IMG/VR virus record: IMGVR_UViG_3300027759_006101
Coordinates: 1-64,000 of that record
DNA length: 64,000 nt
Strand: one strand, 5' to 3'
In this document: piece after piece, positions 1 to 64,000 of the stretch
How positions within the stretch are numbered: the first letter of the stretch is position 1
Layout: the number at the start of each line of letters is the position of its first letter
Notes under the pieces: generated by a model
What the model saw: the letters and a program-made list of their open reading frames with translations, nothing else
The model's database searches: none
What the model was told of the DNA's origin: nothing
Position numbers and translations under genes: made by a program

Positions 1-2009
1 CTACTGTTTTCTATTTTTGAAAGTTTTATAATTTTTTGGATTTTTGTTTCATCAATTTTTATTTGAGCAACTTGTTTTATCGTGTTGTTTATTTGCTCAA
101 CACTTGAAAGATTTGAAGTTTTTAAGATACTTTGCGATATTAAATTAAAATTTTTAGACACTTCAGAAAAATTAGAGATTGCATAATTTTTTGATAATGA
201 TTCTGTCAAAGATAGCAAATTTTTTACATTAGAAATTTTTTCAGTGCTTAACTTTGCTGATGATATATTATTATTTTTAGTTACATTAATAATTTCAGAA
301 ATTTGCTTGATGTTTGCAGTACTGGAGTTACTTTGCCGCACTAGTGTTGTCAAAGAATTTAAAGTTTCTTCATTGTTTACTGCAGATAATAATTTTTTTA
401 TTTGAGTATTATTGGAGATATTACTTATCTTATTTAAAACAATATTTGAATATTCATCAGACAATTCTTTATTATTTAGAATATTTTTTACATCATTTGA
501 AATCTTATTTTCAGTCTTGTAATTCAATACTGAAACTTTTTGGTTTACGTAGTTTACATTATTTTGAACTACATTTAAACTTTCTTTAATTTTTTCAATA
601 TTATTTTGAATAAGTGTATTTGACTTATTTACAGTTTTTAAAATTGCGCTTCGGAAGTTATAATCAACTAAATTATTTTCAAAATTAATTTCTTTTGTAA
701 GATTTATAACACTCTTATTGTATTGATTTTTTTGCAAGAAATTATGCTGGTGAACATTTTGATAATTATTTCTTATCTTATATTCAGTATTTTTAAACTC
801 TTGATATATTTCATTCATAAAGTTTAAGTTTTGAATAAACTCACGATATCTGTTTTCGATACTTCTGTAAAAATTGTAAACGGAAGTTTGATTTCTTATG
901 TTAGTAGAATATTCTTTGGCAAAAGATTGATTTATTTGAGAAATAAATTCAAAGGAAATATTTCTGCTGTGTAAATTTATTTCTCTGTTGTAAAGATTTG
1001 TAACATCATTGCGTAGATTCAGATCTTTAAGTAGTTTATTAAAAATATCTTTAAAATCTGTCTGCTCTTGTAATACATCTTTTCTAAGTCTAATGTTATT
1101 ATAATTAGAAATATTTTTAGTATTATTGATAGATTGCAATAATATATTTTGGTTATTTTGTGTTGAGAAATTTGTAGCAGAATTTCTTATACTTTTTTCA
1201 ATTCTGTTATTTGAAAATAAATTTATATTATTTACATTCTCAATGTTTGACGTATTACTTATTTTGGTTAAGTTTGTAGATTCTTTTACGTCTTGAAGAA
1301 AAGGTGTAATTTGCTTGTCTTTAGCATTACCTGTTCTTACTTGAAAGTTTTTTTTTACCTTAGTATCATCTGGATTGAAACCTAATTTCTTCAAATGATA
1401 ATTTATCATTGATTGTTCAGAATCAGATGGTACAAAAGATTCTTGTTCTAATTCATCATCATAGTTTAAGTTTCCAGCAACATTTGATGATGAAACTAAC
1501 TGCTCCATATATCTGGGATAAAGTTGAAAAAAACCTTCCATAAGTTTTTCTTCAGTAATTTCAAACTGTTCAATATCCAGTTTTTTACTTACATCTTCAA
1601 CTTTTAAGTTTTTAAGATTCTTAAGTGCTAATAAGAAATCAATTTGGTCTTGGTTTAAGCCCATATCAGAATAATCATTTTCTACTTCTTTAATTTCTTT
1701 AGTAATTGTAGGAAAAATTATTTCAGGATCGACATTAGTTTTATGCAAATGCAATTGTTCTGCATAATTTTTGTGAAAAGGATTTATTCTGTAAAGTTTT
1801 TTAGGAGAGAGCTTGTCTTTTACATCTGGAACTTTATAGTCATTTGGATCTTCAGTTGTGCCAGCAGTATGCTTCTCTTTTTTTATGTTATATGAAAGAG
1901 CTTTAGTTGAGGGAATATATTGAAAATAACAACTCAAATCTTCTGATGTCACAAAGGCATCAGATTGAATTGAAATTTTATCGTAATCGATAAAATTTAT
2001 TTCTGACAT
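1..2009 (-). CDS. Partial (runs off the left edge) Asn/Lys/Ile/Ser-rich hypothetical protein, >=669 aa, absent from the ORF track
   Basis: Manual translation from ATG at 2009 (MSEINFIDYDKISIQSDAF...) stays open to position 1; co-oriented with and 19 nt from 2029-2691. Confidence 0.85.
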   Translation of the reverse strand, partial: MSEINFIDYDKISIQSDAFVTSEDLSCYFQYIPSTKALSYNIKKEKHTAGTTEDPNDYKVPDVKDKLSPKKLYRINPFHKNYAEQLHLHKTNVDPEIIFPTITKEIKEVENDYSDMGLNQDQIDFLLALKNLKNLKVEDVSKKLDIEQFEITEEKLMEGFFQLYPRYMEQLVSSSNVAGNLNYDDELEQESFVPSDSEQSMINYHLKKLGFNPDDTKVKKNFQVRTGNAKDKQITPFLQDVKESTNLTKISNTSNIENVNNINLFSNNRIEKSIRNSATNFSTQNNQNILLQSINNTKNISNYNNIRLRKDVLQEQTDFKDIFNKLLKDLNLRNDVTNLYNREINLHSRNISFEFISQINQSFAKEYSTNIRNQTSVYNFYRSIENRYREFIQNLNFMNEIYQEFKNTEYKIRNNYQNVHQHNFLQKNQYNKSVINLTKEINFENNLVDYNFRSAILKTVNKSNTLIQNNIEKIKESLNVVQNNVNYVNQKVSVLNYKTENKISNDVKNILNNKELSDEYSNIVLNKISNISNNTQIKKLLSAVNNEETLNSLTTLVRQSNSSTANIKQISEIINVTKNNNISSAKLSTEKISNVKNLLSLTESLSKNYAISNFSEVSKNFNLISQSILKTSNLSSVEQINNTIKQVAQIKIDETKIQKIIKLSKIENS

Positions 2010-2028
2010 AAGTTACTTGTAAAGCAGT

Positions 2029-2691
2029 TTATACTTTCTTGAATCTTTGAGATTTTGGTTTTTGACTTGCTTCTGTAGTTAATGTATGATGATAATCTTC
2101 AGGATGTTCTAAGATATCACCATAATTTGGACTACCCTCTGAATCATCATAAAGATCATTGTAATATTTTCTAGTAACTTTGTCTGCTTCTTTATCCATA
2201 TCATCTGCAGTTTTGATAAACAAAGAACTGTTACTTAATTTAGAAAAGCCTTTATTACTTAATAATCTCATCCAATATGCATCTAAAACTGCTCTATTCT
2301 TTTTCACATCACGTATCAAAGCCTGAACTGCTGCGAGTTGTCTCTTTAAGTCTTGTTCTTCGCTTCCATCGTCATAGTCAAGAGTTCTGTTTTGTCCACC
2401 AGTGCTTTTATATAAGTCTGTGTCAGTTATATAATTAAATTGGGATTTATCTGCTTTAGGATACTGAAAGTTAACTATTTTTTGCAATCTTGACTTGAAG
2501 CTCTTGATATCTTCATCAATGCCTTTTTCATTTTTGATAAAAGATTCTCCTGTAGCAATAATCTCATCCAATCTCTTAATTTCATTTGTAATTTTTTCTT
2601 TATTAGAAAGATCATTAGCTGTCAATAATGACTTAGAAAAATCTCTGTAATTAGGATCGTTAAAGTTAGATTGAGAAAACTTGTATTTCAT
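2029..2691 (-). CDS. Hypothetical protein, possibly virion-internal
   Basis: 220 aa ORF tightly packed in the operon; contains IKTAD and ends in RFKKV, a motif shared with head-module proteins. Confidence 0.7.
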   Translation of the reverse strand: MKYKFSQSNFNDPNYRDFSKSLLTANDLSNKEKITNEIKRLDEIIATGESFIKNEKGIDEDIKSFKSRLQKIVNFQYPKADKSQFNYITDTDLYKSTGGQNRTLDYDDGSEEQDLKRQLAAVQALIRDVKKNRAVLDAYWMRLLSNKGFSKLSNSSLFIKTADDMDKEADKVTRKYYNDLYDDSEGSPNYGDILEHPEDYHHTLTTEASQKPKSQRFKKV

Positions 2692-2694
2692 TTC

Positions 2695-5343
2695 TTACTT
2701 CACCATTTCTTGAGTTACTTTACCAGGCTGTCCAAGATTAACTTGACCAGACGTTGCTTGAGAATCTGTCTTAACTTCTGGAATGTTTAAGTTGAGAGGT
2801 GCATTTTTTTGCAAAAGTTCTGCTTCTTTATCTAGTAATTTGTCTAGCTGCACATCAAGATTTCCACGAGCTGCTTTGAAGACTTGAGCAAAACCATTAG
2901 GTTGGCTTATTACACCAAATAAATTAATTCCACCTTCGATAAAAGGTTCAAACTGCTCTTGCATACCTTCCAAAATATATCTCAATCTTTTTTGAAATTC
3001 TATTTCTTCTCTTATTATGTTAGTAGTTTTGTAATCATTGACTTTTTTCAAATATGACGTTAACTCATTTTCATAAGCAGTCATATTATTTACAAGAGTT
3101 CTTTTTTGATTTGCATCTAAAGTTTCAAACTCTCCGACTGACTGAAGCTTTTTATATTCTGCTACTAAAGTTCTTAGTAACTTAACGTGATCTTCTAACT
3201 TTTGAACAAAAAGTTCATAATTTTGTTTTACTTTAGGAGGAAATTCCATAGGAGCGCTTAAATTGCTAGCTTCTCCTAATCCAGTATCAACAGTTTGCTC
3301 AAGTTGAGATTTTATCTTAACTTCAAACTCTTGAAGAGCTTTTTTATTTCTATCTACAAGACTTTTTATCTTGAATATTTCTTGTCCAACTTGACCTAAA
3401 ACAGTCAAAACACTGTCTACTTCTGCAGCATTTTGAATAAGATTAGCACCTTCAGAAGTTAATTTACCTTGATCAAAAATTGATTGATCCTGTGGAGCCA
3501 ATCTTCCTCTTCCACCAACCTGTAAATCAAATTGTTGATAAAATGATTTTGATAAAACATCAAAATTTTGAAATAATTTAACTAAACCCAAATCACCACT
3601 TTGGAGAAATTGAACAATAGCATCAGCACTTAAAACTGTTTTTACTATATTCAACAATCCATTGATATTGCCAGATATAAGCTTGTTTTTATCAACTACT
3701 GCAGGTCTAGATGTCTGAGGCGTACCTTGAGCAATTACCTGTCTGTAATAAGCGGATGCTGGTCTTGTAGATGGATTGCCAAACAATTGCTTGAGAGCAT
3801 CATTATGAGCCTTTTGAAATGATAATGTAGCAGGATCTTGCATTTGTGAAGAAATTGAATCTCTTAATGTTTCAAAATATTTTGAAATAGAGCCTACTAT
3901 ACTCTGTTGGGTGTTTTGCAATTCGCTTGCACCAAGTGCTCTTCCTATTTTGTTTTGTATACTTGAACTATTTGTTGAAAGAAAGTTATCAATTCCATCA
4001 TTAATTTGCTTTATTAAAACAGGCCTGAACTGATCTAATTGACTAACAAACCCTTGAGCAACTTCCAAAATATATTGAGAATTGTCTTGCTCTTGAGCAA
4101 TTTTTACAAATCTTGTCCCATTTGAACTGCTGAAAAAAGTTCTATCTCTTCTTGATGGCATTGAGCTTTGATTTTGATTTTGCGCTCTTCCGGTCATATC
4201 AGAAATACTTTGTGGGTGAGCTCTAGATTCTTGAGGACTCAGACGAGCTGTCATTGGTTGAGTGTCAAGGTAAGTTGTCATCCAGGTATCTACAAGTCTT
4301 CTGCCAGCGTTGATAACATATTGGTATTGCTTCAAAGCTCTAAAAACAGGACTTGTAATAAGAGTTTTATATAACTCTCCGTACTTTTCAATTTCCTTAG
4401 TCAATGCTCTTTCAACTTGATTCGAATCTAAAGCACTAACAAGAGCTCTTTGCAAGTTAGTTCTTTCTTGCATAGATTGCAGAGCGTCACGAACACTTTG
4501 TCTTTCTCTTCGTACAGCTTCATTTTGTTCAACATTTCTGTGCTGAGATAGACTGAATATCATTCTTGCAAGTTCCATATCAGCACGATCATCAATGATA
4601 GCTAACTTGCCAATTTCAGGATTTCTACCTTGAGCGGATTTTCTGAGCATATCAAAAACATTAAGTTCAGGATATTTTTCTTGTAATTGAGCACCACCCT
4701 TAACTAAGTCTACAGTTACACCCTTAGAACGTCTTGTGGTGTAATGCTCTAAAGCAAACAATATAATAGTATCGACACTAGTGCCAGCTTGAACTGCAAT
4801 TTTCAGTATTTCATCAATAAAAGACAATATCTCTGATTGAGGAATACCAGCTTTGAAAATGAAATCAAAAATTTCACCCAAGTTTTGGTCAGAAAGACCA
4901 TAGCCCTTCAATCTATCGATAATAATGCTTCTATCTTCTAAAAGAGTAGAAGCATCTTCGAAAGGCTCATTTATTTTTTCAGCATCGTTTCTAATAGTAT
5001 CGATCACTGACTCAAATTTAGATTTTGCTTTACTTTCAGTTTTGTTTTCAGTTGTTGATTGTTTTGAGCCAATACTGTTAAAAAACTTAGTTTTATTAGC
5101 TTCTGTCCAACCAGAAGCACGTCCAGTGCCACTTTGAACTTCACCAGTAATAGCTAGTTTATCAATATCGGAAGGTGCATTATTATATAAATTAACAATA
5201 GAATTTATATATGAATCATTTGCAGATGTTACTGTCTTATTTTCGAAAATCAAATTTCCAGACACAAAAACAGATGATTCTTTAGTTTGTGTTTTGAACA
5301 AACTAGGATCGGCTGCAAAACTATCATTGAAAACAATTTTCAT
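2695..5343 (-). CDS. Large alpha-helical hypothetical protein, candidate internal virion/ejection protein
   Basis: 882 aa, Q/L/E-rich and coiled-coil-like, contains RFVKIAQ; no catalytic motif recognised. Confidence 0.6.
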   Translation of the reverse strand: MKIVFNDSFAADPSLFKTQTKESSVFVSGNLIFENKTVTSANDSYINSIVNLYNNAPSDIDKLAITGEVQSGTGRASGWTEANKTKFFNSIGSKQSTTENKTESKAKSKFESVIDTIRNDAEKINEPFEDASTLLEDRSIIIDRLKGYGLSDQNLGEIFDFIFKAGIPQSEILSFIDEILKIAVQAGTSVDTIILFALEHYTTRRSKGVTVDLVKGGAQLQEKYPELNVFDMLRKSAQGRNPEIGKLAIIDDRADMELARMIFSLSQHRNVEQNEAVRRERQSVRDALQSMQERTNLQRALVSALDSNQVERALTKEIEKYGELYKTLITSPVFRALKQYQYVINAGRRLVDTWMTTYLDTQPMTARLSPQESRAHPQSISDMTGRAQNQNQSSMPSRRDRTFFSSSNGTRFVKIAQEQDNSQYILEVAQGFVSQLDQFRPVLIKQINDGIDNFLSTNSSSIQNKIGRALGASELQNTQQSIVGSISKYFETLRDSISSQMQDPATLSFQKAHNDALKQLFGNPSTRPASAYYRQVIAQGTPQTSRPAVVDKNKLISGNINGLLNIVKTVLSADAIVQFLQSGDLGLVKLFQNFDVLSKSFYQQFDLQVGGRGRLAPQDQSIFDQGKLTSEGANLIQNAAEVDSVLTVLGQVGQEIFKIKSLVDRNKKALQEFEVKIKSQLEQTVDTGLGEASNLSAPMEFPPKVKQNYELFVQKLEDHVKLLRTLVAEYKKLQSVGEFETLDANQKRTLVNNMTAYENELTSYLKKVNDYKTTNIIREEIEFQKRLRYILEGMQEQFEPFIEGGINLFGVISQPNGFAQVFKAARGNLDVQLDKLLDKEAELLQKNAPLNLNIPEVKTDSQATSGQVNLGQPGKVTQEMVK

Positions 5344-5345
5344 AT

Positions 5346-5522
5346 TTACTCTGCTTTTGTAATTTTAAAAGTTGAGCAGGAACAATGGGGACACTTACCT
5401 TGAAGAGCGTGTCTGCTTGATTTCATAACTACTCTTTTTGGAGCAGTAACCATTACCATAGTTCTACACTTTACACAATACATTTTATGTGTGTTAGCTG
5501 CATCAGATAATTCTGAACTCAT
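5346..5522 (-). CDS. Small zinc-binding protein (DUF5679-like), 58 aa, absent from the ORF track
   Basis: MSSELSDAANTHKMYCVKCRTMVMVTAPKRVVMKSSRHALQGKCPHCSCSTFKITKAE*; YCVKCR...GKCPHC pattern; GGGAG SD upstream; stop 2 nt before the next ATG. Confidence 0.8.
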   Translation of the reverse strand: MSSELSDAANTHKMYCVKCRTMVMVTAPKRVVMKSSRHALQGKCPHCSCSTFKITKAE

Positions 5523-5545
5523 TTTATATTTTCTCCCTAATAGAT

Positions 5546-5572
5546 TTCATAGAATTTTGTACAAGTACCTTC
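5546..5572 (-). promoter_or_regulatory. Putative late promoter, variant GAAGG-N18-TGAA
   Basis: Same GG-N19-GAA geometry as five other intergenic sites; points into 5346-5522. Confidence 0.5.
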
Positions 5573-5574
5573 AT

Positions 5575-5922
5575 ATGCCACGTTATGAATTTGCTTGTAA
5601 TTGTGAAAATGAACCTAAATCTTTTGTAATTTCACTTTCTTTTAGTGAATACAAAGAAGAAATTCCTTGTCCGTGTGGAAAAGGTTTAGCGAAAAGAGTG
5701 TTTAATTCTTTTAATGTTCAAGATGGTCTGACAGCTAAAGAAAAACAATTTGGGACTACTCAAAATAGAAAACATATGGCTGACTTTGTCAAAGAACAAA
5801 AAAACGTAAGAAAACAATCTTACGACCCAAATTCAAGAGAATCTCAATCAAATGAATTATGGACTGGGAAAGAGGGTCTTGATGGTATTACTTCAATGCC
5901 AGTAGAAAGAAAAAAGGAATAA
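5575..5922 (+). CDS. FmdB-family zinc-ribbon protein
   Basis: MPRYEFACNC...IPCPCG...AKRVF matches the FmdB MPxYEYxC pattern; start reassigned from GTG 5491 to ATG 5575. Confidence 0.75.
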   Translation: MPRYEFACNCENEPKSFVISLSFSEYKEEIPCPCGKGLAKRVFNSFNVQDGLTAKEKQFGTTQNRKHMADFVKEQKNVRKQSYDPNSRESQSNELWTGKEGLDGITSMPVERKKE

Positions 5923-5926
5923 GATT

Positions 5927-6700
5927 ATGGAAGAAAATACAGAGCCTGAATCATTTATTGTTCAAAATGTTACTTTAGGTCCTCATTATGTAAGTGATAT
6001 TAGATTAAACTTTGGGCCACTTGAGGCTATTGATTTGACTTGGGAAGATTCTAAAGTTATCAAAGCGTCAAAGGATTTGAGAACATCTTTGCGTATGGGA
6101 TTCTTAAAAAAAATATCATCAGAACAATTTGATAGTATCGAAGAGAAAGCTGCGATTAGAGGAAAGAAAGAATTACTTAGACAGCAGAATGCAAACAACC
6201 TCAGAACAGTTGATGTTGATGGGAAGCAACTCGAAGTAGAAACAATTGATACCGAAAAAGTTTACAAGAAAGAAACTGAGGTATCAACAGCTGGGTATGC
6301 AAATGATTCACTATCATATGCAACAGCCTTTGACATTGCGCAAACACAAGCACAACTAAGGGGAGATGAATTGTCAATTGAAGAGTTTGCTGAACAAGTA
6401 AACAACAACGCAAATTTAGTGCAAAATTTGCTTAGACAACAAAAAAACTTAGATGAAAATTCATCAACTTCAGGTGACAGCAGAAGAGGCAAGGCATTTG
6501 TCGCAGAAGCATCAGACAACCCAGTTAATGGAACATCTGTTAAGCAAGTCAACTTGACGAATTATAACAGAGACAGAGTTGTTGCTGGTGCAGAAATGAA
6601 CTTTTTAGATGCTCCAGATGACGACGGTATTGCTGACACTATCGATTTAGAAACTGAGATTGACCTTGAAAGTGAAAAGGGCTCAATACGACGGGTTTAG
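5927..6700 (+). CDS. Hypothetical protein, probably morphogenesis-related
   Basis: 257 aa ORF with acidic C-terminus, at the head of the neck/tail operon. Confidence 0.7.
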   Translation: MEENTEPESFIVQNVTLGPHYVSDIRLNFGPLEAIDLTWEDSKVIKASKDLRTSLRMGFLKKISSEQFDSIEEKAAIRGKKELLRQQNANNLRTVDVDGKQLEVETIDTEKVYKKETEVSTAGYANDSLSYATAFDIAQTQAQLRGDELSIEEFAEQVNNNANLVQNLLRQQKNLDENSSTSGDSRRGKAFVAEASDNPVNGTSVKQVNLTNYNRDRVVAGAEMNFLDAPDDDGIADTIDLETEIDLESEKGSIRRV

Positions 6701-6702
6701 AA
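6676..6702 (+). promoter_or_regulatory. Exact AAAGG-N18-AGAA match overlapping the end of 5927-6700
   Basis: AAAGG GCTCAATACGACGGGTTT AGAA; could be chance because it lies in coding sequence just before a terminator. Confidence 0.35.
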
Positions 6703-6722
6703 AAGACTTAATAAGACTTGAT

Positions 6723-6755
6723 TAAGGCTATCTTGTCGGTAGCCTTATTTTTTTT
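6723..6755 (+). terminator. Rho-independent terminator
   Basis: TAAGGCTA-loop-TAGCCTTA followed by 8 T. Confidence 0.75.
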
Positions 6756-6764
6756 GGAGAAAAT

Positions 6765-7874
6765 ATGTCAGACGAAATACAAGCAATGTCATATACCCAG
6801 AGTGCATTAGTATATTATAATACTGCTACATCTACACCAGGAATTTTTATAGAATGGGAGCGTTCAGGTGCTAATGGAGTTGAATTTTACAAAATTCAAA
6901 AGTCTGATCAATTTGATGGAACTTACACCACAATAGAGACAGTTCCATTTCCAATCAATGAAGGATGGGATTCAAATGGCCATCCTAGTACTTATTATAG
7001 AATTCAAGAAGTAGATACAAATGGAACTGTACTAAATACAAGTTCTCCATTTTTGGGAGATGAGCTATTAATAAAATCTAGCATTAGATACGAGTTGGAA
7101 CATCTTTTAAATATTTCAATTTATGATGAAGAAGTTGTTTTTAGAAAAGATAGAAAAATTGCAACAGTAGCATTCCCATATTGGAATTATTCTCCAAGAC
7201 CCGATGTTAGAATCAGCGGACCATCAAATCAGGGTGATAGAGACCCAATGATTCAATTATCTGAAACTGCACCAATTTATACCACGATAAATGAAACATT
7301 TGACCCAATCATCAAAAATAGAGATGGGTACGAGTCAGGATTAACAAACGGACACAATTACCCAAATGGTTTAAGATACAAATGTGATTACAAAGGAAAT
7401 ATATATTTCATTGATGCAAATGGAAATTCTGTTTCAATACAATCATACGATAATGTGTTAGTTTCTTACAGTATCAAAATGTTCACAAATGATCATATAA
7501 ACAATGCTTTGTATATGTCTTTACAACAAATCAATGCTCAACCAGGTGCGTCAAAATACCAATCAGTAGCATCTACACCATTTTTCTATGAACCAGCAAT
7601 TGTTTATGGAGCAGTTTATTATCTCTTGAGAAGTCTCCTGATTAGTTTAACAAATAGACAAAGAAGATTATTGATTGAAGACCCTGATGCCCAATTTGTA
7701 GATCAATTAAGACAAACAGCAACTATGTACAAAGAAGATTTTGACAAGATGTTAGAAAAACTTCCAATTGCTACATATCCTGGTGTTAGGTCAGTTGTAG
7801 TTCCAGAATACAATATGCCAGGAGGAAGAAGTAGATTCTTCAGATACATTTGGAACATTGGAACTGGAGGATAG
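6765..7874 (+). CDS. Putative neck/head-completion protein with an N-terminal FN3-like beta segment
   Basis: 369 aa; N-terminal IEW...FYKIQKS..GTYTTIETV; helical C-terminus (YEPAIVYGAVYYLLRSL) resembling adaptor proteins; operon position. Confidence 0.45.
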   Translation: MSDEIQAMSYTQSALVYYNTATSTPGIFIEWERSGANGVEFYKIQKSDQFDGTYTTIETVPFPINEGWDSNGHPSTYYRIQEVDTNGTVLNTSSPFLGDELLIKSSIRYELEHLLNISIYDEEVVFRKDRKIATVAFPYWNYSPRPDVRISGPSNQGDRDPMIQLSETAPIYTTINETFDPIIKNRDGYESGLTNGHNYPNGLRYKCDYKGNIYFIDANGNSVSIQSYDNVLVSYSIKMFTNDHINNALYMSLQQINAQPGASKYQSVASTPFFYEPAIVYGAVYYLLRSLLISLTNRQRRLLIEDPDAQFVDQLRQTATMYKEDFDKMLEKLPIATYPGVRSVVVPEYNMPGGRSRFFRYIWNIGTGG

Positions 7875-8025
7875 ATTTTTTTAAAAATTTCTTTTAAAAT
7901 TAATCATTTAATTAAATTATTCTTTAATTTTTAAATGATCTTTTAAATTTAATGTTAATATATTAATATATACTTCCCTTAATTAATGGGTGTAAAAAAA
8001 CAGACTGAAAAGCAAGGAACACAAA
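7875..8025. other. Extremely AT-rich intergenic stretch with an imperfect inverted repeat
   Basis: ATCATTTAA (7903-7911) / TTAAATGAT (7931-7939) arms; almost no G/C over ~100 nt. Confidence 0.6.
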
Positions 8026-8427
8026 ATGAAGAAAGTAATTCGACTTTTAGAAAATATGCGAACAAAAGTAGCTCAAATGGATCCATCATTAGTAGACAAG
8101 ATTGATGATGCAATGATGACAGATCAACAAGAATTCAATCCAATGGTAAATAATATTCAAAATCCAAAGATTGAATCATTTGCTAAACCAATGTCAGAAG
8201 TGACTGTAAAGTCTGATGACGGTACTGTCCACAGTTTTGCTGTCGAAATCAAAGCTAAACACAATGGACCTATACCTGACACTCAATTGATGTCAAAAAT
8301 CCTTCAATCAATTGAAAGCCATTCTGACAATGTAAGTGAATATGCTTCTGGAGACAGCCCTGCTAATTCTTTTGAAGTAGTCAGTTTCAAATACGAAAGA
8401 AGAGACGATAAAAAGAACTCTAAGTAG
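8026..8427 (+). CDS. Hypothetical protein
   Basis: 133 aa; AAGGA SD; contains RTKVAQ. Confidence 0.75.
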   Translation: MKKVIRLLENMRTKVAQMDPSLVDKIDDAMMTDQQEFNPMVNNIQNPKIESFAKPMSEVTVKSDDGTVHSFAVEIKAKHNGPIPDTQLMSKILQSIESHSDNVSEYASGDSPANSFEVVSFKYERRDDKKNSK

Positions 8428-8433
8428 TATAAT
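8427..8433 (+). promoter_or_regulatory. GTATAAT -10 box 6 nt before ATG (putative leaderless promoter)
   Basis: GTATAAT TTCCTT ATG, no SD. Confidence 0.55.
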
Positions 8434-8439
8434 TTCCTT

Positions 8440-8988
8440 ATGGACGATGATCAGATCAAAGTATTAAGACACTCTTTTACAAACCCGCACCGTGAAGATT
8501 TACCAAAACCAAAAGTAAATAAATTTGGGCATACAGTTCTTGGTGAAGAAATGAAAATGTCTGATCAAGAAATTGATTTCAAAATCGATGAATTTGGGGC
8601 TTTAAGTGCAGAGCCTAAGCAAAGCCTTTTCGACAGCCCAGAATTTCAAAAATGGGCAGAAAATCAGCCTAATGCGAAGACTATTGAGCCTGAAGAACAA
8701 GCAACAGAATCTCAAATTTCAGAAAAAAGTTCAATACTTCCAAATAGTGTCAATATTGCAGATCTAATTTCTGAACTTGATAAAATGGATGGCACTAATG
8801 AACGTAAGCAAACTGAAGAACAATGGTACAAGAATTGCTTAAACAAAGACTGTATGTACAATCTCCCAAAAGATGCTAAATTCTGTCTTGAATGCGGTAC
8901 TCATCAGTTGCCCAAGTTTTGCACTGAATGTGGATATAGTTTCCCAGGAACGGAAAAGTTCTGCCCTGATTGTGGAAAGAAAAGATAA
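8440..8988 (+). CDS. Double zinc-ribbon (DZR) domain protein
   Basis: C-terminal CLNKDC...FCLECG...FCTECG...FCPDCG. Confidence 0.8.
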   Translation: MDDDQIKVLRHSFTNPHREDLPKPKVNKFGHTVLGEEMKMSDQEIDFKIDEFGALSAEPKQSLFDSPEFQKWAENQPNAKTIEPEEQATESQISEKSSILPNSVNIADLISELDKMDGTNERKQTEEQWYKNCLNKDCMYNLPKDAKFCLECGTHQLPKFCTECGYSFPGTEKFCPDCGKKR

Positions 8989-8989
8989 T

Positions 8990-9016
8990 CAAGGAACAAA
9001 AAGCTTAATTTGAGAA
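8990..9016 (+). promoter_or_regulatory. Putative late promoter CAAGG-N18-AGAA
   Basis: Intergenic, 9 nt upstream of ATG 9026. Confidence 0.6.
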
Positions 9017-9025
9017 AAATCTATT

Positions 9026-9703
9026 ATGTCTCCTTGGTACAAAACAGCTAAAGAATGTCTTGCTATTCGTAAAAATGTATTACGAGTTGATCTTTGTGTA
9101 TTTATTGACAAAGAAGAACAATTTACGAATAAAGATTATTTAAACTCAACAATTAAGTCTATTCTTACATCAGCAATAATTAATGGGTTGGACATTATTG
9201 GAGTGATATCTGCTGACAACCCAACTGTTGGATTGCTAGCTCAACAGATGTGTATAGAGCAAAAAATGGACTTAGTAGTAGTGCCTGGGCAAACGTATAT
9301 CACTAGAGATAATGAGTCTTTGTATGTTTACAATTTGTCAACTCCTATGCCTAAAAATCTTACCTTAGATAAAGCTTGTGAATTTGCTCACAAGAAAGGT
9401 GGATTTGTAATGGTTGCAAATGTTTCTAAACAAATTGCACAAAAAATTAATCGTTTGCAAGGAAGTCTTTATGCGCCAGATGCAGTTGAAGTATTCAATG
9501 CACAAACTGGTGGATATAGGGACATAGATATTGATTTCCCAAGATTTGTTTCTTCTGGAGCAACTTCAGCAAGTGACTTAGAAGAAACAAATGTTTTTAC
9601 TTTGTTAGAAAGAAAAAAAGCAGTAGAAATGGGATTTATTCACAATGAGCAAGGTGTAGATTATACGCCTAAATATTTACTGCCAAAAACTGGAGAAATC
9701 TAA
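9026..9703 (+). CDS. Degenerate PHP-fold protein lacking the metal ligands
   Basis: PHP motif order retained (DLCVF, GLDIIGV, VVPGQT, HKKGGFVMVAN, DAVEVFNA) but the His/Glu ligands are replaced. Confidence 0.65.
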   Translation: MSPWYKTAKECLAIRKNVLRVDLCVFIDKEEQFTNKDYLNSTIKSILTSAIINGLDIIGVISADNPTVGLLAQQMCIEQKMDLVVVPGQTYITRDNESLYVYNLSTPMPKNLTLDKACEFAHKKGGFVMVANVSKQIAQKINRLQGSLYAPDAVEVFNAQTGGYRDIDIDFPRFVSSGATSASDLEETNVFTLLERKKAVEMGFIHNEQGVDYTPKYLLPKTGEI

Positions 9704-10197
9704 TGCCAAGATCATATTGTTCAGTAAGTGATGTCAAACAGTATTTGCCGCCTAATGTTGTTACTGAAGGAGATAACCCAGTACCAAACTTTAGAAATCC
9801 TACGCCTGAATCTGCTTCGAATATCAATATTGATTTTTTTATTCAACAGGCTTCAGCAGACATTGACGCTAGTTTAGCAACAATTTATGATGTTCCTCTT
9901 AAACAAATAAATATGGGAGGAGATGTATCTTATCCTCACCCAATACCTGTTATTTGTGCAATATTATCTGCTCAAATGTATTATATGCAAGCATTACAAG
10001 GCTCAGATTCGCAATATTCGGAAGCTCAAAAAGTAAGATTTGATTTTGCACAAAATCAAATTGTAAGAATACAAAATGGAGAAATCAGGCTCTTTGGGCA
10101 GAGAAACCTTAGAGGTGATAGATTTGTCAGATCTACCTTAAGAGGAATATCAATAAATCCAACTGAAGGAAAAAGATCTAAGGGTCAAAATCAATAG
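9703..10197 (+). CDS. Head-tail adaptor, Mu gp36/DUF1320-like
   Basis: YCSVSDVKQYL...IQQASADIDASL..IYDVPL...ICAILS...AQNQIVRIQNGEIRL. Confidence 0.75.
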   Translation: MPRSYCSVSDVKQYLPPNVVTEGDNPVPNFRNPTPESASNINIDFFIQQASADIDASLATIYDVPLKQINMGGDVSYPHPIPVICAILSAQMYYMQALQGSDSQYSEAQKVRFDFAQNQIVRIQNGEIRLFGQRNLRGDRFVRSTLRGISINPTEGKRSKGQNQ

Positions 10198-10207
10198 GTG
10201 ATTATGA

Positions 10208-10984
10208 ATGCTTGAAAGAGTCTATGATACTTTGCGTGGCATTTTATATCACGAACTTCCTAAAAATGCCAAAGATCAGATTGTAATTTTTGACAGACCA
10301 GTTACAGGGTTTTACATTGGTGAGCAAGCGGTAAAACCAAACGGTATATCTTTTACATTTAAGGGTTCAAGTTCCCCGCTTAAAGATATAGCTTTTGGCC
10401 TTCAAGAATTTGAGCATTCAGTTACAATAGACATTACAGTTGGTGCAGATAATATAGAAACTACCGAAAGAGTAACCCAAGAAGCTGTAAGAATTGTTTT
10501 ATCAGTTTTACGTAAACACAGAAGAATGTGGGTTGTAGATGTTTGCCCTATATGCAAAAAATTTACATTGAACCCTCAGCATTTTACAGTTGATCATAAT
10601 GACATTTTGTCCACCTACGTAACTTCAGTAACAAGTGAATTTAATAATTTATGGACAGACACTCATGACCCAGATTTAGCTCCTCCTGCCTTACCTTCAT
10701 CAGGACTTGCAGCTGAAGCATTTATCAGAATGTATAACGATGTAGGAGCTGGCACAAGCGTATCAAACTTGACAACCACTTCAAGAAATAACATCTTAAG
10801 GATGCGAGCTGATAACGTTGAACCTGTTAGATTATTATATGATGTAATTTGCAATGACATCAAAGGTTCAGATGATGCTACAAATAGACAGCTTTTTAGA
10901 AATGGAACAATTACTATAAGAGCTAAAGAATTAGTCAGACAATTGTATTTCGGACCGGATAACGTTCCAACTACTGCATACTAG
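10208..10984 (+). CDS. Putative tail terminator/neck protein with an inserted CxxC
   Basis: Follows the adaptor; beta-rich N- and C-terminal segments (FEHSVTIDIT; FRNGTITIRA) flank an insertion starting CPIC. Confidence 0.45.
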   Translation: MLERVYDTLRGILYHELPKNAKDQIVIFDRPVTGFYIGEQAVKPNGISFTFKGSSSPLKDIAFGLQEFEHSVTIDITVGADNIETTERVTQEAVRIVLSVLRKHRRMWVVDVCPICKKFTLNPQHFTVDHNDILSTYVTSVTSEFNNLWTDTHDPDLAPPALPSSGLAAEAFIRMYNDVGAGTSVSNLTTTSRNNILRMRADNVEPVRLLYDVICNDIKGSDDATNRQLFRNGTITIRAKELVRQLYFGPDNVPTTAY

Positions 10985-10985
10985 A

Positions 10986-13900
10986 ATGAGTCAAGTAAAG
11001 AGAAAAGGACTTAAGTTCATAATCGACCAGATTGGTAAAGCCAAATATGCTTATAAGAATTTGGTTGGAGATTTGGCTGCCAATAGGGGATTGTTTTTAG
11101 ATTATGAAGCAATAGTCCCTAAAATAAAAGGCTCCACAATTTTTCACGATTACGATTTAGCTGGTAAAACTCTTTCAGGCACAATAACAACTCCTTATCA
11201 AATTTATAATTCAAATGAAAATATTTCTTTTGGATTTCAAGGTGGTCAATATGCAGTTGATCCCAAGATAGCAAGTTTTGGAAACTCAGGAGGATGGACT
11301 CCTCAGTATTATAATCCTCCAACAACTGAAGGATGGGAAGTTCTAGATTATAATGCTTGGTCTACTTTTATCCCACCATATAATGCAGCTGGAAATGCAA
11401 ATACAAGCTTAATTATTTACAACATAAATTCAGAACCTAGTACAGGCTCAAATAGAGTAAATTATAATTTTCCAGTAAGATACACAGGGACAGGATACAC
11501 TAGAGTTAATTTATTTAATTCTGCACGTTGGATTTCTCTTAAGAATACGACAGGCTCTTCAAGTGTCAATCAAGCAAGGATTATTATTCCTAAAAAATAT
11601 TTTGAAAATTGCTTACATTTTGACCCAAGAACAAATACTCCTAAAGATTTTGCAGTTTATTCTCATCAATATTTAATTACTGCTGGATTGGGTGCTACAT
11701 TTAGTTTAGCTGGTTCTATGGCTGGAATAGCATTGACTTTACTCCCGTTTACAATTCAAGAAGCAAGTAGTACAGGAAATACAACAGCAAGAATAAGAGA
11801 TAATTATTTAATTAATGTCAAGACACCAACAACTTGGACAAATAATTACTGGTTGCACTTTGGGTTTTACTGGGAAACATATGATTTATTTTTCCGAGAT
11901 TATATACCAGCATTTTCGACTGGCACAGCAACAACTTTTAATAGCAACAATTTAGATACTGTTTGGTCTATATATCCGAGAAAAACATTCTTCCAAAAAG
12001 ATATAACCAATTACTTGACTTTTGAAAAAACTGGAGTCAATGATAGTAGTATTTATTTATTCTCTTCAAACAAGGGTAATAATAATTTTTATGACGGAGA
12101 TAATCCTTATTCATTAAGTCCTTTTAGATATAAGTATCCTGAGACAATTGGTAAGACTTCATTAGGCGACACAAGTTCATTAAGCAATTTTCATACTATA
12201 AATAAAGATGAATTTCTTCCTTTGGTAATTACGTCTTCTAATGTAATTTCTGGAAATGAATTTGAAAATGGCGATAACGAAATATTTTTGTTTTTCGGAA
12301 AACCAATGCCAATTACTATGGCTCCATCAGACTGGGATAAATTTAACAATTATCCTGAAATAGATGAACAATACAATATTATAGCGAAAGTAATTCTTTC
12401 TTATCCATCATTATCAACTTCTAATACAATCAAGAAAATAACTGATACAACTTACAACTTGAACAATGCTTCAATCATCCATATAGATAGAAGAGCTAAT
12501 AACTTTGCAGTACCATCTTTAGGAGATACAGATTTTATTACCTATTGTCTTCAAGAAGTTTTAGCATTCACCCAGTTCACAAGATCTACAGAATTTGAAG
12601 ATAATTTTAATTCTCTTGCAATTAGACTACTTGTGCCATTTTCAAATTTTAAGTCAAAAGGTTTACAAAACATTTCTAACTTAAATGCAAGTAGCTTACA
12701 GTTATTGCATAATTTATTAAAATATCCCAATACTGATTTACTTCGCTCTAATAATGATTTTATATCTTGCCTTGGTTCAATAACAATTTCAGGCGGAACA
12801 AATGTAATTACTGGCACTAAAACTAGATTCCTAAGTGAAATTTCATCTGGAGATTATATTTATAGTTCAGATGGAACGATTTTATATGGGGTAGTTTCAA
12901 CTGTAATAAGCGATACTTATTTGCTTTTAGATACACAATATAAAAAGAATGTGTCAGACCAAAAATACAAAATAAAAACAAGTATATCTTTATTAGAGCC
13001 AGGTTTTATAGATTTTTCTGTAGATGGCAATAAAACCATATCTGATATAGGTGTAAATCCGCCAACTAAAACATTTTTTGAATATTCAAATGATGGTATT
13101 TTCCTGAATAAAGAACGTCTTAATACTGATACGCAATTTGAAGTTTATCAAAAAAACATTCCGCTCAAAGATTTAAGTAATCACCAAAATTCTGGAAATA
13201 AGCTGGTAAAAGACTACTCTATTTCTGTAAAGTTTAGAAATACTGAGCAAAATTTTACTACAAAAAATCTTTATATAAACTCAAGTAAATTTTTGATATC
13301 AGACCAAGAATATCAACAAAGAATTAATAAAAAATTATCATTGAGTGGATATTACAAAAAAGGTACTAGTCAAGAACAAAAAAATGCTTCGTTAGGAACG
13401 TTAAATAGCATAGAGCTTTATAGACTTTATGGTAATTCTTCAATAATTCCTGACTTACAAATGGGCGAAAATAGAACCATTCTAACAAAACAAGTCGCCC
13501 CAACTGATAATACAAAAATATCTAAAACTGATTATGTCAATAACTTAAAATCGACTAACCCAAATATAACACAGTCAGAAATTGATTCAAATGTAGCAAA
13601 TTATGAATTGACTCAATCCTTTTATTCCACTGACACATCTTCTCTGCCAAGTACATTTAATTCAATTGAAGAGTTAGGTATTACAGTTTCCGATTATTCG
13701 AATGTAGAAAACTACTGGATTTCAAATGTAGAACAAATCATCGGAGATTCAAATACCACAAAATTCTATACTCCCAATAATTTAGAAGATATTAGATCCG
13801 ACTCATTTTTGGTATGTATATCTGGTTTTGGTACAGCTGATTATTCAATTAATTCTATAGAAAATATATTTAAACAACAGATAGAAGTTGATAGCAGTGT

Positions 13901-15683
13901 CGGCATCAATGTATCAACAACAGCAGGTACAAAAAATCTGTCTTATCAAAAAATTGCATTTAAGTTTACTTCTGCAGAAAAACAAGACATTAAGTCTTTC
14001 AAACTTAAACTTGCAAAAACAGCATTATGGCTTAATGAACAAGCTTACATTCAATGTTCAATTTATGATAATTACAATAATTTACCATCAAATAAATTAG
14101 TAACAGGAAGTAAAGTTTTTTACAAAGATATTGAAAATGTTTTAAAAGATATTTACTTTTATATCAATTTTTCGCTTACAGAAAACAGAACATACTGGAT
14201 GGTTTTAGAATCCAATACACTGCAACCTCTTTACGATCAAAATACTTTAGGATTGATAAACGTAAATGACACATCAGTCACAGGTATTTATAATTCTGAA
14301 AATAATACATTTACTGATTTTACTAAATATTTAAAAAATGCAGAGATTGGAATTGGTGGCACATTAGCATCACAAATATCAACTTGGTACTCAATATCCA
14401 GCATTGGGTCAAGTACAAGTATGACTATTGCAAGTACTGGCACAACATTTTCAAATCAAAACTATGTTGTAAAGTATCAGTTTAATATTGCTATCCAAGA
14501 ATCATCTCCTAGCGCTGAAAATATTGCAGTTAATGATGGTTATAATTGGTCATATCAAACAGGAACACCTTACAGAATTTTTTACTCAAACGAAGAAGAA
14601 ATTTATGCTTCGTTCAACAGAGATTATAAAAATACTAACCTGACTATGGCTCAAGCTAATAAGACAAGAGAGACCAATGACTATTTTGTAGATGGATTTT
14701 GGTCCCTAAACAATAAAGATATTTTTACTCCAAGTCTTATAAAAATTTACCCAAGAAGTATTGTTCAAAGACTCACAGGCATTGCAGCAACTGGAACTGT
14801 TGGGACTAATTTGATAAATATAAACAAACAATATTTTGATGATATTGTAATGATAGGACTTGGTATAACTAGCACATCATTATCTGCGGGAACAGCCATA
14901 ACAAATATTATTTATGATGAGTCTCTAGAAAATTACAGAGTTTATCTCTCTAACAACACTACTGGTTCTGCAAATACAACATACTATTTTGGCGATAACA
15001 AAATAAGATTAGTCAAAAGAGCTAACGACATTCATTTGTATTTAAAATACTTTGTGAATGACACCTTGAATACATCTTACATAAAATTAGATAAATCACC
15101 AACTTGGATTTCATATTGGTACAAAAAAGAAGACTGGAATTATAACGACTTAAACTTAAATGAAAACTCTGATTTAATATCTACACACAATAAGTTAGAT
15201 ATTTCCAATTTTTCTGGGTTGGGACAAACAAACTATTTTAATGGAAAAATTATAGGTGACTTTATTTCAAAAGCCTCAATAGGTTCAACTTTTGATTTTA
15301 GAATTACTACTAATGGCGGAGTCAAACTTCTTATAAATGACGAAAGCGCTCCCTATATAAATCAATGGAAAAATAATAGCAATAATTCATTTACAACAGC
15401 ATATTCCGCAACTGGTTCTTCGTTGCCAATTAAACTATCAATTGAGTTTTGCAATCTTGAAAATGAACATTCAATTAAAGCAGAATGGAGACAAACAGGT
15501 ACATCAACCTGGTATGACATAGATTCATCGTTTTACTTTGAGTCAGACAATGCTCCAGTGCTCATAAATGCTAATAAAATAAAGAATCTATCTTATCTAG
15601 TAGTTGGAAAAACTTTTGACGAAATCAATACTCCAACTTTGGGATTTGCTGAAACAGATAGGATCGTTATAAGGAATAAGTAA
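10986..15683 (+). CDS. Large tail/baseplate structural protein with a C-terminal PA14-like domain
   Basis: 1565 aa, S/T/N-rich; fibre-type GSITISGGTNVITGTKTRF repeat; C-terminal FDFRITTNGGVKLLIN...INQW...IKLSIEF...IKAEW fits PA14. Confidence 0.6.
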   Translation: MSQVKRKGLKFIIDQIGKAKYAYKNLVGDLAANRGLFLDYEAIVPKIKGSTIFHDYDLAGKTLSGTITTPYQIYNSNENISFGFQGGQYAVDPKIASFGNSGGWTPQYYNPPTTEGWEVLDYNAWSTFIPPYNAAGNANTSLIIYNINSEPSTGSNRVNYNFPVRYTGTGYTRVNLFNSARWISLKNTTGSSSVNQARIIIPKKYFENCLHFDPRTNTPKDFAVYSHQYLITAGLGATFSLAGSMAGIALTLLPFTIQEASSTGNTTARIRDNYLINVKTPTTWTNNYWLHFGFYWETYDLFFRDYIPAFSTGTATTFNSNNLDTVWSIYPRKTFFQKDITNYLTFEKTGVNDSSIYLFSSNKGNNNFYDGDNPYSLSPFRYKYPETIGKTSLGDTSSLSNFHTINKDEFLPLVITSSNVISGNEFENGDNEIFLFFGKPMPITMAPSDWDKFNNYPEIDEQYNIIAKVILSYPSLSTSNTIKKITDTTYNLNNASIIHIDRRANNFAVPSLGDTDFITYCLQEVLAFTQFTRSTEFEDNFNSLAIRLLVPFSNFKSKGLQNISNLNASSLQLLHNLLKYPNTDLLRSNNDFISCLGSITISGGTNVITGTKTRFLSEISSGDYIYSSDGTILYGVVSTVISDTYLLLDTQYKKNVSDQKYKIKTSISLLEPGFIDFSVDGNKTISDIGVNPPTKTFFEYSNDGIFLNKERLNTDTQFEVYQKNIPLKDLSNHQNSGNKLVKDYSISVKFRNTEQNFTTKNLYINSSKFLISDQEYQQRINKKLSLSGYYKKGTSQEQKNASLGTLNSIELYRLYGNSSIIPDLQMGENRTILTKQVAPTDNTKISKTDYVNNLKSTNPNITQSEIDSNVANYELTQSFYSTDTSSLPSTFNSIEELGITVSDYSNVENYWISNVEQIIGDSNTTKFYTPNNLEDIRSDSFLVCISGFGTADYSINSIENIFKQQIEVDSSVGINVSTTAGTKNLSYQKIAFKFTSAEKQDIKSFKLKLAKTALWLNEQAYIQCSIYDNYNNLPSNKLVTGSKVFYKDIENVLKDIYFYINFSLTENRTYWMVLESNTLQPLYDQNTLGLINVNDTSVTGIYNSENNTFTDFTKYLKNAEIGIGGTLASQISTWYSISSIGSSTSMTIASTGTTFSNQNYVVKYQFNIAIQESSPSAENIAVNDGYNWSYQTGTPYRIFYSNEEEIYASFNRDYKNTNLTMAQANKTRETNDYFVDGFWSLNNKDIFTPSLIKIYPRSIVQRLTGIAATGTVGTNLININKQYFDDIVMIGLGITSTSLSAGTAITNIIYDESLENYRVYLSNNTTGSANTTYYFGDNKIRLVKRANDIHLYLKYFVNDTLNTSYIKLDKSPTWISYWYKKEDWNYNDLNLNENSDLISTHNKLDISNFSGLGQTNYFNGKIIGDFISKASIGSTFDFRITTNGGVKLLINDESAPYINQWKNNSNNSFTTAYSATGSSLPIKLSIEFCNLENEHSIKAEWRQTGTSTWYDIDSSFYFESDNAPVLINANKIKNLSYLVVGKTFDEINTPTLGFAETDRIVIRNK

Positions 15684-15684
15684 T

Positions 15685-16533
15685 ATGAATTACGCATCAG
15701 CCCTTATATTAAATAAAATGGTTTTAGCATTAGAGAAAACAAGATCTACTGTAGATTTAGCTTTGTCTTCGAGAGAATATGCTTTGGCAAATAATTCAGA
15801 AGAAAGAGATTTACAACTTTTATATGGATTGTCTGCTCTTAAATCGATAGCTTACAATTCTTATGATGACACTTTGTCTTTTGGAAAATCACTTTTAAAA
15901 TCAATAACATCAACTACTAATTTATCTTTTCCGACTGGCGATCAAATTGGTTTATCAGTTTATGATATGTTAGGGCCAATCGATGAAATGTCTGATGGTT
16001 ACGTATTCGGCGCAATTTACTTAGCTAATGACGAATTCGGAAGCTCACTTTATATTTCTTTAGCCAGACCAGCAAATGACTATAATGGCGACCCTCTTAT
16101 TATTTCAAAAGATATCGACCAAAAAACAGCTGAAGATATTTTATTGAATTCTAATGAAATTGTTTTTCCAGAATACAACCCTGACTATCATATTGTTGTT
16201 TACAAGTTCTTGGCAGACGTTCAATATTACGATCAAACGATAAATAATTCAAGAGTTTTCTTCAAATTATTCGACTTGAGACAGCCTAGAGGATATTTTG
16301 GATTTAATGACCAAACGTTAAATCAGTTTATTACACCAGTAGTAATAAGAAATTACGAACAAATTACAGAAATATATAATAGTCAACATAGTTTAGTCAA
16401 AACTATAATAGCAAATTGGGTTGGCAATTCTGGATGGGACCCAAACTTTACCACTTATTGGTCAGTTTCTGAAGACGGTTTACCAGCTGAACTTGCAGAC
16501 TTTATAGAAAAAGAGTTAGGTATAAATATTTAA
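15685..16533 (+). CDS. Hypothetical tail-module protein
   Basis: 282 aa ORF, 1 nt from both neighbours. Confidence 0.65.
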   Translation: MNYASALILNKMVLALEKTRSTVDLALSSREYALANNSEERDLQLLYGLSALKSIAYNSYDDTLSFGKSLLKSITSTTNLSFPTGDQIGLSVYDMLGPIDEMSDGYVFGAIYLANDEFGSSLYISLARPANDYNGDPLIISKDIDQKTAEDILLNSNEIVFPEYNPDYHIVVYKFLADVQYYDQTINNSRVFFKLFDLRQPRGYFGFNDQTLNQFITPVVIRNYEQITEIYNSQHSLVKTIIANWVGNSGWDPNFTTYWSVSEDGLPAELADFIEKELGINI

Positions 16534-16534
16534 A

Positions 16535-18988
16535 ATGGCCATATCATCAAAAATAGAAGAAATAATTTTAGAATTATCTAAAACAGCTGGTAACATTTAT
16601 GATGCTTTGACCTTAGGATTAGGTGACTTAAGCCAACCTAATTCTTCAATATTTGAAATCAATAACTTGTTAAGCTTAGCTAACACTGGGTACCCATATT
16701 TTGGTGTGGTAGAAACATCTCCTTTGGGATTTGGTCTAACTTATGACATAACAAATGACCCTTACTACCTTACAATAAATGGCGGTCAAGTAGCATATGA
16801 TGGAACAATTTTGCAAACTACAACTCAGAAAATTCCATTGCGAAAAGAATGGTCAAAAGACTATTCTAACACCTTTGTTGGTTCAGATGGATATAAATAT
16901 GGAATAACTATCGGTTTACCATTTGATGAAGTTCAAAAGGCTAAGCAATTTTATTTCACAACTGTTTCTCAAAACACAAATGCTAATTCAACTATTCTAT
17001 ATGTAAACGATACCCTTGTTGCTCAAAATCTTGGCTTTCCAATTCAAGGAGTTGTTGGCAATACAGTAATTACTTTTTCCGGTGTGAATGAAGATGGAAC
17101 TGCTCTTATCATAGATCCTTCTTATTATAATGGAAGTGCATTTGGCAAATTAGCTACTGCAGTTTTTGTAAATACGACGATTACTTTTATCTTTCAGCCA
17201 AAACTTAAATATATAACTGGGTTTCCTGTCGAAGAGCCATTAGAATACATTACTGGCTTTAAATATTTTCCACCACTGCCTCAAAGTTGGTTACCTGTTG
17301 CAAAAGTGTTGTGTAAAAACCCTGAAAATCCATTGGTAATATCTTCAGGAACAGGTTTCACAAGAACAGCTGTAGATATGCCTACATCAACATCTTCTGA
17401 CCCTATTTTAGGCACTGCAGATGACAATAACCTTATTATTCAAAGCTGCAATGATACTTTGAGCATCTTACAAAATTATAAATCAAATGATTATTTAAAT
17501 ATTTTAGTCAATGGGATTTTCAATTATATAAATTTCACCGCAAATAGTAGTGGATTGACTTTAAGGCAATTACTAGCTACACAACCATTTAGACCAAATG
17601 AATATTATTCAAAAGGACTATCAAGCAGTGGATTAGAAAGATTCGAGTTTCCATACAATTTTGCAAAAGCTTATTATCAATCTAGTGGGCAAGATCTCCA
17701 GCACACATTTGCTATTTTCAGAGGAGAATTGAATACTTATAGTTCAGCAATTGGGAGCACAATAAACTTTAGCGCAGTTGGACTTACAAATACAACCTAT
17801 AATTGCTCAAACTACATTTCATCTTTACATAGTGGAACTCAAATTTATGGCATTTCTGCTGTCTATAATATAACGGGCAATGAATATGTAGAGAGTAGCA
17901 ATACATATACCAATTTAATTTCTTCTAATACTACAACTACTAATTATTTGGTTGAGTTAAACTGGACAGGGACAGCTATTTCTAACGTCTTATTTTATAA
18001 CGTTTACAAAAAGCCAAGACTTACAGATGAGCTTTACGAAAGAAAAATTACTAATGTAGATGAAATTCAATATCCGCCATACAATACAATTCCTACATAT
18101 GCAGACGACACTAGTTTGTCTTTAGTAAATGGTCTGAACGCATTTTTATTCCAAGCTCCAGAAGATGCATACGTTGGTGGTGTGACTGTCAAACTATTAT
18201 ATGAAGCTGGTAGTCAAACTAATGGAATAGGAACTACAGGATTGTCAGTTTCAATTTATTCCGCTACTGGTTCAACACCAACATATAACGGAATGCTTTC
18301 AAGCCAAGCGACCTTAAGATATTCAGATATAGTACAAGGCACAAATACTTACACATTGAAATTTGATTCTGGAGTAAACATTACAGAAGATTCATTCTAT
18401 TATGTTATGATAAACAAACCAGAATCTTTCTCTACTGCATTAGGTTCTACTTCTTTATATATTAGAGCTAAAAGTGGTGTAAGTGGAGTCGCTAGAACAT
18501 CTATAGACAACGCCGGGTCTTGGACAGGCACAGGTGGTTCACTTTGGTTTGAAGCAAGAGGTTATTTAGATAATGGCAATATTGCTGGAGAAATAGTAAG
18601 AAAAGGCGTGACTCTTACAAATAGAGTATCTTTTGAACCAAGAAGACTTTCAGTATTTGTTCCTCCAGTAGATGATTTGTCAACCTCAGCAATTAGATTG
18701 AATGGTTCAGCTACAGGAATTGCAACAACTACAGATACCTCAATCAAGAATGATTTAATTGTTTATGTTACTGCTAGAAATGGTGACTTTGGCGAAATAA
18801 AAACTTTATCAGCGACTGTGCCACAAGGTACTTCAAGAAATACAAGATTCAATTTAGGATTGGAAACAGACATATTTGATCATGTTTTAGATGTTTATGT
18901 AGTGCCTGGGACAAATCTCAACAGAGAGAATAACGGCCCAATAATTTGGGATATTTATGACCTTATAACAGTAGAAACTGTTCCATAA
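16535..18988 (+). CDS. Large beta-rich tail/baseplate structural protein
   Basis: 817 aa, S/T/G-rich; shares a beta-sandwich pattern with 10986-15683. Confidence 0.55.
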   Translation: MAISSKIEEIILELSKTAGNIYDALTLGLGDLSQPNSSIFEINNLLSLANTGYPYFGVVETSPLGFGLTYDITNDPYYLTINGGQVAYDGTILQTTTQKIPLRKEWSKDYSNTFVGSDGYKYGITIGLPFDEVQKAKQFYFTTVSQNTNANSTILYVNDTLVAQNLGFPIQGVVGNTVITFSGVNEDGTALIIDPSYYNGSAFGKLATAVFVNTTITFIFQPKLKYITGFPVEEPLEYITGFKYFPPLPQSWLPVAKVLCKNPENPLVISSGTGFTRTAVDMPTSTSSDPILGTADDNNLIIQSCNDTLSILQNYKSNDYLNILVNGIFNYINFTANSSGLTLRQLLATQPFRPNEYYSKGLSSSGLERFEFPYNFAKAYYQSSGQDLQHTFAIFRGELNTYSSAIGSTINFSAVGLTNTTYNCSNYISSLHSGTQIYGISAVYNITGNEYVESSNTYTNLISSNTTTTNYLVELNWTGTAISNVLFYNVYKKPRLTDELYERKITNVDEIQYPPYNTIPTYADDTSLSLVNGLNAFLFQAPEDAYVGGVTVKLLYEAGSQTNGIGTTGLSVSIYSATGSTPTYNGMLSSQATLRYSDIVQGTNTYTLKFDSGVNITEDSFYYVMINKPESFSTALGSTSLYIRAKSGVSGVARTSIDNAGSWTGTGGSLWFEARGYLDNGNIAGEIVRKGVTLTNRVSFEPRRLSVFVPPVDDLSTSAIRLNGSATGIATTTDTSIKNDLIVYVTARNGDFGEIKTLSATVPQGTSRNTRFNLGLETDIFDHVLDVYVVPGTNLNRENNGPIIWDIYDLITVETVP

Positions 18989-18993
18989 TATTT

Positions 18994-20442
18994 ATGAGAA
19001 AACAAAACAATAATGTCAGAGCTTTTGCCGACGTTACGCTTAGTCCTACTGGTATTGCTACATCAGAATCAGTAGCAACTCAACACGTCTACAAAGAATC
19101 CTATGAAAACCTTCAAAGTTTAATTTCGTTTCCAGCTTACGAAATAGGCTCTTTTGATCTGATAGTCATATCTAAAGATTATGGTGAAGATCCAGATTAT
19201 AATCTTAATTTTAACAACATTGATAAAAATTATATTTTTTCTGTCGAGAACTTTACAATTGGAAAAAACCAAACAATTGGCACTGACAGATTTGCTGGAG
19301 AAGGTATCAATCCTCAAACTTTTTCCATTGGACATATTGATAACACTGTAACTATGAGATTCCCATTTAGAGTTGATTCTTGGGGCTATATGGATTTTTC
19401 TTTAGCAGCATTTTTTGATTACTGTATGCAAGCTAAATATGGTTCTCCTACTTCAGTTTTAGGAAGGTTTTCTTCGACTAATTCAGCAGTAGTTGGCTCA
19501 GGCACAACTGTTCTTTATGTGGACAATGTTGCAGAATTTTTGCCTTTGACATTACCTTTTTCAGCAAACATAAAGAATGACGACACTGAAGCAGCTATAA
19601 ATGTTCAAGTTACTGGTATTTCTAAAGCAAATAAAACATTAACTTTATCATCGGGAGCAGGGTCAACATTCAACAGAGATTCTAGTTACATAGCATCTTA
19701 TGTAAGAAATTATTCAAAAGAATCTACTTTCAATTTGTTTTCAGTGAAACAGGGTCTTTTATTTGGATGTATGGTTGATAAGTTTTCTATAAACTTTACT
19801 CCTGGAGAAACAGTCAATGTTGATATTGAACTTAAAGTTTTAGGAGTAGACAGAAAATATCAAACAAGTATTTACAATCAATTTGAAACTATTGTTCAAA
19901 AATACTTACAAAAAAAACCTAGCTACTTATTGAATGGGTACAGCCTTCAAGTAAGTAAAAACACTCCTGACTATGGTTACTTTGGTTTAGGGACAATAAG
20001 TGATAGCAAAGTGTTTCAGGGTTTTCAAAAAAGCAAATTAGATAGTATCTTCGTAGACAGCATTTCGTTATCAATTGAGAACTCTCTTACACCTGTCTAC
20101 ACTATGAATTCTAAATCATCATCTTCCGTCAAGAATAAAATGAAGAACTTGTTACCTTTTGCTTACTATAGTGAAGGAAGAAAAATTTCTGGCACACTTA
20201 CATATACTGGACCTATGAAACCTTATCTGATGGCAGAATTCTTGAGTGGTCCATCAAGCTTAAATAATGGTGGTATAAGTTTCAATATGGGGCCAGTAAA
20301 GCTTGATTTACCAGAAGTTGTTTGGACTGCTCAATCACAAGAACATAGCGCTGAACAATATCAAAAAAATACAGTAAATTTTCAAGTTGTTACTCAAAAT
20401 TATAATCAAGATTACACTCTTGAATCAACAGGAAATTATTGA
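18994..20442 (+). CDS. Tail tube-like protein with an inserted beta domain
   Basis: FGCMVDKFSINFTPGETVNVDIE...SISLSIENSL...GRKISGTLTY pattern typical of tail tube proteins. Confidence 0.65.
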   Translation: MRKQNNNVRAFADVTLSPTGIATSESVATQHVYKESYENLQSLISFPAYEIGSFDLIVISKDYGEDPDYNLNFNNIDKNYIFSVENFTIGKNQTIGTDRFAGEGINPQTFSIGHIDNTVTMRFPFRVDSWGYMDFSLAAFFDYCMQAKYGSPTSVLGRFSSTNSAVVGSGTTVLYVDNVAEFLPLTLPFSANIKNDDTEAAINVQVTGISKANKTLTLSSGAGSTFNRDSSYIASYVRNYSKESTFNLFSVKQGLLFGCMVDKFSINFTPGETVNVDIELKVLGVDRKYQTSIYNQFETIVQKYLQKKPSYLLNGYSLQVSKNTPDYGYFGLGTISDSKVFQGFQKSKLDSIFVDSISLSIENSLTPVYTMNSKSSSSVKNKMKNLLPFAYYSEGRKISGTLTYTGPMKPYLMAEFLSGPSSLNNGGISFNMGPVKLDLPEVVWTAQSQEHSAEQYQKNTVNFQVVTQNYNQDYTLESTGNY

Positions 20443-20852
20443 TGAGTATTTTCGTAGATGCCAGTAAAAGATTCGAATTAAAACTTAAGTGTGACATTAT
20501 CAAAGATCCAAATAATGAAATTATTTGTTACAAAATACATCAAAACGGAGAGACTGATATTTCTTGCGATGTAAAGGCAAGAAGTTTTAGTGAAATGTCA
20601 CATATTATTGAAGAATCTACAATTATAAATTCAGTAACAGGTAATCCTTTACTGAGAACTTCTGTCTTGTGCAAGATGATAGTTTACACTTTTTTTTCTA
20701 GCATACGAATAACTTCAAAAGTATTAATTGATGACGAGTTGAAAGAACAAACAGAAGTGCATTATCCTGATATCAATAATGTTAATTATATAAGATACGA
20801 ATTAGTCAAAGCTTTAGCTAAAAAATGGTTGGAGCTTACAGGCGGAAAGTAA
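20439..20852 (+). CDS. Hypothetical protein, possible tail assembly chaperone
   Basis: 137 aa directly after the tube-like gene, with overlapping stop/start. Confidence 0.45.
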   Translation: MMSIFVDASKRFELKLKCDIIKDPNNEIICYKIHQNGETDISCDVKARSFSEMSHIIEESTIINSVTGNPLLRTSVLCKMIVYTFFSSIRITSKVLIDDELKEQTEVHYPDINNVNYIRYELVKALAKKWLELTGGK

Positions 20853-20853
20853 A

Positions 20854-22179
20854 TTGCCAAACTATGTTTCAAATGTAATTAATAATACTCCAGCAGCTTC
20901 ACACAATATTTATTTATCAGATTTATTGAATAAATTTGATCCATTAGTTAATAATGTTGTTCCAGCTTTTCAAATGAAGTTATCCTATGGTGGGCATAGA
21001 GTTAACAAAGCTTCTAATGGCTCGAGAGCTTACATTTGGGACTTATATAGATTAGGATATTCTGCATCTAATAATAATAGAGAATTTGGTTTTTTTTCAA
21101 GATTTCCAATCATATCAGATCCAATGTTCAGTGATCCTGGAAATTTACTTGGAGCTCAAACTAATTACCATCCACTTTATTGTTCTCAATATACTGATAA
21201 TGCAGGCTCTTCTATATACGCACAATTAAAAAACTTTACCAAATTAGGAATTACAAACGTTCCTGTTTTTTCAAATCAAAAATTTACAGCAAATTTATCA
21301 TTTAGCCCACTTTTCTCTACTTCAAGAAATGTACAGTATCCCGCTGAAGCTTTAATTTATAAAGCTACAGTAATACCTTTCTATCCTATTATTTGTGCTT
21401 CTTCAATTCCAACTCACAGAACTTTTGGCCCAGCATTTGTAAGTAGATTTAGCATTAGTGTTGACGGTACTGATTCTCTCGGAGATGTACAAATACAAGT
21501 TAGTTTAGTTGGAGGCAAGTCGATGATTTCTCCAACAAACTTGCCTGCATACAAACCGTTTCAAAATCCAGAATTAAGAACTCCGATGGTCGATTTGTAT
21601 GGAAACAATTTACCTGAAACTAATTTTATTTTGCAAAATATAGGTCTACCCTCATCACCATTTTCGAATTATTATAGACCTACAAACTTATCAGATTGTT
21701 TTTTTGATGCTTCTAGATTTCACTTAAATTATGGTTCTTTTGTAAACTTTGTCCGAAATAGCAAAAATGTAAATTTCAGATTGATAAATATGACTTTAAA
21801 TGTTGAACAAAATATAAGTTTTGATTTTACTATGCCAGGTGGAGATCTTCTAGGAACAGGATCACCACCAGTTTATTTTGGAGATGTAGTTGGGCCAAGA
21901 TTTGCTCATTTAGAAAGCAGAGAAGTAACTGGTTCGATAAAAATTTTCAGCTATGTAAATACAAGTATAATTAACAAAAATACAACCTCATTAGCTATGG
22001 CATTTGGTCCAGTTTATTTTTACACAATAAAAAATGTAGATTGGTCAAATCCAGAAATAAGCATCAATCCTTCTGGTGGATATACTCACGAATACAATTT
22101 TATTGCAAGATTTGGAGAATTTACTACATTTTACAATTCTAATAATAATAGGCAGGTTTCGGAATTTTGGATACAATGA
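20854..22179 (+). CDS. Second tail tube-like protein (TTG start)
   Basis: FVSRFSISVD...VQIQVSLVG...MTLNVEQN...REVTGSIKIF mirrors the 18994 pattern. Confidence 0.5.
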   Translation: MPNYVSNVINNTPAASHNIYLSDLLNKFDPLVNNVVPAFQMKLSYGGHRVNKASNGSRAYIWDLYRLGYSASNNNREFGFFSRFPIISDPMFSDPGNLLGAQTNYHPLYCSQYTDNAGSSIYAQLKNFTKLGITNVPVFSNQKFTANLSFSPLFSTSRNVQYPAEALIYKATVIPFYPIICASSIPTHRTFGPAFVSRFSISVDGTDSLGDVQIQVSLVGGKSMISPTNLPAYKPFQNPELRTPMVDLYGNNLPETNFILQNIGLPSSPFSNYYRPTNLSDCFFDASRFHLNYGSFVNFVRNSKNVNFRLINMTLNVEQNISFDFTMPGGDLLGTGSPPVYFGDVVGPRFAHLESREVTGSIKIFSYVNTSIINKNTTSLAMAFGPVYFYTIKNVDWSNPEISINPSGGYTHEYNFIARFGEFTTFYNSNNNRQVSEFWIQ

Positions 22180-22763
22180 AAGAATTTATCGATTTTTATA
22201 ATACAGTAAAGTCTAATTACGTGCATATCTTAGAAGTTGATCCTGTAAAATTTATAATCAAAGAAATTACTTGGAAAGATGGCTTACTAATAGATGCCAA
22301 GTCTTTTAGAAAAAAAGATAATATAGTATACCAAAATACAGAGTTTGAAAAAAGAGAAATCTTGAATATAGCTATCTTGGGTGCTTTTGATACTCAGGAT
22401 AGTAAAATGTACTATCCTGAATTTAAAAGTTCATTAATCGATTTATTAGACCACACAATTGTTGAAAAACTTTGGGTCGAGTACCAAAAACATCTTTATC
22501 TTTCTGCAGATGAAGCAAACTTTTACTACATAGCAGCTAAAAAGTATTTCAATCCTAATGATCATGAAACATATCCAGTGCCACCAATAGTAGTTGAAAT
22601 TGACTATATGCTTAGAGGCTTGGTATCATTCAGCAAAGAAGAATTTTCAAATCTTAGTATGAAAGAATTTGAAACAATGCAACTTATTTTAGCTACTAAA
22701 AATGAATCTAAGCAAAAGTCTCTTGCTGATATTGATATTGATCTAGAGAAAGAACTTAAGTAA
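22176..22763 (+). CDS. Tail assembly chaperone-like protein
   Basis: DLLDHTIVEKLW and EFSNLSMKEFE segments resemble chaperone G/T-type motifs; start moved to the ATGA overlap at 22176. Confidence 0.45.
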   Translation: MKEFIDFYNTVKSNYVHILEVDPVKFIIKEITWKDGLLIDAKSFRKKDNIVYQNTEFEKREILNIAILGAFDTQDSKMYYPEFKSSLIDLLDHTIVEKLWVEYQKHLYLSADEANFYYIAAKKYFNPNDHETYPVPPIVVEIDYMLRGLVSFSKEEFSNLSMKEFETMQLILATKNESKQKSLADIDIDLEKELK

Positions 22764-23549
22764 ATCAGAACTTTCTTCTTTACGAATTTTATCAGCCACA
22801 GGAGTTCTATCCCATTGGTGAAAAACGTAATACTCTTCATCATTAGTACTTAGTACTTTCTTGTCATTATATTTGACTTGAACATTGTTTCTCTTGATAG
22901 CTTCTCCAGTTGCGCAAAAATTATCAACGTTTGGATTTGTAATTAATACTTTTGGATTCATAGCATAATATTGAGACAAATACCCCATAACTTGTTGGTC
23001 CTGAACTAAATACTTAGCTACTCTGTTTGTATTAGAGAAAAGCATCAAACAATGATTTACAAAATGCTCAATTTTTCCAGCAAACATTCCACCACTTAGT
23101 ACTAAATTATCAAGATAAGATTCATTGTGTGATCTTAGCAATGGACGATATGAATTTTCCCACATACTATTGCAATCGTTTTCAAGAATTTTCATTCCTT
23201 CTGCAACAAGAAATAAATTGTATTGCGGTCTTGACATCATAAACTCAAATGGGTCTCTTTGAAAAATAACATCTCTCAAATCTGTATTCATAACATATTC
23301 AAATTGGTCTTGTTTGTCAGATAGCCAATCATAAAATGCCATATATCCAGTATATAAGTTTTCTTCAGTTTCAATAATATAATCAAAGTATTTTTTCAAT
23401 TTCTCAATATTGTAAGGGCTAACTGATTTTACAAAAATTGCTTTTTTGAATGACTTAAACTTTGAAATAGACTCTAAAAATAAATCACCATCTCTTGAGT
23501 CTAAGCATTTGTCTCCAAAAGAATAGTTTATAAGTAAATTTTTTTTCAT
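22743..23549 (-). CDS. GT-A-like glycosyltransferase
   Basis: TDLRDVIFQRDPF (DxxD), LSGGMFAG, DQQVMG, HQWDR; start moved to the ATGA overlap at 23549. Confidence 0.65.
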   Translation of the reverse strand: MKKNLLINYSFGDKCLDSRDGDLFLESISKFKSFKKAIFVKSVSPYNIEKLKKYFDYIIETEENLYTGYMAFYDWLSDKQDQFEYVMNTDLRDVIFQRDPFEFMMSRPQYNLFLVAEGMKILENDCNSMWENSYRPLLRSHNESYLDNLVLSGGMFAGKIEHFVNHCLMLFSNTNRVAKYLVQDQQVMGYLSQYYAMNPKVLITNPNVDNFCATGEAIKRNNVQVKYNDKKVLSTNDEEYYVFHQWDRTPVADKIRKEESSDLLKFFL

Positions 23550-24379
23550 AAGTTTGTCTCCAATTTGATTTTTTTGTAACACTCTTCTATACCAGAAATG
23601 AGTCCTTTGAGGGATATATTCATTTTGTGCAAATCATACTTGCCTATATATGAATTCTTAAGCTCAGTGTTATCAAGGTCTATTTCAACTTTATGTTTGT
23701 CTAAATTGTTGATAATCTGTGCAATATCATATAGGGTGTACTTTTGTTGATAACTGCAATTACAATCTTTTTGAGGATTTTCTGATTCTATGTAATGTTT
23801 GATAATTTGCATAAAATCATCAAAAAACATAAAGTCCATATATCTATTGTCAAAAACACTAATATTTTCATTATTGATATATCTTAAGATGTTGCCTTTA
23901 ATCATCCGTGTCTTGAGTTCATTGTAATTGAAGATATTGAATATTCTAATGTTGTAAAACTTATCACAAAAATATCCTGATTTTGCAATTAAGTTTTTGC
24001 TAATTCCATATGGATCAAGTGGAAGTGAAGATAAATAATTTGAACTTTCATTCATTTGAAAAGCTCTGTCTAATTCAGCTCCAGAACCAAAAGATATATA
24101 TTTACCATAATGTTTTTCATTTCTTAGAATATTGAAATGCATAGAAAGATTAGTGTGGACATATTCTGGTAAATCTTCTGATAATCTGCTGCCACCTTTT
24201 ATCGCAGTGTGAAATACTACGTCAAAATATTTATCTTTGAAAAAATTATCAACTTGTTCAGCATTTGTAACTTCTAAATTTTGTCTTGTAGTTAAGGTCA
24301 AGTTGTAATCGTTCTTTAAGTTTTCTGCAATGTTTGAAGCAATATATCCATTAGCCCCTGTAATCAAAATAGATTTCAT
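23546..24379 (-). CDS. NAD-dependent epimerase/reductase (extended SDR)
   Basis: ITGANGYIA, YGISK; start at the TAATG overlap. Confidence 0.85.
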   Translation of the reverse strand: MKSILITGANGYIASNIAENLKNDYNLTLTTRQNLEVTNAEQVDNFFKDKYFDVVFHTAIKGGSRLSEDLPEYVHTNLSMHFNILRNEKHYGKYISFGSGAELDRAFQMNESSNYLSSLPLDPYGISKNLIAKSGYFCDKFYNIRIFNIFNYNELKTRMIKGNILRYINNENISVFDNRYMDFMFFDDFMQIIKHYIESENPQKDCNCSYQQKYTLYDIAQIINNLDKHKVEIDLDNTELKNSYIGKYDLHKMNISLKGLISGIEECYKKIKLETNL

Positions 24380-26106
24380 TACCAGTTTTCCGACCAAGAA
24401 ATATTTTCAAGCAAGCCTGGAATAAAGTTTCCATTTTCATCTAAACGAGCAATTACTTTAGGTTCATGAACTTCGTCAGGATGAGTCATAACTTCACAAA
24501 TAGCAGGACCGTCTATTTGAAAAAATTGTTGTAACTTTTCATCTATTTCATCATTGTTATAAACTCTAATGAACGGAAGATTGTATACATCTGCAACTTT
24601 TTCATAATCAGGGAATGTAACTCCACTGTTCCTATCAGCTGCAACTAATCTACCATTGAAGAAAATATTTTGTGTAATCTTCATAGAGAGATATCCGTCG
24701 TTGTTAATAAGTAATATCTTTAATGGCAAATTATTGTGTCTAACTGTCTGAAGCTCGTGGACATTCAAGTGAAGACTTCCATCACCTTCCATACAAAGAA
24801 TATTATGGTGTGTCGCAGCTCCCACAGCACATGGCAATCCATATCCAAGCGGAGCACCACCAGTATTTGTTATTAATCTTTGCCCATCTTTAAGCTTACA
24901 TACTTGCATAGTTACAACATTTGCAGAACCATCACTGGTTACAATATGATAATCGGATGGAATGTGATTGTTGAGTTTTTCAACTAATGCATACACAGAA
25001 GCTACGTCTTTCATATTCCTGTGTCTGTCTAAAACTACAGGTGCCTTGAAAGTATCGCAATGCTTTAGCCATGAATTAGATGCTGGTGTGATATTTTTTG
25101 AATTTAATTCTTTTAAAAATTCTTTTGCATCAGCAAGAACTTTAATATTTGGGAAAATAGTTGGCTTGTCAAGTTCCGCTGCGTCAATATCTACAACAAT
25201 TCTTTTTGCATTTTTAGCAAAGTTTTTAAAATTGTATCCAATTTGTCTTACATACAATCTACTGCCAATAGAAAGCATCAAGTCACATTCATTTAGTAAC
25301 TTATTTGCACACATTTGAGCATGTGTCCCAAATCTTCCATAGTATGATTGGTAAGATTCATTTACTAAATCATTGCCATTTACAGCTGTAATTACTGGTA
25401 TTTGAGTTTTTTCTAAGAGAGCGAATAGTTCGTCTACTCCTCCACTCAACCTAATTCCATTACCTAATACAAACAATGGTTTTTGAGCAGAATTAATAGC
25501 TTCTACAACCCTGTCAATCAATTCTGAATCAATCTTCAATGGTTCGGGTATATCAAAACCCTCAAGCTCTTCAGGTTCAATTTGCACAGTTTGTACATCC
25601 AAAGGAATATCTACCCAAACTGGCCCTGGTCTCCCAGATGTAGCTAAATAACACGCCTTTTCAAGTTCATACCTAATTCTTAAAGGATCGTTGACTTGGA
25701 CAGCATATTTTGTCATCGTTTTGACAGTTTCAATAATATTGAATTCTTGGTCACCTAATTGCCTTAAGGGTAAACCTGTAAAATTAGTACTCATAGGTCT
25801 ATTGACTTGCCCACTAAGATTCAACACAGGAATAGAATCTAGCCAGCTGCATAAAGTACCTGTCAGGGCATTTGTGCCTCCAGGGCCAGATGTCAATAAA
25901 CAAACTCCAAGTTTGTTGTTCATTCTTGCGTAGCCTTCAGCAGCTAATGCAGAAGCTTGCTCGTGATGGTTTGCAATAAAATTTACACCTTCTGCATTTC
26001 CCAAAGAATCAAGCAAGTGCATACAACCCGCACCACATAATGTAAAAATTGTGTCTACATTATAAGTGTCTCTTAAAAACTTAATTACATAATCAGATAA
26101 CTTCAT
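24379..26106 (-). CDS. ThDP-dependent enzyme, acetolactate synthase-like/YerE-like carboligase
   Basis: HHEQASALAAEGYAR, TSGPGGTN, RPGPVWVDIP, EGDGSLHLN...NNDGY. Confidence 0.9.
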   Translation of the reverse strand: MKLSDYVIKFLRDTYNVDTIFTLCGAGCMHLLDSLGNAEGVNFIANHHEQASALAAEGYARMNNKLGVCLLTSGPGGTNALTGTLCSWLDSIPVLNLSGQVNRPMSTNFTGLPLRQLGDQEFNIIETVKTMTKYAVQVNDPLRIRYELEKACYLATSGRPGPVWVDIPLDVQTVQIEPEELEGFDIPEPLKIDSELIDRVVEAINSAQKPLFVLGNGIRLSGGVDELFALLEKTQIPVITAVNGNDLVNESYQSYYGRFGTHAQMCANKLLNECDLMLSIGSRLYVRQIGYNFKNFAKNAKRIVVDIDAAELDKPTIFPNIKVLADAKEFLKELNSKNITPASNSWLKHCDTFKAPVVLDRHRNMKDVASVYALVEKLNNHIPSDYHIVTSDGSANVVTMQVCKLKDGQRLITNTGGAPLGYGLPCAVGAATHHNILCMEGDGSLHLNVHELQTVRHNNLPLKILLINNDGYLSMKITQNIFFNGRLVAADRNSGVTFPDYEKVADVYNLPFIRVYNNDEIDEKLQQFFQIDGPAICEVMTHPDEVHEPKVIARLDENGNFIPGLLENISWSENW

Positions 26107-27127
26107 AAACGTTTTCCAGTGCCTCTTTAATTATAGAATAATCTTCAATTTTTTGAATTAATGGTTGGTTATCTTTAATTAGCACCATGTTAACACAGCC
26201 AGTATTTTTCTTATCTGACATGACACATTCCATAAGGCTTTCATAATCAAACCATTCTTGATTAAAAGATACTGTATTTTCTAGAAGTTTTTTGACAATA
26301 TTTAATGTTGCAGAATAATCTTTGTAATTGTAGTTATAAAATAGTTCACTTACCCTCAAGGCTACAAGACATCCAATTGCCACTGCATATCCATGCGATA
26401 ACTTGTACTTTGAGGTAATTTCTAAAGCATGACCAAATGTATGACCAAAGTTCAGAAATTTACGTTCTTTTTTATCAAACTCATCAATCTCTAAAACAGA
26501 AATTTTATAATTAAGACTTTCATAAATGTGATGCAGAACATTTTTATTTTCAGAAATCAAATCAATGACTTTTGATTCTTGAATTTTATTTCTTAAGATA
26601 TCAAACTTCATTAATTCGCCTAAACCACTACAAAAGTTTTCTTTACTTAAGCCATCAAGCCATTCTTCACAAATAAGAATTTCACACGGAGGATAAAATG
26701 TACCAAGAATATTTTTTCTTGACCCATAATTGATAGAAGTTTTACCACCAATACAACTATCAATTTGAGAAAGCAATGTTGTTGGAACTAAATAATATTC
26801 AATGCCTCTACAATAAACAGAAGCACAAAAGCCCACTGCATCTTGTAAAACTCCACCACCAATAACTACAAGCTTAGTTTGCGTATTGACTTTTTTTTCA
26901 GCAAATTTATCAAATATTTTTTCTAGACCACGCCATGATTTTAAGTCTTCATTTGTGTCTGTAACTATGAGATCACCTAATCCAAATTCAGGAAAACAGT
27001 GAGCAACATTTTTGTCAACTACTGCAAGATGATAATCTTCTCCAATGAGTTTATATATTTCGCTCAAGCTTACAAAATTTACAGAATAATCTTTGATTTT
27101 TGATTTGACATTTATTTGGCTGTACAT
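26093..27127 (-). CDS. 3-dehydroquinate synthase-like sugar-phosphate cyclase
   Basis: GGGVLQD, VPTTLLSQIDSCIGGKT, KNILGTF, LNFGHTFGHALE, HGYAVAIG. Confidence 0.9.
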   Translation of the reverse strand: MYSQINVKSKIKDYSVNFVSLSEIYKLIGEDYHLAVVDKNVAHCFPEFGLGDLIVTDTNEDLKSWRGLEKIFDKFAEKKVNTQTKLVVIGGGVLQDAVGFCASVYCRGIEYYLVPTTLLSQIDSCIGGKTSINYGSRKNILGTFYPPCEILICEEWLDGLSKENFCSGLGELMKFDILRNKIQESKVIDLISENKNVLHHIYESLNYKISVLEIDEFDKKERKFLNFGHTFGHALEITSKYKLSHGYAVAIGCLVALRVSELFYNYNYKDYSATLNIVKKLLENTVSFNQEWFDYESLMECVMSDKKNTGCVNMVLIKDNQPLIQKIEDYSIIKEALENVYEVI

Positions 27128-27750
27128 GAATAACCACCATCTATAACTATATTTTGTCCTGATATATATGAATTTTGCACTGTCAAAAAATATACTAAAT
27201 CTGCAACTTCTTTTGTATATCCCAATCTACCAAGTGGAATTTTACTTCTTAAATTCTTCAAATCTTCTTCTGTATTATTTTGAAAAGTCATATCAGTGAT
27301 GAAAAATCCAGGAGACACAGTATTTGCCAAAATATTATAAGTACCATATTCAGCAGTTATAGCTTTTGTAAGAGAGTGTAAGGCATTTTTACTAGCACTA
27401 TATGAGGATCTTCCAGGTTTTGCATAATCTACCCATACGCTTCCAATATTTACAACCCTGCCATAATTTTGTTTTTTCATATAAGGTAAGCAAAGTTTGA
27501 ATAATCTCAAAGGTGAGAAATAATTTACTGTCATCATTTCTTCATATTTCTCACCTTCAAATATAGAGTCTATTATGTTAATTCCAGCATTATTTATCAA
27601 GATATCAATTTTGTCTGGAATAAAAGAAAAGGCTTGAGATAAATCAAGTTCTTCACGAGTTGGAGCAATAACTTCGTGACCATTTTTTTTGAAAATTTCA
27701 GAAATATCACTGCCTATGCCTCTTGACCCACCAGTGATAAGTATTTTCAT
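27112..27750 (-). CDS. Classical SDR oxidoreductase (FabG-like)
   Basis: TGGSRGIG, INNAG, YSASK, NTVSPG, IVIDGG. Confidence 0.9.
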   Translation of the reverse strand: MKILITGGSRGIGSDISEIFKKNGHEVIAPTREELDLSQAFSFIPDKIDILINNAGINIIDSIFEGEKYEEMMTVNYFSPLRLFKLCLPYMKKQNYGRVVNIGSVWVDYAKPGRSSYSASKNALHSLTKAITAEYGTYNILANTVSPGFFITDMTFQNNTEEDLKNLRSKIPLGRLGYTKEVADLVYFLTVQNSYISGQNIVIDGGYSCTAK

Positions 27751-28547
27751 AGTTCTGAAGCAGCTTGATTGATCCTAAATTGTATCATTTTAATTCTATT
27801 TTCATCTTGCAGTGAAAGTTTCTGATACAACTCCATTTTGTTAGTAAGCCATTCATATTCAAACATTTGAGCTTTAAAAAGAGCTCTTGATAAATTTTTC
27901 AACGCAACAGATGGATCAAAAATTGCATATCTTGTTTCAAATTTGTCTAAAAGTTTTTGTGAATGTAGTTTTTTCAAAAAATCTAAAGACTCAATAGATA
28001 CAGCTCCGCCAATACAAGCCTTGGCACCTAATTTCTTTGTTCTTTCAAAAACGTCATGAGCAATTTGGTAAACTTCTTCAGAATTTACAAAAGTTCTATC
28101 CTTTTTCATAGAAGATACTAAGTCAACTCTTCCCAATGTAACACCATATAATGATTCTGCAGCTTTTTGAGAAAGAATTTTATCAATGTTTGCAACAGCT
28201 GTTTGTGTTTCTATATTTACGTTCAATTGCAATGAATTTACTACTTCTGATGGCAGATTATTATGAATGGCATTTATGAATTTAGTTAGCCCAAATTCAG
28301 ACTCAACCATTGGAGCCACTAAACCCTTAACTCCAATTACCATTGAATCTTTAATATCTCTAATTGCTTCTGGACCACCAATTTTTAATGTGACTTTTGT
28401 ATTAGATTGATTGCAAATTTCTTTCAACCTTAAGACTTCGTTAAAAGTTGCACCCTCATCTTCAAAACTTGTTTTAATCCCAACTAGCCCATAGTTTTCA
28501 ACTAAATCTGTAAGGATATTTACGCACTTGAATTCTCTGTTGTTCAT
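27747..28547 (-). CDS. HpcH/HpaI aldolase/citrate lyase-family protein
   Basis: GIKTSFEDEG, VAPMVES, VNIET, VTLGRVDL. Confidence 0.8.
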   Translation of the reverse strand: MNNREFKCVNILTDLVENYGLVGIKTSFEDEGATFNEVLRLKEICNQSNTKVTLKIGGPEAIRDIKDSMVIGVKGLVAPMVESEFGLTKFINAIHNNLPSEVVNSLQLNVNIETQTAVANIDKILSQKAAESLYGVTLGRVDLVSSMKKDRTFVNSEEVYQIAHDVFERTKKLGAKACIGGAVSIESLDFLKKLHSQKLLDKFETRYAIFDPSVALKNLSRALFKAQMFEYEWLTNKMELYQKLSLQDENRIKMIQFRINQAASEL

Positions 28548-28556
28548 AGTTTTATT

Positions 28557-29507
28557 TTACCAAATGAATTTATTTTTGTAATAATTGACTATGTTTAAAA
28601 TCTCATTGTCAAAATTTACTTGTGGAGACCAACCTAAATTTTTAAGTTTAGAATCATCAATTGCATATCTGACATCTTGCCCTGGTCTCATAACGTCATA
28701 AGAGATATAATCATCATAGTTTACAGAAGATTCAAAGTATGCATCTATAATTTTTTTAATTGTATCAATATTCGATTGTTCAAAACCTCCGGCTACATTG
28801 TAAATCTCATTAGACTTACCTTTCTCTATAATTGCAATTATTGCTGATGCAGTATCACTTGCATGTAACCAATTACGTATAGGAGTTCCGTGATTGTGTA
28901 ATGGGATTTTTCTTTTCAAAGTTAAAAACTTACAAGCTTTAGGGATAAGTTTTTCAACATATTGACCAATACCGTAATTGTTAGTTGGTCTGACAATATT
29001 GTAATTTAGATCGAAAGTTCTAGCCCAAGCCACAATTAACATATCTGCAGAAGCTTTAGTTGCAGAGTAAGGATTGCTTGGTTTCAATAAGTCAGTTTCT
29101 TTATGACTCCCATCAACCACATCTCCGTATACTTCGTCAGTGCTGAAGTGAATAAATCTTGGTATTACATATCCTTCTGTTTTGTAATTTTTAAGAAGCT
29201 CTAAAATATTGTGAACACCTGTAATGTTTGAGTGTAAAAAAACATCACTTTTACGTATTGAGTTATCTACGTGAGTTTCTGCAGCAGTATTTATAAAAAC
29301 ATCACAATCAACTAATCTTTTTATATCGCAAATATCAGTTTTCTCAAATTTGAATTTTGGATTACAGAAAAAATCATCCAAAACACTTACATCAGAAGCA
29401 TAAGTACAGCTATCGATGCCATAAACATACCAGCCTTTGTCTAAACAAGCCTTAGTAATATATCTGCCTATAAAACCTAAGCATCCAGTTATATAAACGA
29501 TTTTCAT
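28557..29507 (-). CDS. rmlB: NDP(dTDP)-glucose 4,6-dehydratase
   Basis: TGCLGFIG, AAETHVDNSI, STDEVYG, PYSATK, RPTNNYG, EKLIP, RPGQD.RYA. Confidence 0.9.
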   Translation of the reverse strand: MKIVYITGCLGFIGRYITKACLDKGWYVYGIDSCTYASDVSVLDDFFCNPKFKFEKTDICDIKRLVDCDVFINTAAETHVDNSIRKSDVFLHSNITGVHNILELLKNYKTEGYVIPRFIHFSTDEVYGDVVDGSHKETDLLKPSNPYSATKASADMLIVAWARTFDLNYNIVRPTNNYGIGQYVEKLIPKACKFLTLKRKIPLHNHGTPIRNWLHASDTASAIIAIIEKGKSNEIYNVAGGFEQSNIDTIKKIIDAYFESSVNYDDYISYDVMRPGQDVRYAIDDSKLKNLGWSPQVNFDNEILNIVNYYKNKFIW

Positions 29508-29514
29508 TTAAAAT

Positions 29515-29538
29515 ATTATACGTTATAAGCGGTATAAT
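29515..29538. promoter_or_regulatory. Back-to-back divergent GTATAAT -10 boxes forming an inverted repeat
   Basis: ATTATAC-N10-GTATAAT; 7 nt from the left-arm ATG (29507) and 6 nt from the right-arm ATG (29545). Confidence 0.7.
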
Positions 29539-29544
29539 AAGTTT

Positions 29545-29946
29545 ATGAATCGCAAATATCTCCCAACTCTTTCCGAATTGATTGATAGGCTTTCGATTGT
29601 TCAACTAAAAGAAGTTTTTATTTCAGAACATAAAGCCGAATATGCTAAAGAAATATCAGATATTCTCCATGATATTCAAGAACATATTGATGAAAATAAT
29701 GCAGAAATTACAGCTGAAGTAATCCGAGCAGTAGTTGTCTTGTCACAGATGAATTTGCATATTTGGCACAATGAAACAAATTACCGCAAGGGAATCAAGG
29801 ATGGAAATAATCTTGAATTGACTCACGGCTTGAATGGAATTAGAAACACGGCAAAAAATAAAATTCAAGAAGTAGTTGGTGGACGAAAAGACTACAAAAT
29901 TGACTGTTTAGCTGCTGATTTTAAGGACTGGGAGATAAGCTGGTGA
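29545..29946 (+). CDS. DUF6165-like all-alpha protein
   Basis: SELIDRLSIVQLK...NLHIWHNETNYR...NGIRNTAKNKI. Confidence 0.5.
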   Translation: MNRKYLPTLSELIDRLSIVQLKEVFISEHKAEYAKEISDILHDIQEHIDENNAEITAEVIRAVVVLSQMNLHIWHNETNYRKGIKDGNNLELTHGLNGIRNTAKNKIQEVVGGRKDYKIDCLAADFKDWEISW

Positions 29947-30956
29947 ACAGACGTAAGGCTTTGTTGATTTACAGTAGATGGCAATACGGTGGACCTCCTG
30001 TGCTGTCTAATTTTGTAAATAATCTGACTGGCTCATATGAATATTTTTCTGCTGATAAGCCTGAATATGAAATTGAAAATGTTTATATTGGTCCTGAACC
30101 TGGTGAAATAAGCACAACAAAAGAATTGTCAGAAATTTTACTTACAAAAGATTATGACATAGCTGTTGTAAGCGAACTTGAAGATTGTGTCATTGATATA
30201 GATGTTGCAAAAAAAATTGGAAAAAAGTTATTTCTTTTAAATTGGGATTGCAATGTGAATATTTCTTCTCATTTAGAAACAAACTTTAGACTATTTTTGA
30301 AAAAACCTATAAATATTTCTTTTTTGAGAACTAAACATTCTTTGTGGGAATTGTCGCAATATTGCAATGTGCTCAATATGGATTATGGATATGGAGAAAT
30401 GTATCCAAATATTTATTGTTTTTCTACCCCGCAAGATGAAAGAATTTTCAAGAAAACTCCTGAGTCTGAAAAAGAATATGATGTTTTATTTTGCGGCTCA
30501 CTTCATATGCAAGAAAGAAATTCAATATTAAGTAAACTAATAAATTCTGGAGTAAACGTAAAGATTTCTGGAGGAAGATGGCCAGCAGAAAATACGATAC
30601 AGAATTTTGAAGATTATGCAAAAGAATTTGGCAAAGCTAAAATTTCTTTAAATTTTGCAGCTAGCCCTTATTGTAGATATTCACGTAAGGGAAGAGTTTT
30701 AGAGTCCCTATCTACAGGATCGTTATGTATTTCAACATATCCAGACATTTTTAAGTCAAGGCTTGGAACTTGGTTTGAGGTAGATAAACATTTTGCTGAA
30801 TTCAATTTAGATAATTGTGTTGATGTTGTAAATTACTATATCAATAATCAGACAGAAAGAAGAAGAATTGCTGATTCAGGTTATGAGCATTGGAAGAAAA
30901 CTTGTTCAGCTGATGTGTTTTGGCCAAAGCTTTTTGAAATTGCAGGTGTATTATGA
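29943..30956 (+). CDS. GT-B glycosyltransferase, CgeB/Glyco_trans_1_2-like (paralog 1)
   Basis: YDVLFCGS...ER...AKISLN...RKGRVLESL.TG...YINNQTERRRIA. Confidence 0.8.
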   Translation: MNRRKALLIYSRWQYGGPPVLSNFVNNLTGSYEYFSADKPEYEIENVYIGPEPGEISTTKELSEILLTKDYDIAVVSELEDCVIDIDVAKKIGKKLFLLNWDCNVNISSHLETNFRLFLKKPINISFLRTKHSLWELSQYCNVLNMDYGYGEMYPNIYCFSTPQDERIFKKTPESEKEYDVLFCGSLHMQERNSILSKLINSGVNVKISGGRWPAENTIQNFEDYAKEFGKAKISLNFAASPYCRYSRKGRVLESLSTGSLCISTYPDIFKSRLGTWFEVDKHFAEFNLDNCVDVVNYYINNQTERRRIADSGYEHWKKTCSADVFWPKLFEIAGVL

Positions 30957-31894
30957 TGGAAAAAGTTCTTATAACGGGTGGTGCTGGTTACCTTGGATCT
31001 GTGTTGACTGAAGTGCTACTTTTGAAAGGCTACGCAGTAACAGTTTTAGACAGCCTGGTTTACAAACAACTATCATTAACTTCTTTTTGCTACAATAAGA
31101 ATTTTAATTTAGTCGTTGGAGATGTACGAGATACAAAACTTCTTACAAGTCTGGTAGAAACTCATGACATCATCATTCCATTAGCTGCAATTGTAGGGAT
31201 GCCTGCTTGTAAAAAAGATCCAGAACTTACTGTAGCTGTAAATTATCAACAAATTAAAAACATTATTGAGATAATTCAGCCAAGTCAGAAATTGTTAGTT
31301 CCTAATACAAACTCTCAATATGGAAGTTCTGAAACAATTATCACAGAAGAAAGTCCTTTTAATCCACTGTCTCTATATGCTCAAACAAAATGTGATGCAG
31401 AAAAGCGTGTTTTAGAATCTGGTAATGGTATTTCTTTAAGACTTGCTACAGTCTTCGGTGTTTCATATAGACAAAGAATGGATTTACTTGTAAATGATTT
31501 TGTTTACCGAGCATTTACAGATGAATTTTTAGTTTTATTTGAATCACATTTCTTACGAAATTATGTTCACGTAAGAGACGTTGCTAAAGCATTTGTTCAT
31601 CTTATTGAGAACTACCATTCGCTAAATTTCAATGCCTATAATGTTGGTCTTACTTCAGCAAATATGTCAAAGCTTCAATTGGCTCAAAAAATCAAAGAAT
31701 ATGTTCCAAATTTAGTCATCATTGAAGAGCAATTCAAGGAAGATTTTGATAAGAGAAATTATGTCGTATCAAATGAAAAACTTGAAAAGACTGGATGGCA
31801 TTGTGACTTCTCTTTAGATTCAGGTATTGAAGAATTACTTTCTGCTTACAAGATGATTTCTAACTACAAGAATAAGGATTTCACAAATCTTTAA
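30953..31894 (+). CDS. NAD-dependent epimerase/dehydratase
   Basis: ITGGAGYLG, LAAIVG, LYAQTK, LRLATVFG, YVHVRD. Confidence 0.9.
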   Translation: MMEKVLITGGAGYLGSVLTEVLLLKGYAVTVLDSLVYKQLSLTSFCYNKNFNLVVGDVRDTKLLTSLVETHDIIIPLAAIVGMPACKKDPELTVAVNYQQIKNIIEIIQPSQKLLVPNTNSQYGSSETIITEESPFNPLSLYAQTKCDAEKRVLESGNGISLRLATVFGVSYRQRMDLLVNDFVYRAFTDEFLVLFESHFLRNYVHVRDVAKAFVHLIENYHSLNFNAYNVGLTSANMSKLQLAQKIKEYVPNLVIIEEQFKEDFDKRNYVVSNEKLEKTGWHCDFSLDSGIEELLSAYKMISNYKNKDFTNL

Positions 31895-32886
31895 TGAAAG
31901 TTTTATTTGTTTACAATCCCTGGAACACACGAAGGCCTAATGAGTCATCTTATGATATGAAGCTTAAAGGGAGTTTTGAAGCAGCTTTTGGTGAGACAAA
32001 CGAGCATACATATGAAGTTTTGCATTATGGTTTCGAAAATGATGTCATAAGAGATAATAAAACTCTCAATGAAGAAATATTGAAAAGAGATTTTGATGCA
32101 GTTTTTGTAAGTGAAGAGATGCAATTTCACATTACAAAAGAGACAGCAAAAAAACTTGGTAAAAAGCTTTTCAATATGCTTTGGGATACTTGGATTTCTA
32201 TATCTTCTAGTCCAGAAATAAACTTACGAATTGCTCTTAAACAACCTAAAATTTGGGGAGAACATTATAACCCTTGCTCTATGAAAGAATTATCTGAATA
32301 TTGCAATGTAATTGTATCTGATACTGCATATGGGAAAATAGACACTAACATTTATGCAATGTCATCCCCATATGATACTAGAATTTATTACCCAAATTTT
32401 GATGAAGAAAAAAGTATAGATATTTCTCACAATGGTAATATGTATATTCCAGAAAGAATTGAATTTGCAAAAATATTTCACAATGCTGGAGTTGATATTG
32501 ACTATGGCTCTAAAGCTAAGGGATATCTAACTAACTCTGACTATGCAAAAATTCATCGTTCTGCTAAAATATCATTGTGCTATACAAATTCAATATTTGG
32601 CCCAAATCATAAACAAAGAAAAGGAAGAATTGACGAAATCGCAGCTTGTGGCGGTTTTATGTTAATGACTAATCCTGAAGTAATGAAATGGAGAAATAAT
32701 TATTGGTTTAAGGATGGCGTACATTATGTTTCAATGGATCAGAGTAATTGTGTTGATAAAGTAAAATATTATCTTTCTAATGCTGATGAAAGATCAAGAA
32801 TTAGTAAGAATTTTTATGATGAGTGGAATACAAAATATTCACCAAGACCATATTGGGAAAAACTTTTTTCATTTATAAAGGATTAA
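31894..32886 (+). CDS. GT-B glycosyltransferase, CgeB-like (paralog 2)
   Basis: SAKISL...RKGRIDEIAACGGFMLM...KVKYYLSNADERSRI; clear similarity to 29943-30956. Confidence 0.8.
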   Translation: MKVLFVYNPWNTRRPNESSYDMKLKGSFEAAFGETNEHTYEVLHYGFENDVIRDNKTLNEEILKRDFDAVFVSEEMQFHITKETAKKLGKKLFNMLWDTWISISSSPEINLRIALKQPKIWGEHYNPCSMKELSEYCNVIVSDTAYGKIDTNIYAMSSPYDTRIYYPNFDEEKSIDISHNGNMYIPERIEFAKIFHNAGVDIDYGSKAKGYLTNSDYAKIHRSAKISLCYTNSIFGPNHKQRKGRIDEIAACGGFMLMTNPEVMKWRNNYWFKDGVHYVSMDQSNCVDKVKYYLSNADERSRISKNFYDEWNTKYSPRPYWEKLFSFIKD

Positions 32887-32892
32887 TTTTTA

Positions 32893-33864
32893 ATGTTTGA
32901 AGGCAAAAACGTTCTTATCACAGGTGGAGCTGGAATGATTGGAAGAGCTCTAACTGAAAAGTTGATAAATCTAAAAGCAAATATTACAATAGCTGATCTA
33001 CATTTTCCACTTGATTTAGAAAATAAAGTAAATTTTGTAAATAAGGACTTGAGATACTTACATAATTGTGAAGAAATTTGTCAAGGACAAGATTTTATTT
33101 TTAACTGCATTGGCGTAAAAGGTTCTCCTCAAGTATGTGCTTCACAGCCAGCAGATTTTATGGTACCAATGCTTCAATTCAACACAAATATGATGGAAGC
33201 TGCAAGAAGAGCTAATGTTCAGTGGTATTTATATACAAGCTCAGTAGGCGTTTATTCTCCTGCTGAAATCTTTTATGAAGATGATGTATGGTCAACTTTT
33301 CCATCTCCTAATGACAGATTTGCTGGGTGGGCAAAAAGAATGGGAGAATTGCAAGCTGAAGCATATTCAATCCAATATGGTTGGAATAAAGTTTCAATTG
33401 TCAGACCTGCAAATGTCTATGGAAAATTCGATAATTTCAATCCTGTAAATTCTATGGTGATTCCTTCACTTATTAGAAAAGTTCAAGAAAATGAAACTTT
33501 AGAAGTTTGGGGTGACGGTTCTCCAATTAGAGATTTTATTTTTGCTGATGATGTTGCTGAAGGTATGATTACCTGTGTTGAAAATAAAATCACAGAACCA
33601 ATTAATTTAGGTTCTGGTTCTGGTTATTCAATAAAGCAAATTGTTGACTTAGTGATAAAAGCTTCTAATAAAAACCCAAACGTAGAATGGCTTACTGACA
33701 AACCTTCTGGTGACAAAATTAGAATACTTAGTTCAACAAGAGCTAATTCACACGGTGTATTTCCAAAGACTAATTTGGAAAATGGTATCAAGATAGTTAC
33801 AGATTGGTTTGTTGAAAATAAGCAAGACATAGACAAAAAATATAATGTTTTTGTGAACCATTGA
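32893..33864 (+). CDS. Extended SDR, GDP-fucose synthase-like, catalytic Tyr position is Ala
   Basis: TGGAGMIG, FAGWAK, RPANVYG, VIPSLIRK, VWGDGSPIRDF. Confidence 0.8.
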   Translation: MFEGKNVLITGGAGMIGRALTEKLINLKANITIADLHFPLDLENKVNFVNKDLRYLHNCEEICQGQDFIFNCIGVKGSPQVCASQPADFMVPMLQFNTNMMEAARRANVQWYLYTSSVGVYSPAEIFYEDDVWSTFPSPNDRFAGWAKRMGELQAEAYSIQYGWNKVSIVRPANVYGKFDNFNPVNSMVIPSLIRKVQENETLEVWGDGSPIRDFIFADDVAEGMITCVENKITEPINLGSGSGYSIKQIVDLVIKASNKNPNVEWLTDKPSGDKIRILSSTRANSHGVFPKTNLENGIKIVTDWFVENKQDIDKKYNVFVNH

Positions 33865-33872
33865 GGATTTGT

Positions 33873-34826
33873 ATGAATTACTTTGAAAATAAAAAAATAG
33901 TTGTTACTGGAGGCAGTGGTTTTCTGGGAAGCAATTATATTGAGGGTTTACTCAAAAAAGGTGCAAGCGTCAAAACAAATACGCATAAGCGTTCTTTGCA
34001 AGTAAATGCTGAAAATCTCACGGTGCTTGAAAACTGTGATTTGACCCAATTAGATCATTGTATTGAATTAGTTGATGGGGCAGATTATGTAATTCATAGC
34101 GCAGGTAACATTGCACATCCTAGTACTGTAGCAACAGACATCCAAATATCTATTCAAAACATCAATGTTCTTGGAAATGTTTTAGATGCATGTAACAAAT
34201 GTTCAGTTAAAAAATTCTTAGACCTCAATAGTTCAACTGGATATCCTGATAGAAGATTACCAATTACAGAAGAAGAATTTTGGGAAGATGAGCCTTACGT
34301 TTCTTATTTTGGGTATGGATGGATGAGACGTTATAGAGAAAAGCTAATGGAGCATGTATCAAGATTCTCCAAAACCGAAATCTTAGTAACAAGAGGTACT
34401 GCGATTTTTGGCCCTTATGACAATTTTAACATTAAGACTTGCCATGTAGTACCAGCTCTGATTAATAGAGTCTTATCTGATGAAAATCCATTTATTGCTT
34501 GGGGTAGTCCAGATGTAGTAAGAGATTTTTTGTTTGTAGAGGATGTTGTAAACGCTTCTTTGCTTGTTCTTGAAAAAGGCGTACCTATGAGACCCTATAA
34601 TGTTGGGGCTGGCAAAGCAATTACTATCGGAGAAATTCTGGATGTCATATTGAAAACCACCAAAAAGTCACCAGAAATTATATGGGATAATTCTAAGCCT
34701 ACTACAATTCCTTTTAGAATGGTTAGCACAGAAAGAATTACAAATGAGTTGGGATTTTATCCAGAATACACATTTGAACAAGGCATTGAAAAAACTGTGG
34801 AATGGTACAAAAAAGTTTATAAATGA
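33873..34826 (+). CDS. Extended SDR, GDP-fucose synthase-like, YxxxR variant
   Basis: TGGSGFLG, YGWMR, HVVPALI, WGSPDVVRDF; start moved to ATG 33873 after a GAGG SD. Confidence 0.8.
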   Translation: MNYFENKKIVVTGGSGFLGSNYIEGLLKKGASVKTNTHKRSLQVNAENLTVLENCDLTQLDHCIELVDGADYVIHSAGNIAHPSTVATDIQISIQNINVLGNVLDACNKCSVKKFLDLNSSTGYPDRRLPITEEEFWEDEPYVSYFGYGWMRRYREKLMEHVSRFSKTEILVTRGTAIFGPYDNFNIKTCHVVPALINRVLSDENPFIAWGSPDVVRDFLFVEDVVNASLLVLEKGVPMRPYNVGAGKAITIGEILDVILKTTKKSPEIIWDNSKPTTIPFRMVSTERITNELGFYPEYTFEQGIEKTVEWYKKVYK

Positions 34827-35521
34827 TGAAGCAATTTTTAGTAACTGGAGTATCTGGAGGTTTGGGTAAATATTTATTTGATAATTTACCTGATTGCTCT
34901 GGGCTGCACAGAACAAATTTTGATGAAGTAAGTTCAGAATCTTACGATACTATAATTCACTGTGCCTACAATAAAGAAAATATAATTACTGATTACAAGC
35001 AGTATATTGAAGATAATATTTTTTTATTGCAAAAAGTTAAAAAAATTAAACATAAAAAATTTGTTTATATATCATCAATTGATGTTTATAATGAGCAGAA
35101 AAACAATTACTCATTATTTAAAATGTTTGCTGAATCTCTCTTAAATAGTGATGACTTAATTTTACGTCTTTCTTGTTTATTAGGTAAAACTTCAAAACCA
35201 AATCACGTTTCTAAAATAATTTCTAATGTTGAATATATAAGTCTTGAAGAAAATTCAACTTTCAATTACACACTTTATTCTGAGCTTTTAAGTTTTTTTT
35301 CTGAAAACCTACATATCAATAAAATTGGAATTTGTGATTTTGTTGCAAATGATTTTGTGTACTTAAAAGATGTCATCAGCTTTGCTAAATCTGATACCAA
35401 GACTGGGCAATATTGCTATAACTCAAAATATCAATTTGTAAATCCTATATACTTAGATCATCCAGAGTATAATAAAAGCTCTTTAGAAAAATTAAATCTC
35501 TTTATTAACAATCCTGAGTAA
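34823..35521 (+). CDS. Short NAD-dependent epimerase/reductase (RmlD-like)
   Basis: TGVSGGLG, SSIDVY, YSLFK. Confidence 0.75.
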   Translation: MMKQFLVTGVSGGLGKYLFDNLPDCSGLHRTNFDEVSSESYDTIIHCAYNKENIITDYKQYIEDNIFLLQKVKKIKHKKFVYISSIDVYNEQKNNYSLFKMFAESLLNSDDLILRLSCLLGKTSKPNHVSKIISNVEYISLEENSTFNYTLYSELLSFFSENLHINKIGICDFVANDFVYLKDVISFAKSDTKTGQYCYNSKYQFVNPIYLDHPEYNKSSLEKLNLFINNPE

Positions 35522-35542
35522 TTACAAAAAACAATTTCCACG

Positions 35543-35549
35543 GTATAAA
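35543..35549 (+). promoter_or_regulatory. Internal GTATAAA -10-like box 7 nt before ATG 35557
   Basis: CGGTATAAAT GTATTG ATG in a short intergenic gap. Confidence 0.45.
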
Positions 35550-35556
35550 TGTATTG

Positions 35557-36162
35557 ATGGAAAAATACTTACCTGAAGACCTAATTGCATTTGAAACAGA
35601 TATTGCAAATTGTTTCAATGAAGGCATTATCAAAGCACCCGTTCATTTATATGATGGCAATGAAGAACAAATCATAAAAGTTTTTCAAGATGTATCAGAA
35701 GATGATTGGGTTTTTTGCACTTGGCGTTCACATTATCAATGTTTGTTGAAAGGTGTGCCAAAAGAACAAGTGAAAACCGATATTTTAAATGGTAAATCTA
35801 TAACTTTATGCTATCCTGAACACAAAGTTTATTCTTCTGCTATTGTAACAGGAAGTATTCCAATTGCTACAGGGGTAGCTTTAGATATAAAGCGTAAAAA
35901 TCAAAATAACAAAGTATGGTGTTTTGTTGGAGATATGTCTTCTGAAACTGGTGTTTTTTTTGAAAACTGGAAATACGCAGTTAATCACGACTTACCAATT
36001 ACTTACGTAATTGAAGACAACAATAAATCAGTTTGTTCAGAAACTCGTAAGGTGTGGAATTGTGATAAGTTATTTTTTGAAAACGAAAATAGAAAAATAA
36101 TTTACTACTCATACACTTCTAAATATCCTCACGCTGGGGCTGGAAAAAGGATTCAATTTTAA
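35557..36162 (+). CDS. Minimal ThDP dehydrogenase E1-alpha-like subunit
   Basis: APVHL, TWRSHY, SAIVTG, GDMSSETG...EDNN; only ~200 aa. Confidence 0.85.
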   Translation: MEKYLPEDLIAFETDIANCFNEGIIKAPVHLYDGNEEQIIKVFQDVSEDDWVFCTWRSHYQCLLKGVPKEQVKTDILNGKSITLCYPEHKVYSSAIVTGSIPIATGVALDIKRKNQNNKVWCFVGDMSSETGVFFENWKYAVNHDLPITYVIEDNNKSVCSETRKVWNCDKLFFENENRKIIYYSYTSKYPHAGAGKRIQF

Positions 36163-36698
36163 TGAAATACTTTGATGAACTTAAAAGATCAATGGAATGG
36201 CTTGCTGAAAAAGAAGATACTTTATTTTTAGGCCAAGCTGTTGAGTATCCAGGCACAGCACTTACAAATACTATTGCAAATGTAGACAAAAGTAAGTTGC
36301 TAGAAATGCCAGTAAACGAAGAAATGCAAATGGGTATGACTTTAGGTATGGCGTTAAATGGTAGTGTTCCTGTATCTTTTTTCCCAAGATGGAATTTTCT
36401 TATATTAGCAGCCAATCAACTAGTAAATCACATCGATAAAATAAATATAATGTCAGATGGTGGATATAAGCCAAAAATCATTATCAGAACAGCTATAGGT
36501 TCACAAAGACCATTGCATCCTCAACACCAACATATTTCCGATTTTACTGCAGGTTTTAAGGCTCTTTGTGATTATGTTGATATAATTAGACTGGAAGAAC
36601 CACATCAAGTTTTTAATGCTTATAAATATGCCTATGAAAGAACAGATAATAGGCCAACATTATTGGTAGAATGGGGAGATTTTTACAGTGAAAAATAA
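36162..36698 (+). CDS. Minimal E1-beta/transketolase pyrimidine-binding subunit, no C-terminal domain
   Basis: FLGQAV, LEMPVNEEMQMG, NQLVN, HPQH; 178 aa. Confidence 0.85.
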   Translation: MKYFDELKRSMEWLAEKEDTLFLGQAVEYPGTALTNTIANVDKSKLLEMPVNEEMQMGMTLGMALNGSVPVSFFPRWNFLILAANQLVNHIDKINIMSDGGYKPKIIIRTAIGSQRPLHPQHQHISDFTAGFKALCDYVDIIRLEEPHQVFNAYKYAYERTDNRPTLLVEWGDFYSEK

Positions 36699-37863
36699 CT
36701 TATCTCATCCTCTTATGAATGACAATATTGATAGAGAAGATATTAATTCTGTAATTGATTTCTTGTCAGGTGAAAATATCCCCAAGCTTACAAATGGACC
36801 TAAAGTTGTTGAATTTGAAAACGCTTGGGGCAACTGGCTTGGAACTAAATATAATCTTTTTGTAAATTCAGGAGCTTCAGCAAATGAGTTAACTATGCTG
36901 GCAATTGCTCATATGATAGGTGAGGGAGAAATTATTGTCCCACCTCTTACTTGGATTTCTGACATTTCTTCAGTCTTATTCGCAGGGCATAAATTAGTTT
37001 TTGTGGATGTAAATTTCACAAATCTTTCTTTTGATATAGACAAGCTTAAAGCAGCAATTACACCAAACACTAAAGCAATTTTCTTAACTCATGTTCTTGG
37101 AATTAACGCTATCACAAAAGAACTCTTAGAAATTTGTGAAAAAAATAATATTCTGCTAATCGAAGATGTATGCGAATCTCACGGTACAACTTATCAAGGA
37201 TGCAAAGTTGGTAATTTTGGATTCGCAAGTAATTTTAGTTTTTATTTTGCACATCATATGTCAACAATTGAAGGTGGCATGATATCCACTAACAATTTTG
37301 AATTTTATCAAGTTTGTCGTGCATTAAGATCTCATGGTATGGTTAGAGAAATGACAAGTTCAGCTATGAAAAACTCTGTCATTGAAGCTAATCCAGACTT
37401 AAATCCTGATTTTATTTTCTTGCGTCCAGCTCATAATTTTAGAAGCACTGAAATCAATGCTGTCATTGGCTTATCACAGTTACCAAAGCTTGATGATAAA
37501 AATCAAGAAAGAATAGATAATTTTGATTTATTTATATCAAATTTAAATTCTGAAAAGTATCATATCGCAATTAACACTGAAGGCAATTGTAACTATGCTT
37601 TTATAGTGATTCTGAAAGAGCCAAATTTTGATAAACGAAATGCTCTGGAAAATAAACTTGCTGAAAATGGAATTGAGTTTAGAAGAGGACTGTCTGGTGG
37701 TGGCAATCAAATGAGACAGCCTTTTTTCAAATCTATTTATCAAGACTTTTCTGATTATCCAGTTATTGAGCATGTGCATAATTTTTCTTGGTATATTGGA
37801 AACTACCCAGGTCTGGAAAAAGAAAAGATTAATTTTTTACTTGAGATTTTAAATAGTGACTAA
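36688..37863 (+). CDS. DegT/DnrJ-family PMP-dependent 3-dehydratase (ColD-type)
   Basis: NSGASAN, IEDVCESHG, SFYFAHHMSTIEGG (His at the Schiff-base Lys position); no Fe-S Cys insertion. Confidence 0.85.
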   Translation: MKNNLSHPLMNDNIDREDINSVIDFLSGENIPKLTNGPKVVEFENAWGNWLGTKYNLFVNSGASANELTMLAIAHMIGEGEIIVPPLTWISDISSVLFAGHKLVFVDVNFTNLSFDIDKLKAAITPNTKAIFLTHVLGINAITKELLEICEKNNILLIEDVCESHGTTYQGCKVGNFGFASNFSFYFAHHMSTIEGGMISTNNFEFYQVCRALRSHGMVREMTSSAMKNSVIEANPDLNPDFIFLRPAHNFRSTEINAVIGLSQLPKLDDKNQERIDNFDLFISNLNSEKYHIAINTEGNCNYAFIVILKEPNFDKRNALENKLAENGIEFRRGLSGGGNQMRQPFFKSIYQDFSDYPVIEHVHNFSWYIGNYPGLEKEKINFLLEILNSD

Positions 37864-37865
37864 AA

Positions 37866-38636
37866 ATGAAAAAAAATTACAGTAATATTAAGATATTAGT
37901 CATAGGCGATTCTTGCACAGATGTTTTTGTGTATGGTAATGCCTTTAGATTAGCACCCGAAGGCCCAGTACCCGTATTCAATCCGGAATCTGAAAAACAG
38001 AATGGGGGAATGGCTTTAAATGTCAAGCATAATATCGAAGCAATTGGGGCAAATGCAACACTCTTGACTCAAAATGAAGACATATTCAAAACAAGATATG
38101 TTGACTCAAGAACAAATAGTCTTTTACTACGTGTAGATACTAATGACACAGCCACTAGAATAAGTAGAGATGTTATTCAAAGCATCACTAATAACACATA
38201 TTTAGATGTTGTATATGATGCAATCATTATTAGTGATTATTGCAAAGGTTTTTTGACAGAAGAAGATATTGATGAAATTTCACTTAATAATTTTAACATT
38301 TTTTTAGATACAAAAAAAATACTAGGTGATTGGTGCAAATACGTTACTTTTATAAAAATTAACTTTTCAGAGTTTGAGCGAACCAAACATACAATTGATA
38401 AATTAGATATTTCTGAAAAACTTATAATAACTAAGTCTGACGATGGTTGTGATTATCAAGGTGAAAATTTTCCAGTAGAAAAAGTGAATATCAAAGATGT
38501 TTCCGGAGCTGGTGATACATTTATTTCTGGGCTTGTATGTGAATATGTCAATTCTTATTCTGTAAAAAATGCGATATTGTTTGCTCAAGAATGTGCCACT
38601 AAAGTTGTTCAAAAAAAGGGAGTTTGTACTATATGA
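37866..38636 (+). CDS. PfkB-family sugar kinase, HldE/RfaE kinase domain only
   Basis: ILVIGD, LAPEGPVPV, GGMALNV, ISDYCKG, KDVSGAGDTF. Confidence 0.85.
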   Translation: MKKNYSNIKILVIGDSCTDVFVYGNAFRLAPEGPVPVFNPESEKQNGGMALNVKHNIEAIGANATLLTQNEDIFKTRYVDSRTNSLLLRVDTNDTATRISRDVIQSITNNTYLDVVYDAIIISDYCKGFLTEEDIDEISLNNFNIFLDTKKILGDWCKYVTFIKINFSEFERTKHTIDKLDISEKLIITKSDDGCDYQGENFPVEKVNIKDVSGAGDTFISGLVCEYVNSYSVKNAILFAQECATKVVQKKGVCTI

Positions 38637-38923
38637 TTATGAAAGAATATTACGCTATGTATTTGACACTTCACCAAAATAAAGTTTGTAGAAGACTTCA
38701 CGTACTTGGCCAAATCATGACTTTATTGTGGATTGCCGGATGTTTGAATTATGGCTATTTTTGGTTTTTGTTATTGACGCCATTTATTGTTTATCCTTTT
38801 GCTTGGAGCGGACACTATTTTTTTGAAAAGAATCAACCAGCAGCATTTAAAGATCCAGTCAAGGCTAAAATTAGTGATTGGATGATGCTTTTTGATATCT
38901 TAAGAGGAAAAATAGATTTTTAA
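38633..38923 (+). CDS. DUF962/Mpo1-like small membrane protein
   Basis: YLTLHQNKVCRRLHV...FAWSGHYFFEKNQPAAF...SDW; start at the ATGA overlap. Confidence 0.8.
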   Translation: MIMKEYYAMYLTLHQNKVCRRLHVLGQIMTLLWIAGCLNYGYFWFLLLTPFIVYPFAWSGHYFFEKNQPAAFKDPVKAKISDWMMLFDILRGKIDF

Positions 38924-39795
38924 TGTCTAACTTAGATTCTTTGATTAGAAACAATTTAGATTTGCCAATATCTGAAGATGTCTCCATTTATAAGGATGTT
39001 GAAAACAGAAAAAAGTTCACAAACGAAATATGTAAAGTTGTAAACACAGAAATTGATAAAACTTTGCATCCCTATGATAAAGATATACTTGAAGATATCA
39101 GAACTAATGGATACGCTATAGTTGAAAATTTTATATCTCCAGACGAAATAGAAGAACTCAAGAAGTACATAAGTAATTTTAAGGGTTACCAATTTCATAT
39201 TCCAAATAGATCCTTTAACAAAATACCTGAAAAATATTCATCTGATTTAAATTGGAATGTTTGCTCTTATAAAACAAATCACTTATTACATAATCCTTTT
39301 TTGCTCAAGCTAATGACAAAACCTGATATAATCTCTTTAGTTCAAGAGTATTTAGGCTGTCTTCCAATGATATCGGGCTTAAATATCTGGTGGAATAAAT
39401 ATACAGGACAAGAGTTTCACACTCAAAAGCTACACAGAGACTATGATGATTTCAAGTTCATAACTATGTTTATTTATCTCACTGATGTAAACACTAAGAA
39501 CGGTCCTCACGTTTACTATCCGAAGACCCATAATGGCGAAGAACCATCTACAGAACCAATCGAAATTACAGCAAAAGCAGGCACAGCAATTTTTGGTGAC
39601 ACATATGCTTTACACTATGGAAAACCCCTAGAAGAAGGCGAAAGGCTTATGTTTTGGACAAGATTCTCTTTGCATAAAAATAATAATTTTTACAGAGATG
39701 GGTCTGAAGAATATATTCAAGAGCCAAGTGTTTTTTTTGATGTTATTGATGACAGTGATATCAATAGACATGTTTTGAGAGCATTTACTAAATAA
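38923..39795 (+). CDS. PhyH-like Fe(II)/2-oxoglutarate dioxygenase
   Basis: NGYAIVENF, LHRDYD (HxD), YLTDV..KNGPH, GDTYALHYG. Confidence 0.8.
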   Translation: MSNLDSLIRNNLDLPISEDVSIYKDVENRKKFTNEICKVVNTEIDKTLHPYDKDILEDIRTNGYAIVENFISPDEIEELKKYISNFKGYQFHIPNRSFNKIPEKYSSDLNWNVCSYKTNHLLHNPFLLKLMTKPDIISLVQEYLGCLPMISGLNIWWNKYTGQEFHTQKLHRDYDDFKFITMFIYLTDVNTKNGPHVYYPKTHNGEEPSTEPIEITAKAGTAIFGDTYALHYGKPLEEGERLMFWTRFSLHKNNNFYRDGSEEYIQEPSVFFDVIDDSDINRHVLRAFTK

Positions 39796-39804
39796 GGAGA
39801 AAAT

Positions 39805-40395
39805 ATGGAAGAAATAGATTATCTTAAAGTTAATCCGGAATACGGAGACACAATGATGGATCTTGTTTTTGCTCAAAGAGTTAAAGAAATTATTGATGAG
39901 TATAAAATTACAACTTGGTTTGAAACTGGAGTTGATGTAGGAACAACAGCATTAACAGTTACAAAAATGGTCGAAAAGTGGATTGGTGTTGAAATTCGTG
40001 AAACTTCTTGTGAAAGAGTAGCTAAAAGATTTTCTGACAATAATGTAACTAATGTTGAAATAATTCAAGGAAACTCTCCTATCGTATTATTGAATAAAAT
40101 GCATACATTAGATGTTGACCATACTATATTTTTTCTGGATGCTCATTGGGGAGCCTACTGGCCACTATTAGATGAAATTGACACAATTTCAAGGGGTAAA
40201 GGAATACTCATAATGCACGATGTGCAAGTACCAGGTCACCCAGAACTAGGCTATGACCAATATGGTGGAAAAATATTAAATTACGATTATGTCAAGGATG
40301 CTCTCGCAAGATGGAGTCCTACGCACAGAATTGAATATAATTCTGAGACTAAGTATATTCATCCCAGGGGAATAATGTACGCATTTCCAAAATAA
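39805..40395 (+). CDS. Class I SAM-dependent methyltransferase-like protein
   Basis: WFETGVDVGTT, IIQGNSP, IFFLDAHW, ILIMHD. Confidence 0.75.
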   Translation: MEEIDYLKVNPEYGDTMMDLVFAQRVKEIIDEYKITTWFETGVDVGTTALTVTKMVEKWIGVEIRETSCERVAKRFSDNNVTNVEIIQGNSPIVLLNKMHTLDVDHTIFFLDAHWGAYWPLLDEIDTISRGKGILIMHDVQVPGHPELGYDQYGGKILNYDYVKDALARWSPTHRIEYNSETKYIHPRGIMYAFPK

Positions 40396-40430
40396 AAAAA
40401 GAGGAGTAAAAAATACTCCTCTTTTTTTTT
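40394..40430. terminator. Bidirectional Rho-independent terminator between the island and MCP
   Basis: A7-GAGGAGTA-AAAAA-TACTCCTC-T9. Confidence 0.9.
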
Positions 40431-40445
40431 GTGACTAGTTTAGAA

Positions 40446-41300
40446 TTAGCTTACGGTAATTCTTGAAACTGCATAGTCATTGATGAGCGCAAAACCGAGC
40501 TCTTCGTAAACAACCCATCCAAGTCTAAGTCTCTTTGGATCGTCTGCTGGGAGAACAGTAATGTCTTGGCGAACTGGCATTGCACCAACGAATTGGGCAG
40601 GAGCAAGAACGTAAACACTGTTCTTTGGAACCATTGTGGAGACATGGATGTCTGCGGAATAAATATGTCCGTAGAGACCAGTCATAAGGATATCTCTTTG
40701 AGTTGCCTCATCGAAGAATTCCTTACCCCAGTTTCTGATATCCTTGTATCTTTGCGGGTGAAGAACAACCTTAGCGCCGATTAACTCGTGCTCTTCGATG
40801 AGGGTCAACGCAAGGTTGACGTTCTCTGGTTGAAGAGTACCAGAAACGGAGATTGATTGGTCAGTTGGAACACCAGCATTGATGACCTTGAAGACTTCAG
40901 TATCTTCTTGTCTTTGGAGGGAGTCCTTAGCACGGACTTGAGCTCTATCGACGATGTAGAATCTTCTTTGGCGAATCTCATTGAGTCTGATCTGTGGATG
41001 AGCAGCCAACTCAATGGTTGGAACAAGAAGCTCTTCTGCTTCAACTTCTGCAGCAGGAACAGCACCACGCTTAGGAATAACGTATGACTTTACAGCCACG
41101 TCTCTCTCATAGCGAGCTAAAGCACCTTGTGGGAGCTCATCGACCATAAGAAGCTTACGGCCAATTGCTTGGTACATAAGGGAGGTCTTGATTGGCTCAA
41201 CCATTGCTTGTGCAAGTGCTGTGCGTCCCTCTGGAGTCTCAAGAGCCATTGCAATAATGGACTCTCTTTGCTCATTTGTGTTTCTCTTAATCATTGACAT
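40446..41300 (-). CDS. Major capsid protein, HK97 fold
   Basis: 284 aa, last gene of the head operon, AGGAG SD; VVLHPQRYKDIR, GLYGHIYSADIHVS and GWVVYEELG fit the HK97 A/P-domain pattern. Confidence 0.85.
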   Translation of the reverse strand: MSMIKRNTNEQRESIIAMALETPEGRTALAQAMVEPIKTSLMYQAIGRKLLMVDELPQGALARYERDVAVKSYVIPKRGAVPAAEVEAEELLVPTIELAAHPQIRLNEIRQRRFYIVDRAQVRAKDSLQRQEDTEVFKVINAGVPTDQSISVSGTLQPENVNLALTLIEEHELIGAKVVLHPQRYKDIRNWGKEFFDEATQRDILMTGLYGHIYSADIHVSTMVPKNSVYVLAPAQFVGAMPVRQDITVLPADDPKRLRLGWVVYEELGFALINDYAVSRITVS

Positions 41301-41332
41301 TTGATTTTTTCTCCTTTAATTTACGCTACTGA

Positions 41333-41986
41333 TTATCTTGCACCAAGTTGGGTGAAGTAAATAAGACCAGCGGCTGAATCGTATGAATCGACTCTACCAA
41401 CGATGATTCCATCGGTTCCAACTGCACCTGGGTCTAATTGAACAAGTTTACCTGCACTACCAGAAGCTGCTGCAACGGTAAGAAGGTCACCAATAGCAGG
41501 GACCCAAGTACCACCGTCAGCGGAAACAGTTGAGGATGCAGTGCCTGACCATCTGTCAGTAACGAATTGACCGCCAGGAGTATTGAAAACTCCAACGCCT
41601 CTTCTTGGGCCTTCATATCCTGAAGAACCTGCAGTTGGGTTTGTAACACCATTGACGTTCTCAGCTAAGAAGTCGCCAATAGCTCTCTTTGATACAACAT
41701 AGAAACCATTGTTGTTAGCAACAAAGTTACCTGATGTATCAGTGTAAGAAGAACCAACTGGATCTGCTAAGATCATTGTGTTACCAGTTCTTGCTGTATC
41801 ATCAGCGGAAAATCCAACGAATCTACCTAATTGCTCAGCAACTGTGTCGAATGCACCTGCAGCTCTATAAGCAGCAGCAACATTACCATCAGTTCCGATC
41901 ATAAGAGCATCGCCTGCAAGGAATGAAGCGCTTGATGCTGTTGGGTAGTTAGCAACAATTGCAGTATTTAATGCACGAATAGCCAT
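41333..41986 (-). CDS. Capsid decoration/cement protein
   Basis: Directly upstream of MCP; A/G-rich; FLAGDALMI...GRFVGF...IGDLLTV...IIVGRV; AGGAG SD. Confidence 0.65.
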   Translation of the reverse strand: MAIRALNTAIVANYPTASSASFLAGDALMIGTDGNVAAAYRAAGAFDTVAEQLGRFVGFSADDTARTGNTMILADPVGSSYTDTSGNFVANNNGFYVVSKRAIGDFLAENVNGVTNPTAGSSGYEGPRRGVGVFNTPGGQFVTDRWSGTASSTVSADGGTWVPAIGDLLTVAAASGSAGKLVQLDPGAVGTDGIIVGRVDSYDSAAGLIYFTQLGAR

Positions 41987-42019
41987 TTTCTATTTCTCCT
42001 AAATTTTTAAGTGAGGAAA

Positions 42020-43708
42020 CTAATCCTCGAGTTTTGGCATTGTCCAAGTGCCCTTGAGAGCACCTTGGATGTCAAGAGCTGCACTGTTAGAAGCAAAGCT
42101 TCCGTGGAATGCAGGGGATGTAGATACGCCTAAAGTTGAAGCAGTTTTTGTCATTTTTTCTGCAGCAGCAGCAGCGACTCTTTCAGTTGATGTTTGTGCA
42201 GACTTGAGTAAAAGTTTAGTTTGTCTAATCATTGAATCTGCTTTCAAGCCATCATTAAGCATTTGCTCTGCATATGAATCTACTTCGTCAGAAGTGATAA
42301 TTCCTGCAAGTGCAAGTTTAGATGCACAACCATAAGATGTTTTGATTCTAGCTAAGTCGAGTGAACTAGCGGCTAATTCTTTTCCAACATCTTGTGTCAT
42401 TTTATTGACTTCAATCGCTGTGTTTTTACCTTGTTGCATAGTCATTGATGCATCACCGATTTGTTTTGTATCAATTGTTGCAGATGCTTTTTCCATATCA
42501 TGGTCTTTGCCAGATTCTTTGTTGGTTGGACAGTCGTTATTTGCACATCTGGTAGAATCTCTTTCCATTTCTTCATCAGACATAGACATTCTTGTACCGC
42601 AAGAAGTGCACTCAACTGTGTTTTTCTTGTCTTTCTCAGCAATTCTGTTGTTACCAGCATTTGCACGAGTGGTCTTGTGTGGCATATTTGGCATTTGAGT
42701 TGGAACTTCAAAAAGATTTGCATCTTCAAGTCCCTCTGATGGATTCTCGAGAGATTCCCAATTAACAACGTACTCTAATGAGCCATCGCCTGAACCTTCA
42801 AACTTCATAGGCTTTGTTACATCTGGAAATTGAAGTGAATCTGGGTTGTTTGTAGGAACTCTTTGCTCAGCCCAGCTTGGGTTTTGCTCTTTGAGTGAGT
42901 TGCCTTCGCCACCCTCAAAACTCATTGAAGGGTAATCGATTTCACCTTCCATATTAACCATATCTTCGTTGTATTTGAATGTGCTGTGCGCTGGATATGC
43001 CTCTTCTTCAGCAGCGAGCTTCATAAGAATTTCTTCTCTTTCTGCTCTTCTTAAAAGGGCTTCTCTTTGTGCCTTGCGCTCAGCTAATGCTTGTTTAGTC
43101 ATATTTCTAACCTCATTGCTGTTTTTTGTAAATTTTTCAGTATTTTCATCTTCAATTTCATCTTCATCATCAGAATCCATATCTTCCATGTCATCCATGT
43201 CTTCCATTTCATCTTCTGAAGAATCTAAATCTCCGCCAAGAAGATTATCTAGCGCCTCTTGCACAGCTTTTTGTGCTTGATCAACCATATCAGCGGGAAC
43301 TTCAATTTCAAAAGTTGCTACATCGTCACTTTCATCTGCTTCGTCACTGTCTTCCATGTCATCATCTGACATCTCATCATCATCTTCATCAAGTTCTTCT
43401 TCATCACTTTCAAAGTGATGAAATTCCATTTCTTCATCGTCGGATTCATCGTTTGCGAAGTCAACAGTCTCTTTGCCATCCTCTAAATCTAAACCAGCAA
43501 GCTTTATTCCGGCTTGTTTAGCAATATTAGGAAGATACTTTGCTCTGATTGCACTTGCCACAACTACAGCTTCATCATCATTCAATGATGCAGTTCTAGC
43601 CATATCATTTGTACATTGAACAAAATCTTCTTTGTCTGTTGCTTGAATTTCTGCCAATTTTAAAGCTGCAAATTTAGCATTTTCGGCATTTTTCGAATTT
43701 TTATTCAT
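42020..43708 (-). CDS. Putative capsid scaffolding protein
   Basis: Between protease and decoration/MCP; long D/E tract, Zn ribbon (CTSC..C..C), Ala-rich C-terminus, multiple KxAS-like motifs. Confidence 0.6.
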   Translation of the reverse strand: MNKNSKNAENAKFAALKLAEIQATDKEDFVQCTNDMARTASLNDDEAVVVASAIRAKYLPNIAKQAGIKLAGLDLEDGKETVDFANDESDDEEMEFHHFESDEEELDEDDDEMSDDDMEDSDEADESDDVATFEIEVPADMVDQAQKAVQEALDNLLGGDLDSSEDEMEDMDDMEDMDSDDEDEIEDENTEKFTKNSNEVRNMTKQALAERKAQREALLRRAEREEILMKLAAEEEAYPAHSTFKYNEDMVNMEGEIDYPSMSFEGGEGNSLKEQNPSWAEQRVPTNNPDSLQFPDVTKPMKFEGSGDGSLEYVVNWESLENPSEGLEDANLFEVPTQMPNMPHKTTRANAGNNRIAEKDKKNTVECTSCGTRMSMSDEEMERDSTRCANNDCPTNKESGKDHDMEKASATIDTKQIGDASMTMQQGKNTAIEVNKMTQDVGKELAASSLDLARIKTSYGCASKLALAGIITSDEVDSYAEQMLNDGLKADSMIRQTKLLLKSAQTSTERVAAAAAEKMTKTASTLGVSTSPAFHGSFASNSAALDIQGALKGTWTMPKLED

Positions 43709-43789
43709 TTTATTGCTGCTTCCCTTAATAAAATCAAATCTTTTATCAAAGTGTGTTATAAAAGTATTCCTTTATAAACTGATTATTTT

Positions 43790-43816
43790 TTCTTGATAAA
43801 TAGGTTTTACACCTTT
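43790..43816 (-). promoter_or_regulatory. Putative late promoter AAAGG-N18-AGAA
   Basis: AAAGG TGTAAAACCTATTTATCA AGAA, intergenic upstream of the scaffold. Confidence 0.7.
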
Positions 43817-43823
43817 TTTATCT

Positions 43824-43853
43824 ATTTACGGGGAGATAAATCTCCCCATAAAT
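43824..43853 (-). terminator. Stem-loop after the protease gene
   Basis: GGGGAGA-4 nt-TCTCCCC with an extended AT stem; no clear U tract on the minus strand. Confidence 0.5.
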
Positions 43854-43854
43854 C

Positions 43855-46800
43855 TTAGTCAATCCAAGTAATTGAGACATCCAATTTTGATGGATCTTTT
43901 TTGCTTGTTTTTACAGATGTTCTAGAATAGTTTCCACAGCTATGGCAGAAAGTATTATTCTTTACTTTATTTGCTTTTCTATTTCCACAACTTGGACAAA
44001 TCATACCGACAGGAAGCATTTTAGATGCTGTTCTGTCAAAGTCAGGCATTGCAGTTTTTAAGTAAACATCTGAATCAACTGTTGCTGAAAGTCTAACCAT
44101 TGTCTTGATTGAGTTTGCAACTGTTCCTAAAGCAGGAGGCGCAGGAGAAGCAGCTGGAACCTCAGTTGGAGCTGTTGCTGCACCAAGGCCCATATCAGGT
44201 CCTAAACCACCAAGGTCTTCAGACTCTGGAGATTCTTTACCCTTGTCACCCATAGATATAAGCTCAATTGATTGAAGAATCTTGTATGTTGTTCCGCAGT
44301 TTTGACAATCTGCATTTGATTCAGAAATATTTACATCATCTGATCCGCAAACTGGGCAAACACTTCCCCAAGGTTTCTTTTCACCTGGCTCTGTCATTGC
44401 ATCAAGATCTGATGTTTCGTTCATTTCTGTACCAGTCATAGCAGAGATTCCTAAATCTCCGCCAATAGGAGCCATAGCGCCTAAATTAGGGTCTACAGGG
44501 CCTGCAGCAGGAGAAGCGGGAGCTGGAGCACCCATAGGAGGAGCTACTTGTGCATATTTAGATAAAACTTCATCTCTTCTATTTTTTCTAGCAATTCTTG
44601 CACCTTCAGTCATTACTACAGGTAATTCTTCAGCAATTACTTCTGCATCCGCATTTTCTTCGTCAACCTTGAAAGTTTTGGATGACATTGTTGAAACTGT
44701 TGCGGTTACATCACCATTTTCTGAAACAACTAAATCAGTAAATGAGAAAGTGTTTGGATCTACTGTAAATCCGTGACCTTGAAGAACTTCCATTGCTTTT
44801 TGTTTGAATGCTTCATCAAAGCTATCGTCTCCAGGAGACATTCCGTTCAAATCTTCAGCAACGCACATAAATCTAAGGCAATCTGATTTTGTGTGTGTAA
44901 CAGTCATTCCAGCAGTTCTGTCTGCTTCTTGTTTTGCTTCAATAGCTCTTGAAACTAATTTTTCTGCCAAATCGAAATCTTGGCAAAGTCTTTTTGCTGC
45001 TAATGCAATTTTGCGAGTTGGAATATTGAAGTTTGTTGAATAATCAGCAAGCCATCCAATCAAATTATTCTCAATTTTTTCTGCACTGGCAGTCTTGACT
45101 CCCCAAAACTCTCTTCTTGCTCTAGATCTTAATCTACCTTCAGTTGCAGTGGTGGTTTTTGCTCTATCAATTGCTGCCATAAGTTGTTTTTCTGGCATTG
45201 AGTCAACGACATCAACACCTTCACCTGGTGCAGTTCTTGTTTCTTCAGAGGACATTGCCATAGCACTAATTGCAGATTTCAAATCGTCTTTAGAAATTAA
45301 GTCACCAGCTCCGTCTACAGCTGATCTAAGCGCTGATCTGAGTTCTTCATTCTTTGAAGGTTGAGTATCAACATCAAGGCCAGTTTCAGGAGCAGCAGCC
45401 CCAGCCATCAAAAGTTCTGCAATTCTAGTGACACCTTCTTTGGTGATTTCGCCTTCTTCAACAGCAACCGAAAGTGCTTGCGAAAGGTCTTGAGCAGTTA
45501 CTTCTGAAGTTACAGCAGCGCCTAATTGTTTGAGGACAGCTGTGACTGGATTATCAACAGAAGATTGTCCAAAAAATTCTTCTTTCTCAGTATTTGCTGC
45601 ATCCATTTCTGTACCAGCAGCAGCAGTTCCAATCATTTCTGGAAGCATTGGTTCTTCAGATAAAACTTGTGCAACTCTCAAAATTGTCTTTGGAGTTTCA
45701 AACGAAGAAACAACTGCTTTGCCTAATGCTTCAATTGTCTTGACCATGATAAGTTGTGCAGGAGCACTTCCTTCAGATCTGTGCTTAGAAAGTCTATTTT
45801 CTAAAACTTCAGTTGGAACACCCTTAGTTACTTCATCAACAAGTTCAGTCAGAGATTTTCTAACTTCATCATCCTTGACTCTTCTTCCATAAAGTCCAGC
45901 TTTACCAAGTAAAATTTCCTTGACAGCTTCGGCACCTTCGCCTGTTCTTTTAGTATCAAGTTGTTGTTCTTTGCCAACAGTAGGAGCACCAGTATTTTTA
46001 GTTTTCACACCGTCTTGTAAATTACTATATGACTCACCAGATCTTACTTCTTCTAAAAGACTTTCTCTGTCGCCATCTCTGTCCTTAACATCAAGTAAAG
46101 CTGTTCTGACAAATGATGAATAATCTTTTAACAGTTCTGCAGCAACTCTTGTGCCTTGTCCTGATTCCATCATAGAAATTTGATTTTCATTGAGGATAGG
46201 TTCCCAAGAAGTTCTTTTACCATTAGTAAATCCGGTTATCGATCCATCAGTTGAAAGAACAACTCTATTACCCGCACTGTCTTCAACCTTAAAATCGATT
46301 GTGACAGCAGCAGCTAATTTTTTTCTTTGCTCTGATGCAATCTTAGCAAAATGATCCATTTGATTTCTGCTCCCCGCCTCTATAGGCTTGTTTGTTTTTA
46401 TGTTTTTATTTCTCTCATTAGCAATTCTAATGACATTTTGAATACTTTGATTGACTTGTTCTACGTTATTCAAATTATTTTTTAAACTCAGAATACTTTG
46501 TGCAAAGTTTCCAAATTTATCAACAGTTTTATGATTTGTACTTGCAAAAACTTCTCTTCTACCATCTTTAGAAGCCCAAACTAAATTATAGTTTGTAGAT
46601 GCTAATGCAACTCCACTTCCAATAGGATTTGGATTACTGAAGTTAGTCATATCCATAACTTTTCCAACTGATTCAGTTGGAGAATAATTAGCTAAACCAA
46701 TTTGTGGGCTTGCCATTTGTTGCGATGGATTTGGTTGTGCAGCTTGTGGCATACTTTGAGGTTGATTTATTGGCTGTGGTCTTTGACCACTACCAACGTC

Positions 46801-47994
46801 AACTCCATCGTCGATCATGTCTTGCATAGTAGACTGAAGTTCAGCCATTGACTTAGTGATTTTGCCTACGTGTCCTAAATCAACATTGTCTTTACGTGCA
46901 AACATATTCATTACAGCAACTTCTAAAAAGTTCAAAGAAAGATTGATAAGATCAAGAATGTTAAGGCCAGATCTTGGATCAATTCCTAAGGCTCCCAAAA
47001 CTGCTGCAACTGTTGAATTTTGATTAGCTCCCTGACCAGCTAATAGTTGTCCGCCAACTAATGTGCCTGCTTGTTGTGCAAGTCTGATAGCAACATTGGT
47101 AGTTTGATTTGCTTGTCTCAAACAGCTTTCATATGCTGTTCTTTCATTAATATTTTCAGGGATTTCTTGTAAAGCTAAAACAATATTTGAATTTATTTCA
47201 TTAGCTTTCTTTTCTAAATTTGTTGCTGCACTTAAAACGTCATCAACATCATAAATTTCTTGAATTTCACAAGACTCAAAAGCACCATCACCTACACAGC
47301 TTAATTCTATAAACTTAACTCCATAGTTTTTTTCATAAGCTTTCTTGCCGGTTTCAGGATAAGTCTTGCCTTTATATTTTTTCAAGTGCTCACAATAGTC
47401 TCTTTCAGTATAGGCTTTATTGTTACAAATGGAACAAACGCCCCACTCAACACTTGCACCCATACTTACATCGTGAATAACACCTGTTCTAATATTTCTT
47501 GCGATATCAGGATATGCTTCCTCATCTACAAAGAAAGTACAGTAAACACAGTTTTCTTTTTCGTCCCATTCAGCGTAAACAACCATTCCTTTAGCTTGTT
47601 CAATATCATCATTTTTATGATTTGTATATATTGGAACACCTTCGAAAGATTTATATGCTGGGATTTTTTGACCTTTTAATTCAACTTCTTTAAGTAATTC
47701 TTCTTTAGAAAACAAGTCACCGTTTGCATTAACAACGTCTGCATCAATTGCTCTGGCTCTTACCCAAAGTAATTTAGCACCTTTACGAGCTTGCATTTCT
47801 TTAACGATATCAAAATCTTTGTATTTTTCTAATACTTCTTTAGGATCAGCATAGAGTGATTGTAAACCAATTTTTGCTGCTTCCCTCATATTTGAAGAAG
47901 CAGTTTTTATTAAGTGCTCTCTTGCCGCAACTCTGTCGTTTTCATTAAGAAAACTTTGCACAGTTATAGCACCACCTTTTGCAACTCTATACAT
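43855..47994 (-). CDS. Prohead (maturation) serine protease polyprotein with a long C-terminal extension
   Basis: N-terminal NANGDLF...YTNH...GMV...IRTGVIHDVSMG...IELSCV assemblin/HK97-like domain; ~1100 aa extension ending in two CxxC pairs. Confidence 0.75.
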   Translation of the reverse strand: MYRVAKGGAITVQSFLNENDRVAAREHLIKTASSNMREAAKIGLQSLYADPKEVLEKYKDFDIVKEMQARKGAKLLWVRARAIDADVVNANGDLFSKEELLKEVELKGQKIPAYKSFEGVPIYTNHKNDDIEQAKGMVVYAEWDEKENCVYCTFFVDEEAYPDIARNIRTGVIHDVSMGASVEWGVCSICNNKAYTERDYCEHLKKYKGKTYPETGKKAYEKNYGVKFIELSCVGDGAFESCEIQEIYDVDDVLSAATNLEKKANEINSNIVLALQEIPENINERTAYESCLRQANQTTNVAIRLAQQAGTLVGGQLLAGQGANQNSTVAAVLGALGIDPRSGLNILDLINLSLNFLEVAVMNMFARKDNVDLGHVGKITKSMAELQSTMQDMIDDGVDVGSGQRPQPINQPQSMPQAAQPNPSQQMASPQIGLANYSPTESVGKVMDMTNFSNPNPIGSGVALASTNYNLVWASKDGRREVFASTNHKTVDKFGNFAQSILSLKNNLNNVEQVNQSIQNVIRIANERNKNIKTNKPIEAGSRNQMDHFAKIASEQRKKLAAAVTIDFKVEDSAGNRVVLSTDGSITGFTNGKRTSWEPILNENQISMMESGQGTRVAAELLKDYSSFVRTALLDVKDRDGDRESLLEEVRSGESYSNLQDGVKTKNTGAPTVGKEQQLDTKRTGEGAEAVKEILLGKAGLYGRRVKDDEVRKSLTELVDEVTKGVPTEVLENRLSKHRSEGSAPAQLIMVKTIEALGKAVVSSFETPKTILRVAQVLSEEPMLPEMIGTAAAGTEMDAANTEKEEFFGQSSVDNPVTAVLKQLGAAVTSEVTAQDLSQALSVAVEEGEITKEGVTRIAELLMAGAAAPETGLDVDTQPSKNEELRSALRSAVDGAGDLISKDDLKSAISAMAMSSEETRTAPGEGVDVVDSMPEKQLMAAIDRAKTTTATEGRLRSRARREFWGVKTASAEKIENNLIGWLADYSTNFNIPTRKIALAAKRLCQDFDLAEKLVSRAIEAKQEADRTAGMTVTHTKSDCLRFMCVAEDLNGMSPGDDSFDEAFKQKAMEVLQGHGFTVDPNTFSFTDLVVSENGDVTATVSTMSSKTFKVDEENADAEVIAEELPVVMTEGARIARKNRRDEVLSKYAQVAPPMGAPAPASPAAGPVDPNLGAMAPIGGDLGISAMTGTEMNETSDLDAMTEPGEKKPWGSVCPVCGSDDVNISESNADCQNCGTTYKILQSIELISMGDKGKESPESEDLGGLGPDMGLGAATAPTEVPAASPAPPALGTVANSIKTMVRLSATVDSDVYLKTAMPDFDRTASKMLPVGMICPSCGNRKANKVKNNTFCHSCGNYSRTSVKTSKKDPSKLDVSITWID

Positions 47995-48032
47995 ATAAAA
48001 ATTCCTTTAAAATAAAGTTTCTGATACCTGTA

Positions 48033-48059
48033 TTCTAAAAATGTACTCTTTAAACCTTT
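48033..48059 (-). promoter_or_regulatory. Putative late promoter AAAGG-N18-AGAA
   Basis: AAAGG TTTAAAGAGTACATTTTT AGAA, intergenic upstream of the protease. Confidence 0.7.
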
Positions 48060-48072
48060 GATTACTTAAAGC

Positions 48073-48098
48073 TAAACCCGTCGGTTTCGACGGGTTTA
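48073..48098. terminator. Perfect 11-bp stem-loop after the portal gene
   Basis: TAAACCCGTCG-GTTT-CGACGGGTTTA. Confidence 0.75.
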
Positions 48099-48117
48099 TT
48101 GTACAGTTTAGTTAAAA

Positions 48118-50499
48118 TTATAAATATTTTTCACCATCTCCATTTGAACTTTGACCTGTACGTTTTTTAATTGCATTTATCAAGACGTTCAAACAATCTT
48201 GAGGATGATCTTGTAGCTCTTTATCAGTAAATCTAATTATAATCCAACCATTGACTGCTAATTCTGAATCTCTTCTCTTATCTTTAGCAATTTTATCTGG
48301 ATTGTTGTGCCAAATTTCTCCATCTGCTTCAACACCAATTTTCAAGTTTGGAATTGCTCCATCCAATTGATAATCCATTGTTGGACCAGCTGAATATTGA
48401 GCATAAAGTGGGAAAGGCATATTCAATGACATCAATAATCCATATAATTTCTTTTCTAAAGACGTAAACATCTTTGGTTGATTAATGTTTTCTAATTTTT
48501 TTGCAATAACCTGTCTGATAGATTCATTTTTGTTATTTGCATAATGATGCATTTCATTCATAGCATAATTATTCAATGGGTAAGAAAGCGAACCGCCAAT
48601 AAACGGTGTATCAATTACTCCAAAAAGACCATCATACTCAACTGGCAGAGGGCCTAAATTAGCTCTACCAGTAACAGGTTTCAGACTCATTAAGAAAGCT
48701 TCGTGAGCTGAAGATTTTATTTTCTTACTTGCGGTTCTAATTTTATCTGATTTATTTAAGTCGTCTAGTCTATTTTGATATATACTATTTACAATGTCTG
48801 ATGCGAGCCTATAATTTTCAAGCATAGATTTTGCTGTAGGCGCTGGAGCTTCTGGCATTGGGGCCGGAGGAGCTGCTCCAGCTGGAGAAGCACCAGGAGC
48901 TCCACCAACACCAAGGTCTGGTGCAGGAGGGGCTGCGCCCATGTCTGCACCTCCAGATGCGCCAAACCCTTGACCTGTTACGCCACCACTTTGAAAACTT
49001 AATGATATATTTGGTGTTCCAAAACTTTGGTCGCTCATAAAATTAGCGCCTTGTTCATATCTAAGTCTTTCAATTTCTTGGTCAGAATCAAGACCAAATG
49101 CTTCAATCAAGGAAACATTTGAAATTACACCATTCTGATTTGCTGTTACAAGCATCTGCAATTTGCCAGTGTCGTCTCTTAACTGCAGGTCATCAAATTT
49201 AATACGTGGATAAACAATTTCTTCTTGCCCACGTTCTCCTTCAATAACAAATCCATTCCATTTTGCAACGGGCATGAAAATATTCATTTCTACCCAGTGA
49301 GCAACTTCTCTTCGGAATGTTTCTAGTCTTTGAGCCATTGCAAGAAGACCAACTTGAGCGTTTCCGTAAGTAGGTCCTTCACCATTCAACAAGGCTTTAT
49401 TAAGCATGACACCATCAAGAATTTCTTGTTCGATAAGTTCAAATTCACCAGTCAAAGGGTGAATTTTTCCAGTTGCACCATACCACTCTAGATCAAAGTT
49501 ATGGTGAGTAACAAGAGTTAGGTTTGGATCATTCGCAATTGACGCTAATTCATCTTGAACATTGTCGATGTCTTCTTGAGATGCTGGTCTTGTATCGCTA
49601 CCAATCTTTACAACTTTGATTGGTAAAATAAGGCGTTCAGCAATCATATACTGAGCTTGTCTCAGTTTATCTTTGTATGTCAAAATTGGGAATAATGGTC
49701 TTATCATAGAGATGCCATAATCTTCCCAAGGATTTGAACCATACTTAAAGTGATGTATGGAAATCTGGTTTAATTTGATAGGATCGCCCTTGAGAATAAG
49801 TTTCTTAATTCCGTCTGGGATAGAATCATAAATATCTTTAGGATGTCTTTCGTTTACAATTCGGATTTCTTCAGCAGACGGTCTGTAAGCATAGCTACCC
49901 TGCTGGTCAATCATCCCTGGAGTCTTAATTACATTATCAGGGTTTAAAATAGAAATGGATTTCCAAGAAGCTCCATCGTGTTGACATTCTTGATTTTTAT
50001 CTTCGTCCCAGTTTGAACCGTGGCAGTGAGGGCAATCAATAGATAACAGAACAAAAGCATCACCTAATAAATGATATACTTTTGAAATTTCAGGAAGCCA
50101 TTTTTGAAAATTAAGTTTTTCTACTAATTTTTCAAAATAATCTTTAACGTAAGAAGATGAACATTCTAATTTCCAACCAGAGAATGGATAATTGGTATAG
50201 AAGTTAATTGCTGCAGAAACTTTTGGTTCATTGTTCTTCCACCAGTTTGCCCATAGATACACTTCACGTCGAGCATTTGGGATTTGAAATGAAGATGGAG
50301 TAAGGAATGGAGAATAGAAGTTAGGAGCAGTTGTGATAGAATTGATACTGGCAGATCTTGTAACACCAGGACCTAATCCTAAGCCAATACGACTACTTGC
50401 ATATGCTTGTTTTGATTCTGAAGTGGCTGTACTAGTCGAGCCTGAAACTTGTGTTGCTGCTGTTCTAATAGCAGATGCAAGAGATGTTTTTGTTGCCAT
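48118..50499 (-). CDS. Portal protein fused to a C-terminal DUF559/Vsr-like endonuclease
   Basis: Portal-like core (KVSAAINFYTNYP, YHLLGDAF, HHFKY...PWEDYGISMI, IKFDDLQL), P/A/G linker, then FTSLEKKL...QY...LDGAI...VEADGEIWH...DKRRD..L..NGWIIIRF. Confidence 0.8.
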   Translation of the reverse strand: MATKTSLASAIRTAATQVSGSTSTATSESKQAYASSRIGLGLGPGVTRSASINSITTAPNFYSPFLTPSSFQIPNARREVYLWANWWKNNEPKVSAAINFYTNYPFSGWKLECSSSYVKDYFEKLVEKLNFQKWLPEISKVYHLLGDAFVLLSIDCPHCHGSNWDEDKNQECQHDGASWKSISILNPDNVIKTPGMIDQQGSYAYRPSAEEIRIVNERHPKDIYDSIPDGIKKLILKGDPIKLNQISIHHFKYGSNPWEDYGISMIRPLFPILTYKDKLRQAQYMIAERLILPIKVVKIGSDTRPASQEDIDNVQDELASIANDPNLTLVTHHNFDLEWYGATGKIHPLTGEFELIEQEILDGVMLNKALLNGEGPTYGNAQVGLLAMAQRLETFRREVAHWVEMNIFMPVAKWNGFVIEGERGQEEIVYPRIKFDDLQLRDDTGKLQMLVTANQNGVISNVSLIEAFGLDSDQEIERLRYEQGANFMSDQSFGTPNISLSFQSGGVTGQGFGASGGADMGAAPPAPDLGVGGAPGASPAGAAPPAPMPEAPAPTAKSMLENYRLASDIVNSIYQNRLDDLNKSDKIRTASKKIKSSAHEAFLMSLKPVTGRANLGPLPVEYDGLFGVIDTPFIGGSLSYPLNNYAMNEMHHYANNKNESIRQVIAKKLENINQPKMFTSLEKKLYGLLMSLNMPFPLYAQYSAGPTMDYQLDGAIPNLKIGVEADGEIWHNNPDKIAKDKRRDSELAVNGWIIIRFTDKELQDHPQDCLNVLINAIKKRTGQSSNGDGEKYL

Positions 50500-50506
50500 A
50501 ACATAT

Positions 50507-50513
50507 ATTATAC
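50507..50513 (-). promoter_or_regulatory. GTATAAT -10 box 7 nt before the portal ATG
   Basis: CGGTATAAT ATATGTT ATG, no SD. Confidence 0.6.
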
Positions 50514-50527
50514 CGTTCTATTTTTTA

Positions 50528-51055
50528 TTAGAACCAAGTTTGATTAGATGGAAGTTGTCCGAAGAGTTTTGGATCTTGTTTGCCACTTAATGCTTGTGTA
50601 TAACCTTCACCATTCTTTAAGTGCAAAAATCCTTCACCTTTTTTGTAAGCATTAGAATCTGCTGGACTGACATTATTGTTTTGTTGCCTTGAGCCATCTA
50701 AAAGATTTTCAAGAGTAGTTTCTTCAGGGTTGGAGTGATGTTCAGAATGTCTTCTCGCTTCATTGGATGCTGACTGTGGACCAGTAATAAATTGACCATT
50801 ATTGTCCATATTCATTCTATGAGGTCTCTTTACAAGTAACTCCCAAATTTCTGCCTGCTGCTCTTTTGTCATATGATAATAATCATCGACAGTTTTGTTC
50901 ATTTTTTTAAGAATACCAGGTAGTTCATCGTAAAGACCTTGTGGCTGATTGTCAATATCTTTAACAATGTCAATTCCGGCATTTTGCTCATTAGTAGATT
51001 CATTTCTTGAAAAATCTACTCCACCGCCAAATGATACGACTTTTCTATACCACAT
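50528..51055 (-). CDS. Hypothetical head-associated protein
   Basis: 175 aa, starts MWYRKVVS. Confidence 0.65.
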   Translation of the reverse strand: MWYRKVVSFGGGVDFSRNESTNEQNAGIDIVKDIDNQPQGLYDELPGILKKMNKTVDDYYHMTKEQQAEIWELLVKRPHRMNMDNNGQFITGPQSASNEARRHSEHHSNPEETTLENLLDGSRQQNNNVSPADSNAYKKGEGFLHLKNGEGYTQALSGKQDPKLFGQLPSNQTWF

Positions 51056-52628
51056 CGTCGTATTCTTCTCTTTTAGATTGCATTACATAATCTAAGCCGA
51101 GTTCATTTGCAAAGTTTTTAAGATCGTCTTCAGAAAATTGATGACCCCAATCATCATCATCAGTATCACTCAATAGTTGTTCGATACTTTTGTCATTTTT
51201 GTTGTTTTGTCTATGGGATTCTAATTCTTCTTCTTTTGAATCTTCGCTAACTTTCTTTGATGCAGATATATTTTTATTGAGTAAATTACTTACTGACTCT
51301 TTAGGCTCAGCTTTATTTTTATTGAGTTCATTTCTATAATTCTTTGGTTCTTTGCTATCAAGCAGTTGTTCAGCGTATGATTTCTCCATTTCGCCTTTTC
51401 TTGAATAAAGACCATCTTCGAGTTGTTCTTCTCGAGTAGTCTCAGTATCAGAATCTACATCATTGAGTTTTCTTAATAAAGCCTCAAGATAGTCACTACC
51501 GCTTTGCTCTTCTCTAGGTAATTGAGAATCTATAGTTTTCATAGAATCAGATTGAGCTTGCTTTGGTCTTAGAACAGGTTTACTACCTTGCTGATGGCCA
51601 TAACTTGACTCTTTTGTCTCAGAAAGTTGTTTTTCTCTAGAGTCTGATTCGTTATGTTTACCTCTAACTTTATTTGCGCCTCTATCAGAATTCTCAAATC
51701 TTGCTTCAAAACCAACTTCACCGTCAGTCAGTTTTTTAGATCTTTCACCTTCAGCAAGATTAAGTAAATTGGCTTCATTATCAGGATGCCTATGGACATC
51801 AAGTTTGCCCATAACTTGATCATGTGATTGGAAAGCTGTTTTCATCCAGTCAGCATATGCACAAGTCACAGTTCCATCTTTACCAATTCTTGAGTCAATG
51901 CAGTTTTCTCTACACTTAGAAATCTCCATTGGTACAGGGCCTTTACCTTGAAGTTTTCCTTTAGGGCATAAAAGATAAGGCTCATTGTCTTGTGTTGATA
52001 ATGTAGTGTATGCAACTCTTTTCATTTCAGATGGAGTTATGCTTGAAAATGTCTGTTTTACTTTTTCGGCAACTTCTGATACGGCTTCTTTGTTGCCAGA
52101 AAGAACTAAAGTTCTTGCTTTATCTAAAAATGATTTAGAAATAACATTATCAGCAAATCTATACAAATTATCTAAAGAATTAATGGACTCAATCTGCCAA
52201 TATCCAGTAGATTTGTCTTCTTTTTTGTATGCAACTCTTTCAAATTTAACAGCAGAGGATTCTTTGTTTAAAAAACTTTGAAGAGACACGTATGCATATC
52301 TTAGAAGATTTCTTTGTTGTGCTAATTTGATATTATTTAATGTTTTGTATGCGCTATGAACTTTTGATGCTGGTAAAGCAACAATAATTTCAGGTCCACC
52401 CATTGACTTAAAGCTATTTGTTATAGGATCGTCACCAAAATCATCAGCACTTAAAACATGAAAAGGAGAAGAGTGTGGAATTCTTTCTCCATCACCAACA
52501 TTTGACAAAGTATCTTGGAGCATTTGCAACAATCCCATACCGCCAATCTTGGAATTCCCCAAAATTTTCTCAACTTTGTTTGGATCGTGTGTTTCATACT
52601 TAGTAGTGATTTTGTATCCGTGTTCCAT
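51045..52628 (-). CDS. Hypothetical head-associated protein with a Cys cluster and repeated ExQL motifs
   Basis: 527 aa; LLCPKG...CRENC...C; KLAQ and RVAY x2. Confidence 0.65.
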   Translation of the reverse strand: MEHGYKITTKYETHDPNKVEKILGNSKIGGMGLLQMLQDTLSNVGDGERIPHSSPFHVLSADDFGDDPITNSFKSMGGPEIIVALPASKVHSAYKTLNNIKLAQQRNLLRYAYVSLQSFLNKESSAVKFERVAYKKEDKSTGYWQIESINSLDNLYRFADNVISKSFLDKARTLVLSGNKEAVSEVAEKVKQTFSSITPSEMKRVAYTTLSTQDNEPYLLCPKGKLQGKGPVPMEISKCRENCIDSRIGKDGTVTCAYADWMKTAFQSHDQVMGKLDVHRHPDNEANLLNLAEGERSKKLTDGEVGFEARFENSDRGANKVRGKHNESDSREKQLSETKESSYGHQQGSKPVLRPKQAQSDSMKTIDSQLPREEQSGSDYLEALLRKLNDVDSDTETTREEQLEDGLYSRKGEMEKSYAEQLLDSKEPKNYRNELNKNKAEPKESVSNLLNKNISASKKVSEDSKEEELESHRQNNKNDKSIEQLLSDTDDDDWGHQFSEDDLKNFANELGLDYVMQSKREEYDDVV

Positions 52629-52630
52629 AA

Positions 52631-53497
52631 TTAATTTCCTAACCCAAGCATTGACAATTCTTCTTTATCAAATCCTCTGTCAGTTAATGCTTTTTTGATT
52701 TCTGCCAATTCTTCTTTAGCACCCTTTTTATTTGCTGGATCCTTGAAATCACCTTGAGGAGTTGACTTACTGTAATCAAGTAAATCCATCAAGAAACAAG
52801 CTCTTAAAATTAATTCTGAAGTAGATCTTTTGTGGAAATTTGGAGATTCGTCATAATTCAAAGATGCAGTTTTGACAGCTTCTTTTTTTGAATCTTCTTT
52901 TTCGTCTTTATCGTCATCTTTTTTTAGTTTCCTGTTATAATCTTTGACGATATCTACCGCACGTTCAATTGTTTCTTTATTCCAATACTTAAGCTTGGCA
53001 ATATATCTTACAATATCGTTTTTCTCTACACCGTGATCTAGAAGTTTTCCAACCTTGCCCATCAAAACTCTGAATGGATTTCCACGAGTTTTTTTCTTTT
53101 TCTTTTGTGCTGCTCTTGAATTATTGTACACTTTGTCTTCCTTCTTAGATGTGATATAGAGTTCATATATTTCTCTACCAATATCTTGATAAGTAGGGTC
53201 CAATTCACCTGTAAGTGGGTCTTTAGTTCTAGTTCTTCCACTATTAGAATGCATTAATGCTTTAGATAATTTATCAAGTTTATGTTTAAGATTTTCATCA
53301 ACAATTCTTACGCTTACATTTGCAACTTGATCTGCCATTACTTGAAAATCGTCTTTACATGCTAATACTTCTTGCAGTAAAGTTTGCAATTCTGATTCTG
53401 TAACGCCTTCAATTTGTTCCCCTCCAAGTGGAATATTATTGATTCCATTTGCAGGATTTGATGCTAATGCCGGTCCTTCAGAATTGTTTGGTTCCAT
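52631..53497 (-). CDS. Hypothetical head-associated protein
   Basis: 288 aa; basic KKKKKTRGNPFRVLMG segment; VKTAS. Confidence 0.65.
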   Translation of the reverse strand: MEPNNSEGPALASNPANGINNIPLGGEQIEGVTESELQTLLQEVLACKDDFQVMADQVANVSVRIVDENLKHKLDKLSKALMHSNSGRTRTKDPLTGELDPTYQDIGREIYELYITSKKEDKVYNNSRAAQKKKKKTRGNPFRVLMGKVGKLLDHGVEKNDIVRYIAKLKYWNKETIERAVDIVKDYNRKLKKDDDKDEKEDSKKEAVKTASLNYDESPNFHKRSTSELILRACFLMDLLDYSKSTPQGDFKDPANKKGAKEELAEIKKALTDRGFDKEELSMLGLGN

Positions 53498-53499
53498 TT

Positions 53500-54306
53500 T
53501 TATCTTAAGTCTAAATCAATATTGTTGTAAATGTCAGAAACAGTTTGCGCTCTATTTTTAGATTTTTCTATCATTTGATCTTGAAAATTCTTTTGTATGG
53601 AGAGTCTTTCATTTCTAACACGGTCTTGGTTAGCAATACGCATACTTTCTCTTTGGTCTAAACTTTCAGGATCAATCATTCCAAATGTTGAGTTGAATTC
53701 ATTATCTGATGAAGTTCTCAAAATAGAATGAGCTCTGGAATTAACAACATTTGCTTTCTTAATTTTGTTAATGTTTTTCTCTTCCCAAGATTGATGCCTA
53801 GATGCTTTAGCTTCTCTCAATCTTTGTTGTTCTACAACTGCTTGTTCAGTTGTTGATTCTTGGGAATTCAAAAATTCTTTTGAAATTGAAATCATATCAG
53901 GATTGAAAATATTAGAAGATCCTCTGAGCATACAATCCATATATTCCTCAGATGAATATGCCTTCAAACCACTTGTTGTAGTTCTTGCACTTTCACCGTC
54001 ATCATAAAAAGAACCTGATCTCTTAATAGCAGAAAAATCTTGTGCTAAAAGTCTATCTTCTACAGTTTCTTGTCTTAAGTCATTGTAAAGAGATGGGCCG
54101 GAAATTTTTTCCCATGATTTGCTGAAAGAATTAGCTTCTTTAGTAAATCCTATGTTTTGCTTAGAAATTTTCATTCTATTTTCAGCAGAATTCATTCTCA
54201 ATTCAGCATATGGGTCTTCTTCAACTTCAACTTGAGCACCAACAAATTTTTTCTCTAAAAAACTTGGTATATTTTCAATTTCTGATACTTTTTTAAATCT
54301 ACTCAT
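53500..54306 (-). CDS. Hypothetical head-associated protein
   Basis: 268 aa, starts MSRFKKVS. Confidence 0.65.
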   Translation of the reverse strand: MSRFKKVSEIENIPSFLEKKFVGAQVEVEEDPYAELRMNSAENRMKISKQNIGFTKEANSFSKSWEKISGPSLYNDLRQETVEDRLLAQDFSAIKRSGSFYDDGESARTTTSGLKAYSSEEYMDCMLRGSSNIFNPDMISISKEFLNSQESTTEQAVVEQQRLREAKASRHQSWEEKNINKIKKANVVNSRAHSILRTSSDNEFNSTFGMIDPESLDQRESMRIANQDRVRNERLSIQKNFQDQMIEKSKNRAQTVSDIYNNIDLDLR

Positions 54307-54333
54307 TTTTTCATCCTTAATTTATTCAAGAAT

Positions 54334-54357
54334 GTCCCAAGGCCTAAACCTTGGGAC
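54334..54357. terminator. Stem-loop between 54374-55408 and 53500-54306
   Basis: GTCCCAAGG-CCTAAA-CCTTGGGAC. Confidence 0.65.
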
Positions 54358-54373
54358 TTTTCTTCTTGAGGAA

Positions 54374-55408
54374 TTAATTTTTCTTGTCGTATTTCTTGGT
54401 AAATAAGGCGTCGATCCAATCTTGGTCGCCATAGCCTAAATCATTTTTCCAATAATCAATGAGTCTTGAATAATCAGCATCAGAAAGTGTTGCTGTCTTA
54501 ATCATTGATGACGCTGCAGCAATCTTAGTACTGTGATCGAGCTTTGATGCTAAAACACTTCTGATTTTTGCTGTATTGTCAACCTTTTTAGTAGCAACTT
54601 CGCCAATTCTTGCTTGGATATACTCAACTGGGAAACCCTCTGCAAGAGCCTTTTGTGCAAAAGCTGTTTTCATAGCAGGAGTCATTCCAGAATTTTGAGT
54701 CTTTCTAGATGCAGTCTTAACTGGTTGTGGTTGAACTGATTGCTCTTCAACACTTTGAACAAGTGCTTCTCTGTAAGCTCTTCTTTGTGCTAATCTAACA
54801 GACTTTTCTTTTTCAGAAGCAATTCTTGTTTCAATTTGTGAAGCAAGTCTGATTCTTCTGTCGTGTCTAGCAGCAAGAATAGCACTCTTTAAGTGCTCAT
54901 CGCCAGCAGCTTCTGCAGCTTCAACTGCTTCTGCGGAAAGTTGTGAAGGATGGTTGAAGACATATGCTTTCTTAACTTTCTCATCTTTCTTAGGACCTTT
55001 TCTCTTCATCGGGCCCTTTGCATGATCTTCGTGATCTTCTTCTTCTTCGTCTTCGTGATCTTCGTCTTCGTGATCTTCAGATTTGTTTTTCTTGCCTTTC
55101 TTGTTCTCTTCAAGCCACTTAGCTAAGCCAGGATTAAGGCCTTTCTTAGCCATTTTGGTTGAATTGTGATACATAGATTCATCTTCCACATCTTCATTTG
55201 CGTAAGAAGAACCAGCTTCTTGTAACATATCAACCTTTTCTTTGCCAATAGAGTCTAAGAGTGCTTTAAGACCTTTATCTTTGTCTTCCTCACCATTTTC
55301 AGCAGCTGCTAATCTTTGGTTAAAGTTATCCCAGTCAATTCCTTGAAAAACAAGGTCAGAATCAAGAGGGTCTTCTTGATATCTGTTTGGGAAAATTCTA
55401 TCTGCCAT
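54374..55408 (-). CDS. Highly charged head-associated (scaffold-like) protein
   Basis: 344 aa; DHEDE repeats; RLAS, RLAQ, KTAS, KTAT; GAGGAG SD. Confidence 0.65.
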   Translation of the reverse strand: MADRIFPNRYQEDPLDSDLVFQGIDWDNFNQRLAAAENGEEDKDKGLKALLDSIGKEKVDMLQEAGSSYANEDVEDESMYHNSTKMAKKGLNPGLAKWLEENKKGKKNKSEDHEDEDHEDEEEEDHEDHAKGPMKRKGPKKDEKVKKAYVFNHPSQLSAEAVEAAEAAGDEHLKSAILAARHDRRIRLASQIETRIASEKEKSVRLAQRRAYREALVQSVEEQSVQPQPVKTASRKTQNSGMTPAMKTAFAQKALAEGFPVEYIQARIGEVATKKVDNTAKIRSVLASKLDHSTKIAAASSMIKTATLSDADYSRLIDYWKNDLGYGDQDWIDALFTKKYDKKN

Positions 55409-55448
55409 AATTTTGTTTTCTCCTCAAGAAAAAATACATTAAAAAAAC

Positions 55449-55475
55449 TTCTTAAATTTAAAGGGTAATTCCTTT
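55449..55475 (-). promoter_or_regulatory. Putative late promoter AAAGG-N18-AGAA
   Basis: AAAGG AATTACCCTTTAAATTTA AGAA. Confidence 0.7.
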
Positions 55476-55482
55476 AATGCAT

Positions 55483-55866
55483 CTATTTATTTTCTTTATC
55501 TAAAATCAGTTTGTTGCCCTTCATTATAAGCTTATCGCCTATTTTTATACCCAATTTGTCAAAAGTTCCCTTATTTGCTTCTACAACAAAAATAATCTTT
55601 GAACTTTCAGGATAAACAGATTTAGGATCATCTGCTTCCATATCTTTAATGTCTCGAATTCTGTACTTATCATCTAAAAAAGCTAATGATAATGGAAAAC
55701 TAACATTTTTATTCCAAAAAGAGTAACAGTCAGGATAATCAAACTTGAAAACGACAACTTCGAAGTTTTCTAAAGGCTCCGCAAACATTAAGCCTTTTGT
55801 TCGTAATTTGTCATTATTTGCTAAAAATCTAATTTCAAATTCATCACGGAATTTGTCTTTAGTGAG
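55483..55866 (-). CDS. DUF192-family domain whose N-terminus lies upstream of the first ATG, in frame after the UGA of the previous gene
   Basis: LTKDKFRDEFEIRFLANNDKLRTKGL-MFAEPL...FWNKNVSFPLSLAFLD...VVEANKG...IKIGD. Confidence 0.75.
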   Translation of the reverse strand, partial: LTKDKFRDEFEIRFLANNDKLRTKGLMFAEPLENFEVVVFKFDYPDCYSFWNKNVSFPLSLAFLDDKYRIRDIKDMEADDPKSVYPESSKIIFVVEANKGTFDKLGIKIGDKLIMKGNKLILDKENK

Positions 55867-56358
55867 TCAAGAACCAACTTTCTTAAATTTATTAGCAGAA
55901 GCCTTTACACTTCTTGCAGCTTCTAAATCAAATCTATCTTTAGTTCTTTGTTTTCTAAACTCATTGACATTTTCTGTTGAGAGAAAATGATCTCTAAGAG
56001 CTAATTTTGCCCTATCTGTCAGTTCTACAGATCTGCCATAGCCTGTTATTAATCCAGCTGTTTTCAATGCAAGCAAATCATTATCAGAAATATTGTTTGG
56101 AACACTGCAGACTTTTCCATCTTTGTTTAAGGCCAATTGAGACGCTGCAGTAACAAGTTCGTCAGTAGAAGCATCTATAGTCCTAAGCATATCAATATAT
56201 CTAGTGCTCAATTTAGCTGCTTCTGCCTTTTTAGGTTGTTGGGAAACTCCTAATAGTTGAATTTGGATGTCTGATAATCCAAGTCCTTCCATTGATGGGC
56301 CGTCAAATAATTCTGCGTGTAAATCTAAACTATGTACTGGTTTAATTGGTATTGGCAT
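55867..56358 (-). CDS. Hypothetical head-associated protein, possible read-through fusion to DUF192
   Basis: Start moved to ATG 56358 after an AAGGAG SD; winged-helix-like LLALKTAGLITGYGRSVELTDRAK; ends KFKKVGS-TGA. Confidence 0.7.
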   Translation of the reverse strand: MPIPIKPVHSLDLHAELFDGPSMEGLGLSDIQIQLLGVSQQPKKAEAAKLSTRYIDMLRTIDASTDELVTAASQLALNKDGKVCSVPNNISDNDLLALKTAGLITGYGRSVELTDRAKLALRDHFLSTENVNEFRKQRTKDRFDLEAARSVKASANKFKKVGS

Positions 56359-56368
56359 AATAATCTCC

Positions 56369-56809
56369 TTATCTGTTTGGTAATCTATTTTTCCAAGCAT
56401 TGCCTTCGTCTACATTTTTCTGATATGTTTCTTCCCAAGTAAAAGATAAAGTATCTCCCGCCATAGATGGGCTTGATGCTAAATTTCCTGGATCGATATA
56501 TGCTGGACCTGGAACACTATCTGGGCCGTGCAATAAGCCTTCAATGTTTGGACCATCTTGCTCTCCACCCAAATCAAAATAATCTCTAACAAATCTATTG
56601 GGTTTTATCTTTTGTCTAAAGTAGTCATTTTCTTTATATTCATCTTCAATTTCTTCATATTCAACAAAATGAACGTGTGGCACCTTAGTTACCGACTGTT
56701 GAGGATAGTATTGAGCAAATTTGTTGAATAATTTGTCAGACTGAGCGAATTTGCCTGATGAATCTAATTTTTCACAAAGGTCCAGCAAAAGTAAAATTTG
56801 TTTATTCAT
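56369..56809 (-). CDS. Hypothetical protein
   Basis: Start moved to ATG 56809, 1 nt after the upstream stop; MNKQILLLLDLCEKLDSSGKFAQSDKLFNKFAQ. Confidence 0.65.
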   Translation of the reverse strand: MNKQILLLLDLCEKLDSSGKFAQSDKLFNKFAQYYPQQSVTKVPHVHFVEYEEIEDEYKENDYFRQKIKPNRFVRDYFDLGGEQDGPNIEGLLHGPDSVPGPAYIDPGNLASSPSMAGDTLSFTWEETYQKNVDEGNAWKNRLPNR

Positions 56810-56810
56810 T

Positions 56811-57800
56811 TTAAAATGTTGGTCCCATAAATCCACTTAATAATGTGTCATATTGCTCTTCGACACTTGCATCTTCAGTTGGTGTTGGTTTTACAAAATT
56901 AAAATAAGAAGAAGGCATTTTTGGTTGACGTATATTACTTTCAATAGATTGGAATGGGTCTATTTGTTTTAATTCTGCACTTTCTTCACCAGTAAACTTT
57001 CTAGGAGTTAAATTGACATTTGCATCAGGATTTGGATAAGTCAATAAGGTGTCTTTCAATTGGTATTCTTGATAACCGTCTTGATCTGGTGTATTGACAT
57101 TTATCAAATCATCAAAGTATTGTTCTAAATCAGATCCGTGTTCTAACAATGGGGTTTTACCTAACGGTTCATTACTGATTTGTTCTACATCATATCTATT
57201 TCTTGGCTCAGCATATTCTTCAGTAATTCTATTTCTTCTTTTGATTTGATAGTCTTCTGCTACACGGTTTATGTCATTTTCTGAAATTGCAAAGTGAATT
57301 CTTGATGGTTTGTCTGGATCTTTGTATTCTTCTCCCATAAACTTATAATCTTTTTTGTATTTATGCCTGTCTTCTAAAGACTGTTCCATAGTCATAAGAT
57401 GCTCAGGTTTAGCATTAAAATTTTGTTTTATGTACTGGGGAGAGTTTTTATGTAAATCGTTAGCTGCATTTTCTAAAGACTGTTTGTAATTATGAAGTTG
57501 AGCACGAAGTTTAGCTCTCATTCTTTCTTCAGGGGTTAAATTGTATGGAATTGATTCTTCGTAATGTTTATGTTGTGGAGTAAGACGGCTTTCGATATTT
57601 GCATCTCTGCCATCAAATTCCATATGGGTTTTACGGAGCAACTTATCAAAATTTGCGTCTTCATCGACATACAAATTTATCTCATGTCCGCCTCTATTGT
57701 TACCACCCTTACCAATAGGACTTTTTCCAGGCATGAATGGAGACACTTGTCCGCCGCCACCAACGCCTCCAAATTGTGCTATACGAATATTTTCAGACAT
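56811..57800 (-). CDS. Hypothetical head-associated protein
   Basis: 329 aa, starts MSENIRIAQFGG. Confidence 0.65.
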   Translation of the reverse strand: MSENIRIAQFGGVGGGGQVSPFMPGKSPIGKGGNNRGGHEINLYVDEDANFDKLLRKTHMEFDGRDANIESRLTPQHKHYEESIPYNLTPEERMRAKLRAQLHNYKQSLENAANDLHKNSPQYIKQNFNAKPEHLMTMEQSLEDRHKYKKDYKFMGEEYKDPDKPSRIHFAISENDINRVAEDYQIKRRNRITEEYAEPRNRYDVEQISNEPLGKTPLLEHGSDLEQYFDDLINVNTPDQDGYQEYQLKDTLLTYPNPDANVNLTPRKFTGEESAELKQIDPFQSIESNIRQPKMPSSYFNFVKPTPTEDASVEEQYDTLLSGFMGPTF

Positions 57801-57809
57801 AATGATTTT

Positions 57810-57836
57810 TTCTTATTTTAAAATTTATAATCCTTT
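57810..57836 (-). promoter_or_regulatory. Putative late promoter AAAGG-N18-AGAA
   Basis: AAAGG ATTATAAATTTTAAAATA AGAA, 9 nt before ATG 57800. Confidence 0.7.
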
Positions 57837-57845
57837 ATACTTTAA

Positions 57846-59957
57846 TCATCTTCTGTTCAAATTGACCATTTTTGATTTAGGCAATCTTGCGATAATTTTA
57901 GAAGTAAGACATTCAAAAGAAACTGCGGCAACACAGTCACATATGTCGTCTTTGTAACCAGACAATGCTTCGATATAGTATCTTTTGCCTTTCCATTTTT
58001 TTTGCAAGAATAAAAACTGAGTTTTTGCTTCTTGAACTTCATTTAGTGGTTGTAGTGTATTGTGCATATCTGCGTAACTACCACCTGATAAATCATAGAC
58101 ATCAATCCTGTCATCTCTAATTAATTGAGCTAATTCTGTATAGATTTTTTCTTTATATTCTTTATTAAATTGTCTCTCTATAATTGGAACGCCATAACTT
58201 TGAAGCTTTATAACTGATGATTGTGAATTCCAGTGATCAATTGAAACTTGCTTAAATCTAAATCTACGATGTAAATCAATTACATAGTCTTCAACTTCTT
58301 TTTCTTTGACAGGTTGATTTCTTGTAAGAGGATTCCAAAAATGGATATGATCTATGACAACTCTCTTAAGAGGTGTATGGTCAGGCCCAATAGTCCCATA
58401 CATTGTCTCTGTATGAGCAATGACAAGAGCATAATAGTCAGATGTTCTCGCAGGGTCAATATGGCAAAAATATTCGAAAAGACCGTCTGGCATTTCTTTT
58501 CTTTTAACCATATTTTGACTTTTGAACATTTTATCTATATCTTCGGACATAAACATAGGGTCTGATGATGAAGCACCAAACTCAGCTCCATATTGCATTT
58601 GAAATTCTTGTGGGTCTTTTCTCTTTTGCCCATCAAGCCATTCTTTATCAATGTTTGGATTAGTAAGCCAAGTAGGAAGTCTCATCACAAGAGTTGTTGG
58701 ATCTTCCTGTCTATTTTCATGCAAGTCATATAGCAATCCAATAGGGCCTTTGGGGTTGGAAAGAAGCATCATTTTGCCATCTTTACCAAATGTAGCTAGT
58801 GATGGCTTCAAATCATCATAAAGACCGTAGTCAACGCCAGAATCTGGATTATCTCCTGCCATGGCTGCAACTTCGTCCATAATAATAGACCAACAAGTAA
58901 GACCAACAAGACCTGAAGCATTACTACTACCACATCTTAGGACTAATGATCCAGCAAAAGGATTGATTTTATCTTCTGCTCTTCTGACATTTTCTTCCCT
59001 ATCGTGTTCAGTATAAAACCTCATTTCAAGTTCAGTATCTTTACCTATATATGGAGCAAAAAATGGAGAAGCCAGAACTGTCTGTTTGATTTTTGAGAAG
59101 ATTGCTTTTTTAGCCTGTTCTTCATTTCTAGCAACGTTCAAGAGTACAATCTCATCAAATTCCATTAGTCCATATCTTGCTTGTGGATGACCCATAGATA
59201 TTAAACGATATAATTCATAAAGAGCCATAGCAGATACAAGGAACGATTTGCCAGAACGTCTCCCCAGTACTAAGACTAATTCTTCAAACTTGTATCTTTT
59301 TGTGCATTTTTCTTGAACTTGCATCCTTAGTTTTGGATCAAATTCCTCAGAATACAATAAATCGTTTTCTGTTTGAAACCCATCTATTATTGGCCTTGAT
59401 TCTAATACTTCTACCTGTCTTTCAGCATCTGGATTAGTTGCTTCTTGACGAGCATATCTATATCTTTCATCTCTTACGTTACTGTCAAGCCTAGAACACT
59501 GTAAACAAGGCGAATTTACAACGTTAAAAATAGTTTTAAATTGCTTTTCTTGTTCTCTAGCTTTAAAGAAAGCAGTTTCATTTTTATGGACATAATTCCA
59601 TACGCAACCATTACATCCAGAATCTGATTTATCATCTAAAATTGTAAGACTGGTATTTCCTTCCTGACCCATATAAAAACATTTCAAAATTAATTTTTGC
59701 CAAGGATAAGGCCTTAAATTACAAAAATACGGATGCTCAATAAATGTAATAATGTCTACAATTTGGTCAGGATTGAATCTATCTTTTGCAGGTTTGGCAG
59801 GAGGTGCAACTTCTTGTCTTCTTGCTGGAACAATTTCATCAGCAAAATCATTTGCATATTCAGTATCTTTGAAAAGTTCAGTTACAGAATTGGCTTGTTG
59901 TAGAAGCTGACTTCTAAGTTCATTGGAAGACTTGACTACAGGAGTTGGTTTTCTCAT
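57846..59957 (-). CDS. terL: Terminase large subunit
   Basis: Walker A LGRRSGKS, Walker B IIMDE, LSNP coupling motif, FQMQYGAEF, nuclease HIDPA and KDDICD. Confidence 0.95.
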   Translation of the reverse strand: MRKPTPVVKSSNELRSQLLQQANSVTELFKDTEYANDFADEIVPARRQEVAPPAKPAKDRFNPDQIVDIITFIEHPYFCNLRPYPWQKLILKCFYMGQEGNTSLTILDDKSDSGCNGCVWNYVHKNETAFFKAREQEKQFKTIFNVVNSPCLQCSRLDSNVRDERYRYARQEATNPDAERQVEVLESRPIIDGFQTENDLLYSEEFDPKLRMQVQEKCTKRYKFEELVLVLGRRSGKSFLVSAMALYELYRLISMGHPQARYGLMEFDEIVLLNVARNEEQAKKAIFSKIKQTVLASPFFAPYIGKDTELEMRFYTEHDREENVRRAEDKINPFAGSLVLRCGSSNASGLVGLTCWSIIMDEVAAMAGDNPDSGVDYGLYDDLKPSLATFGKDGKMMLLSNPKGPIGLLYDLHENRQEDPTTLVMRLPTWLTNPNIDKEWLDGQKRKDPQEFQMQYGAEFGASSSDPMFMSEDIDKMFKSQNMVKRKEMPDGLFEYFCHIDPARTSDYYALVIAHTETMYGTIGPDHTPLKRVVIDHIHFWNPLTRNQPVKEKEVEDYVIDLHRRFRFKQVSIDHWNSQSSVIKLQSYGVPIIERQFNKEYKEKIYTELAQLIRDDRIDVYDLSGGSYADMHNTLQPLNEVQEAKTQFLFLQKKWKGKRYYIEALSGYKDDICDCVAAVSFECLTSKIIARLPKSKMVNLNRR

Positions 59958-60637
59958 TAATTGTCTTGTTGAATTTTATTTCTAAGAGCAACAATCTCTT
60001 CTCTGATGATTCTCTTATCGTTTTCATTTTCCATTCTTTCATGCAATGTGGCAAGAATTTCGAAAATATTGATGTTGTAGATTCCTTGATTATCTCTTGA
60101 ATCTTTGACCATTAATATTTTGGTGATAAGTTTTTCTACCATTGATGCTCTTTTAAGTTTCATTTCTGAATTTTTTGAGCAATCAATTCCTCTTACATCA
60201 TCAAGTTCTACAAGCAAAGCCGTTAGCGCTAAATGATGTTCTCTAAATATCCAAGGAGCAATAAGTTCTTCTCTTTGCTCGTAGTTTTTTAATCCTGATG
60301 TGGAAATCTTTTTTAAATCGCAGTGTTGCTCCATATGGGTATTGATCTGCATCCAGTTTAATTGGGCATCATAATACTCGGCAAAAAATCTTATAACTGC
60401 TTGGTTTTTTCTTCCAGATTCAAGATAAACGTGTTCTAATAAATCACGGAATGGAGATGTGCATAAAGCGCATCTTGGCTCGACAAATTGAGGATAAGAA
60501 ATATCGCTCATACTGTCAGGAGGAAGAGGCTTGAGTGGCTTGTCTGTTTCTTTTAGATCTCTGAAATATCTAGTGGGTTTTTTTGGACCATCATCGGGAA
60601 CAATCAAAGCGTCAATTGTTTCTTTATTATCTTCCAT
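59957..60637 (-). CDS. Putative terminase small subunit
   Basis: Stop overlaps the TerL start (TAATG); CALC...H...HC Zn motif followed by a helical region. Confidence 0.55.
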   Translation of the reverse strand: MEDNKETIDALIVPDDGPKKPTRYFRDLKETDKPLKPLPPDSMSDISYPQFVEPRCALCTSPFRDLLEHVYLESGRKNQAVIRFFAEYYDAQLNWMQINTHMEQHCDLKKISTSGLKNYEQREELIAPWIFREHHLALTALLVELDDVRGIDCSKNSEMKLKRASMVEKLITKILMVKDSRDNQGIYNINIFEILATLHERMENENDKRIIREEIVALRNKIQQDN

Positions 60638-60643
60638 TTACTC

Positions 60644-60650
60644 ATTATAC
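60644..60650 (-). promoter_or_regulatory. GTATAAT -10 box 6 nt before the TerS-candidate ATG
   Basis: TTGTATAAT GAGTAA ATG. Confidence 0.55.
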
Positions 60651-60652
60651 AA

Positions 60653-60686
60653 AATAAACAAGCCGCATATTTGCGGCTTGTTTATT
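60653..60686. terminator. Rho-independent terminator, 15-bp perfect stem
   Basis: AATAAACAAGCCGCA-TATT-TGCGGCTTGTTTATT. Confidence 0.85.
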
Positions 60687-60701
60687 AATTTCAAGATATA
60701 A

Positions 60702-61415
60702 CTAATCTGCTAAAGCTCTTTTAAGCCTTTGATATGGAGAAACTGAATCTGCTGCCTTGACAAGATACTCATCTGCTAGGCCGAAATCAGCGTAGTTCCC
60801 TTCGTTAAATTTATTGCTTGAAGAAGTTGCTGAAGACAAATCAACTTCAGCTGTGCCTTTTCTCATTGATACAACATACTTATTGTTTGATGCTGTTTTG
60901 ATTTCTGCATCTTGTGATTGAGCAATTAAGACATTGTTCAATAAAGTTTCTTCAATGAAAGGCTTGAGGGCAACGTGTAAATTGTCCATGCCAACTCTTG
61001 TAGACTTAGCCATTTCAGCCCATCTTTGCCATTGAGATAAACCCTTTTCATCTGTCTTAACAATTGAATGTGGTCCAGTGCAAAGTTTCTTGACAAATTC
61101 TTTAGCTGACAATTTAGTAAGAGTTTTTTCAATTATAGGAGCGCAATCAGAGTACCTAGTAGGAACGACAGAAACTTCAATCGCATCTCTTTGTTTGACT
61201 TTTTCAGCAGAGTCAAATAACTTGGAAGCAACTCTATTAGCAATGTCCAAATCAAAATTGTCGGCTGCAAGTAATTCTACAACTTCGGACTTATCAAAAC
61301 CTTGATTTTTATATTTTTGTGCTTGGCTATTGGCTACAACAAAAACACCATCATGATGTGAGCGTAATTCATTGCGCCAGTTGTAAATCATGTCATTTGA
61401 ATTGTTTTCAGACAT
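60702..61415 (-). CDS. Hypothetical protein with KxAS motifs
   Basis: 237 aa; NRVASK, IKTASN; GGGGA SD. Confidence 0.7.
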   Translation of the reverse strand: MSENNSNDMIYNWRNELRSHHDGVFVVANSQAQKYKNQGFDKSEVVELLAADNFDLDIANRVASKLFDSAEKVKQRDAIEVSVVPTRYSDCAPIIEKTLTKLSAKEFVKKLCTGPHSIVKTDEKGLSQWQRWAEMAKSTRVGMDNLHVALKPFIEETLLNNVLIAQSQDAEIKTASNNKYVVSMRKGTAEVDLSSATSSSNKFNEGNYADFGLADEYLVKAADSVSPYQRLKRALAD

Positions 61416-61469
61416 TATCTTTCCCCTAAGATTTTTTTTTGAATTCCACTAAAAAGGACTTAAATAAAT

Positions 61470-61507
61470 AAAACCTCTAGACGTACTTTTAATGTCTCAG
61501 AGGTTTT
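61470..61507. other. Interrupted stem-loop in the divergent intergenic region
   Basis: AAAACCTCT AGAC-N11-GTCT C AGAGGTTTT. Confidence 0.55.
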
Positions 61508-61552
61508 TGTGGAACATATTTATATAATACGAGAATTTCAAAAATATATTCC

Positions 61553-61579
61553 AAAGGTTAAGATAGTAGATTTGTAAAA
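61553..61579 (+). promoter_or_regulatory. Near-match late promoter AAAGG-N18-AAAA
   Basis: One mismatch to the motif, 10 nt before ATG 61590. Confidence 0.4.
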
Positions 61580-61589
61580 TAAGAAATGT

Positions 61590-64000
61590 ATGTGGTACTC
61601 AAGAATTATCGAATCTGCAACAGCGTGGGACGTTTTATCTACTAAAGAAGTAACTTGGGCTGGATCCTTCTCCAGAACATTCAAAGATTTTTCATTTTAC
61701 GATGCAAATGAAATGCCAACAATGACTGCTTTGCTAAAACTCATAGGAGAAGTTGAAAAAGGCAAGGGCAATGATTCAATACTAGAAAAATATTTTGAAA
61801 AAGCAAAAGTCGATATTAATGCTTTATCAGATATTTCTATATTTTGTCATAGTATGTCAAAATTTATTGATAGTGAGATGAAAAAACAAGGAAGTTCTGC
61901 AAATACAGATATGATGAAAGTTTTAGACTTTCTTGGAAAACTTAATGAATTTATTAGGTCGCAAGGCCAAGAAGGTTTGGAATTAGGTCAAAAAATTACA
62001 GACTATAATAGTCTGAAGTATTCTGTAAATAGTACATTAGGTATGGGCTACACCACACTTAACTTACTTTTACGAAAAGGCACAAATCTAAATGAATCTT
62101 TAGCTATGTTTGTTTTACGTGGAGATGATATCACGAGATTAGGATATCCATCAAGCGAACAGAGAGATTTGCTCCTTGATCAAATTATAGAGGCTAAACC
62201 AGAATTACAATATTTTCAAGATCATACAAGTGTAATCAACTTAATCAGACGTGGTGAAGGAAATTTTTACTTACCGCAAATAGAAGAATATATTTATTCA
62301 GGAATTGATGAAAGCAAAGTTTTAGAAGTTCTTTTTAAATTATTGTTACATGGTACTCCACAAGATAAAGTTGCATCATTATTATCTTTACTTCCTAACA
62401 AATATAGACTAGCAGTTGCAATAAAAATAGATGAGTACAAAGATTTTGAAAACTTCTCTAAAATTATGGCTTCTAAACTGTATTCAAGCATATCTGAACA
62501 TGATTTCAATAGTGAAACTTCTTTTCTTGCAAAATTAAAATCTTTCAAAACTTTTCTTGAACTAATTTACAGTAAAGGAGACGAATGTACTCCGCTTTTC
62601 ATACAAATGGGGCTTGCAAAACCTGAAGTTATAATTAGATATTTAGAAAAAAATCCAGAAGACTTTGAAAAATTTTCTGAGGATATTTTAGATAGTCTTG
62701 GTGCTGAAGTTAAAAATAAAGTTGTTAAAAATGGTGTTCAAGCAAAAACAAGAATACAAAATGATGGTTTTGCTGCTTTAGAAAAAGCACAATCAGAAAA
62801 AGTTATTGAAGTTAAAAAAGCAACTGAAACTTCCCTTAACTGGGCATATGGTAAAAATCCAAATAAAGTGACTGCTCCTAATGGTATGTCTGAAAGTGAG
62901 CTCAGACAGAAACAAAAAACAGATGAAGTTTTCGATAAATTTATGATTTCTTACGAAGACCGTATGAAGCAAGAATCACCTTTTGCTGGTGTCAGTGAAG
63001 AAAACATTGAAAAATATTCTGATCAAATGGTCATTATAGAGTTTAGCACTTGGGCTCTCAAAGATTTTATGAGAAGGAATAATATTCCTAAGTTGAAATT
63101 AGGTCCAGTTGATTTCACCGAAGAAAAATGGGGAGGATTATTTGTACCAAGATTTCCAACAAAGGATAGAGGTCCTGTTCCTGCAATCATTATCAAAACA
63201 GATATATGGCAACAATTAGCATATCACAAAGCATTAGCAGAAAATATAGGTATGGATGCTCAGCATTATCTTGAAGCAACAAAAAGACACGAAGTTGCTC
63301 ACGCCTTACAATATCTTCAGTCTGGTGATTTTTCATTGCAAGATTCTGTTGAATTAAATCCAGAATTAACTCCAGAAGAAGCATATATTGCAAACCCGTC
63401 AGAACTTTATGCAAGAGTTCACGGAGATATTCCTTATCTCTCTAAAATATTTGATGCTCATATTGGTAAATTAATGTCAGATCCAAAGATATATCAAGCA
63501 GCCAAAGAACAATGGATACTTGATATTCAAGACGAAATGGTTCACTTAATGTCTGGTGGCACTAACGCCAAAAGATTACTTGAGGATATGGAAACTGGCA
63601 GATTTGGTAGTTACACAACATCTACTGGTCAAACAATAAAATTATCAGATCCTCTTGAAGCAATTAATAAAATGTTGCAACGTCAAAGGAATAGATTAGA
63701 AATGATCTTCCATGAGACATTCCAAATTCAAGGAAGAAGAGATTATAGAAGAGGTTTAATAGGTAAAAAAAATCAACTTGCTAGACAAATTGAATCTTCT
63801 CCAATTGATAGTCCTGAAAGAACAAAATTAGAAAAAGAATTAAAAGAAGTGCAATCAAAATTAGTTGAATCTGGAAAAATGTTAATCTTTGACGTAAAGG
63901 ATGTTACTGAAGGAGTGATCGAAGGATACCTAGCAGATTACTTTGGTAAAATTGCAAAGGCCGTAGCAGATGGTTTGCTCACTACTGATGTTGTAAATCC
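61590..64000 (+). CDS. Partial (runs off the right edge) large protein with a zincin HExxH metallopeptidase motif, >=803 aa, absent from the ORF track
   Basis: Manual translation MWYSRIIESATAW... open to 64000; EATKRHEVAHALQY (HEVAH at 63288-63302) then NPSELYAR. Confidence 0.8.
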   Translation, partial: MWYSRIIESATAWDVLSTKEVTWAGSFSRTFKDFSFYDANEMPTMTALLKLIGEVEKGKGNDSILEKYFEKAKVDINALSDISIFCHSMSKFIDSEMKKQGSSANTDMMKVLDFLGKLNEFIRSQGQEGLELGQKITDYNSLKYSVNSTLGMGYTTLNLLLRKGTNLNESLAMFVLRGDDITRLGYPSSEQRDLLLDQIIEAKPELQYFQDHTSVINLIRRGEGNFYLPQIEEYIYSGIDESKVLEVLFKLLLHGTPQDKVASLLSLLPNKYRLAVAIKIDEYKDFENFSKIMASKLYSSISEHDFNSETSFLAKLKSFKTFLELIYSKGDECTPLFIQMGLAKPEVIIRYLEKNPEDFEKFSEDILDSLGAEVKNKVVKNGVQAKTRIQNDGFAALEKAQSEKVIEVKKATETSLNWAYGKNPNKVTAPNGMSESELRQKQKTDEVFDKFMISYEDRMKQESPFAGVSEENIEKYSDQMVIIEFSTWALKDFMRRNNIPKLKLGPVDFTEEKWGGLFVPRFPTKDRGPVPAIIIKTDIWQQLAYHKALAENIGMDAQHYLEATKRHEVAHALQYLQSGDFSLQDSVELNPELTPEEAYIANPSELYARVHGDIPYLSKIFDAHIGKLMSDPKIYQAAKEQWILDIQDEMVHLMSGGTNAKRLLEDMETGRFGSYTTSTGQTIKLSDPLEAINKMLQRQRNRLEMIFHETFQIQGRRDYRRGLIGKKNQLARQIESSPIDSPERTKLEKELKEVQSKLVESGKMLIFDVKDVTEGVIEGYLADYFGKIAKAVADGLLTTDVVN

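What the first reader, a model, noticed from the sequence alone, without database searches (positions are those of the whole stretch)
24379..28547. Aldolase - SDR - DHQS-like cyclase - ThDP module: candidate carbocyclic sugar pathway
Four translationally coupled genes. Established: HpcH aldolases add pyruvate to aldehydes giving 3-deoxy-2-ulosonates, and DHQS-superfamily enzymes cyclise such sugar phosphates into carbocycles. No other shikimate genes are nearby, and the cyclase has HGYAV in place of the usual HGEAV. Inference: the module makes a cyclitol or carbocyclic monosaccharide for transfer to a glycan. Bacterial LPS precedent for pairing a carbocyclic sugar with a branched 3,6-dideoxy sugar is caryose plus caryophyllose. 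This is an analogy, not an assignment.
Basis: partly seen in the sequence, partly recalled or inferred. Interest (0 to 1): 0.8.

Follow-up and report, generated by a model that had tools for sequence, protein, structure and literature searches.

The report
Phage pathway for a long-branched deoxysugar
A jumbo phage carries a tightly packed seven-gene set that most likely builds a rare sugar with a long side chain (the caryophyllose type known from Mycobacterium marinum), not a ring-shaped cyclitol, and it points to an unrecognised job for a relative of a classic amino-acid enzyme.

Summary
The four genes are real, overlap by 4, 16 and 14 nt, and belong to the stated families. They are the core of a seven-gene minus-strand block (22743-29507): NDP-glucose 4,6-dehydratase, HpcH-type aldolase, FabG-like reductase, DHQS-like enzyme, ThDP enzyme, a second reductase, and a probable glycosyltransferase.

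The ThDP enzyme is not acetolactate synthase. Its best solved relatives are the YerE-like sugar-branching carboligases JanthE and PpYerE.

The same cassette, usually with a sugar 3-dehydratase, occurs in at least 46 of 80 viral loci and in many bacterial phyla. The M. marinum caryophyllose cluster has this make-up, including a DHQS-family gene (MMAR_2329).

The slot beside SDR-DHQS is filled by three unrelated enzymes that form 2-keto-3-deoxy acids. The product is consumed by a ThDP decarboxylase or, elsewhere, a KdsB-like CMP-transferase. Both need the 2-keto acid that cyclisation would destroy.

Best reading: aldolase makes a DAHP-like acid; the DHQS-like enzyme removes its phosphate without ring closure; the SDR reduces the ketone; the ThDP enzyme grafts the chain onto a 4-keto-deoxyhexose. 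The carbocycle idea is not supported. The branched-sugar assignment is firm; the DHQS role is inferred.

The parts
28557..29507 (-). NDP-glucose 4,6-dehydratase (RmlB-like). Supplies the NDP-4-keto-6-deoxyhexose acceptor.
   Evidence: TIGR01181 dTDP-glucose 4,6-dehydratase 297 bits; the CDP-glucose model scores only 67. Best PDB match 2hun, E 1.5e-71. First gene of the conserved block in viral loci.
27747..28547 (-). Divergent HpcH/HpaI-type class II pyruvate aldolase. Proposed to make a 3-deoxy-2-ulosonate phosphate from pyruvate and an aldose phosphate.
   Evidence: Pfam PF03328, 1.1e-10. No PDB sequence hit. AlphaFold model pLDDT 95.5, with HpcH/HpaI aldolases as top PDB fold matches at TM about 0.6. 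Invariant E113 and D142 lie in NIET and GRVDL motifs. The slot is taken by HMGL-like or NeuB-like enzymes in other loci.
27112..27750 (-). Short classical SDR (FabG-like ketoreductase), the obligate partner of the DHQS-like gene.
   Evidence: adh_short and adh_short_C2, 1e-37. Motifs TGGSRGIG, NNAG, YSASK. An SDR lies directly upstream of the DHQS-like gene in 51 of 70 non-AroB loci. Best PDB matches are FabG ketoreductases.
26093..27127 (-). DHQS-superfamily enzyme of the TIGR04425 kind. Proposed NAD+/metal-dependent eliminator of the terminal phosphate from a DAHP-like acid, without productive ring closure.
   Evidence: TIGR04425 299 bits (cut-off 400) against aroB 244 (cut-off 305). All DHQS ligand and catalytic residues invariant. 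Clade separate from canonical aroK-linked AroB.
24379..26106 (-). YerE-like ThDP-dependent carboligase. Decarboxylates the 2-keto acid and adds the acyl group to C4 of the NDP-4-keto sugar.
   Evidence: Best PDB matches JanthE 8rph (381 bits) and PpYerE 5ahk (236); ALS 216 or less. 8rph identified as JanthE in PMC12188165. HEQ glutamate and GDG...NN motif.
23546..24397 (-). Extended-SDR reductase in the YerF position. Proposed to reduce the C1' ketone of the new branch.
   Evidence: PF01370 Epimerase, 1.5e-19. Follows the ThDP gene in nearly all viral and many bacterial loci. Role by analogy with YerF/ErwF (PMC9306805).
22743..23582 (-). Probable GT-A-fold glycosyltransferase, last gene of the block. 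The true start is probably 23549.
   Evidence: No Pfam hit. ESM Atlas feature and structure neighbours are phage proteins near GT_PLOD, GT8, GT2 and GT29 families: a lead only. Conserved after the reductase in the closest viral loci.
36688..37863 (+). ColD/E1-type PLP/PMP sugar 3-dehydratase, an accessory gene. Would turn the acceptor into a 4-keto-3,6-dideoxyhexose.
   Evidence: DegT family, 2.6e-68. RfbH model 187 bits, below cut-off. The motif FSFYFAHHMSTIEGG has His where aminotransferases carry the Schiff-base Lys (the rule is from my own knowledge of ColD/E1). True RfbH genes flank the cassette in other viral and bacterial loci.

Best explanation
The block encodes synthesis and transfer of an acyl-branched (C-branched) deoxyhexose of the caryophyllose type.

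Proposed steps. Steps 1, 5 and 6 rest on family assignment and published precedent. Steps 2-4 are inferred.
1. The 4,6-dehydratase, helped by the ColD/E1-type 3-dehydratase at 36688-37863, makes an NDP-4-keto-6-deoxy- or 3,6-dideoxy-hexose from a host NDP-glucose.
2. The HpcH-type aldolase joins pyruvate to an aldose phosphate, most simply erythrose 4-phosphate. This gives a DAHP-like 3-deoxy-2-heptulosonate 7-phosphate.
3. The DHQS-like enzyme performs the first half of the DHQS reaction: NAD+-dependent oxidation, beta-elimination of phosphate, then re-reduction. The result is a 7-deoxy-6-keto acid rather than a carbocycle.
4. The adjacent SDR reduces that ketone, giving a 3,7-dideoxyheptulosonate.
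5. The YerE-like ThDP enzyme decarboxylates this acid and adds the six-carbon acyl unit to C4 of the keto-sugar.
6. The 283-aa reductase reduces the branch ketone, and the last gene, a GT-A-like protein, transfers the sugar.

The target of glycosylation is unknown. It could be virion proteins, since the island lies between tail-fibre-like genes and genes I take to be head genes (portal, a protease-like domain), or it could be the host envelope.
For: - ThDP enzyme: closest solved relatives are the YerE-like enzymes JanthE (381 bits) and PpYerE (236 bits), ahead of every ALS at 216 or less (PMC12188165, PMC12247030).
- Published scheme of aldolase + YerE-like enzyme + reductase + deoxy-keto-sugar genes for erwiniose, caryophyllose and gastriose, with enzymes tested in vitro (PMC9306805).
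- M. marinum caryophyllose cluster has the same make-up: MMAR_2329 DHQS-family protein, 2331 aldolase/citrate-lyase family, 2332 ThDP, 2333 GT2, 2334 glucose-1-P cytidylyltransferase, 2335 RfbH, 2336 CDP-glucose 4,6-dehydratase. The housekeeping aroB is elsewhere (MMAR_2177).
- The caryophyllose side chain, 1,3,4,5-tetrahydroxyhexyl with a terminal methyl, equals a decarboxylated, reduced 3,7-dideoxyheptulosonate. That is DAHP without its 7-O-phosphate.
- All DHQS residues for phosphate, carboxylate, metal and hydroxyl binding are invariant in the window protein and in 69 relatives.
- Among 70 non-AroB loci: aldolase in 54, ThDP in 46 (45 of them with an aldolase), KdsB-like CMP-transferase in 10, SDR directly upstream in 51.
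- HpcH, HMGL/DmpG-like and NeuB-family enzymes replace one another in the same slot.
- The block order is conserved in at least 46 of 80 viral loci.
Against: - No enzyme of this cassette has been assayed, and the role of MMAR_2329 has not been tested in any paper I could search.
- With every DHQS catalytic residue intact, the default expectation is that a DAHP-like substrate would cyclise. From my own knowledge of the DHQS literature, the late steps can even proceed without the enzyme, so the SDR would have to intercept the intermediate.
- The window protein scores below the TIGR04425 cut-off (299 against 400).
- The aldehyde partner, the chain length and the nucleotide on the acceptor sugar are all inferred.
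- I could not confirm on sequence that MMAR_2329, or the unannotated MMAR_2330, is an orthologue of the phage genes.
- A PfkB/HldE-like kinase and a second (split E1) ThDP system in the island have no role in this scheme.
Confidence: 0.6

Rival explanations
1. The aldolase product is cyclised by the DHQS-like enzyme into a dehydroquinate-like carbocycle. The SDR and the ThDP enzyme tailor it, and it is transferred to a glycan as a carbocyclic sugar.
For: All DHQS catalytic and DAHP-binding residues are intact, so ring closure is chemically the default. Curators describe TIGR04425 as a putative cyclizing phospholyase. Caryose biosynthesis is unknown (PMC9092360), so no precedent excludes it. 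A PfkB-type kinase lies in the island.
Against: - Ring closure consumes the C2 ketone. Neither a ThDP decarboxylase nor a KdsB-like CMP-transferase, the two enzymes that accompany the trio in 56 of 70 loci, would then have a substrate.
- A tertiary carbinol cannot serve as a glycosyl donor (general chemistry).
- No dehydroquinase, shikimate/quinate dehydrogenase or cyclitol nucleotidyltransferase is among the recurrent neighbours.
- No carbocycle is reported in the M. marinum lipooligosaccharide made by the equivalent cluster.
Confidence: 0.12
2. Same end product as the best explanation, in a different order. The DHQS-like enzyme and the SDR act before the aldolase, turning erythrose 4-phosphate (or another aldose phosphate) into a terminal-deoxy aldehyde such as 4-deoxytetrose. 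The aldolase then joins that to pyruvate.
For: Steitz et al. draw the caryophyllose donor as the aldol product of pyruvate and a free aldehyde (PMC9306805). In the erwiniose cluster a dedicated enzyme (ErwJ) supplies the aldehyde. Gene order alone does not fix reaction order.
Against: The two residues that bind the DAHP carboxylate in DHQS (K208 and R222 here) are invariant in all 69 family members, which is unexpected if the substrate had no carboxylate. A tetrose phosphate cannot form the pyranose that DHQS-type active sites hold (my own knowledge).
Confidence: 0.15
3. Ordinary auxiliary metabolic genes: a canonical AroB and an acetolactate synthase that boost host aromatic and branched-chain amino-acid synthesis. 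This is how the equivalent prasinovirus genes have been read.
For: Generic annotation as 3-dehydroquinate synthase. ALS models hit at 1e-100. Literature reading for prasinoviruses (PMC5371798).
Against: All aroB and ALS models score below their cut-offs. There is no ALS small subunit and no other shikimate or ilv gene. The genes overlap with sugar-nucleotide enzymes. The ThDP enzyme is nearer to YerE-like enzymes. The DHQS-like clade is separate from aroK-linked AroB.
Confidence: 0.03

Closest known systems
Caryophyllose biosynthetic genes of the Mycobacterium marinum LOS locus (MMAR_2329-2336)
   Same: Same gene families: DHQS-family protein, HpcH/citrate-lyase-family aldolase, YerE-like ThDP enzyme, glycosyltransferase, NDP-hexose 4,6-dehydratase and 3-dehydratase. 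Mutants in MMAR_2331, 2332 and 2333 lose caryophyllose (PMC9306805, PMC5706390).
   Different: The phage dehydratase is of the dTDP-glucose (RmlB) type, not CDP-glucose, and there is no nucleotidyltransferase. The 3-dehydratase is ColD-like and short, not a full RfbH. The transferase is a GT-A-like phage protein, not the GT2 LosA type. Orthology to MMAR_2329 was not checked on sequence, and the product stereochemistry is unknown.
YerE / ErwE / JanthE: YerE-like ThDP carboligases of branched-sugar pathways (yersiniose, erwiniose)
   Same: Three-domain ThDP enzyme with its best PDB similarity to JanthE and PpYerE. Sits next to a reductase in the YerF position and to deoxy-keto-sugar genes. An aldolase supplies the donor, as in the erwiniose cluster.
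   Different: Canonical GDG motif rather than JanthE's CDG. The aldolase is HpcH-type, not ErwI (DmpG-type), and there is no acetaldehyde dehydrogenase. An SDR/DHQS-like pair is present that the published scheme does not discuss.
3-Dehydroquinate synthase (AroB) and other sugar-phosphate cyclases (DOIS, EEVS, DDGS)
   Same: Same fold and Pfam domains. All metal, phosphate, carboxylate and hydroxyl ligands of DHQS are retained, so the substrate is probably a DAHP-like acid.
   Different: Scores below the aroB cut-off. Forms a separate clade with invariant Q95, S124, C125, S131 and P146, and lacks the Glu of the HGE motif. Always paired with an SDR and with enzymes that need the 2-keto acid intact. 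Ring closure is therefore doubtful.
NCBIfam TIGR04425, 'AroB-related putative sugar phosphate phospholyase (cyclizing)'
   Same: Best-scoring model. Bacterial cassette members pass its cut-off (L039, 436 bits).
   Different: The phage protein scores 299, below the cut-off of 400. The family itself is a 'hypothetical equivalog' with no tested function.

Membership tests
Canonical 3-dehydroquinate synthase (AroB, shikimate pathway) | Score at or above the curated equivalog cut-off (TIGR01357, 305 bits) | tested here: not met
   244.3 bits.
Canonical 3-dehydroquinate synthase (AroB, shikimate pathway) | Metal ligands and DAHP-binding residues present | tested here: met
   R107, D123, K129, N139, E171, K174, K208, R222, N226, H229, H233, H245 and K307 align with the DHQS residues in the alignment to H. 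pylori DHQS 3clh. They are invariant in the family, except the K174 position (K in 60, H in 9 of the 69). The residue roles are from my own knowledge of the A. nidulans DHQS structure.
Canonical 3-dehydroquinate synthase (AroB, shikimate pathway) | Shikimate-pathway genomic context (for example aroK next door) | tested here: not met
   No shikimate gene among the 30 flanking ORFs annotated. True aroK-aroB loci (SAR86) form a separate clade with 100% support.
TIGR04425 AroB-related putative phospholyase | Score at or above the curated cut-off (400 bits) | tested here: not met
   299 bits. It is nevertheless the best model, and bacterial cassette homologues pass (436 bits).
YerE-like ThDP carboligase | Three ThDP-enzyme domains, catalytic Glu, GDG-X-NN cofactor motif | tested here: met
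   PF02776, PF00205 and PF02775. HEQ and GDGS...NNDGY motifs.
YerE-like ThDP carboligase | Closer to characterised YerE-like enzymes than to acetolactate synthases | tested here: met
   JanthE 381 bits and PpYerE 236 bits against the best ALS at 216. All NCBIfam ALS models score below cut-off.
YerE-like ThDP carboligase | Carboligation of a 2-keto acid onto the ketone of an NDP-4-keto sugar | not testable with these tools
   Needs an enzyme assay.
HpcH/HpaI class II pyruvate aldolase | Family profile match and TIM-barrel HpcH fold | tested here: met
   PF03328 at 41.6 bits, above the cut-off of 25. Foldseek ranks 1-20 are HpcH/HpaI-family structures (aldolases, plus the SbnG citrate synthase at rank 10), E 5e-10, TM about 0.6.
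HpcH/HpaI class II pyruvate aldolase | Metal-binding Glu/Asp pair and catalytic Arg | tested here: inconclusive
   Invariant E113 (NIET) and D142 (GRVDL) lie where the family's ligands are expected. The Arg70 equivalent was not identified and no residue-level superposition was made.
Acyl-branched sugar gene cluster (scheme of Steitz et al. 2022) | Aldolase, YerE-like enzyme, NAD(P)H reductase, genes for an NDP-4-keto-deoxyhexose and a glycosyltransferase, all clustered | tested here: met
   All present in 22743-29507, plus the dehydratase at 36688-37863. The glycosyltransferase assignment is a lead only.
   The recurrent partners are a ThDP decarboxylase or a KdsB-like CMP-transferase, both of which need the 2-keto acid. 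No cyclitol nucleotidyltransferase was found.

The most novel reading that the evidence does not exclude
The TIGR04425-type DHQS relatives, together with their SDR partner, are a non-cyclising 'terminal deoxygenation' device. They strip the omega-phosphate from DAHP-like 3-deoxy-2-ulosonates by DHQS chemistry and reduce the resulting methyl ketone. This would supply the terminal methyl of caryophyllose-type branches and of CMP-activated deoxy-ulosonic acids. It would be a new reaction outcome for the DHQS superfamily, spread widely by phages and probably by prasinoviruses.
Probability: 0.45. Interest if true: 0.75.

Novelty: new variant of a known kind. Interest (0 to 1): 0.62.

Why it matters
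1. It corrects a likely mis-annotation. 'Dehydroquinate synthase' and 'acetolactate synthase' genes in phages, and by extension in prasinoviruses where they are read as amino-acid genes, are better read as parts of a rare-sugar pathway.
2. It offers a concrete, testable candidate for an unexplained step in caryophyllose-type sugar biosynthesis: the origin of the terminal-deoxy polyhydroxy chain. That would be a new outcome for DHQS chemistry.
3. It shows that long-branched deoxysugars, known from a handful of bacterial glycolipids, are encoded by many uncultivated large phages. This bears on virion or host-surface glycosylation and on phage-host recognition.
4. YerE-like enzymes are sought as biocatalysts for chiral tertiary alcohols. 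These cassettes would name their natural donors.

Tried and rejected
- Nucleotide and protein searches of GenBank phages and of PLSDB plasmids found only canonical aroB at about 30% identity, so they gave no annotated counterpart of the cassette.
- PDB sequence search with the aldolase found nothing. Its fold had to be predicted.
- The supplement of Steitz et al. is not held as text, so I could not see whether they noted the DHQS-family gene. I did not find an annotation for MMAR_2330.
- Literature searches combining phage, dehydroquinate synthase, acetolactate synthase and glycosylation returned only the prasinovirus papers.
- I considered whether 'HGYAV' marks a changed mechanism. The Tyr is clade-specific and the position is merely non-acidic across the family, so it is a family marker and not evidence for or against cyclisation.
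- Rejected: a phosphonate pathway (PEP mutase plus phosphonopyruvate decarboxylase), because the ThDP enzyme is a full-length three-domain YerE-like protein and the barrel protein matches HpcH aldolases.
- Rejected: ordinary amino-acid auxiliary genes (see rivals).
- PHROGs gave no function for most flanking structural ORFs. No tRNA genes are in the window.
- One call was a mistaken reference and returned an error.

Full report
**1. What is there**

The window is part of a phage. It has a large terminase (57846-59957), a portal (48118-50499) and a tail-fibre-like protein (10986-15683). It matches a 358,269-bp IMG/VR contig at 100% identity, so this is a jumbo phage (L084). No phage record in the GenBank/INPHARED collection shows nucleotide similarity to the 22-32 kb region holding the block.

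Between about 22.7 and 40.4 kb lies an island of sugar-modifying genes. The four genes of the finding exist as described. They overlap by 4, 16 and 14 nt.

They are the middle of a seven-gene co-directional block:
- an RmlB-like NDP-glucose 4,6-dehydratase (28557-29507);
- the HpcH-type aldolase;
- a short FabG-like SDR;
- the DHQS-like protein;
- the ThDP enzyme;
- an extended-SDR reductase (23546-24397);
- a 279-aa protein with no Pfam match, whose ESM Atlas neighbours are GT-A-fold glycosyltransferases (a lead only).

**2. Checking each family**

The aldolase assignment was the weakest: Pfam E-value 1e-10 and no PDB sequence hit. A model built on 17 homologues is confident (pLDDT 95.5). Its first 20 PDB fold matches are all HpcH/HpaI-family structures, nearly all class II pyruvate aldolases.

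The SDR has the classical cofactor and catalytic motifs. It resembles ketoreductases in general.

The DHQS-like protein is nearer to NCBIfam TIGR04425 ('AroB-related putative sugar phosphate phospholyase', 299 bits) than to aroB (244 bits). It is below both cut-offs.

The ThDP enzyme hits ALS models, all below their cut-offs. Its best solved relatives are 8rph (381 bits) and 5ahk (236 bits), ahead of every ALS at 216 or less. 8rph is JanthE and 5ahk is listed next to it; both are YerE-like enzymes that add acyl groups to ketones. It carries the catalytic Glu and a canonical GDG...NN motif.

**3. Comparative context**

Exact-protein look-ups and a viral-contig scan show the order dehydratase-HpcH-SDR-DHQS-ThDP-reductase in at least 46 of 80 viral loci. 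A true RfbH-type 3-dehydratase is often beside it.

A scan of one genome per species returned 80 loci. Seven of these, all SAR86, are ordinary aroK-aroB pairs and serve as an outgroup.

Among 70 non-AroB loci, three of which are metagenomic phage contigs:
- an SDR lies directly upstream of the DHQS-like gene in 51;
- a YerE-like ThDP gene lies within 9 kb in 46;
- 45 of those 46 also have an aldolase, either HpcH-type or more often a 536-aa HMGL/DmpG-like protein;
- RfbH, glucose-1-P cytidylyltransferase, a CDP-glucose-dehydratase-sized epimerase-family gene, a polyprenyl-phosphate-type GT2 and GtrA recur.

A second viral layout puts a NeuB-family synthase where HpcH sits (L149). Three unrelated enzymes whose shared chemistry is making 3-deoxy-2-ulosonic acids therefore occupy one slot.

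A separate set of loci pairs aldolase, SDR and DHQS-like genes with a KdsB-like cytidylyltransferase. These come from SAR11, Leptospira perolatii, Omnitrophota, Selenomonas and a Bacillota MAG. In one case a polysialyltransferase-like gene is also present.

On a tree, the phage cassette proteins form one well-supported clade. A Terrimicrobiaceae MAG contig nests inside it. Canonical AroB forms a well-supported group of its own.

**4. Link to known biochemistry**

Steitz et al. (PMC9306805) showed the following scheme for erwiniose, caryophyllose and gastriose:
- an aldolase makes a 4-hydroxy-2-oxo acid;
- a YerE-like enzyme decarboxylates it and adds it to C4 of CDP-4-keto-3,6-dideoxyglucose;
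- a YerF-like reductase finishes the branch.

ErwE refuses pyruvate and needs the aldol product.

Caryophyllose is 3,6-dideoxy-4-C-(D-altro-1,3,4,5-tetrahydroxyhexyl)-D-xylo-hexose (PMC5706390). Its branch is therefore a decarboxylated, reduced 2-oxo-4,5,6-trihydroxyheptanoate. That is DAHP lacking the 7-O-phosphate.

The expression table in the supplement of PMC12395582 lists, inside the M. marinum LOS locus:
[quoted passage not shown] - MMAR_2332, ThDP-binding protein;
- MMAR_2333, GT2;
- MMAR_2334, glucose-1-P cytidylyltransferase;
- MMAR_2335, RfbH;
- MMAR_2336, CDP-glucose 4,6-dehydratase.

The housekeeping aroB is MMAR_2177. This is the same cassette. I found no paper that assigns a role to MMAR_2329.

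**5. What the DHQS-like enzyme probably does**

In the alignment to H. pylori DHQS and across 69 relatives, the following DHQS residues are conserved; all are invariant except the K174 position, which is K in 60 and H in 9 of the 69:
- phosphate binders: K129, N139, N226, H233, K307, R107;
- carboxylate binders: K208, R222;
- metal ligands: E171, H229, H245;
- hydroxyl binder: D123.

The residue roles come from my own knowledge of the A. nidulans structure. The substrate is therefore very likely a DAHP-like acid, which places the enzyme after the aldolase.

The family differs from AroB at invariant Q95, S124, C125, S131 and P146. It also lacks the Glu of the HGE motif.

Sequence alone cannot say whether the ring closes. 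Context can. Both kinds of consumer found next to the trio, a ThDP decarboxylase and a CMP-transferase, act on the 2-keto-3-deoxy acid. A DHQS aldol closure consumes that ketone and leaves a tertiary carbinol that cannot be a glycosyl donor.

I therefore propose that the enzyme stops after oxidation, phosphate elimination and re-reduction, and that the partner SDR reduces the exposed 6-ketone. This would account for the terminal methyl of caryophyllose-type chains. It is an inference. The known tendency of the DHQS intermediate to cyclise on its own (my knowledge) counts against it.

**6. The acceptor in the phage**

The dehydratase is of the dTDP-glucose type, and no nucleotidyltransferase was found in the island.

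The DegT-family protein at 36688-37863 has His where aminotransferases have the Schiff-base Lys. This is the signature of ColD/E1-type 3-dehydratases (my knowledge). The acceptor may therefore be a 4-keto-3,6-dideoxyhexose, as in the bacterial systems.

**7. Verdict**

- The interpretation as a carbocyclic-sugar pathway is not supported.
- The module is best read as a phage version of an acyl-branched, caryophyllose-type sugar pathway (about 0.85 for that level).
- The specific non-cyclising role of the DHQS-like/SDR pair stands at about 0.45-0.5.

The kind of system is known from bacteria. The phage setting, the dTDP-type and ColD-like acceptor genes, and the unassigned DHQS/SDR step make it a new variant, with a testable new enzymology question.

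Noticed in passing
window 35554-36698 (+): A split E1 alpha/beta ThDP pair (202 and 178 aa). It resembles the 'alpha-keto acid dehydrogenase 2' enzymes that add acetyl branches to keto-sugars in antibiotic pathways (PMC12247030). The island may therefore hold a second, independent C-branching system. The pair is conserved with the cassette in the closest viral loci.
   Followed up: partly
window 37866-40395 (+): An HldE-kinase-like PfkB protein, a PhyH-family dioxygenase and a methyltransferase close the sugar island. None has a role in the proposed pathway.
   Followed up: no
literature: prasinoviruses (OtV, OlV, MpV); not in the window: Prasinoviruses are reported to carry '3-dehydroquinate synthase' and 'acetolactate synthase'. 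OlV1 also has an 'enoyl-ACP reductase', and MpV-1 has 'acetaldehyde dehydrogenase plus oxovalerate aldolase'. These are read as amino-acid or stress genes (PMC5371798, PMC6851583). The set mirrors the SDR/DHQS/YerE-like and ErwI/ErwJ logic, so they may be branched-sugar genes. Not checked on sequences.
   Followed up: no
L149:4447-5565 and the related viral loci L140-L163: A second viral cassette layout (dehydratase, NeuB-family synthase, ThDP, SDR, DHQS-like, reductase, RfbH) replaces the HpcH aldolase with a PEP-dependent synthase. Its DHQS-like proteins form their own clade.
   Followed up: partly
L005, L007, L026, L038, L061, L064, L065, L072, L081: In SAR11, Leptospira perolatii, Omnitrophota, Selenomonas and others, the SDR/DHQS-like pair sits with a KdsB-like CMP-transferase. 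Other neighbours are a SIS isomerase, GFO and 2-hydroxyacid dehydrogenases and often an aldolase, plus a polysialyltransferase-like gene in L005. This looks like an undescribed CMP-activated deoxy-ulosonic acid pathway.
   Followed up: partly
L004 (Terrimicrobiaceae MAG contig JBMOHW010000076.1): This 11.6-kb contig carries the phage-type cassette and nests inside the viral clade on the DHQS-like tree. It is probably a phage or prophage contig binned into a bacterial MAG, and it may hint at a Verrucomicrobiota host for that subgroup.
   Followed up: no
window 43855-47994 (-) and 40001-46000: A 1379-aa protein whose N-terminal ~200 residues match a phage head-maturation-protease family. The region has a raised G+C content (0.38-0.43 against about 0.32 elsewhere).
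   Followed up: no
L002 3559-5079 and L003 3051-4571: Close relatives of the window carry a B12-binding radical SAM gene in the sugar island, in the stretch where the window instead has two GT1-like genes and three epimerase-family genes. The accessory tailoring genes are exchanged between otherwise syntenic phages.
   Followed up: no

What the first reader, a model, noticed from the sequence alone, without database searches (positions are those of the whole stretch)
35557..36698. Miniaturised E1-alpha/E1-beta ThDP pair without E2/E3: a second branching enzyme
The ~200-aa alpha has GDMS in place of GDGA and the 178-aa beta lacks the C-terminal domain; no lipoyl or E3 gene is present. PDH-E1-like pairs have been proposed to add two-carbon branches to NDP-ketosugars (e.g. 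AviB1/AviB2), and YerE does so for yersiniose. Having both a YerE-like enzyme and a split pair implies two separate C-C bond-forming steps (inference).
Basis: partly seen in the sequence, partly recalled or inferred. Interest (0 to 1): 0.6.

Follow-up and report, generated by a model that had tools for sequence, protein, structure and literature searches.

The report
Mini E1-like ThDP pair, heptose module
A jumbo phage carries a half-sized two-subunit thiamine enzyme related to pyruvate dehydrogenase E1; it belongs to a widespread gene module of marine phages and bacteria that remodels an activated seven-carbon sugar, and it most likely adds a carbon branch to that sugar.

Summary
Window 35557-36162 encodes a 201/202-aa E1-alpha-like subunit with the motif GDMS...EDNN. 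Window 36162-36698 encodes a 178-aa E1-beta-like subunit made only of the Pyr domain. The whole 358-kb phage record has no E2, lipoyl or E3 gene.

The pair is not a local oddity. It belongs to a large family of about 200 + 178 aa subunits, common in aquatic phage contigs and also present in Pelagibacteraceae, SAR116, Verrucomicrobiota and Burkholderiales.

In 60 well-flanked loci it travels with:
- a Cj1427-type GDP-heptose C4-dehydrogenase (57/60);
- a ColD-type PLP C3-dehydratase with the catalytic His (56/60);
- a B12 radical-SAM enzyme (51/60);
- a heptose-7-phosphate-kinase-like enzyme (GHMP 29, PfkB 23).

Catalytic residues are invariant: beta Glu53 and His124, alpha Asp127, Asn156 and His193. 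An alpha2beta2 model scores 0.92 against 0.02 for the best control.

Best reading (inferred, about 0.5): a lipoyl-independent carboligase that decarboxylates a 2-oxoacid, probably pyruvate, and adds the unit to C4 of an NDP-3-deoxy-4-keto-heptose. This would be a miniature, heptose-linked analogue of the AviB1/B2, Pau11/12 and KbDH sugar-branching pairs.

No biochemistry exists for this family. I rate it a new variant of a known kind.

The parts
35557..36162 (+). Mini E1-alpha-like ThDP (PP-domain) subunit, 201 aa from ATG (202 from TTG at 35554). Carries the motif G126-D127-M-S...N156-N157 and the invariant residues H31, H60 and H193.
   Evidence: The model has pLDDT 95. Its best structural match is human PDH E1-alpha residues 34-268, Z 20.2, rmsd 2.2 A over 193 residues.
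36162..36698 (+). Mini E1-beta-like Pyr-domain subunit, 178 aa, with no C-terminal domain. E53 (the cofactor-activating Glu) and Q123-H124 are invariant.
   Evidence: The alpha2beta2 prediction scores 0.92 against 0.02 for the best control. Beta is adjacent to alpha in 90 of 91 related loci.
36688..37863 (+). ColD-type PLP/PMP-dependent NDP-4-keto-sugar C3-dehydratase, 391 aa. It has the catalytic His in place of the aminotransferase Lys (FYFAHH).
   Evidence: Best PDB match is 2gms (ColD), 1.4e-44. The His aligns with ColD H188, checked against the H188N entry 3b8x. The His is conserved in 72 of 73 neighbours. The gene co-occurs with the pair in 56 of 60 loci.
37866..38636 (+). PfkB-family sugar-phosphate kinase, 256 aa. 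Its best family match is HldE/RfaE domain I (heptose-7-phosphate kinase).
   Evidence: TIGR02198 rfaE_dom_I at 4.2e-35. It is 46% identical to the cyanophage S-SM2 carbohydrate kinase. In other loci it is replaced by an HddA-like GHMP kinase.
38624..38923 (+). Conserved 99-aa ORF that travels with the module. Its homologue in L003 carries a precomputed Mpo1-like (PF06127) match. Function unknown.
   Evidence: found in 20 of 60 loci. No NCBIfam match.
30953..31894 (+). [quoted passage not shown] It would make the 4-keto-heptose.
   Evidence: phmmer match to 6vo6 at 1.8e-106. VIA-align Z 39.3 at 53% identity; the entry title names Cj1427. It co-occurs with the pair in 57 of 60 loci.
29545..29946 (+). 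Conserved 133-aa ORF of unknown function, usually just upstream of the Cj1427-like gene.
   Evidence: found in 25 of 60 loci. No Pfam or NCBIfam match.
32893..34826 (+). Two GDP-L-fucose-synthase-like SDRs (323 and 321 aa). They are candidate epimerase/C4- or side-chain ketoreductases.
   Evidence: NF047922 at 8e-42 and 8e-34. The PDB matches are GDP-fucose synthases.
34823..35521 (+). 232-aa ORF with only weak NAD-binding (SDR-like) matches, directly upstream of alpha.
   Evidence: matches below the Pfam cut-offs. Found in only 1 of 60 related loci.
29943..32886 (+). Two paralogous Glyco_trans_1_2-type putative glycosyltransferases (29943-30956 and 31894-32886) that flank the Cj1427-like gene.
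   Evidence: The two are 35% identical to each other.
22743..29507 (-). Context only: a divergent operon on the minus strand. It holds a YerE/ALS-like ThDP enzyme (24379-26106), an AroB-related sugar-phosphate cyclase-like protein (26093-27127), an SDR (27112-27750), an HpcH/HpaI aldolase (27747-28547) and an RmlB-like 4,6-dehydratase (28557-29507).
   Evidence: The gene set matches the ErwE + aldolase + reductase scheme for long acyl-branched sugars (PMC9306805).

Best explanation
The two genes encode a miniature alpha2beta2 ThDP enzyme of the 2-oxoacid-dehydrogenase E1 lineage. It keeps only the PP domain (alpha) and the Pyr domain (beta). It has lost everything that couples E1 to a lipoyl-E2.

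It works inside a conserved NDP-heptose tailoring module. The proposed pathway is:
1. Heptose-7-phosphate is phosphorylated at O1 by an HldE- or HddA-like kinase and then nucleotide-activated.
2. A Cj1427-type dehydrogenase oxidises C4.
3. The ColD-type enzyme removes the 3-OH, giving an NDP-3-deoxy-4-keto-heptose.
4. The mini-E1 decarboxylates a 2-oxoacid, most likely pyruvate. It adds the ThDP-bound acyl-anion equivalent to the C4 ketone, creating a tertiary alcohol with an acetyl-type branch.
5. SDRs then reduce the product, and in most relatives a B12 radical-SAM enzyme elaborates it further.

Shown here: the homology, the intact catalytic residues, the predicted heteromer, the absence of E2/E3 and the gene co-occurrence. 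Inferred: the acceptor, the donor and the order of steps.
For: 1. E1 fold and catalytic set.
- Pfam and NCBIfam matches.
- Alpha model Z 20.2 to human E1-alpha, against 15.7 for DXS and 15.5 for a split transketolase.
- Invariant alpha G126/D127/N156 and H193. By the aligned ranges, H193 corresponds to His263 of PDH and His291 of BCKDH.
- Invariant beta E53 and H124.

2. Heteromer.
- Overlapping genes, with beta present in 90 of 91 loci.
- Natural alpha-beta fusions in cyanophages S-SM2 and P-TIM68 and in P0162 and P0270.
- Complex prediction 0.92 against 0.02 for the best control. The interface covers the ThDP motif and the Glu53/His124 loops.

3. Not a PDH.
- Beta lacks the E2-binding C-terminal domain, and alpha ends right after H193.
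- There is no E2, lipoyl or E3 in the phage.

4. Context.
- The ColD-type dehydratase with its catalytic His is the immediate neighbour and occurs in 56 of 60 loci.
- The Cj1427-type C4-dehydrogenase occurs in 57 of 60 loci.
- Cj1427 plus a C3-dehydratase make GDP-3-deoxy-4-keto-heptose in vitro (PMC10680097).
- The Pelagibacteraceae locus L011 and the Burkholderiales locus L172 carry the whole set in one operon: GmhA-like SIS, kinase, nucleotidyltransferase (fused to a HAD domain in L011), dehydrogenase, dehydratase, alpha, beta and rSAM.
- The minimal phage module (L122) has no other enzyme that would resolve the 4-keto group.

5. Precedent.
- E1-like pairs install C2 branches on keto-sugars, shown genetically for AviB1/B2 and Pau11/12.
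- KbDH-alpha/beta does this in vitro with pyruvate and ketone sugar analogues (PMC4425429, PMC4802897, PMC12247030).
Against: - No member of this mini family has been assayed, and no glycan with a C4-branched 3-deoxy-heptose is tied to these loci.
- All characterised sugar-branching E1 pairs are full length (Pau11 is 325 aa and Pau12 is 345 aa; PMC4425429). I could not place the mini clade in a tree with them.
- In several bacterial loci alpha-beta sits next to the heptose-phosphate kinase, and in L011 between it and the GmhA-like gene. An APH-kinase-alpha fusion also exists (P0213). Both would equally suit an early step on a sugar phosphate.
- The donor could be another 2-oxoacid. 2-Oxoglutarate cycles in this pathway.
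- In this window a YerE-like enzyme could take the same 4-keto intermediate.
- This phage also lacks the B12 rSAM and any recognisable nucleotidyltransferase.
Confidence: 0.5

Rival explanations
1. Early-step ketol or acyl transfer, transketolase- or DXS-like. The mini-E1 would build or alter the sugar-phosphate backbone before activation, for example a 2-oxoacid or ketose donor plus an aldose phosphate. The product would then be isomerised, phosphorylated by the neighbouring kinase and nucleotide-activated. This parallels the way LmbR starts the lincosamide octose pathway (that comparison is from my own knowledge).
For: - In L011 the gene order is SIS(GmhA-like)-alpha-beta-GHMP kinase, and in L172 GHMP-alpha-beta.
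- A kinase co-occurs tightly with the pair: 74 of 91 loci.
- An APH-kinase-alpha fusion exists (P0213).
- Alpha has weaker DXP_synthase_N and transketolase matches.
- DXS and a split transketolase are the next-best folds.
Against: [quoted passage not shown] This argues for an ordinary heptose backbone made from sedoheptulose-7-P, which needs no extra C-C step.
- Most phage modules keep alpha-beta but have no isomerase: GmhA-like in 9 of 91 loci and SIS in 4 of 91. They would therefore rely on host GmhA and its normal substrate.
- Alpha is clearly closer to E1 (Z 20) than to transketolase or DXS (Z 15-16).
- There is no Transketolase_N match.
Confidence: 0.17
2. The chemistry is the same (a C-C bond to the 4-keto NDP-sugar), but the donor is not pyruvate. 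It could be 2-oxoglutarate, 2-oxobutyrate or an aldolase-derived hydroxy-2-oxoacid, giving a branch longer than C2.
For: - 2-Oxoglutarate is produced by the C3-dehydratase and consumed by Cj1427 in the same pathway (PMC10680097).
- HpcH aldolases lie in this window and in L005-L007.
- YerE-like enzymes are known to use C4-C8 donors (PMC9306805).
Against: - The characterised E1-like (alphaKADH2) branching enzymes appear restricted to C2 units from pyruvate (PMC12247030).
- Aldolases accompany the pair in only 3 of 60 loci, and then always together with a YerE-like gene.
Confidence: 0.15
3. An ordinary catabolic E1 (pyruvate or acetoin dehydrogenase) that the phage supplies to work with the host's E2/E3 complex and redirect central carbon flux.
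For: The best named family matches are PDH E1 alpha and beta. Automatic annotations call the homologues pyruvate or acetoin dehydrogenase E1.
Against: - The scores are far below the family cut-offs (90 against 394 bits).
- Beta lacks the C-terminal domain that docks E2. Alpha lacks its C-terminal third.
- The pair is always embedded in sugar-nucleotide genes, in bacteria as well.
- The Pelagibacteraceae genome holding L011 has a separate full-length E1-alpha elsewhere (G002:C5).
Confidence: 0.03
4. A degenerate, non-catalytic remnant, either a scaffold or a pseudo-enzyme.
For: The truncation is drastic, and the second Gly of GDG is replaced by Met.
Against: - All cofactor and catalytic residues are invariant across sequences down to 31% identity.
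- The family has thousands of members.
- The models are confident (pLDDT 95).
- Some homologues carry inteins. From my own knowledge, inteins usually sit at active sites of essential enzymes.
Confidence: 0.02

Closest known systems
Sugar-branching E1-like pairs of actinomycete gene clusters (the alphaKADH2 group): AviB1/AviB2 (avilamycin), Pau11/Pau12 = Plm8/Plm9 (paulomycin), AlmDI/DII (aldgamycin), KbDH-alpha/beta (kibdelomycin)
   Same: - Separate E1-alpha-like and E1-beta-like genes with no E2/E3.
- Located among deoxysugar genes that create a keto-sugar.
- ThDP chemistry that transfers a C2 unit from pyruvate to a sugar ketone. This rests on knock-outs, and for KbDH on in-vitro ketone carboligation (PMC4425429, PMC4802897, PMC12247030).
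   Different: - Those subunits are full length (Pau11 325 aa, Pau12 345 aa). Here the subunits are 202 and 178 aa, with no beta C-terminal domain and an alpha that ends at the catalytic His.
- Those act in antibiotic pathways of Actinomycetes on 6-deoxyhexoses or pentoses. Here the setting is phages and marine or freshwater Gram-negative bacteria, with an NDP-heptose context.
- The phylogenetic relation was not tested.
YerE and YerE-like enzymes (ErwE, MygE, JanthE), which are ALS-type ThDP carboligases
   Same: The proposed reaction is the same: a 2-oxoacid is decarboxylated and added to C4 of an NDP-3-deoxy-4-keto sugar made by a PMP-dependent 3-dehydratase (PMC9306805, PMC12247030).
   Different: YerE is a single about 575-aa chain of the decarboxylase superfamily (TPP_enzyme_N/M/C). 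Such a gene exists separately in this window at 24379-26106. The pair belongs to the E1/transketolase-type lineage.
Heterotetrameric 2-oxoacid dehydrogenase E1 (PDH, BCKDH) and acetoin:DCPIP oxidoreductase AcoA/AcoB
   Same: The fold is shared (Z 20, TM 0.81-0.83 on the query). So are the ThDP/Mg motif, the cofactor Glu and both active-site His residues. The predicted alpha2beta2 interface is also shared.
   Different: It lacks about 40% of alpha and the whole third domain of beta. It has no lipoyl-E2 partner, and its genomic context is glycan synthesis rather than catabolism.
Campylobacter jejuni GDP-heptose modification pathway (GmhA, HddA, GmhB, HddC, Cj1427, C3-dehydratase, epimerases, C4-reductases)
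   Same: The module around the pair contains homologues of Cj1427 (53% identity), the PLP C3-dehydratase, an RmlC-like epimerase, GDP-fucose-synthase-like reductases and HddA/HldE-like kinases (PMC10680097).
   Different: The 20 C. jejuni heptose-pathway enzyme types catalogued in PMC10680097 include no ThDP enzyme and no B12 radical-SAM enzyme, and that paper's text never mentions thiamine. Those two are the additions that define this module.
ComD/ComE sulfopyruvate decarboxylase and split phosphonopyruvate decarboxylases (cited from my own knowledge, not tested here)
   Same: The minimal architecture is the same: PP and Pyr domains on two chains of about 170-190 aa, with no third domain.
   Different: Those belong to the pyruvate-oxidase/ALS decarboxylase superfamily (TPP_enzyme_N and TPP_enzyme_C). 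Here beta is Transket_pyr and alpha is E1_dh. The miniaturisation is therefore convergent.

Membership tests
Heterotetrameric 2-oxoacid dehydrogenase E1 (PDH/BCKDH/AcoAB type) | ThDP-Mg binding motif GDG-X(25-30)-NN in the alpha subunit | tested here: met
   G126-D127-M128...N156-N157. G126 and N156 are invariant and D127 is nearly invariant in 34 sequences. The second Gly is Met in about half of the family.
Heterotetrameric 2-oxoacid dehydrogenase E1 (PDH/BCKDH/AcoAB type) | Pyr domain in beta with the cofactor-activating Glu and the active-site His | tested here: met
   E53 aligns with the Glu of the P-I/L-S/N-E motif in human and archaeal E1-beta. Q123-H124 aligns with the QHS His.
Heterotetrameric 2-oxoacid dehydrogenase E1 (PDH/BCKDH/AcoAB type) | Alpha and beta assemble, with the active site at their interface | tested here: met
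   This is a prediction only: ipSAE 0.92 against 0.02 for the best control, with runs agreeing in at least 89% of contacts and partner pLDDT at least 89. It could partly reflect the model's memory of solved E1 complexes. Natural alpha-beta fusions support it independently.
Heterotetrameric 2-oxoacid dehydrogenase E1 (PDH/BCKDH/AcoAB type) | Beta C-terminal domain (Transketolase_C) that docks the E2 peripheral-subunit-binding domain | tested here: not met
   Beta is 178 aa and is fully covered by Transket_pyr (residues 12-170). The family consensus is 176-182 aa.
Heterotetrameric 2-oxoacid dehydrogenase E1 (PDH/BCKDH/AcoAB type) | Full-length alpha (about 320-400 aa) with the C-terminal region and regulatory loops | tested here: not met
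   The model aligns to residues 34-268 of the 362-aa human E1-alpha and then ends. TM on the target is only 0.47.
Heterotetrameric 2-oxoacid dehydrogenase E1 (PDH/BCKDH/AcoAB type) | Works with lipoyl-E2 and E3 | tested here: not met
   There is no PF00198, PF00364 or PF02852 match in the 358-kb phage record. Host proteins cannot be excluded, and the activity itself cannot be tested here.
Sugar-branching E1-like pairs (alphaKADH2: AviB1/B2, Pau11/12, KbDH) | E1-alpha/beta gene pair without E2/E3, inside a nucleotide-sugar cluster that makes a keto-sugar | tested here: met
   A ColD-type 3-dehydratase is adjacent, and a Cj1427-type C4-dehydrogenase lies in the same operon and in 57 of 60 related loci.
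Sugar-branching E1-like pairs (alphaKADH2: AviB1/B2, Pau11/12, KbDH) | Pyruvate-dependent transfer of a C2 unit to a sugar ketone | not testable with these tools
   Needs an enzyme assay.
Sugar-branching E1-like pairs (alphaKADH2: AviB1/B2, Pau11/12, KbDH) | Sequence clade shared with AviB1, Pau11 and KbDH, and comparable subunit size (about 325/345 aa) | tested here: inconclusive
   The size differs (202/178 against 325/345; PMC4425429). No reference sequences of the actinomycete enzymes were reachable with the tools, so no tree was built.
YerE-like ALS-type carboligases | Single chain with TPP_enzyme_N, TPP_enzyme_M and TPP_enzyme_C domains | tested here: not met
   The pair has E1_dh and Transket_pyr instead. 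The architecture is met by the separate gene at 24379-26106.
Transketolase (including split-gene transketolase) and DXP synthase | Transketolase_N/DXP_synthase_N PP domain, plus Pyr domain, plus C-terminal domain | tested here: not met
   There is no Transketolase_N match. DXP_synthase_N scores only 3e-5, against 1.8e-13 for E1_dh. Structural Z is 15.5-15.7, against 20.2 for E1. There is no third domain.

The most novel reading that the evidence does not exclude
The conserved module may be the unknown route to a C9 sugar of the caryose type. Caryose is 4,8-cyclo-3,9-dideoxy-nonose, whose biosynthesis is stated to be unknown (PMC9092360).

The module consists of heptose activation, a Cj1427-type C4-oxidation, a ColD-type 3-deoxygenation, the mini-E1 alpha-beta pair and an HpnJ-like B12 radical-SAM enzyme. 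In this reading the mini-E1 puts a pyruvate-derived C2 unit on C4 of a 3-deoxy-heptose. The radical-SAM enzyme then closes a carbocycle. Its best family match is HpnJ, which is needed for a sugar-to-cyclitol conversion.

Even without the ring closure, this would be the first ThDP-dependent C-branching of a heptose and the smallest known E1-type enzyme. It would be carried by hundreds of aquatic phage contigs and by SAR11.
Probability: 0.1. Interest if true: 0.8.

Novelty: new variant of a known kind. Interest (0 to 1): 0.6.

Why it matters
- It would define a minimal E1-type ThDP enzyme, about 380 residues per protomer, that works without lipoyl partners. That is of interest for enzyme evolution and as a compact carboligase for making tertiary alcohols.
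- It would add a C-C bond-forming step to heptose tailoring, a pathway so far known only from Campylobacter-type capsules.
- It would show that abundant marine phages, and bacteria such as SAR11 and SAR116, encode the means to make an unusual branched higher-carbon sugar. Such a sugar would probably be a surface glycan that matters for phage-host recognition.
- The prediction can be tested directly with the published GDP-heptose enzyme toolbox.

Tried and rejected
- A genome-contig scan with the single alpha protein found nothing. The profile scan found six mini-type bacterial loci among the 80 best hits kept of 488.
- Look-ups of the kinase-alpha fusion P0213 and of the most distant alpha P0265 gave only contigs of 1-3 kb with no usable context.
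- A family HMM did not align the C-terminal YPHxGxG motif to full-length E1-alpha. The H193 = His263/His291 equivalence therefore rests on the end points of the structural alignment.
- The word search with the Cj1427-like SDR returned only generic names. The identity of 6VO6 was settled through the fold search instead.
- The papers PMC544256 (the AviB1/B2 knock-out) and PMC7509852 (the Cj1427 structure) are not held. A full-text search for phage + E1 + radical SAM + GHMP + DegT found nothing.
- I looked for the module's B12 radical-SAM enzyme, GHMP kinase, RmlC-like epimerase, PNP, GmhA and nucleotidyltransferase elsewhere in the 358-kb phage. None was found. The one radical-SAM hit, at 191 kb, is a 205-aa unrelated protein.
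- I considered a 5'-deoxyadenosine/7-deoxysedoheptulose salvage reading, prompted by PNP + APRT + kinase in L005. I set it aside because PNP is in only 12 of 60 loci, and it is explained more simply as relief of radical-SAM product inhibition.
- I could not ask whether Trinickia (Burkholderia) caryophylli carries the module. A sample of 401 Burkholderiales genomes gave 2 carriers.
- I did not build a tree with the AviB1, Pau11 and KbDH sequences, because no reference to them was available.
Full report
WHAT IS THERE

The window is the first 64 kb of a 358,269-bp IMG/VR virus record, which CheckV estimates to be 89% complete. It is a tailed jumbo phage with about 32% GC. It has a Mu-type portal at 48118-50499 and a large terminase at 57846-59957.

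Between about 22.7 and 40.4 kb lies a block of nucleotide-sugar genes. The finding's two ORFs sit inside it. Alpha runs 35557-36162 from ATG, or 35554 from TTG, and is 201/202 aa. Beta runs 36162-36698 and is 178 aa. The two are translationally coupled through an overlapping TAATG.

Alpha matches E1_dh over the first 176 of 300 profile positions. Beta matches only the Transket_pyr domain. N156-N157. The whole phage record has no E2 core, no lipoyl domain and no E3 dimerisation domain, although control genomes do score in those searches.

THE PAIR IS A FAMILY, NOT AN ACCIDENT

- The word search returned 5,927 relatives. The best 120 are all 73-95% identical and 198-202 aa long, and they come from metagenomes, some of them Tara Oceans.
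- The exhaustive search of 50%-identity representatives found 2,063 clusters at E<=1e-3 and 115 at E<=1e-30. Complete members among the best hits are mostly about 195-220 aa.
- IMG/VR holds more than 500 matching contigs.
- Among species-representative genomes the mini type turned up in two Pelagibacteraceae single-cell genomes, a SAR116 genome, two Verrucomicrobiota MAGs and an unclassified MAG.
- It was also found in 2 of 401 sampled Burkholderiales genomes, one of them with 67% GC around the locus.

In an alignment of 34 alphas reaching down to 31% identity, H31, D51, G107, G126, N156, H193 and G195 are invariant. D127, H60 and E154 are nearly so. GDM is simply the majority form of the motif. 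In 28 betas, E53, R76, H90, R109 and Q123-H124 are invariant.

STRUCTURE AND CATALYTIC APPARATUS

The alpha model is confident, with mean pLDDT 95. Its best structural matches are:
- human PDH E1-alpha, residues 34-268: Z 20.2, rmsd 2.2 A over 193 residues;
- BCKDH E1-alpha, residues 56-296: Z 19.6;
- DXS: Z 15.7;
- a split transketolase: Z 15.5.

Foldseek gives a TM-score of 0.81-0.83 on the query but only 0.47 on the target.

Model residue 198 pairs with residue 268 of PDH and residue 296 of BCKDH. The invariant H193 therefore falls at the position of His263 in PDH and His291 in BCKDH, the alpha-subunit active-site histidine. This is an inference from the aligned ranges, because an HMM alignment did not bridge that region.

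Beta E53 aligns with the cofactor-activating glutamate, and Q123-H124 aligns with the QHS histidine of E1-beta.

The enzyme has thus kept the ThDP site, the activating Glu and both histidines. It has lost the last third of alpha and the whole E2-docking domain of beta.

An alpha2beta2 prediction scored 0.92, against 0.02 for the best of three controls. The three runs agree in at least 89% of contacts and the partner pLDDT is at least 89. The confident contacts are alpha 103-115 and 128-141, which include the ThDP motif, and beta 48-68 and 117-124, which include Glu53 and His124. This supports binding but does not prove it, and it may partly reflect the model's memory of solved E1 complexes.

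Independent support for the heteromer:
- beta follows alpha in 90 of 91 related loci;
- cyanophages S-SM2 and P-TIM68 encode the two as one protein, 402 aa in S-SM2;
- the metagenomic proteins P0162 and P0270 are fusions of the same kind.

THE COMPANY IT KEEPS

I fetched 91 related loci and scored them against the window's proteins and those of three reference loci. In the 60 loci with at least 5 kb upstream and 6 kb downstream of alpha, the pair co-occurs with the following:

| Partner | Loci (of 60) |
|---|---|
| Beta | 60 |
| SDR like window 30953-31894 | 57 |
| DegT-family protein like window 36688-37863 | 56 |
| B12-binding radical-SAM enzyme | 51 |
| GHMP kinase | 29 |
| PfkB kinase | 23 |
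| RmlC-like cupin | 28 |
| YerE-like gene | 5 |

With a more sensitive query, the radical-SAM enzyme is found in 81 of all 91 loci.

Each partner could be named more precisely.

- **The DegT protein is a ColD-type 3-dehydratase.** Its best solved relative is ColD (2gms, 1.4e-44). Its FYFAHH aligns with ColD's FYSHH. In the H188N mutant entry that first His reads Asn, which identifies it as the catalytic His that replaces the aminotransferase Lys. The His is kept in 72 of 73 neighbours.
- **The two kinase types point to the same substrate.** The best family match of the PfkB kinase is HldE domain I (4e-35). The best match of the GHMP kinase is HddA (5e-30). These are the two known heptose-7-phosphate 1-kinases.

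Complete versions of the module exist in bacteria. In Pelagibacteraceae locus L011 the gene order is: GlnA | EamA | GT4 | SIS(GmhA-like) | alpha | beta | GHMP | ColD-like | B12-rSAM | RmlC-like | Cj1427-like | NTP-transferase-HAD fusion. A 67%-GC Burkholderiales genome has GHMP, alpha, beta, ColD-like, nucleotidyltransferase, SIS, Cj1427-like, an unknown protein and the rSAM in one operon, at 48-60% identity to the reference proteins. A T4-like phage contig (L122) carries the minimal set rSAM-alpha-beta-GHMP-ColD-SDR between uvsW and gp47/46 homologues.

MECHANISM PROPOSED

[quoted passage not shown] That product is the heptose counterpart of CDP-3,6-dideoxy-4-keto-glucose, the acceptor of YerE (PMC9306805).

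E1-like pairs without E2/E3 are the second known way to put a C2 branch on a keto-sugar:
- AviB1/B2 and Pau11/Pau12 (= Plm8/Plm9), by gene knock-out and pathway engineering;
- KbDH-alpha/beta, in vitro, with pyruvate and ketone sugar analogues (PMC4425429, PMC4802897, PMC12247030).

I therefore propose that the mini-E1 decarboxylates pyruvate and adds the hydroxyethylidene-ThDP carbanion to C4 of the NDP-3-deoxy-4-keto-heptose. The SDRs, and in most relatives the radical-SAM enzyme, would then finish the sugar.

One argument from economy supports this. The minimal phage module contains no other enzyme that would dispose of the 4-keto group.

The steps that are shown are the homology, the conserved residues, the predicted assembly, the missing E2/E3 and the co-occurrence. 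The acceptor, the donor and the order of steps are inferred. I put this reading at about 0.5.

RIVALS

- **An early transketolase/DXS-like step on a sugar phosphate (about 0.17).** This is the serious rival. It is suggested by the gene order around the kinase and by a kinase-alpha fusion (P0213). Three things argue against it. The 53% identity to Cj1427 implies a standard heptose. Most phage modules have no isomerase. The alpha fold is clearly closer to E1 than to transketolase or DXS.
- **A different 2-oxoacid donor (about 0.15).** This is a variant of the main idea.
- **A catabolic E1 that serves the host's E2 (about 0.03).** The missing docking domain and the invariable glycan context make this unlikely.
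- **An inactive remnant (about 0.02).** The invariant catalytic residues make this unlikely.

THIS WINDOW IN PARTICULAR

Here the module is alpha-beta-ColD-PfkB-orf99. The Cj1427-like gene, two putative glycosyltransferases and two GDP-fucose-synthase-like SDRs lie upstream. The phage has no B12 radical-SAM enzyme of the module type, no GmhA and no recognisable nucleotidyltransferase, so it must lean on its host for those steps.

That operon also holds an HpcH/HpaI aldolase, a short SDR, an AroB-related sugar-phosphate cyclase-like protein and an RmlB-like 4,6-dehydratase. This gene set reproduces the published scheme of ErwE, aldolase and reductase for sugars with long acyl branches (PMC9306805).

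They probably lie in two different sugar routes, one hexose-based and one heptose-based.

NOVELTY

The chemistry proposed is known. The miniature architecture is not described in anything I could find. Nor is the heptose context, the fixed partnership with a B12 radical-SAM enzyme, or the abundance in phages and SAR11-type bacteria. I rate it a new variant of a known kind, with interest 0.6.

The boldest reading not excluded is that the full module makes a caryose-like carbocyclic C9 sugar. That sugar is a 3-deoxy sugar with a C2 unit on C4 and an extra ring closure, and its biosynthesis is stated to be unknown (PMC9092360). The radical-SAM enzyme's best family match is HpnJ. I give this reading about 0.1.

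Noticed in passing
window 22743-29507 (minus strand): A divergent operon holds a YerE/ALS-like ThDP enzyme (575 aa), an AroB-related putative sugar-phosphate cyclase (TIGR04425, 4e-89), a 212-aa SDR, an HpcH/HpaI aldolase and an RmlB-like 4,6-dehydratase (TIGR01181, 1.7e-88). It fits the published ErwE + aldolase + reductase scheme for long acyl-branched 3,6-dideoxyhexoses. The cyclase-like gene is unexplained.
   Followed up: partly
window 48118-50499 (minus strand): The Mu-type portal protein (793 aa) carries a C-terminal DUF559/REase_MTES_1575 endonuclease-like domain at residues about 705-776. This is an unusual fusion for a portal.
   Followed up: no
P0175 (550 aa) and P0158 (553 aa), homologues of alpha: Some mini-alpha genes are interrupted by inteins. 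P0175 has an Intein_splicing/Hint domain inserted after about residue 124 of alpha. P0158 carries a LAGLIDADG_3 domain (residues 231-309) ahead of its alpha domain (residues 342-547).
   Followed up: partly
P0213 (552 aa): An APH-family phosphotransferase domain is fused to the N-terminus of a mini alpha. The protein is known only from a 3.2-kb contig. It is a third kinase fold, besides PfkB and GHMP, associated with the pair.
   Followed up: partly
L003:5672-7404 (and L004): A second, larger E1-like pair (277 + 308 aa) lies next to a TylF-like methyltransferase, in the same cluster as the mini pair. Some phages therefore carry two E1-like pairs.
   Followed up: no
L005:12810-13863 (also L006, L007; PNP in 12 of 60 loci): A phosphoribosyltransferase and a PNP/MTA-nucleosidase-family gene sit between the ColD-like gene and the kinase. 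They may dispose of the 5'-deoxyadenosine produced by the radical-SAM enzyme.
   Followed up: partly
window 29545-29946 and 38624-38923: Two small conserved ORFs (133 aa and 99 aa; the second is Mpo1-like in L003) travel with the module in 25 and 20 of 60 loci. They often lie side by side upstream of the Cj1427-like gene. Their function is unknown.
   Followed up: partly
window 38923-40395: A PhyH-family Fe(II)/2-oxoglutarate dioxygenase (290 aa) and a small methyltransferase (196 aa) close the sugar block. Neither is conserved in related loci (1 of 60 and 0 of 60).
   Followed up: no
window 40000-46000: GC rises from about 0.31 to 0.41-0.43 right after the sugar block, where the genes switch to the minus strand. 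Those genes include a 1379-aa protein with no family match. The low-GC sugar island may be a mobile acquisition.
   Followed up: no
LR756501.1/LR756503.1, positions 322608-323189: A 735-kb uncultured 'megaphage' record also encodes a mini-alpha homologue (37% identity). The record has no annotation.
   Followed up: no

What the first reader, a model, noticed from the sequence alone, without database searches (positions are those of the whole stretch)
43855..47994. 1379-aa protease-scaffold polyprotein
The catalytic-type His (YTNH, ~47618) and Ser (DVSMG, ~47465) sit in the first ~250 aa, with a CxxC..CxH zinc insertion. They are followed by ~1100 aa of helical, Q/P-rich and P/A-rich segments separated by KxAS-type sites, ending in two zinc ribbons. 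A separate scaffold gene follows. The layout recalls herpesvirus protease-scaffold fusions and is far larger than typical phage prohead proteases.
Basis: partly seen in the sequence, partly recalled or inferred. Interest (0 to 1): 0.6.

Follow-up and report, generated by a model that had tools for sequence, protein, structure and literature searches.

The report
Giant nested protease-scaffold gene, jumbo phage
This 1379-residue gene of an uncultured 358-kb phage starts with a capsid-maturation protease of the T4 gp21/herpesvirus type and carries a conserved internal ribosome-binding site and start codon. It therefore probably makes both a protease fusion and a separate 834-residue scaffold-like protein, the herpesvirus UL26/UL26.5 and lambda C/Nu3 arrangement at about four times the usual size.

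Summary
The ORF (43855-47994, minus strand, 1379 aa) is real. It lies between the portal and major capsid genes of a 358-kb IMG/VR phage record.

- **Protease:** residues 68-249 fold as a prohead serine protease. The best structural match is T4 gp21 (Z 10.4), followed by herpesvirus assemblins (Z 8-10). H126 and S177 align with gp21 H85 and S140. In 6 of 17 distant relatives an intein sits two residues after S177.
- **C-terminal part:** the remaining ~1100 aa (helical regions, Q/P and P/A linkers, two Cys4 zinc ribbons) has no detectable sequence or fold relatives outside its own family. Its layout is nevertheless conserved down to about 30% identity, on contigs up to 441 kb.
- **Internal start (new):** invariant Met546 is preceded by GGAG 10 nt upstream in 68 of 70 related loci. 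The GGAG falls in three different codon registers, and no other conserved Met has one. This implies a nested 834-aa product.
- **Candidate cleavage motif (new):** [KR]-T-A-S occurs 10 times in the head module against 0.3 expected. Some sites are positionally conserved, which points to a herpes-like Ala|Ser cleavage motif.

The scaffold function and the cleavage itself remain inferred. Comparably long protease fusions exist in cultured Bxz1-like mycobacteriophages, so I rate this a new variant of a known kind.

The parts
43855..47994 (-). Full-length ORF, 1379 aa, 149 kDa: protease-scaffold-like fusion (P0001)
   Evidence: More than 200 full-length homologues of 1367-1440 aa. The same architecture is found in 74 IMG/VR loci.
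47248..47793 (-). Prohead serine protease domain, residues 68-249 (T4 gp21/herpesvirus assemblin fold)
   Evidence: phrog_18299 'head maturation protease' E 3.7e-20. AF2 pLDDT 80-93. Foldseek top hits are the KSHV protease and T4 gp21. VIA-align gives 5jbl Z 10.4, rmsd 3.0, 129 aligned, 25% identity, and herpes proteases Z 8-10.
47617..47619 (-). His126, predicted catalytic His
   Evidence: Invariant in all alignments. Aligns with T4 gp21 His85 by hhalign.
47464..47466 (-). Ser177, predicted catalytic nucleophile
   Evidence: Invariant. Aligns with gp21 Ser140. In 6 of 17 distant relatives an intein is inserted right after Gly179.
47287..47289 (-). Asp236, candidate third catalytic residue (inferred)
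   Evidence: Nearly invariant in the family and conserved in actinophage homologues. Its equivalence to the gp21 Asp is my reading of the strand-V-x-D-x-A pattern and was not produced by an aligner.
47386..47436 (-). Zinc-knuckle insertion in the protease domain (C187, C190, C201, H/C203)
   Evidence: Ligands are conserved in the family and in Cali gp93 and Pupper gp94. The insertion is absent from T4 gp21.
46795..47247 (-). Conserved helical region, residues 250-400 (long helical hairpin plus a Gly-rich hydrophobic stretch)
   Evidence: Conservation map. AF2 helices 250-312 and 346-396. Only generic coiled-coil matches.
46360..46794 (-). Q/P-rich and variable linker, residues 401-545. This is the least conserved and most gap-rich part, and it ends at the internal start.
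   Evidence: pLDDT below 50.
46370..46373 (-). Internal Shine-Dalgarno GGAG, 10 nt upstream of the Met546 ATG
   Evidence: Read directly. GGAG/GAGG is present at -17..-5 in 16 of 16 aligned relatives and in 68 of 70 loci, in three codon registers. Background is 4.8% of codon positions. It is near-identical to the MCP gene's RBS.
46357..46359 (-). ATG of Met546, predicted internal translation start
   Evidence: Met is at this column in 16 of 18 diverse homologues and within 1-2 residues in the other two. It is the only one of 11 conserved Met columns with an SD.
43855..46359 (-). Nested in-frame ORF Met546-Asp1379 (834 aa, 88.9 kDa, pI 4.8): predicted scaffold/core-like product
   Evidence: AF2 model of 455-1379.
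47896..47907 (-). K30-T-A32|S33, candidate cleavage site (N-terminal propeptide)
   Evidence: Present in 23 of 23 close and 7 of 18 diverse homologues.
46333..46344 (-). K551-I-A553|S554, candidate release-type site 8 residues after Met546
   Evidence: Present in 16 of 23 close and 9 of 18 diverse homologues; the others have KIAQ.
45085..45096 (-). K967-T-A969|S970, best-conserved candidate cleavage site
   Evidence: [KR]xAS is present in 22 of 23 close and 15 of 18 diverse homologues, within an otherwise poorly conserved stretch.
44023..44034 (-). R1321-T-A1323|S1324, candidate maturation-type site 56 residues from the C-terminus
   Evidence: Weakly conserved at this exact place. 8 of 23 close relatives have a site at about 1315 or 1323, and 6 of 18 diverse ones at about 1341.
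44914..45759 (-). All-helical domain, residues 746-1027
   Evidence: AF2 pLDDT 80-90. No significant fold match.
44665..44904 (-). Small alpha/beta domain, residues 1031-1110
   Evidence: AF2 pLDDT 70-80. Best Z is 7.1 to the Rpb7-like N-domain, which is within the noise level the tool states.
44275..44367 (-). Zinc ribbon 1 (C1213, C1216, C1230, C1233)
   Evidence: All four Cys invariant. Zn-ribbon Pfam hits are below their cut-offs.
43858..44100 (-). C-terminal domain with zinc ribbon 2 (C1333, C1336, C1350, C1353) and a conserved terminal strand ending ..ITWID
   Evidence: pLDDT 70-84.
48118..50499 (-). Portal protein (793 aa) with a C-terminal DUF559/MTES_1575 endonuclease-like domain, upstream neighbour
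42020..43708 (-). 562-aa very acidic protein (pI 4.2) with a zinc ribbon. It is a candidate separate scaffold/core protein. It has [KR]xAS sites at 38-41 and 521-524.
   Evidence: The site 39 residues from the C-terminus is conserved in 13 of 17 orthologues. No family hit.
40446..41300 (-). HK97-fold major capsid protein, 284 aa
   Evidence: phrog_2522 E 4.8e-68. NF042927 E 2.2e-56.

Best explanation
The gene is a nested protease-scaffold gene of a jumbo phage head-assembly module. Translation from the first ATG gives a 149-kDa fusion. Its N-terminal 250 residues are a serine prohead protease of the T4 gp21/herpesvirus assemblin fold (His126, Ser177, probably Asp236), carrying an inserted zinc knuckle. 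A conserved internal Shine-Dalgarno site and ATG (Met546) most likely also give an 89-kDa product that shares the fusion's C-terminal 834 residues. I infer that this shorter product is made in excess and builds, or takes part in, the internal core or scaffold of the procapsid. The full-length form would co-assemble through the shared part and so carry the protease inside, as in herpesvirus UL26/UL26.5, lambda C/Nu3 and HFTV1 gp17/gp17.5. After shell assembly the protease would cut head proteins, itself included, at [KR]-x-Ala|Ser sites. In this protein those lie after residues 32, 553, 969 and 1323. That would free the protease part (33-553) and split the scaffold part into pieces. What is shown here: the ORF, the protease fold and catalytic register, conservation of the architecture, the conserved SD+ATG, and the enrichment and positional conservation of the motif. 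What is inferred: use of the internal start, cleavage at the motif, and the scaffold/core role.
For: - **Position:** the gene order is portal, this gene, acidic 562-aa protein, 217-aa protein, MCP. This matches the T4 order 20-21-22-23 and is syntenic in 17 relatives.
- **Protease:** PHROG head maturation protease E 3.7e-20. AF2 gives pLDDT 80-93 over residues 70-245. Foldseek and VIA-align put T4 gp21 first (Z 10.4) with herpes assemblins at Z 8-10. hhalign places H126 on gp21 H85 and S177 on S140. Inteins are inserted two residues after S177 in 6 of 17 relatives.
- **Nested start:** GGAG lies 10 nt upstream of the invariant Met546 and closely resembles the MCP gene's RBS. Of 11 conserved Met columns this is the only one with an SD, in 16 of 16 sequences against a 4.8% background. 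68 of 70 loci keep it, with the SD in different codon registers and different encoded residues. Only 6 of 17 relatives have a strong SD at the primary start. The stretch just upstream of Met546 is the least conserved of the protein.
- **Motif:** KTAS is the top tetrapeptide of the head module. [KR]TAS is 19-fold denser in the head module than in the rest of the genome (Fisher 3e-8) and occurs 10 times against 0.3 in shuffles. T4-type x-E motifs are not enriched. [KR]xAS is enriched in the head modules of 13 of 14 relatives, z 3.7-8. Sites are positionally conserved at residue 969 of this protein and 39 residues from the C-terminus of the acidic neighbour.
- **Precedent:** nested protease-scaffold genes and Ala|Ser or Ala|Thr release and maturation sites are described in PMC4498786 and in the HFTV1 preprint 10.64898/2026.09.13.751334.
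Against: - There is no experimental datum of any kind.
- The C-terminal 1100 residues match no known scaffold by sequence or fold.
- A separate acidic protein that looks like a T4 gp22-type scaffold lies immediately downstream. The nested product may therefore not be the main scaffold.
- The closest structural relative, T4 gp21, cuts after Glu, not at Ala|Ser.
- Several motif sites are only partly conserved (site 553 is KIAQ in half of the diverse relatives; site 1323 is poorly conserved). One distant relative (L074) shows no enrichment.
- R-x-A patterns are generally raised in these helical proteins, which may inflate the looser motif.
- The complex prediction of the C-terminal domain with the MCP gave no verdict.
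- No Pfam protease family is hit.
Confidence: 0.6

Rival explanations
1. Protease fused to head cargo rather than to a scaffold. On this reading the C-terminal 1100 residues (and the nested product) are internal head, inner-body or ejection proteins. They would be targeted into the procapsid, trimmed by the protease, kept in the virion, and perhaps bound to DNA through the zinc ribbons or injected into the host. This resembles T4 internal proteins or the processed ejection proteins of phiKZ and SPN3US. The acidic 562-aa neighbour would be the true scaffold.
For: A separate, very acidic gp22-like protein sits in the scaffold position. The C-terminal part contains several compact, confidently modelled domains and two invariant zinc ribbons, which is more than a disposable scaffold usually has. 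Its length and domain order are conserved down to 30% identity. Giant-phage heads are known to hold many protease-processed internal proteins (PMC10052503).
Against: No enzymatic or DNA-binding family is detected beyond generic zinc ribbons. The nested co-terminal gene layout is the hallmark of protease-scaffold pairs. Candidate cleavage sites would chop the product into four pieces.
Confidence: 0.25
2. Only the full-length protein is made. The internal GGAG+ATG would be unused for initiation (for example a translational pause site or a coincidence of linker coding). The long C-terminal extension would simply anchor or meter a few protease molecules in the procapsid.
For: There is no direct evidence that the internal start is used. 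SD-like sequences inside genes can also act on elongating ribosomes. Bxz1-like and Pupper fusions of similar length show no clear independent internal start; the one shared candidate GTG follows an SD-like GAGG that the conserved Glu-Ala codons already explain.
Against: The SD lies at a fixed distance from an invariant Met, in three codon registers, in 68 of 70 loci. No other conserved Met has one. The site closely resembles the RBS of the most highly expressed late gene. It sits exactly at the border between a hypervariable linker and the first confidently predicted helix of the C-terminal part.
Confidence: 0.12
3. Annotation or assembly artefact, or a tail tape-measure protein (as noted in the phage Cali record for the homologous gp93).
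For: The Cali record notes 'tape measure' for gp93. Foldseek against viral models lists tape-measure proteins first for the C-terminal model, but at TM 0.08.
Against: The uninterrupted ORF is seen in more than 200 protein clusters. The identical protein is on 17 independent contigs. The gene lies between portal and MCP. It has a protease fold with intact catalytic residues. TM-scores of 0.08 carry no meaning.
Confidence: 0.01

Closest known systems
Herpesvirus UL26/UL26.5 (assemblin-scaffold fusion plus nested scaffold gene)
   Same: N-terminal serine protease of the same fold (Z 8-10). An in-frame internal start gives a co-terminal product. Candidate cleavage is at Ala|Ser. One site lies close to the protease/scaffold junction (A553|S554, 8 residues after the internal Met; compare the R-site). 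Sites also lie a few tens of residues from the C-terminus (compare the M-site).
   Different: The closest protease relative is T4 gp21, not assemblin. The likely triad is His-Ser-Asp, not Ser-His-His. A zinc knuckle is inserted in the protease. The nested product is 834 aa, against about 330 aa in herpesviruses. There are two zinc ribbons and no sequence or fold similarity in the scaffold part. The P3 preference is Lys/Arg rather than the herpes sites quoted in PMC4498786. The internal start is translational (SD) rather than on a separate transcript.
T4 gp21 prohead protease with gp22 scaffold (and phiKZ gp175, SPN3US gp245)
   Same: Best structural match, with catalytic His and Ser in register. 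Same gene order, with an acidic protein between protease and MCP. Expected processing of several head proteins.
   Different: gp21 is 212 aa and is not fused to a long C-terminal part. gp21-type enzymes cut after Glu, and those motifs are not enriched here. The Pfam model for that family does not hit.
Lambda C/Nu3 and Haloferax virus HFTV1 gp17/gp17.5 nested protease-scaffold genes; P2 gpO fusion
   Same: One reading frame gives a protease-scaffold fusion plus, by internal initiation, a scaffold that shares the C-terminus. In HFTV1 this was shown by ribosome profiling.
   Different: Those genes are a few hundred codons long. The lambda C protease belongs to another protease class (own knowledge). 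None has zinc ribbons or a product of this size.
Bxz1-like mycobacteriophage gp93/gp95 (Cali gp93, 1286 aa), Gordonia phage Pupper gp94 (1082 aa); PHROG 2774
   Same: Same protease domain, including the zinc knuckle (33-36% identity, E 4e-25 to 2e-30). Same position between portal and MCP. A C-terminal extension of about 850-1050 aa.
   Different: The extensions share no detectable sequence similarity with this one. They lack the C-terminal double zinc ribbon by BLAST, and no independent evidence for an internal start was found. In the records they are annotated as hypothetical, 'tape measure' or 'capsid maturation protease'.

Membership tests
Prohead serine protease of the T4 gp21/HK97 gp4/herpesvirus assemblin fold | Characteristic protease fold | tested here: met
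   AF2 model pLDDT 80-93 over residues 70-245. 5jbl Z 10.4, rmsd 3.0, 129 of 165 aligned. Herpes proteases Z 8-10.
Prohead serine protease of the T4 gp21/HK97 gp4/herpesvirus assemblin fold | Catalytic His and Ser in register with a characterised member | tested here: met
   hhalign places H126 on gp21 H85 and S177 on S140. Both are invariant. That H85 and S140 are the gp21 catalytic residues is from my own knowledge. PMC5694885 confirms a His/Ser/Asp triad for gp21.
Prohead serine protease of the T4 gp21/HK97 gp4/herpesvirus assemblin fold | Third catalytic residue | tested here: inconclusive
   Asp236 is conserved and lies in a matching strand context, but the aligners did not carry the alignment across the zinc insertion.
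Prohead serine protease of the T4 gp21/HK97 gp4/herpesvirus assemblin fold | Match to the curated sequence models (Pfam S77/S78/S21 families) | tested here: not met
   No Pfam protease family hit even at E<=1. Only PHROG 18299 and 2774 match, plus a weak NCBIfam prohead protease/MCP fusion hit (E 1.6e-4). Sequence membership is therefore remote.
Prohead serine protease of the T4 gp21/HK97 gp4/herpesvirus assemblin fold | Gene in the head module next to portal and major capsid genes | tested here: met
Prohead serine protease of the T4 gp21/HK97 gp4/herpesvirus assemblin fold | Proteolytic activity on head proteins | not testable with these tools
   Needs expression and assay.
Nested protease-scaffold gene (UL26/UL26.5, lambda C/Nu3, HFTV1 gp17/17.5 type) | In-frame internal initiation site giving a product co-terminal with the protease fusion | tested here: met
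   Met at the sequence level only. The SD+ATG at Met546 is conserved in 68 of 70 loci, in three codon registers, and is unique among conserved Mets. Use of the site in vivo was not tested.
Nested protease-scaffold gene (UL26/UL26.5, lambda C/Nu3, HFTV1 gp17/17.5 type) | Autoproteolytic release and maturation sites | tested here: inconclusive
   The [KR]xA|S motif is enriched and positionally conserved. Cleavage was not observed.
Nested protease-scaffold gene (UL26/UL26.5, lambda C/Nu3, HFTV1 gp17/17.5 type) | C-terminal part binds the major capsid protein and scaffolds the shell | tested here: inconclusive
   Complex prediction of MCP with residues 1295-1379 gave no verdict. There is no homology to known scaffolds.
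PHROG 2774 (long proteins of Bxz1-like and related phages) | Match along the whole 1263-position profile | tested here: not met
   Only profile positions 21-208, the protease domain, match. BLASTP against Cali gp93 and Pupper gp94 aligns the protease domain alone.

The most novel reading that the evidence does not exclude
The 834-aa nested product would be a previously unrecognised class of giant, zinc-ribbon-bearing core protein peculiar to very large capsids. It would not be a throw-away scaffold. It would be an organiser that sets capsid size or stays inside as a DNA-organising inner structure. It would be processed by a gp21-like protease that has independently acquired herpes-like Ala|Ser specificity and a UL26/UL26.5-like gene plan.
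Probability: 0.15. Interest if true: 0.75.

Novelty: new variant of a known kind. Interest (0 to 1): 0.55.

Why it matters
How capsids of T number around 25-30 and above are built to the right size is poorly understood, and most jumbo phages of this clade are uncultured. This gene gives a concrete, testable handle:
- a protease with predicted catalytic residues;
- a predicted second translation product;
- a predicted cleavage motif that also flags likely substrates: the portal, the acidic neighbour, and at least four further proteins of unknown function in the head-gene cluster.

It also extends the phage-herpesvirus parallel. A gp21-like enzyme here carries the herpes-type gene plan and a herpes-like Ala|Ser motif. 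The protease domain is shared with Bxz1-like mycobacteriophages, which are cultured, so the general idea of a giant protease fusion can be tested at the bench. For annotation, several database labels on homologues ('tape measure', 'LysM-like endolysin', 'ssDNA-binding Zn-finger topoisomerase 1', 'translation initiation factor') are probably wrong.

Tried and rejected
- **Sequence searches of the C-terminal part:** Pfam, PHROGs, NCBIfam and PDB sequence searches gave only sub-threshold zinc-ribbon hits.
- **PDB search with the N-terminal profile:** nothing useful.
- **Fold searches of the 455-1379 model:** no meaningful match in PDB Foldseek, BFVD (tape-measure rows at TM 0.08), the PDB-wide VIA search (best Z 7.1 on an 80-residue alpha/beta domain, within noise) or the ESM Atlas. 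I do not claim new folds.
- **Word search with the isolated protease domain:** found only fragments of the same family.
- **Complex prediction of MCP with residues 1295-1379:** no verdict, so this is no evidence either way.
- **Link to the freshwater bS21-encoding Bacteroidetes jumbo phages (PMC9723584):** the own genome has no bS21. Only one of five large relatives has one, about 45 kb from the protease gene. The link is not established.
- **Sigma-70 promoter and terminator scan of the gene:** no more sites than in shuffles, so there is no evidence for an internal promoter.
- **T4-type cleavage motifs ([LIV]xE, AxE, [AGS]xE):** not enriched.
- **Paralogy between the acidic neighbour and the nested product:** only the zinc ribbon aligns, E 0.008.
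- **Internal start in the actinophage homologues:** one shared candidate GTG (Cali residue 707, Pupper residue 532), but its SD-like GAGG is explained by conserved Glu-Ala codons, so it is a lead only.
- **Literature:** searches found no description of this gene family.

Full report
**Context.** The window is the first 64 kb of a 358,269-bp IMG/VR virus record, linear and estimated 89% complete. GC content is about 33%, so this is an uncultured jumbo phage. The minus strand between 40.4 and 60 kb holds a head module:
- large terminase, 57846-59957;
- eight ORFs of unknown function;
- portal, 48118-50499, with a Mu-type portal core plus a C-terminal DUF559/MTES_1575 endonuclease-like domain;
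- the ORF in question, 43855-47994;
- a 562-aa protein, 42020-43708;
- a 217-aa Gly/Ala-rich protein;
- a 284-aa HK97-fold major capsid protein (MCP).

This order is kept in 17 relatives examined. It parallels T4 genes 20, 21, 22 and 23.

**The observation.** The His, Ser, zinc-insertion, linker and zinc-ribbon coordinates are all correct. The protein is not an assembly accident. The word search found more than 200 full-length homologue clusters of 1367-1440 aa. The identical protein lies on 17 independent contigs from several samples. A scan of IMG/VR returned 74 loci, on contigs up to 441 kb, with the same architecture down to about 30% overall identity.

**The N-terminal domain is a prohead protease.**
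- Residues 52-242 match PHROG 18299 'head maturation protease' (E 3.7e-20) and the first 200 positions of PHROG 2774. No Pfam protease model is hit.
- tblastn against cultured phages finds only this domain. It matches Bxz1-like mycobacteriophages and Gordonia and Rhodococcus phages at 33-36% identity. It also matches, more weakly, the annotated prohead proteases of Erwinia, Dickeya and Burkholderia jumbo phages.
- An AlphaFold2 model built on 28 family members is confident over residues 70-245 (pLDDT 80-93).
- Foldseek ranks the KSHV protease and T4 gp21 first (probability 0.99).
- VIA-align gives T4 gp21 Z 10.4 (rmsd 3.0, 129 of 165 residues, 25% identity) and herpesvirus proteases Z 8-10.
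- Profile alignment to T4 gp21 puts His126 on His85 and Ser177 on Ser140. These are the catalytic residues of gp21 by my own knowledge. A His/Ser/Asp triad for gp21 is stated in PMC5694885.
- Both residues are invariant in every alignment, including the actinophage homologues.
- Asp236 is my candidate for the third residue. This is inference, because the aligners did not bridge the zinc insertion.
- The insertion (C187, C190, C201, H/C203) is shared with the actinophage proteins and absent from gp21.
- Independent support for Ser177 being the active site comes from inteins. Six of 17 distant relatives carry a 380-425-aa intein exactly after Gly179, and inteins characteristically sit in active sites.

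**The C-terminal 1100 residues.** Conservation mapping on 18 diverse homologues and a second AlphaFold2 model give this layout:

| Residues | Feature |
|---|---|
| 250-400 | conserved helical region |
| 401-545 | Q/P-rich, hypervariable linker |
| 546-563 | helix |
| 568-595 | small beta unit |
| about 640-740 | weakly modelled helices |
| 746-1027 | confident all-helical domain |
| 1031-1110 | small alpha/beta domain |
| 1126-1149 | conserved basic helix |
| about 1150-1203 | P/A linker |
| 1210-1240 | zinc ribbon 1 |
| 1241-1298 | second linker |
| 1299-1379 | terminal domain with zinc ribbon 2 |

None of this matches a known family or fold with any confidence. The models were too large for a fair single-domain search, so I do not claim new folds. 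A profile of this part, searched against 1.84 billion representatives, found 248 clusters. Beyond the ~1400-aa family, these include proteins of 1500-2700 aa. Of five of these that I scanned, three begin with the same protease domain, one of them with an intein; the other two gave no family hit. Long protease fusions are therefore a broad but uncharacterised superfamily. Cali gp93 (1286 aa) and Pupper gp94 (1082 aa) show the same plan in cultured phages, although their extensions are not alignable with this one.

**A conserved internal start.**
- Met546 is the only residue conserved across the otherwise hypervariable linker.
- The DNA upstream reads GGAG, then 10 nt that are A-rich, then ATG. 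This is almost the same as the ribosome-binding site of the MCP gene.
- The phage clearly uses Shine-Dalgarno sites for its late genes.
- Among the 11 Met columns conserved in the family, only this one has GGAG or GAGG at -17..-5. It does so in 16 of 16 sequences, against 4.8% of codon positions generally.
- Across all IMG/VR loci that cover the region, 68 of 70 keep it.
- The encoded residues differ (AGS, AEG, TGD, TGG, KEE, KEK, PGG and others) and the GGAG falls in three different codon registers. The constraint is therefore on the nucleotides, not on the protein.
- By contrast, only 6 of 17 relatives have a strong SD at the primary start.

The simplest reading is a nested gene giving an 834-aa, 88.9-kDa product that shares the fusion's C-terminus. 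This is the arrangement known from herpesvirus UL26/UL26.5 (PMC4498786). It is also known from phage lambda and, by ribosome profiling, from the archaeal virus HFTV1 (preprint 10.64898/2026.09.13.751334). Use of the site in vivo is inferred.

**A candidate cleavage motif.**
- In an unbiased scan of all tetrapeptides in the 18 head-module ORFs (7,679 aa), KTAS ranks first: 7 seen, 0.17 expected, Poisson 7.5e-10.
- [KR]TAS occurs 10 times there and 7 times in the other 102,901 aa of the genome, a 19-fold difference (Fisher 3e-8).
- Composition-preserving shuffles give 0.3 expected. With this protein left out the figures are 7 seen against 0.2 expected.
- T4-type motifs ending in Glu are not enriched.
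- The looser [KR]xAS is enriched in the head modules of 13 of 14 relatives, z 3.7-8.
- The sites are positionally conserved where it matters. Residue 969 of this protein keeps the motif in 15 of 18 diverse and 22 of 23 close homologues, inside a poorly conserved stretch. Residue 32 keeps it in 23 of 23 close homologues, and residue 553 in 16 of 23.
- In the acidic neighbour, a site 39 residues from the C-terminus is kept in 13 of 17 orthologues. In the portal, a site between the core and the endonuclease-like domain is kept in 8 of 13.
- The MCP and the 217-aa protein have none.

By analogy with assemblin, which cuts at Ala|Ser or Ala|Thr, I propose cleavage between Ala and Ser. That would give fragments 33-553 (57.5 kDa, protease part), 554-969, 970-1323 and 1324-1379. 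This is inference. Two caveats apply: R-x-A is generally raised in these helical proteins, and some sites vary.

**Mechanism and rivals.** I commit to the nested protease-scaffold model at about 0.6 overall. My rough confidence by component:

| Component | Confidence |
|---|---|
| Protease | about 0.95 |
| Internal start used | about 0.7 |
| Ala\|Ser motif | about 0.5 |
| Scaffold/core role | about 0.5 |

- **Main rival (about 0.25):** the C-terminal part is retained head cargo and the acidic 562-aa protein is the real scaffold. The compact domains and invariant zinc ribbons favour this. The nested co-terminal layout and the multiple internal sites argue against it.
- **Single-product reading (about 0.12):** this has to explain away the register-independent SD.
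- **Artefact or tape-measure readings:** excluded for practical purposes.

**Novelty.** Nested protease-scaffold genes and protease-scaffold fusions are textbook. Long protease fusions exist unremarked in cultured actinophages. What is new here is the combination:
- a gp21-like protease with a zinc knuckle;
- a nested product about four times the usual size, with two zinc ribbons and no known relatives;
- a herpes-like Ala|Ser motif that marks a set of probable substrates.

All of this is found in a large clade of uncultured phages with genomes of up to 441 kb (most of the contigs seen are fragments). I rate it a new variant of a known kind, interest 0.55.

**Limits.** Everything beyond sequence and predicted structure is inference. 

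Noticed in passing
L068, L069, L070, L073, L074, L075 (about 8.5 kb into each locus); also proteins P0064, P0082, P0114, P0142, P0218: A 380-425-aa intein (Hint plus LAGLIDADG, PF14528/PF14890) is inserted in the protease gene exactly after the Gly of DVSMG, two residues after the catalytic Ser. It is present in 6 of 17 distant relatives and absent from the window's copy.
   Followed up: partly
window 48118-50499 (-): The portal protein carries a C-terminal DUF559/MTES_1575 (Vsr-like endonuclease fold) domain at residues 673-783. An R-T-A-S site at 588-591 lies between it and the portal core, so the domain may be clipped off during maturation. An endonuclease-like domain on a portal is unusual.
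   Followed up: partly
window 42020-43708 (-): A 562-aa protein of pI 4.2 with long Asp/Glu runs (about residues 75-190) and a Cys4 zinc ribbon (about 366-392). It has a [KR]xAS site 39 residues from its C-terminus that is conserved in 13 of 17 orthologues. It has no family hit and is a candidate gp22-like scaffold.
   Followed up: partly
window 40446-41300 (-) and orthologues in L041-L073: The 284-aa HK97-fold capsid protein has no delta domain and is 75-97% identical among relatives whose protease fusion is only 30-70% identical. This is an unusually conserved, small MCP for capsids that hold 260-440 kb.
   Followed up: no
window 50528-57800 (-), 59957-61415 (-) and 61590-64334 (+): Ten ORFs around the terminase and portal have no PHROG hit. 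Four of them (288, 344, 237 and 914 aa) each carry one K-T-A-S site, which marks them as possible head proteins processed by the protease.
   Followed up: partly
L076 (Cali gp93), L077 (Pupper gp94), hits H1/H2 (Gordonia phage Skog): Database labels on homologues look wrong or inconsistent: 'tape measure' note on Cali gp93, 'LysM-like endolysin' on Skog, and JGI names such as 'ssDNA-binding Zn-finger topoisomerase 1' and 'translation initiation factor 1'. Cali residue 707 and Pupper residue 532 share a GTG preceded by GAGG, which could be an internal start there too.
   Followed up: partly
G000 outside the window (rest of the 358-kb genome): The tetrapeptides GFAT, FATT and ATTA (27-36 copies), QSGY (22) and MWYR (9) are hugely over-represented in the remaining proteins. 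This points to large families of repeated or paralogous proteins elsewhere in the genome.
   Followed up: no
L078 (G003:C1:86284-86439): One large relative (347 kb) encodes a ribosomal protein bS21 gene about 45 kb from its protease gene. The window's genome and three other large relatives do not.
   Followed up: partly
window 47541-47550 and 47269-47298 (-): Four further Cys (C149, C152, C233, C242) in the protease domain are invariant in this family but absent from the actinophage homologues. They may form a second metal site or disulfides.
   Followed up: no
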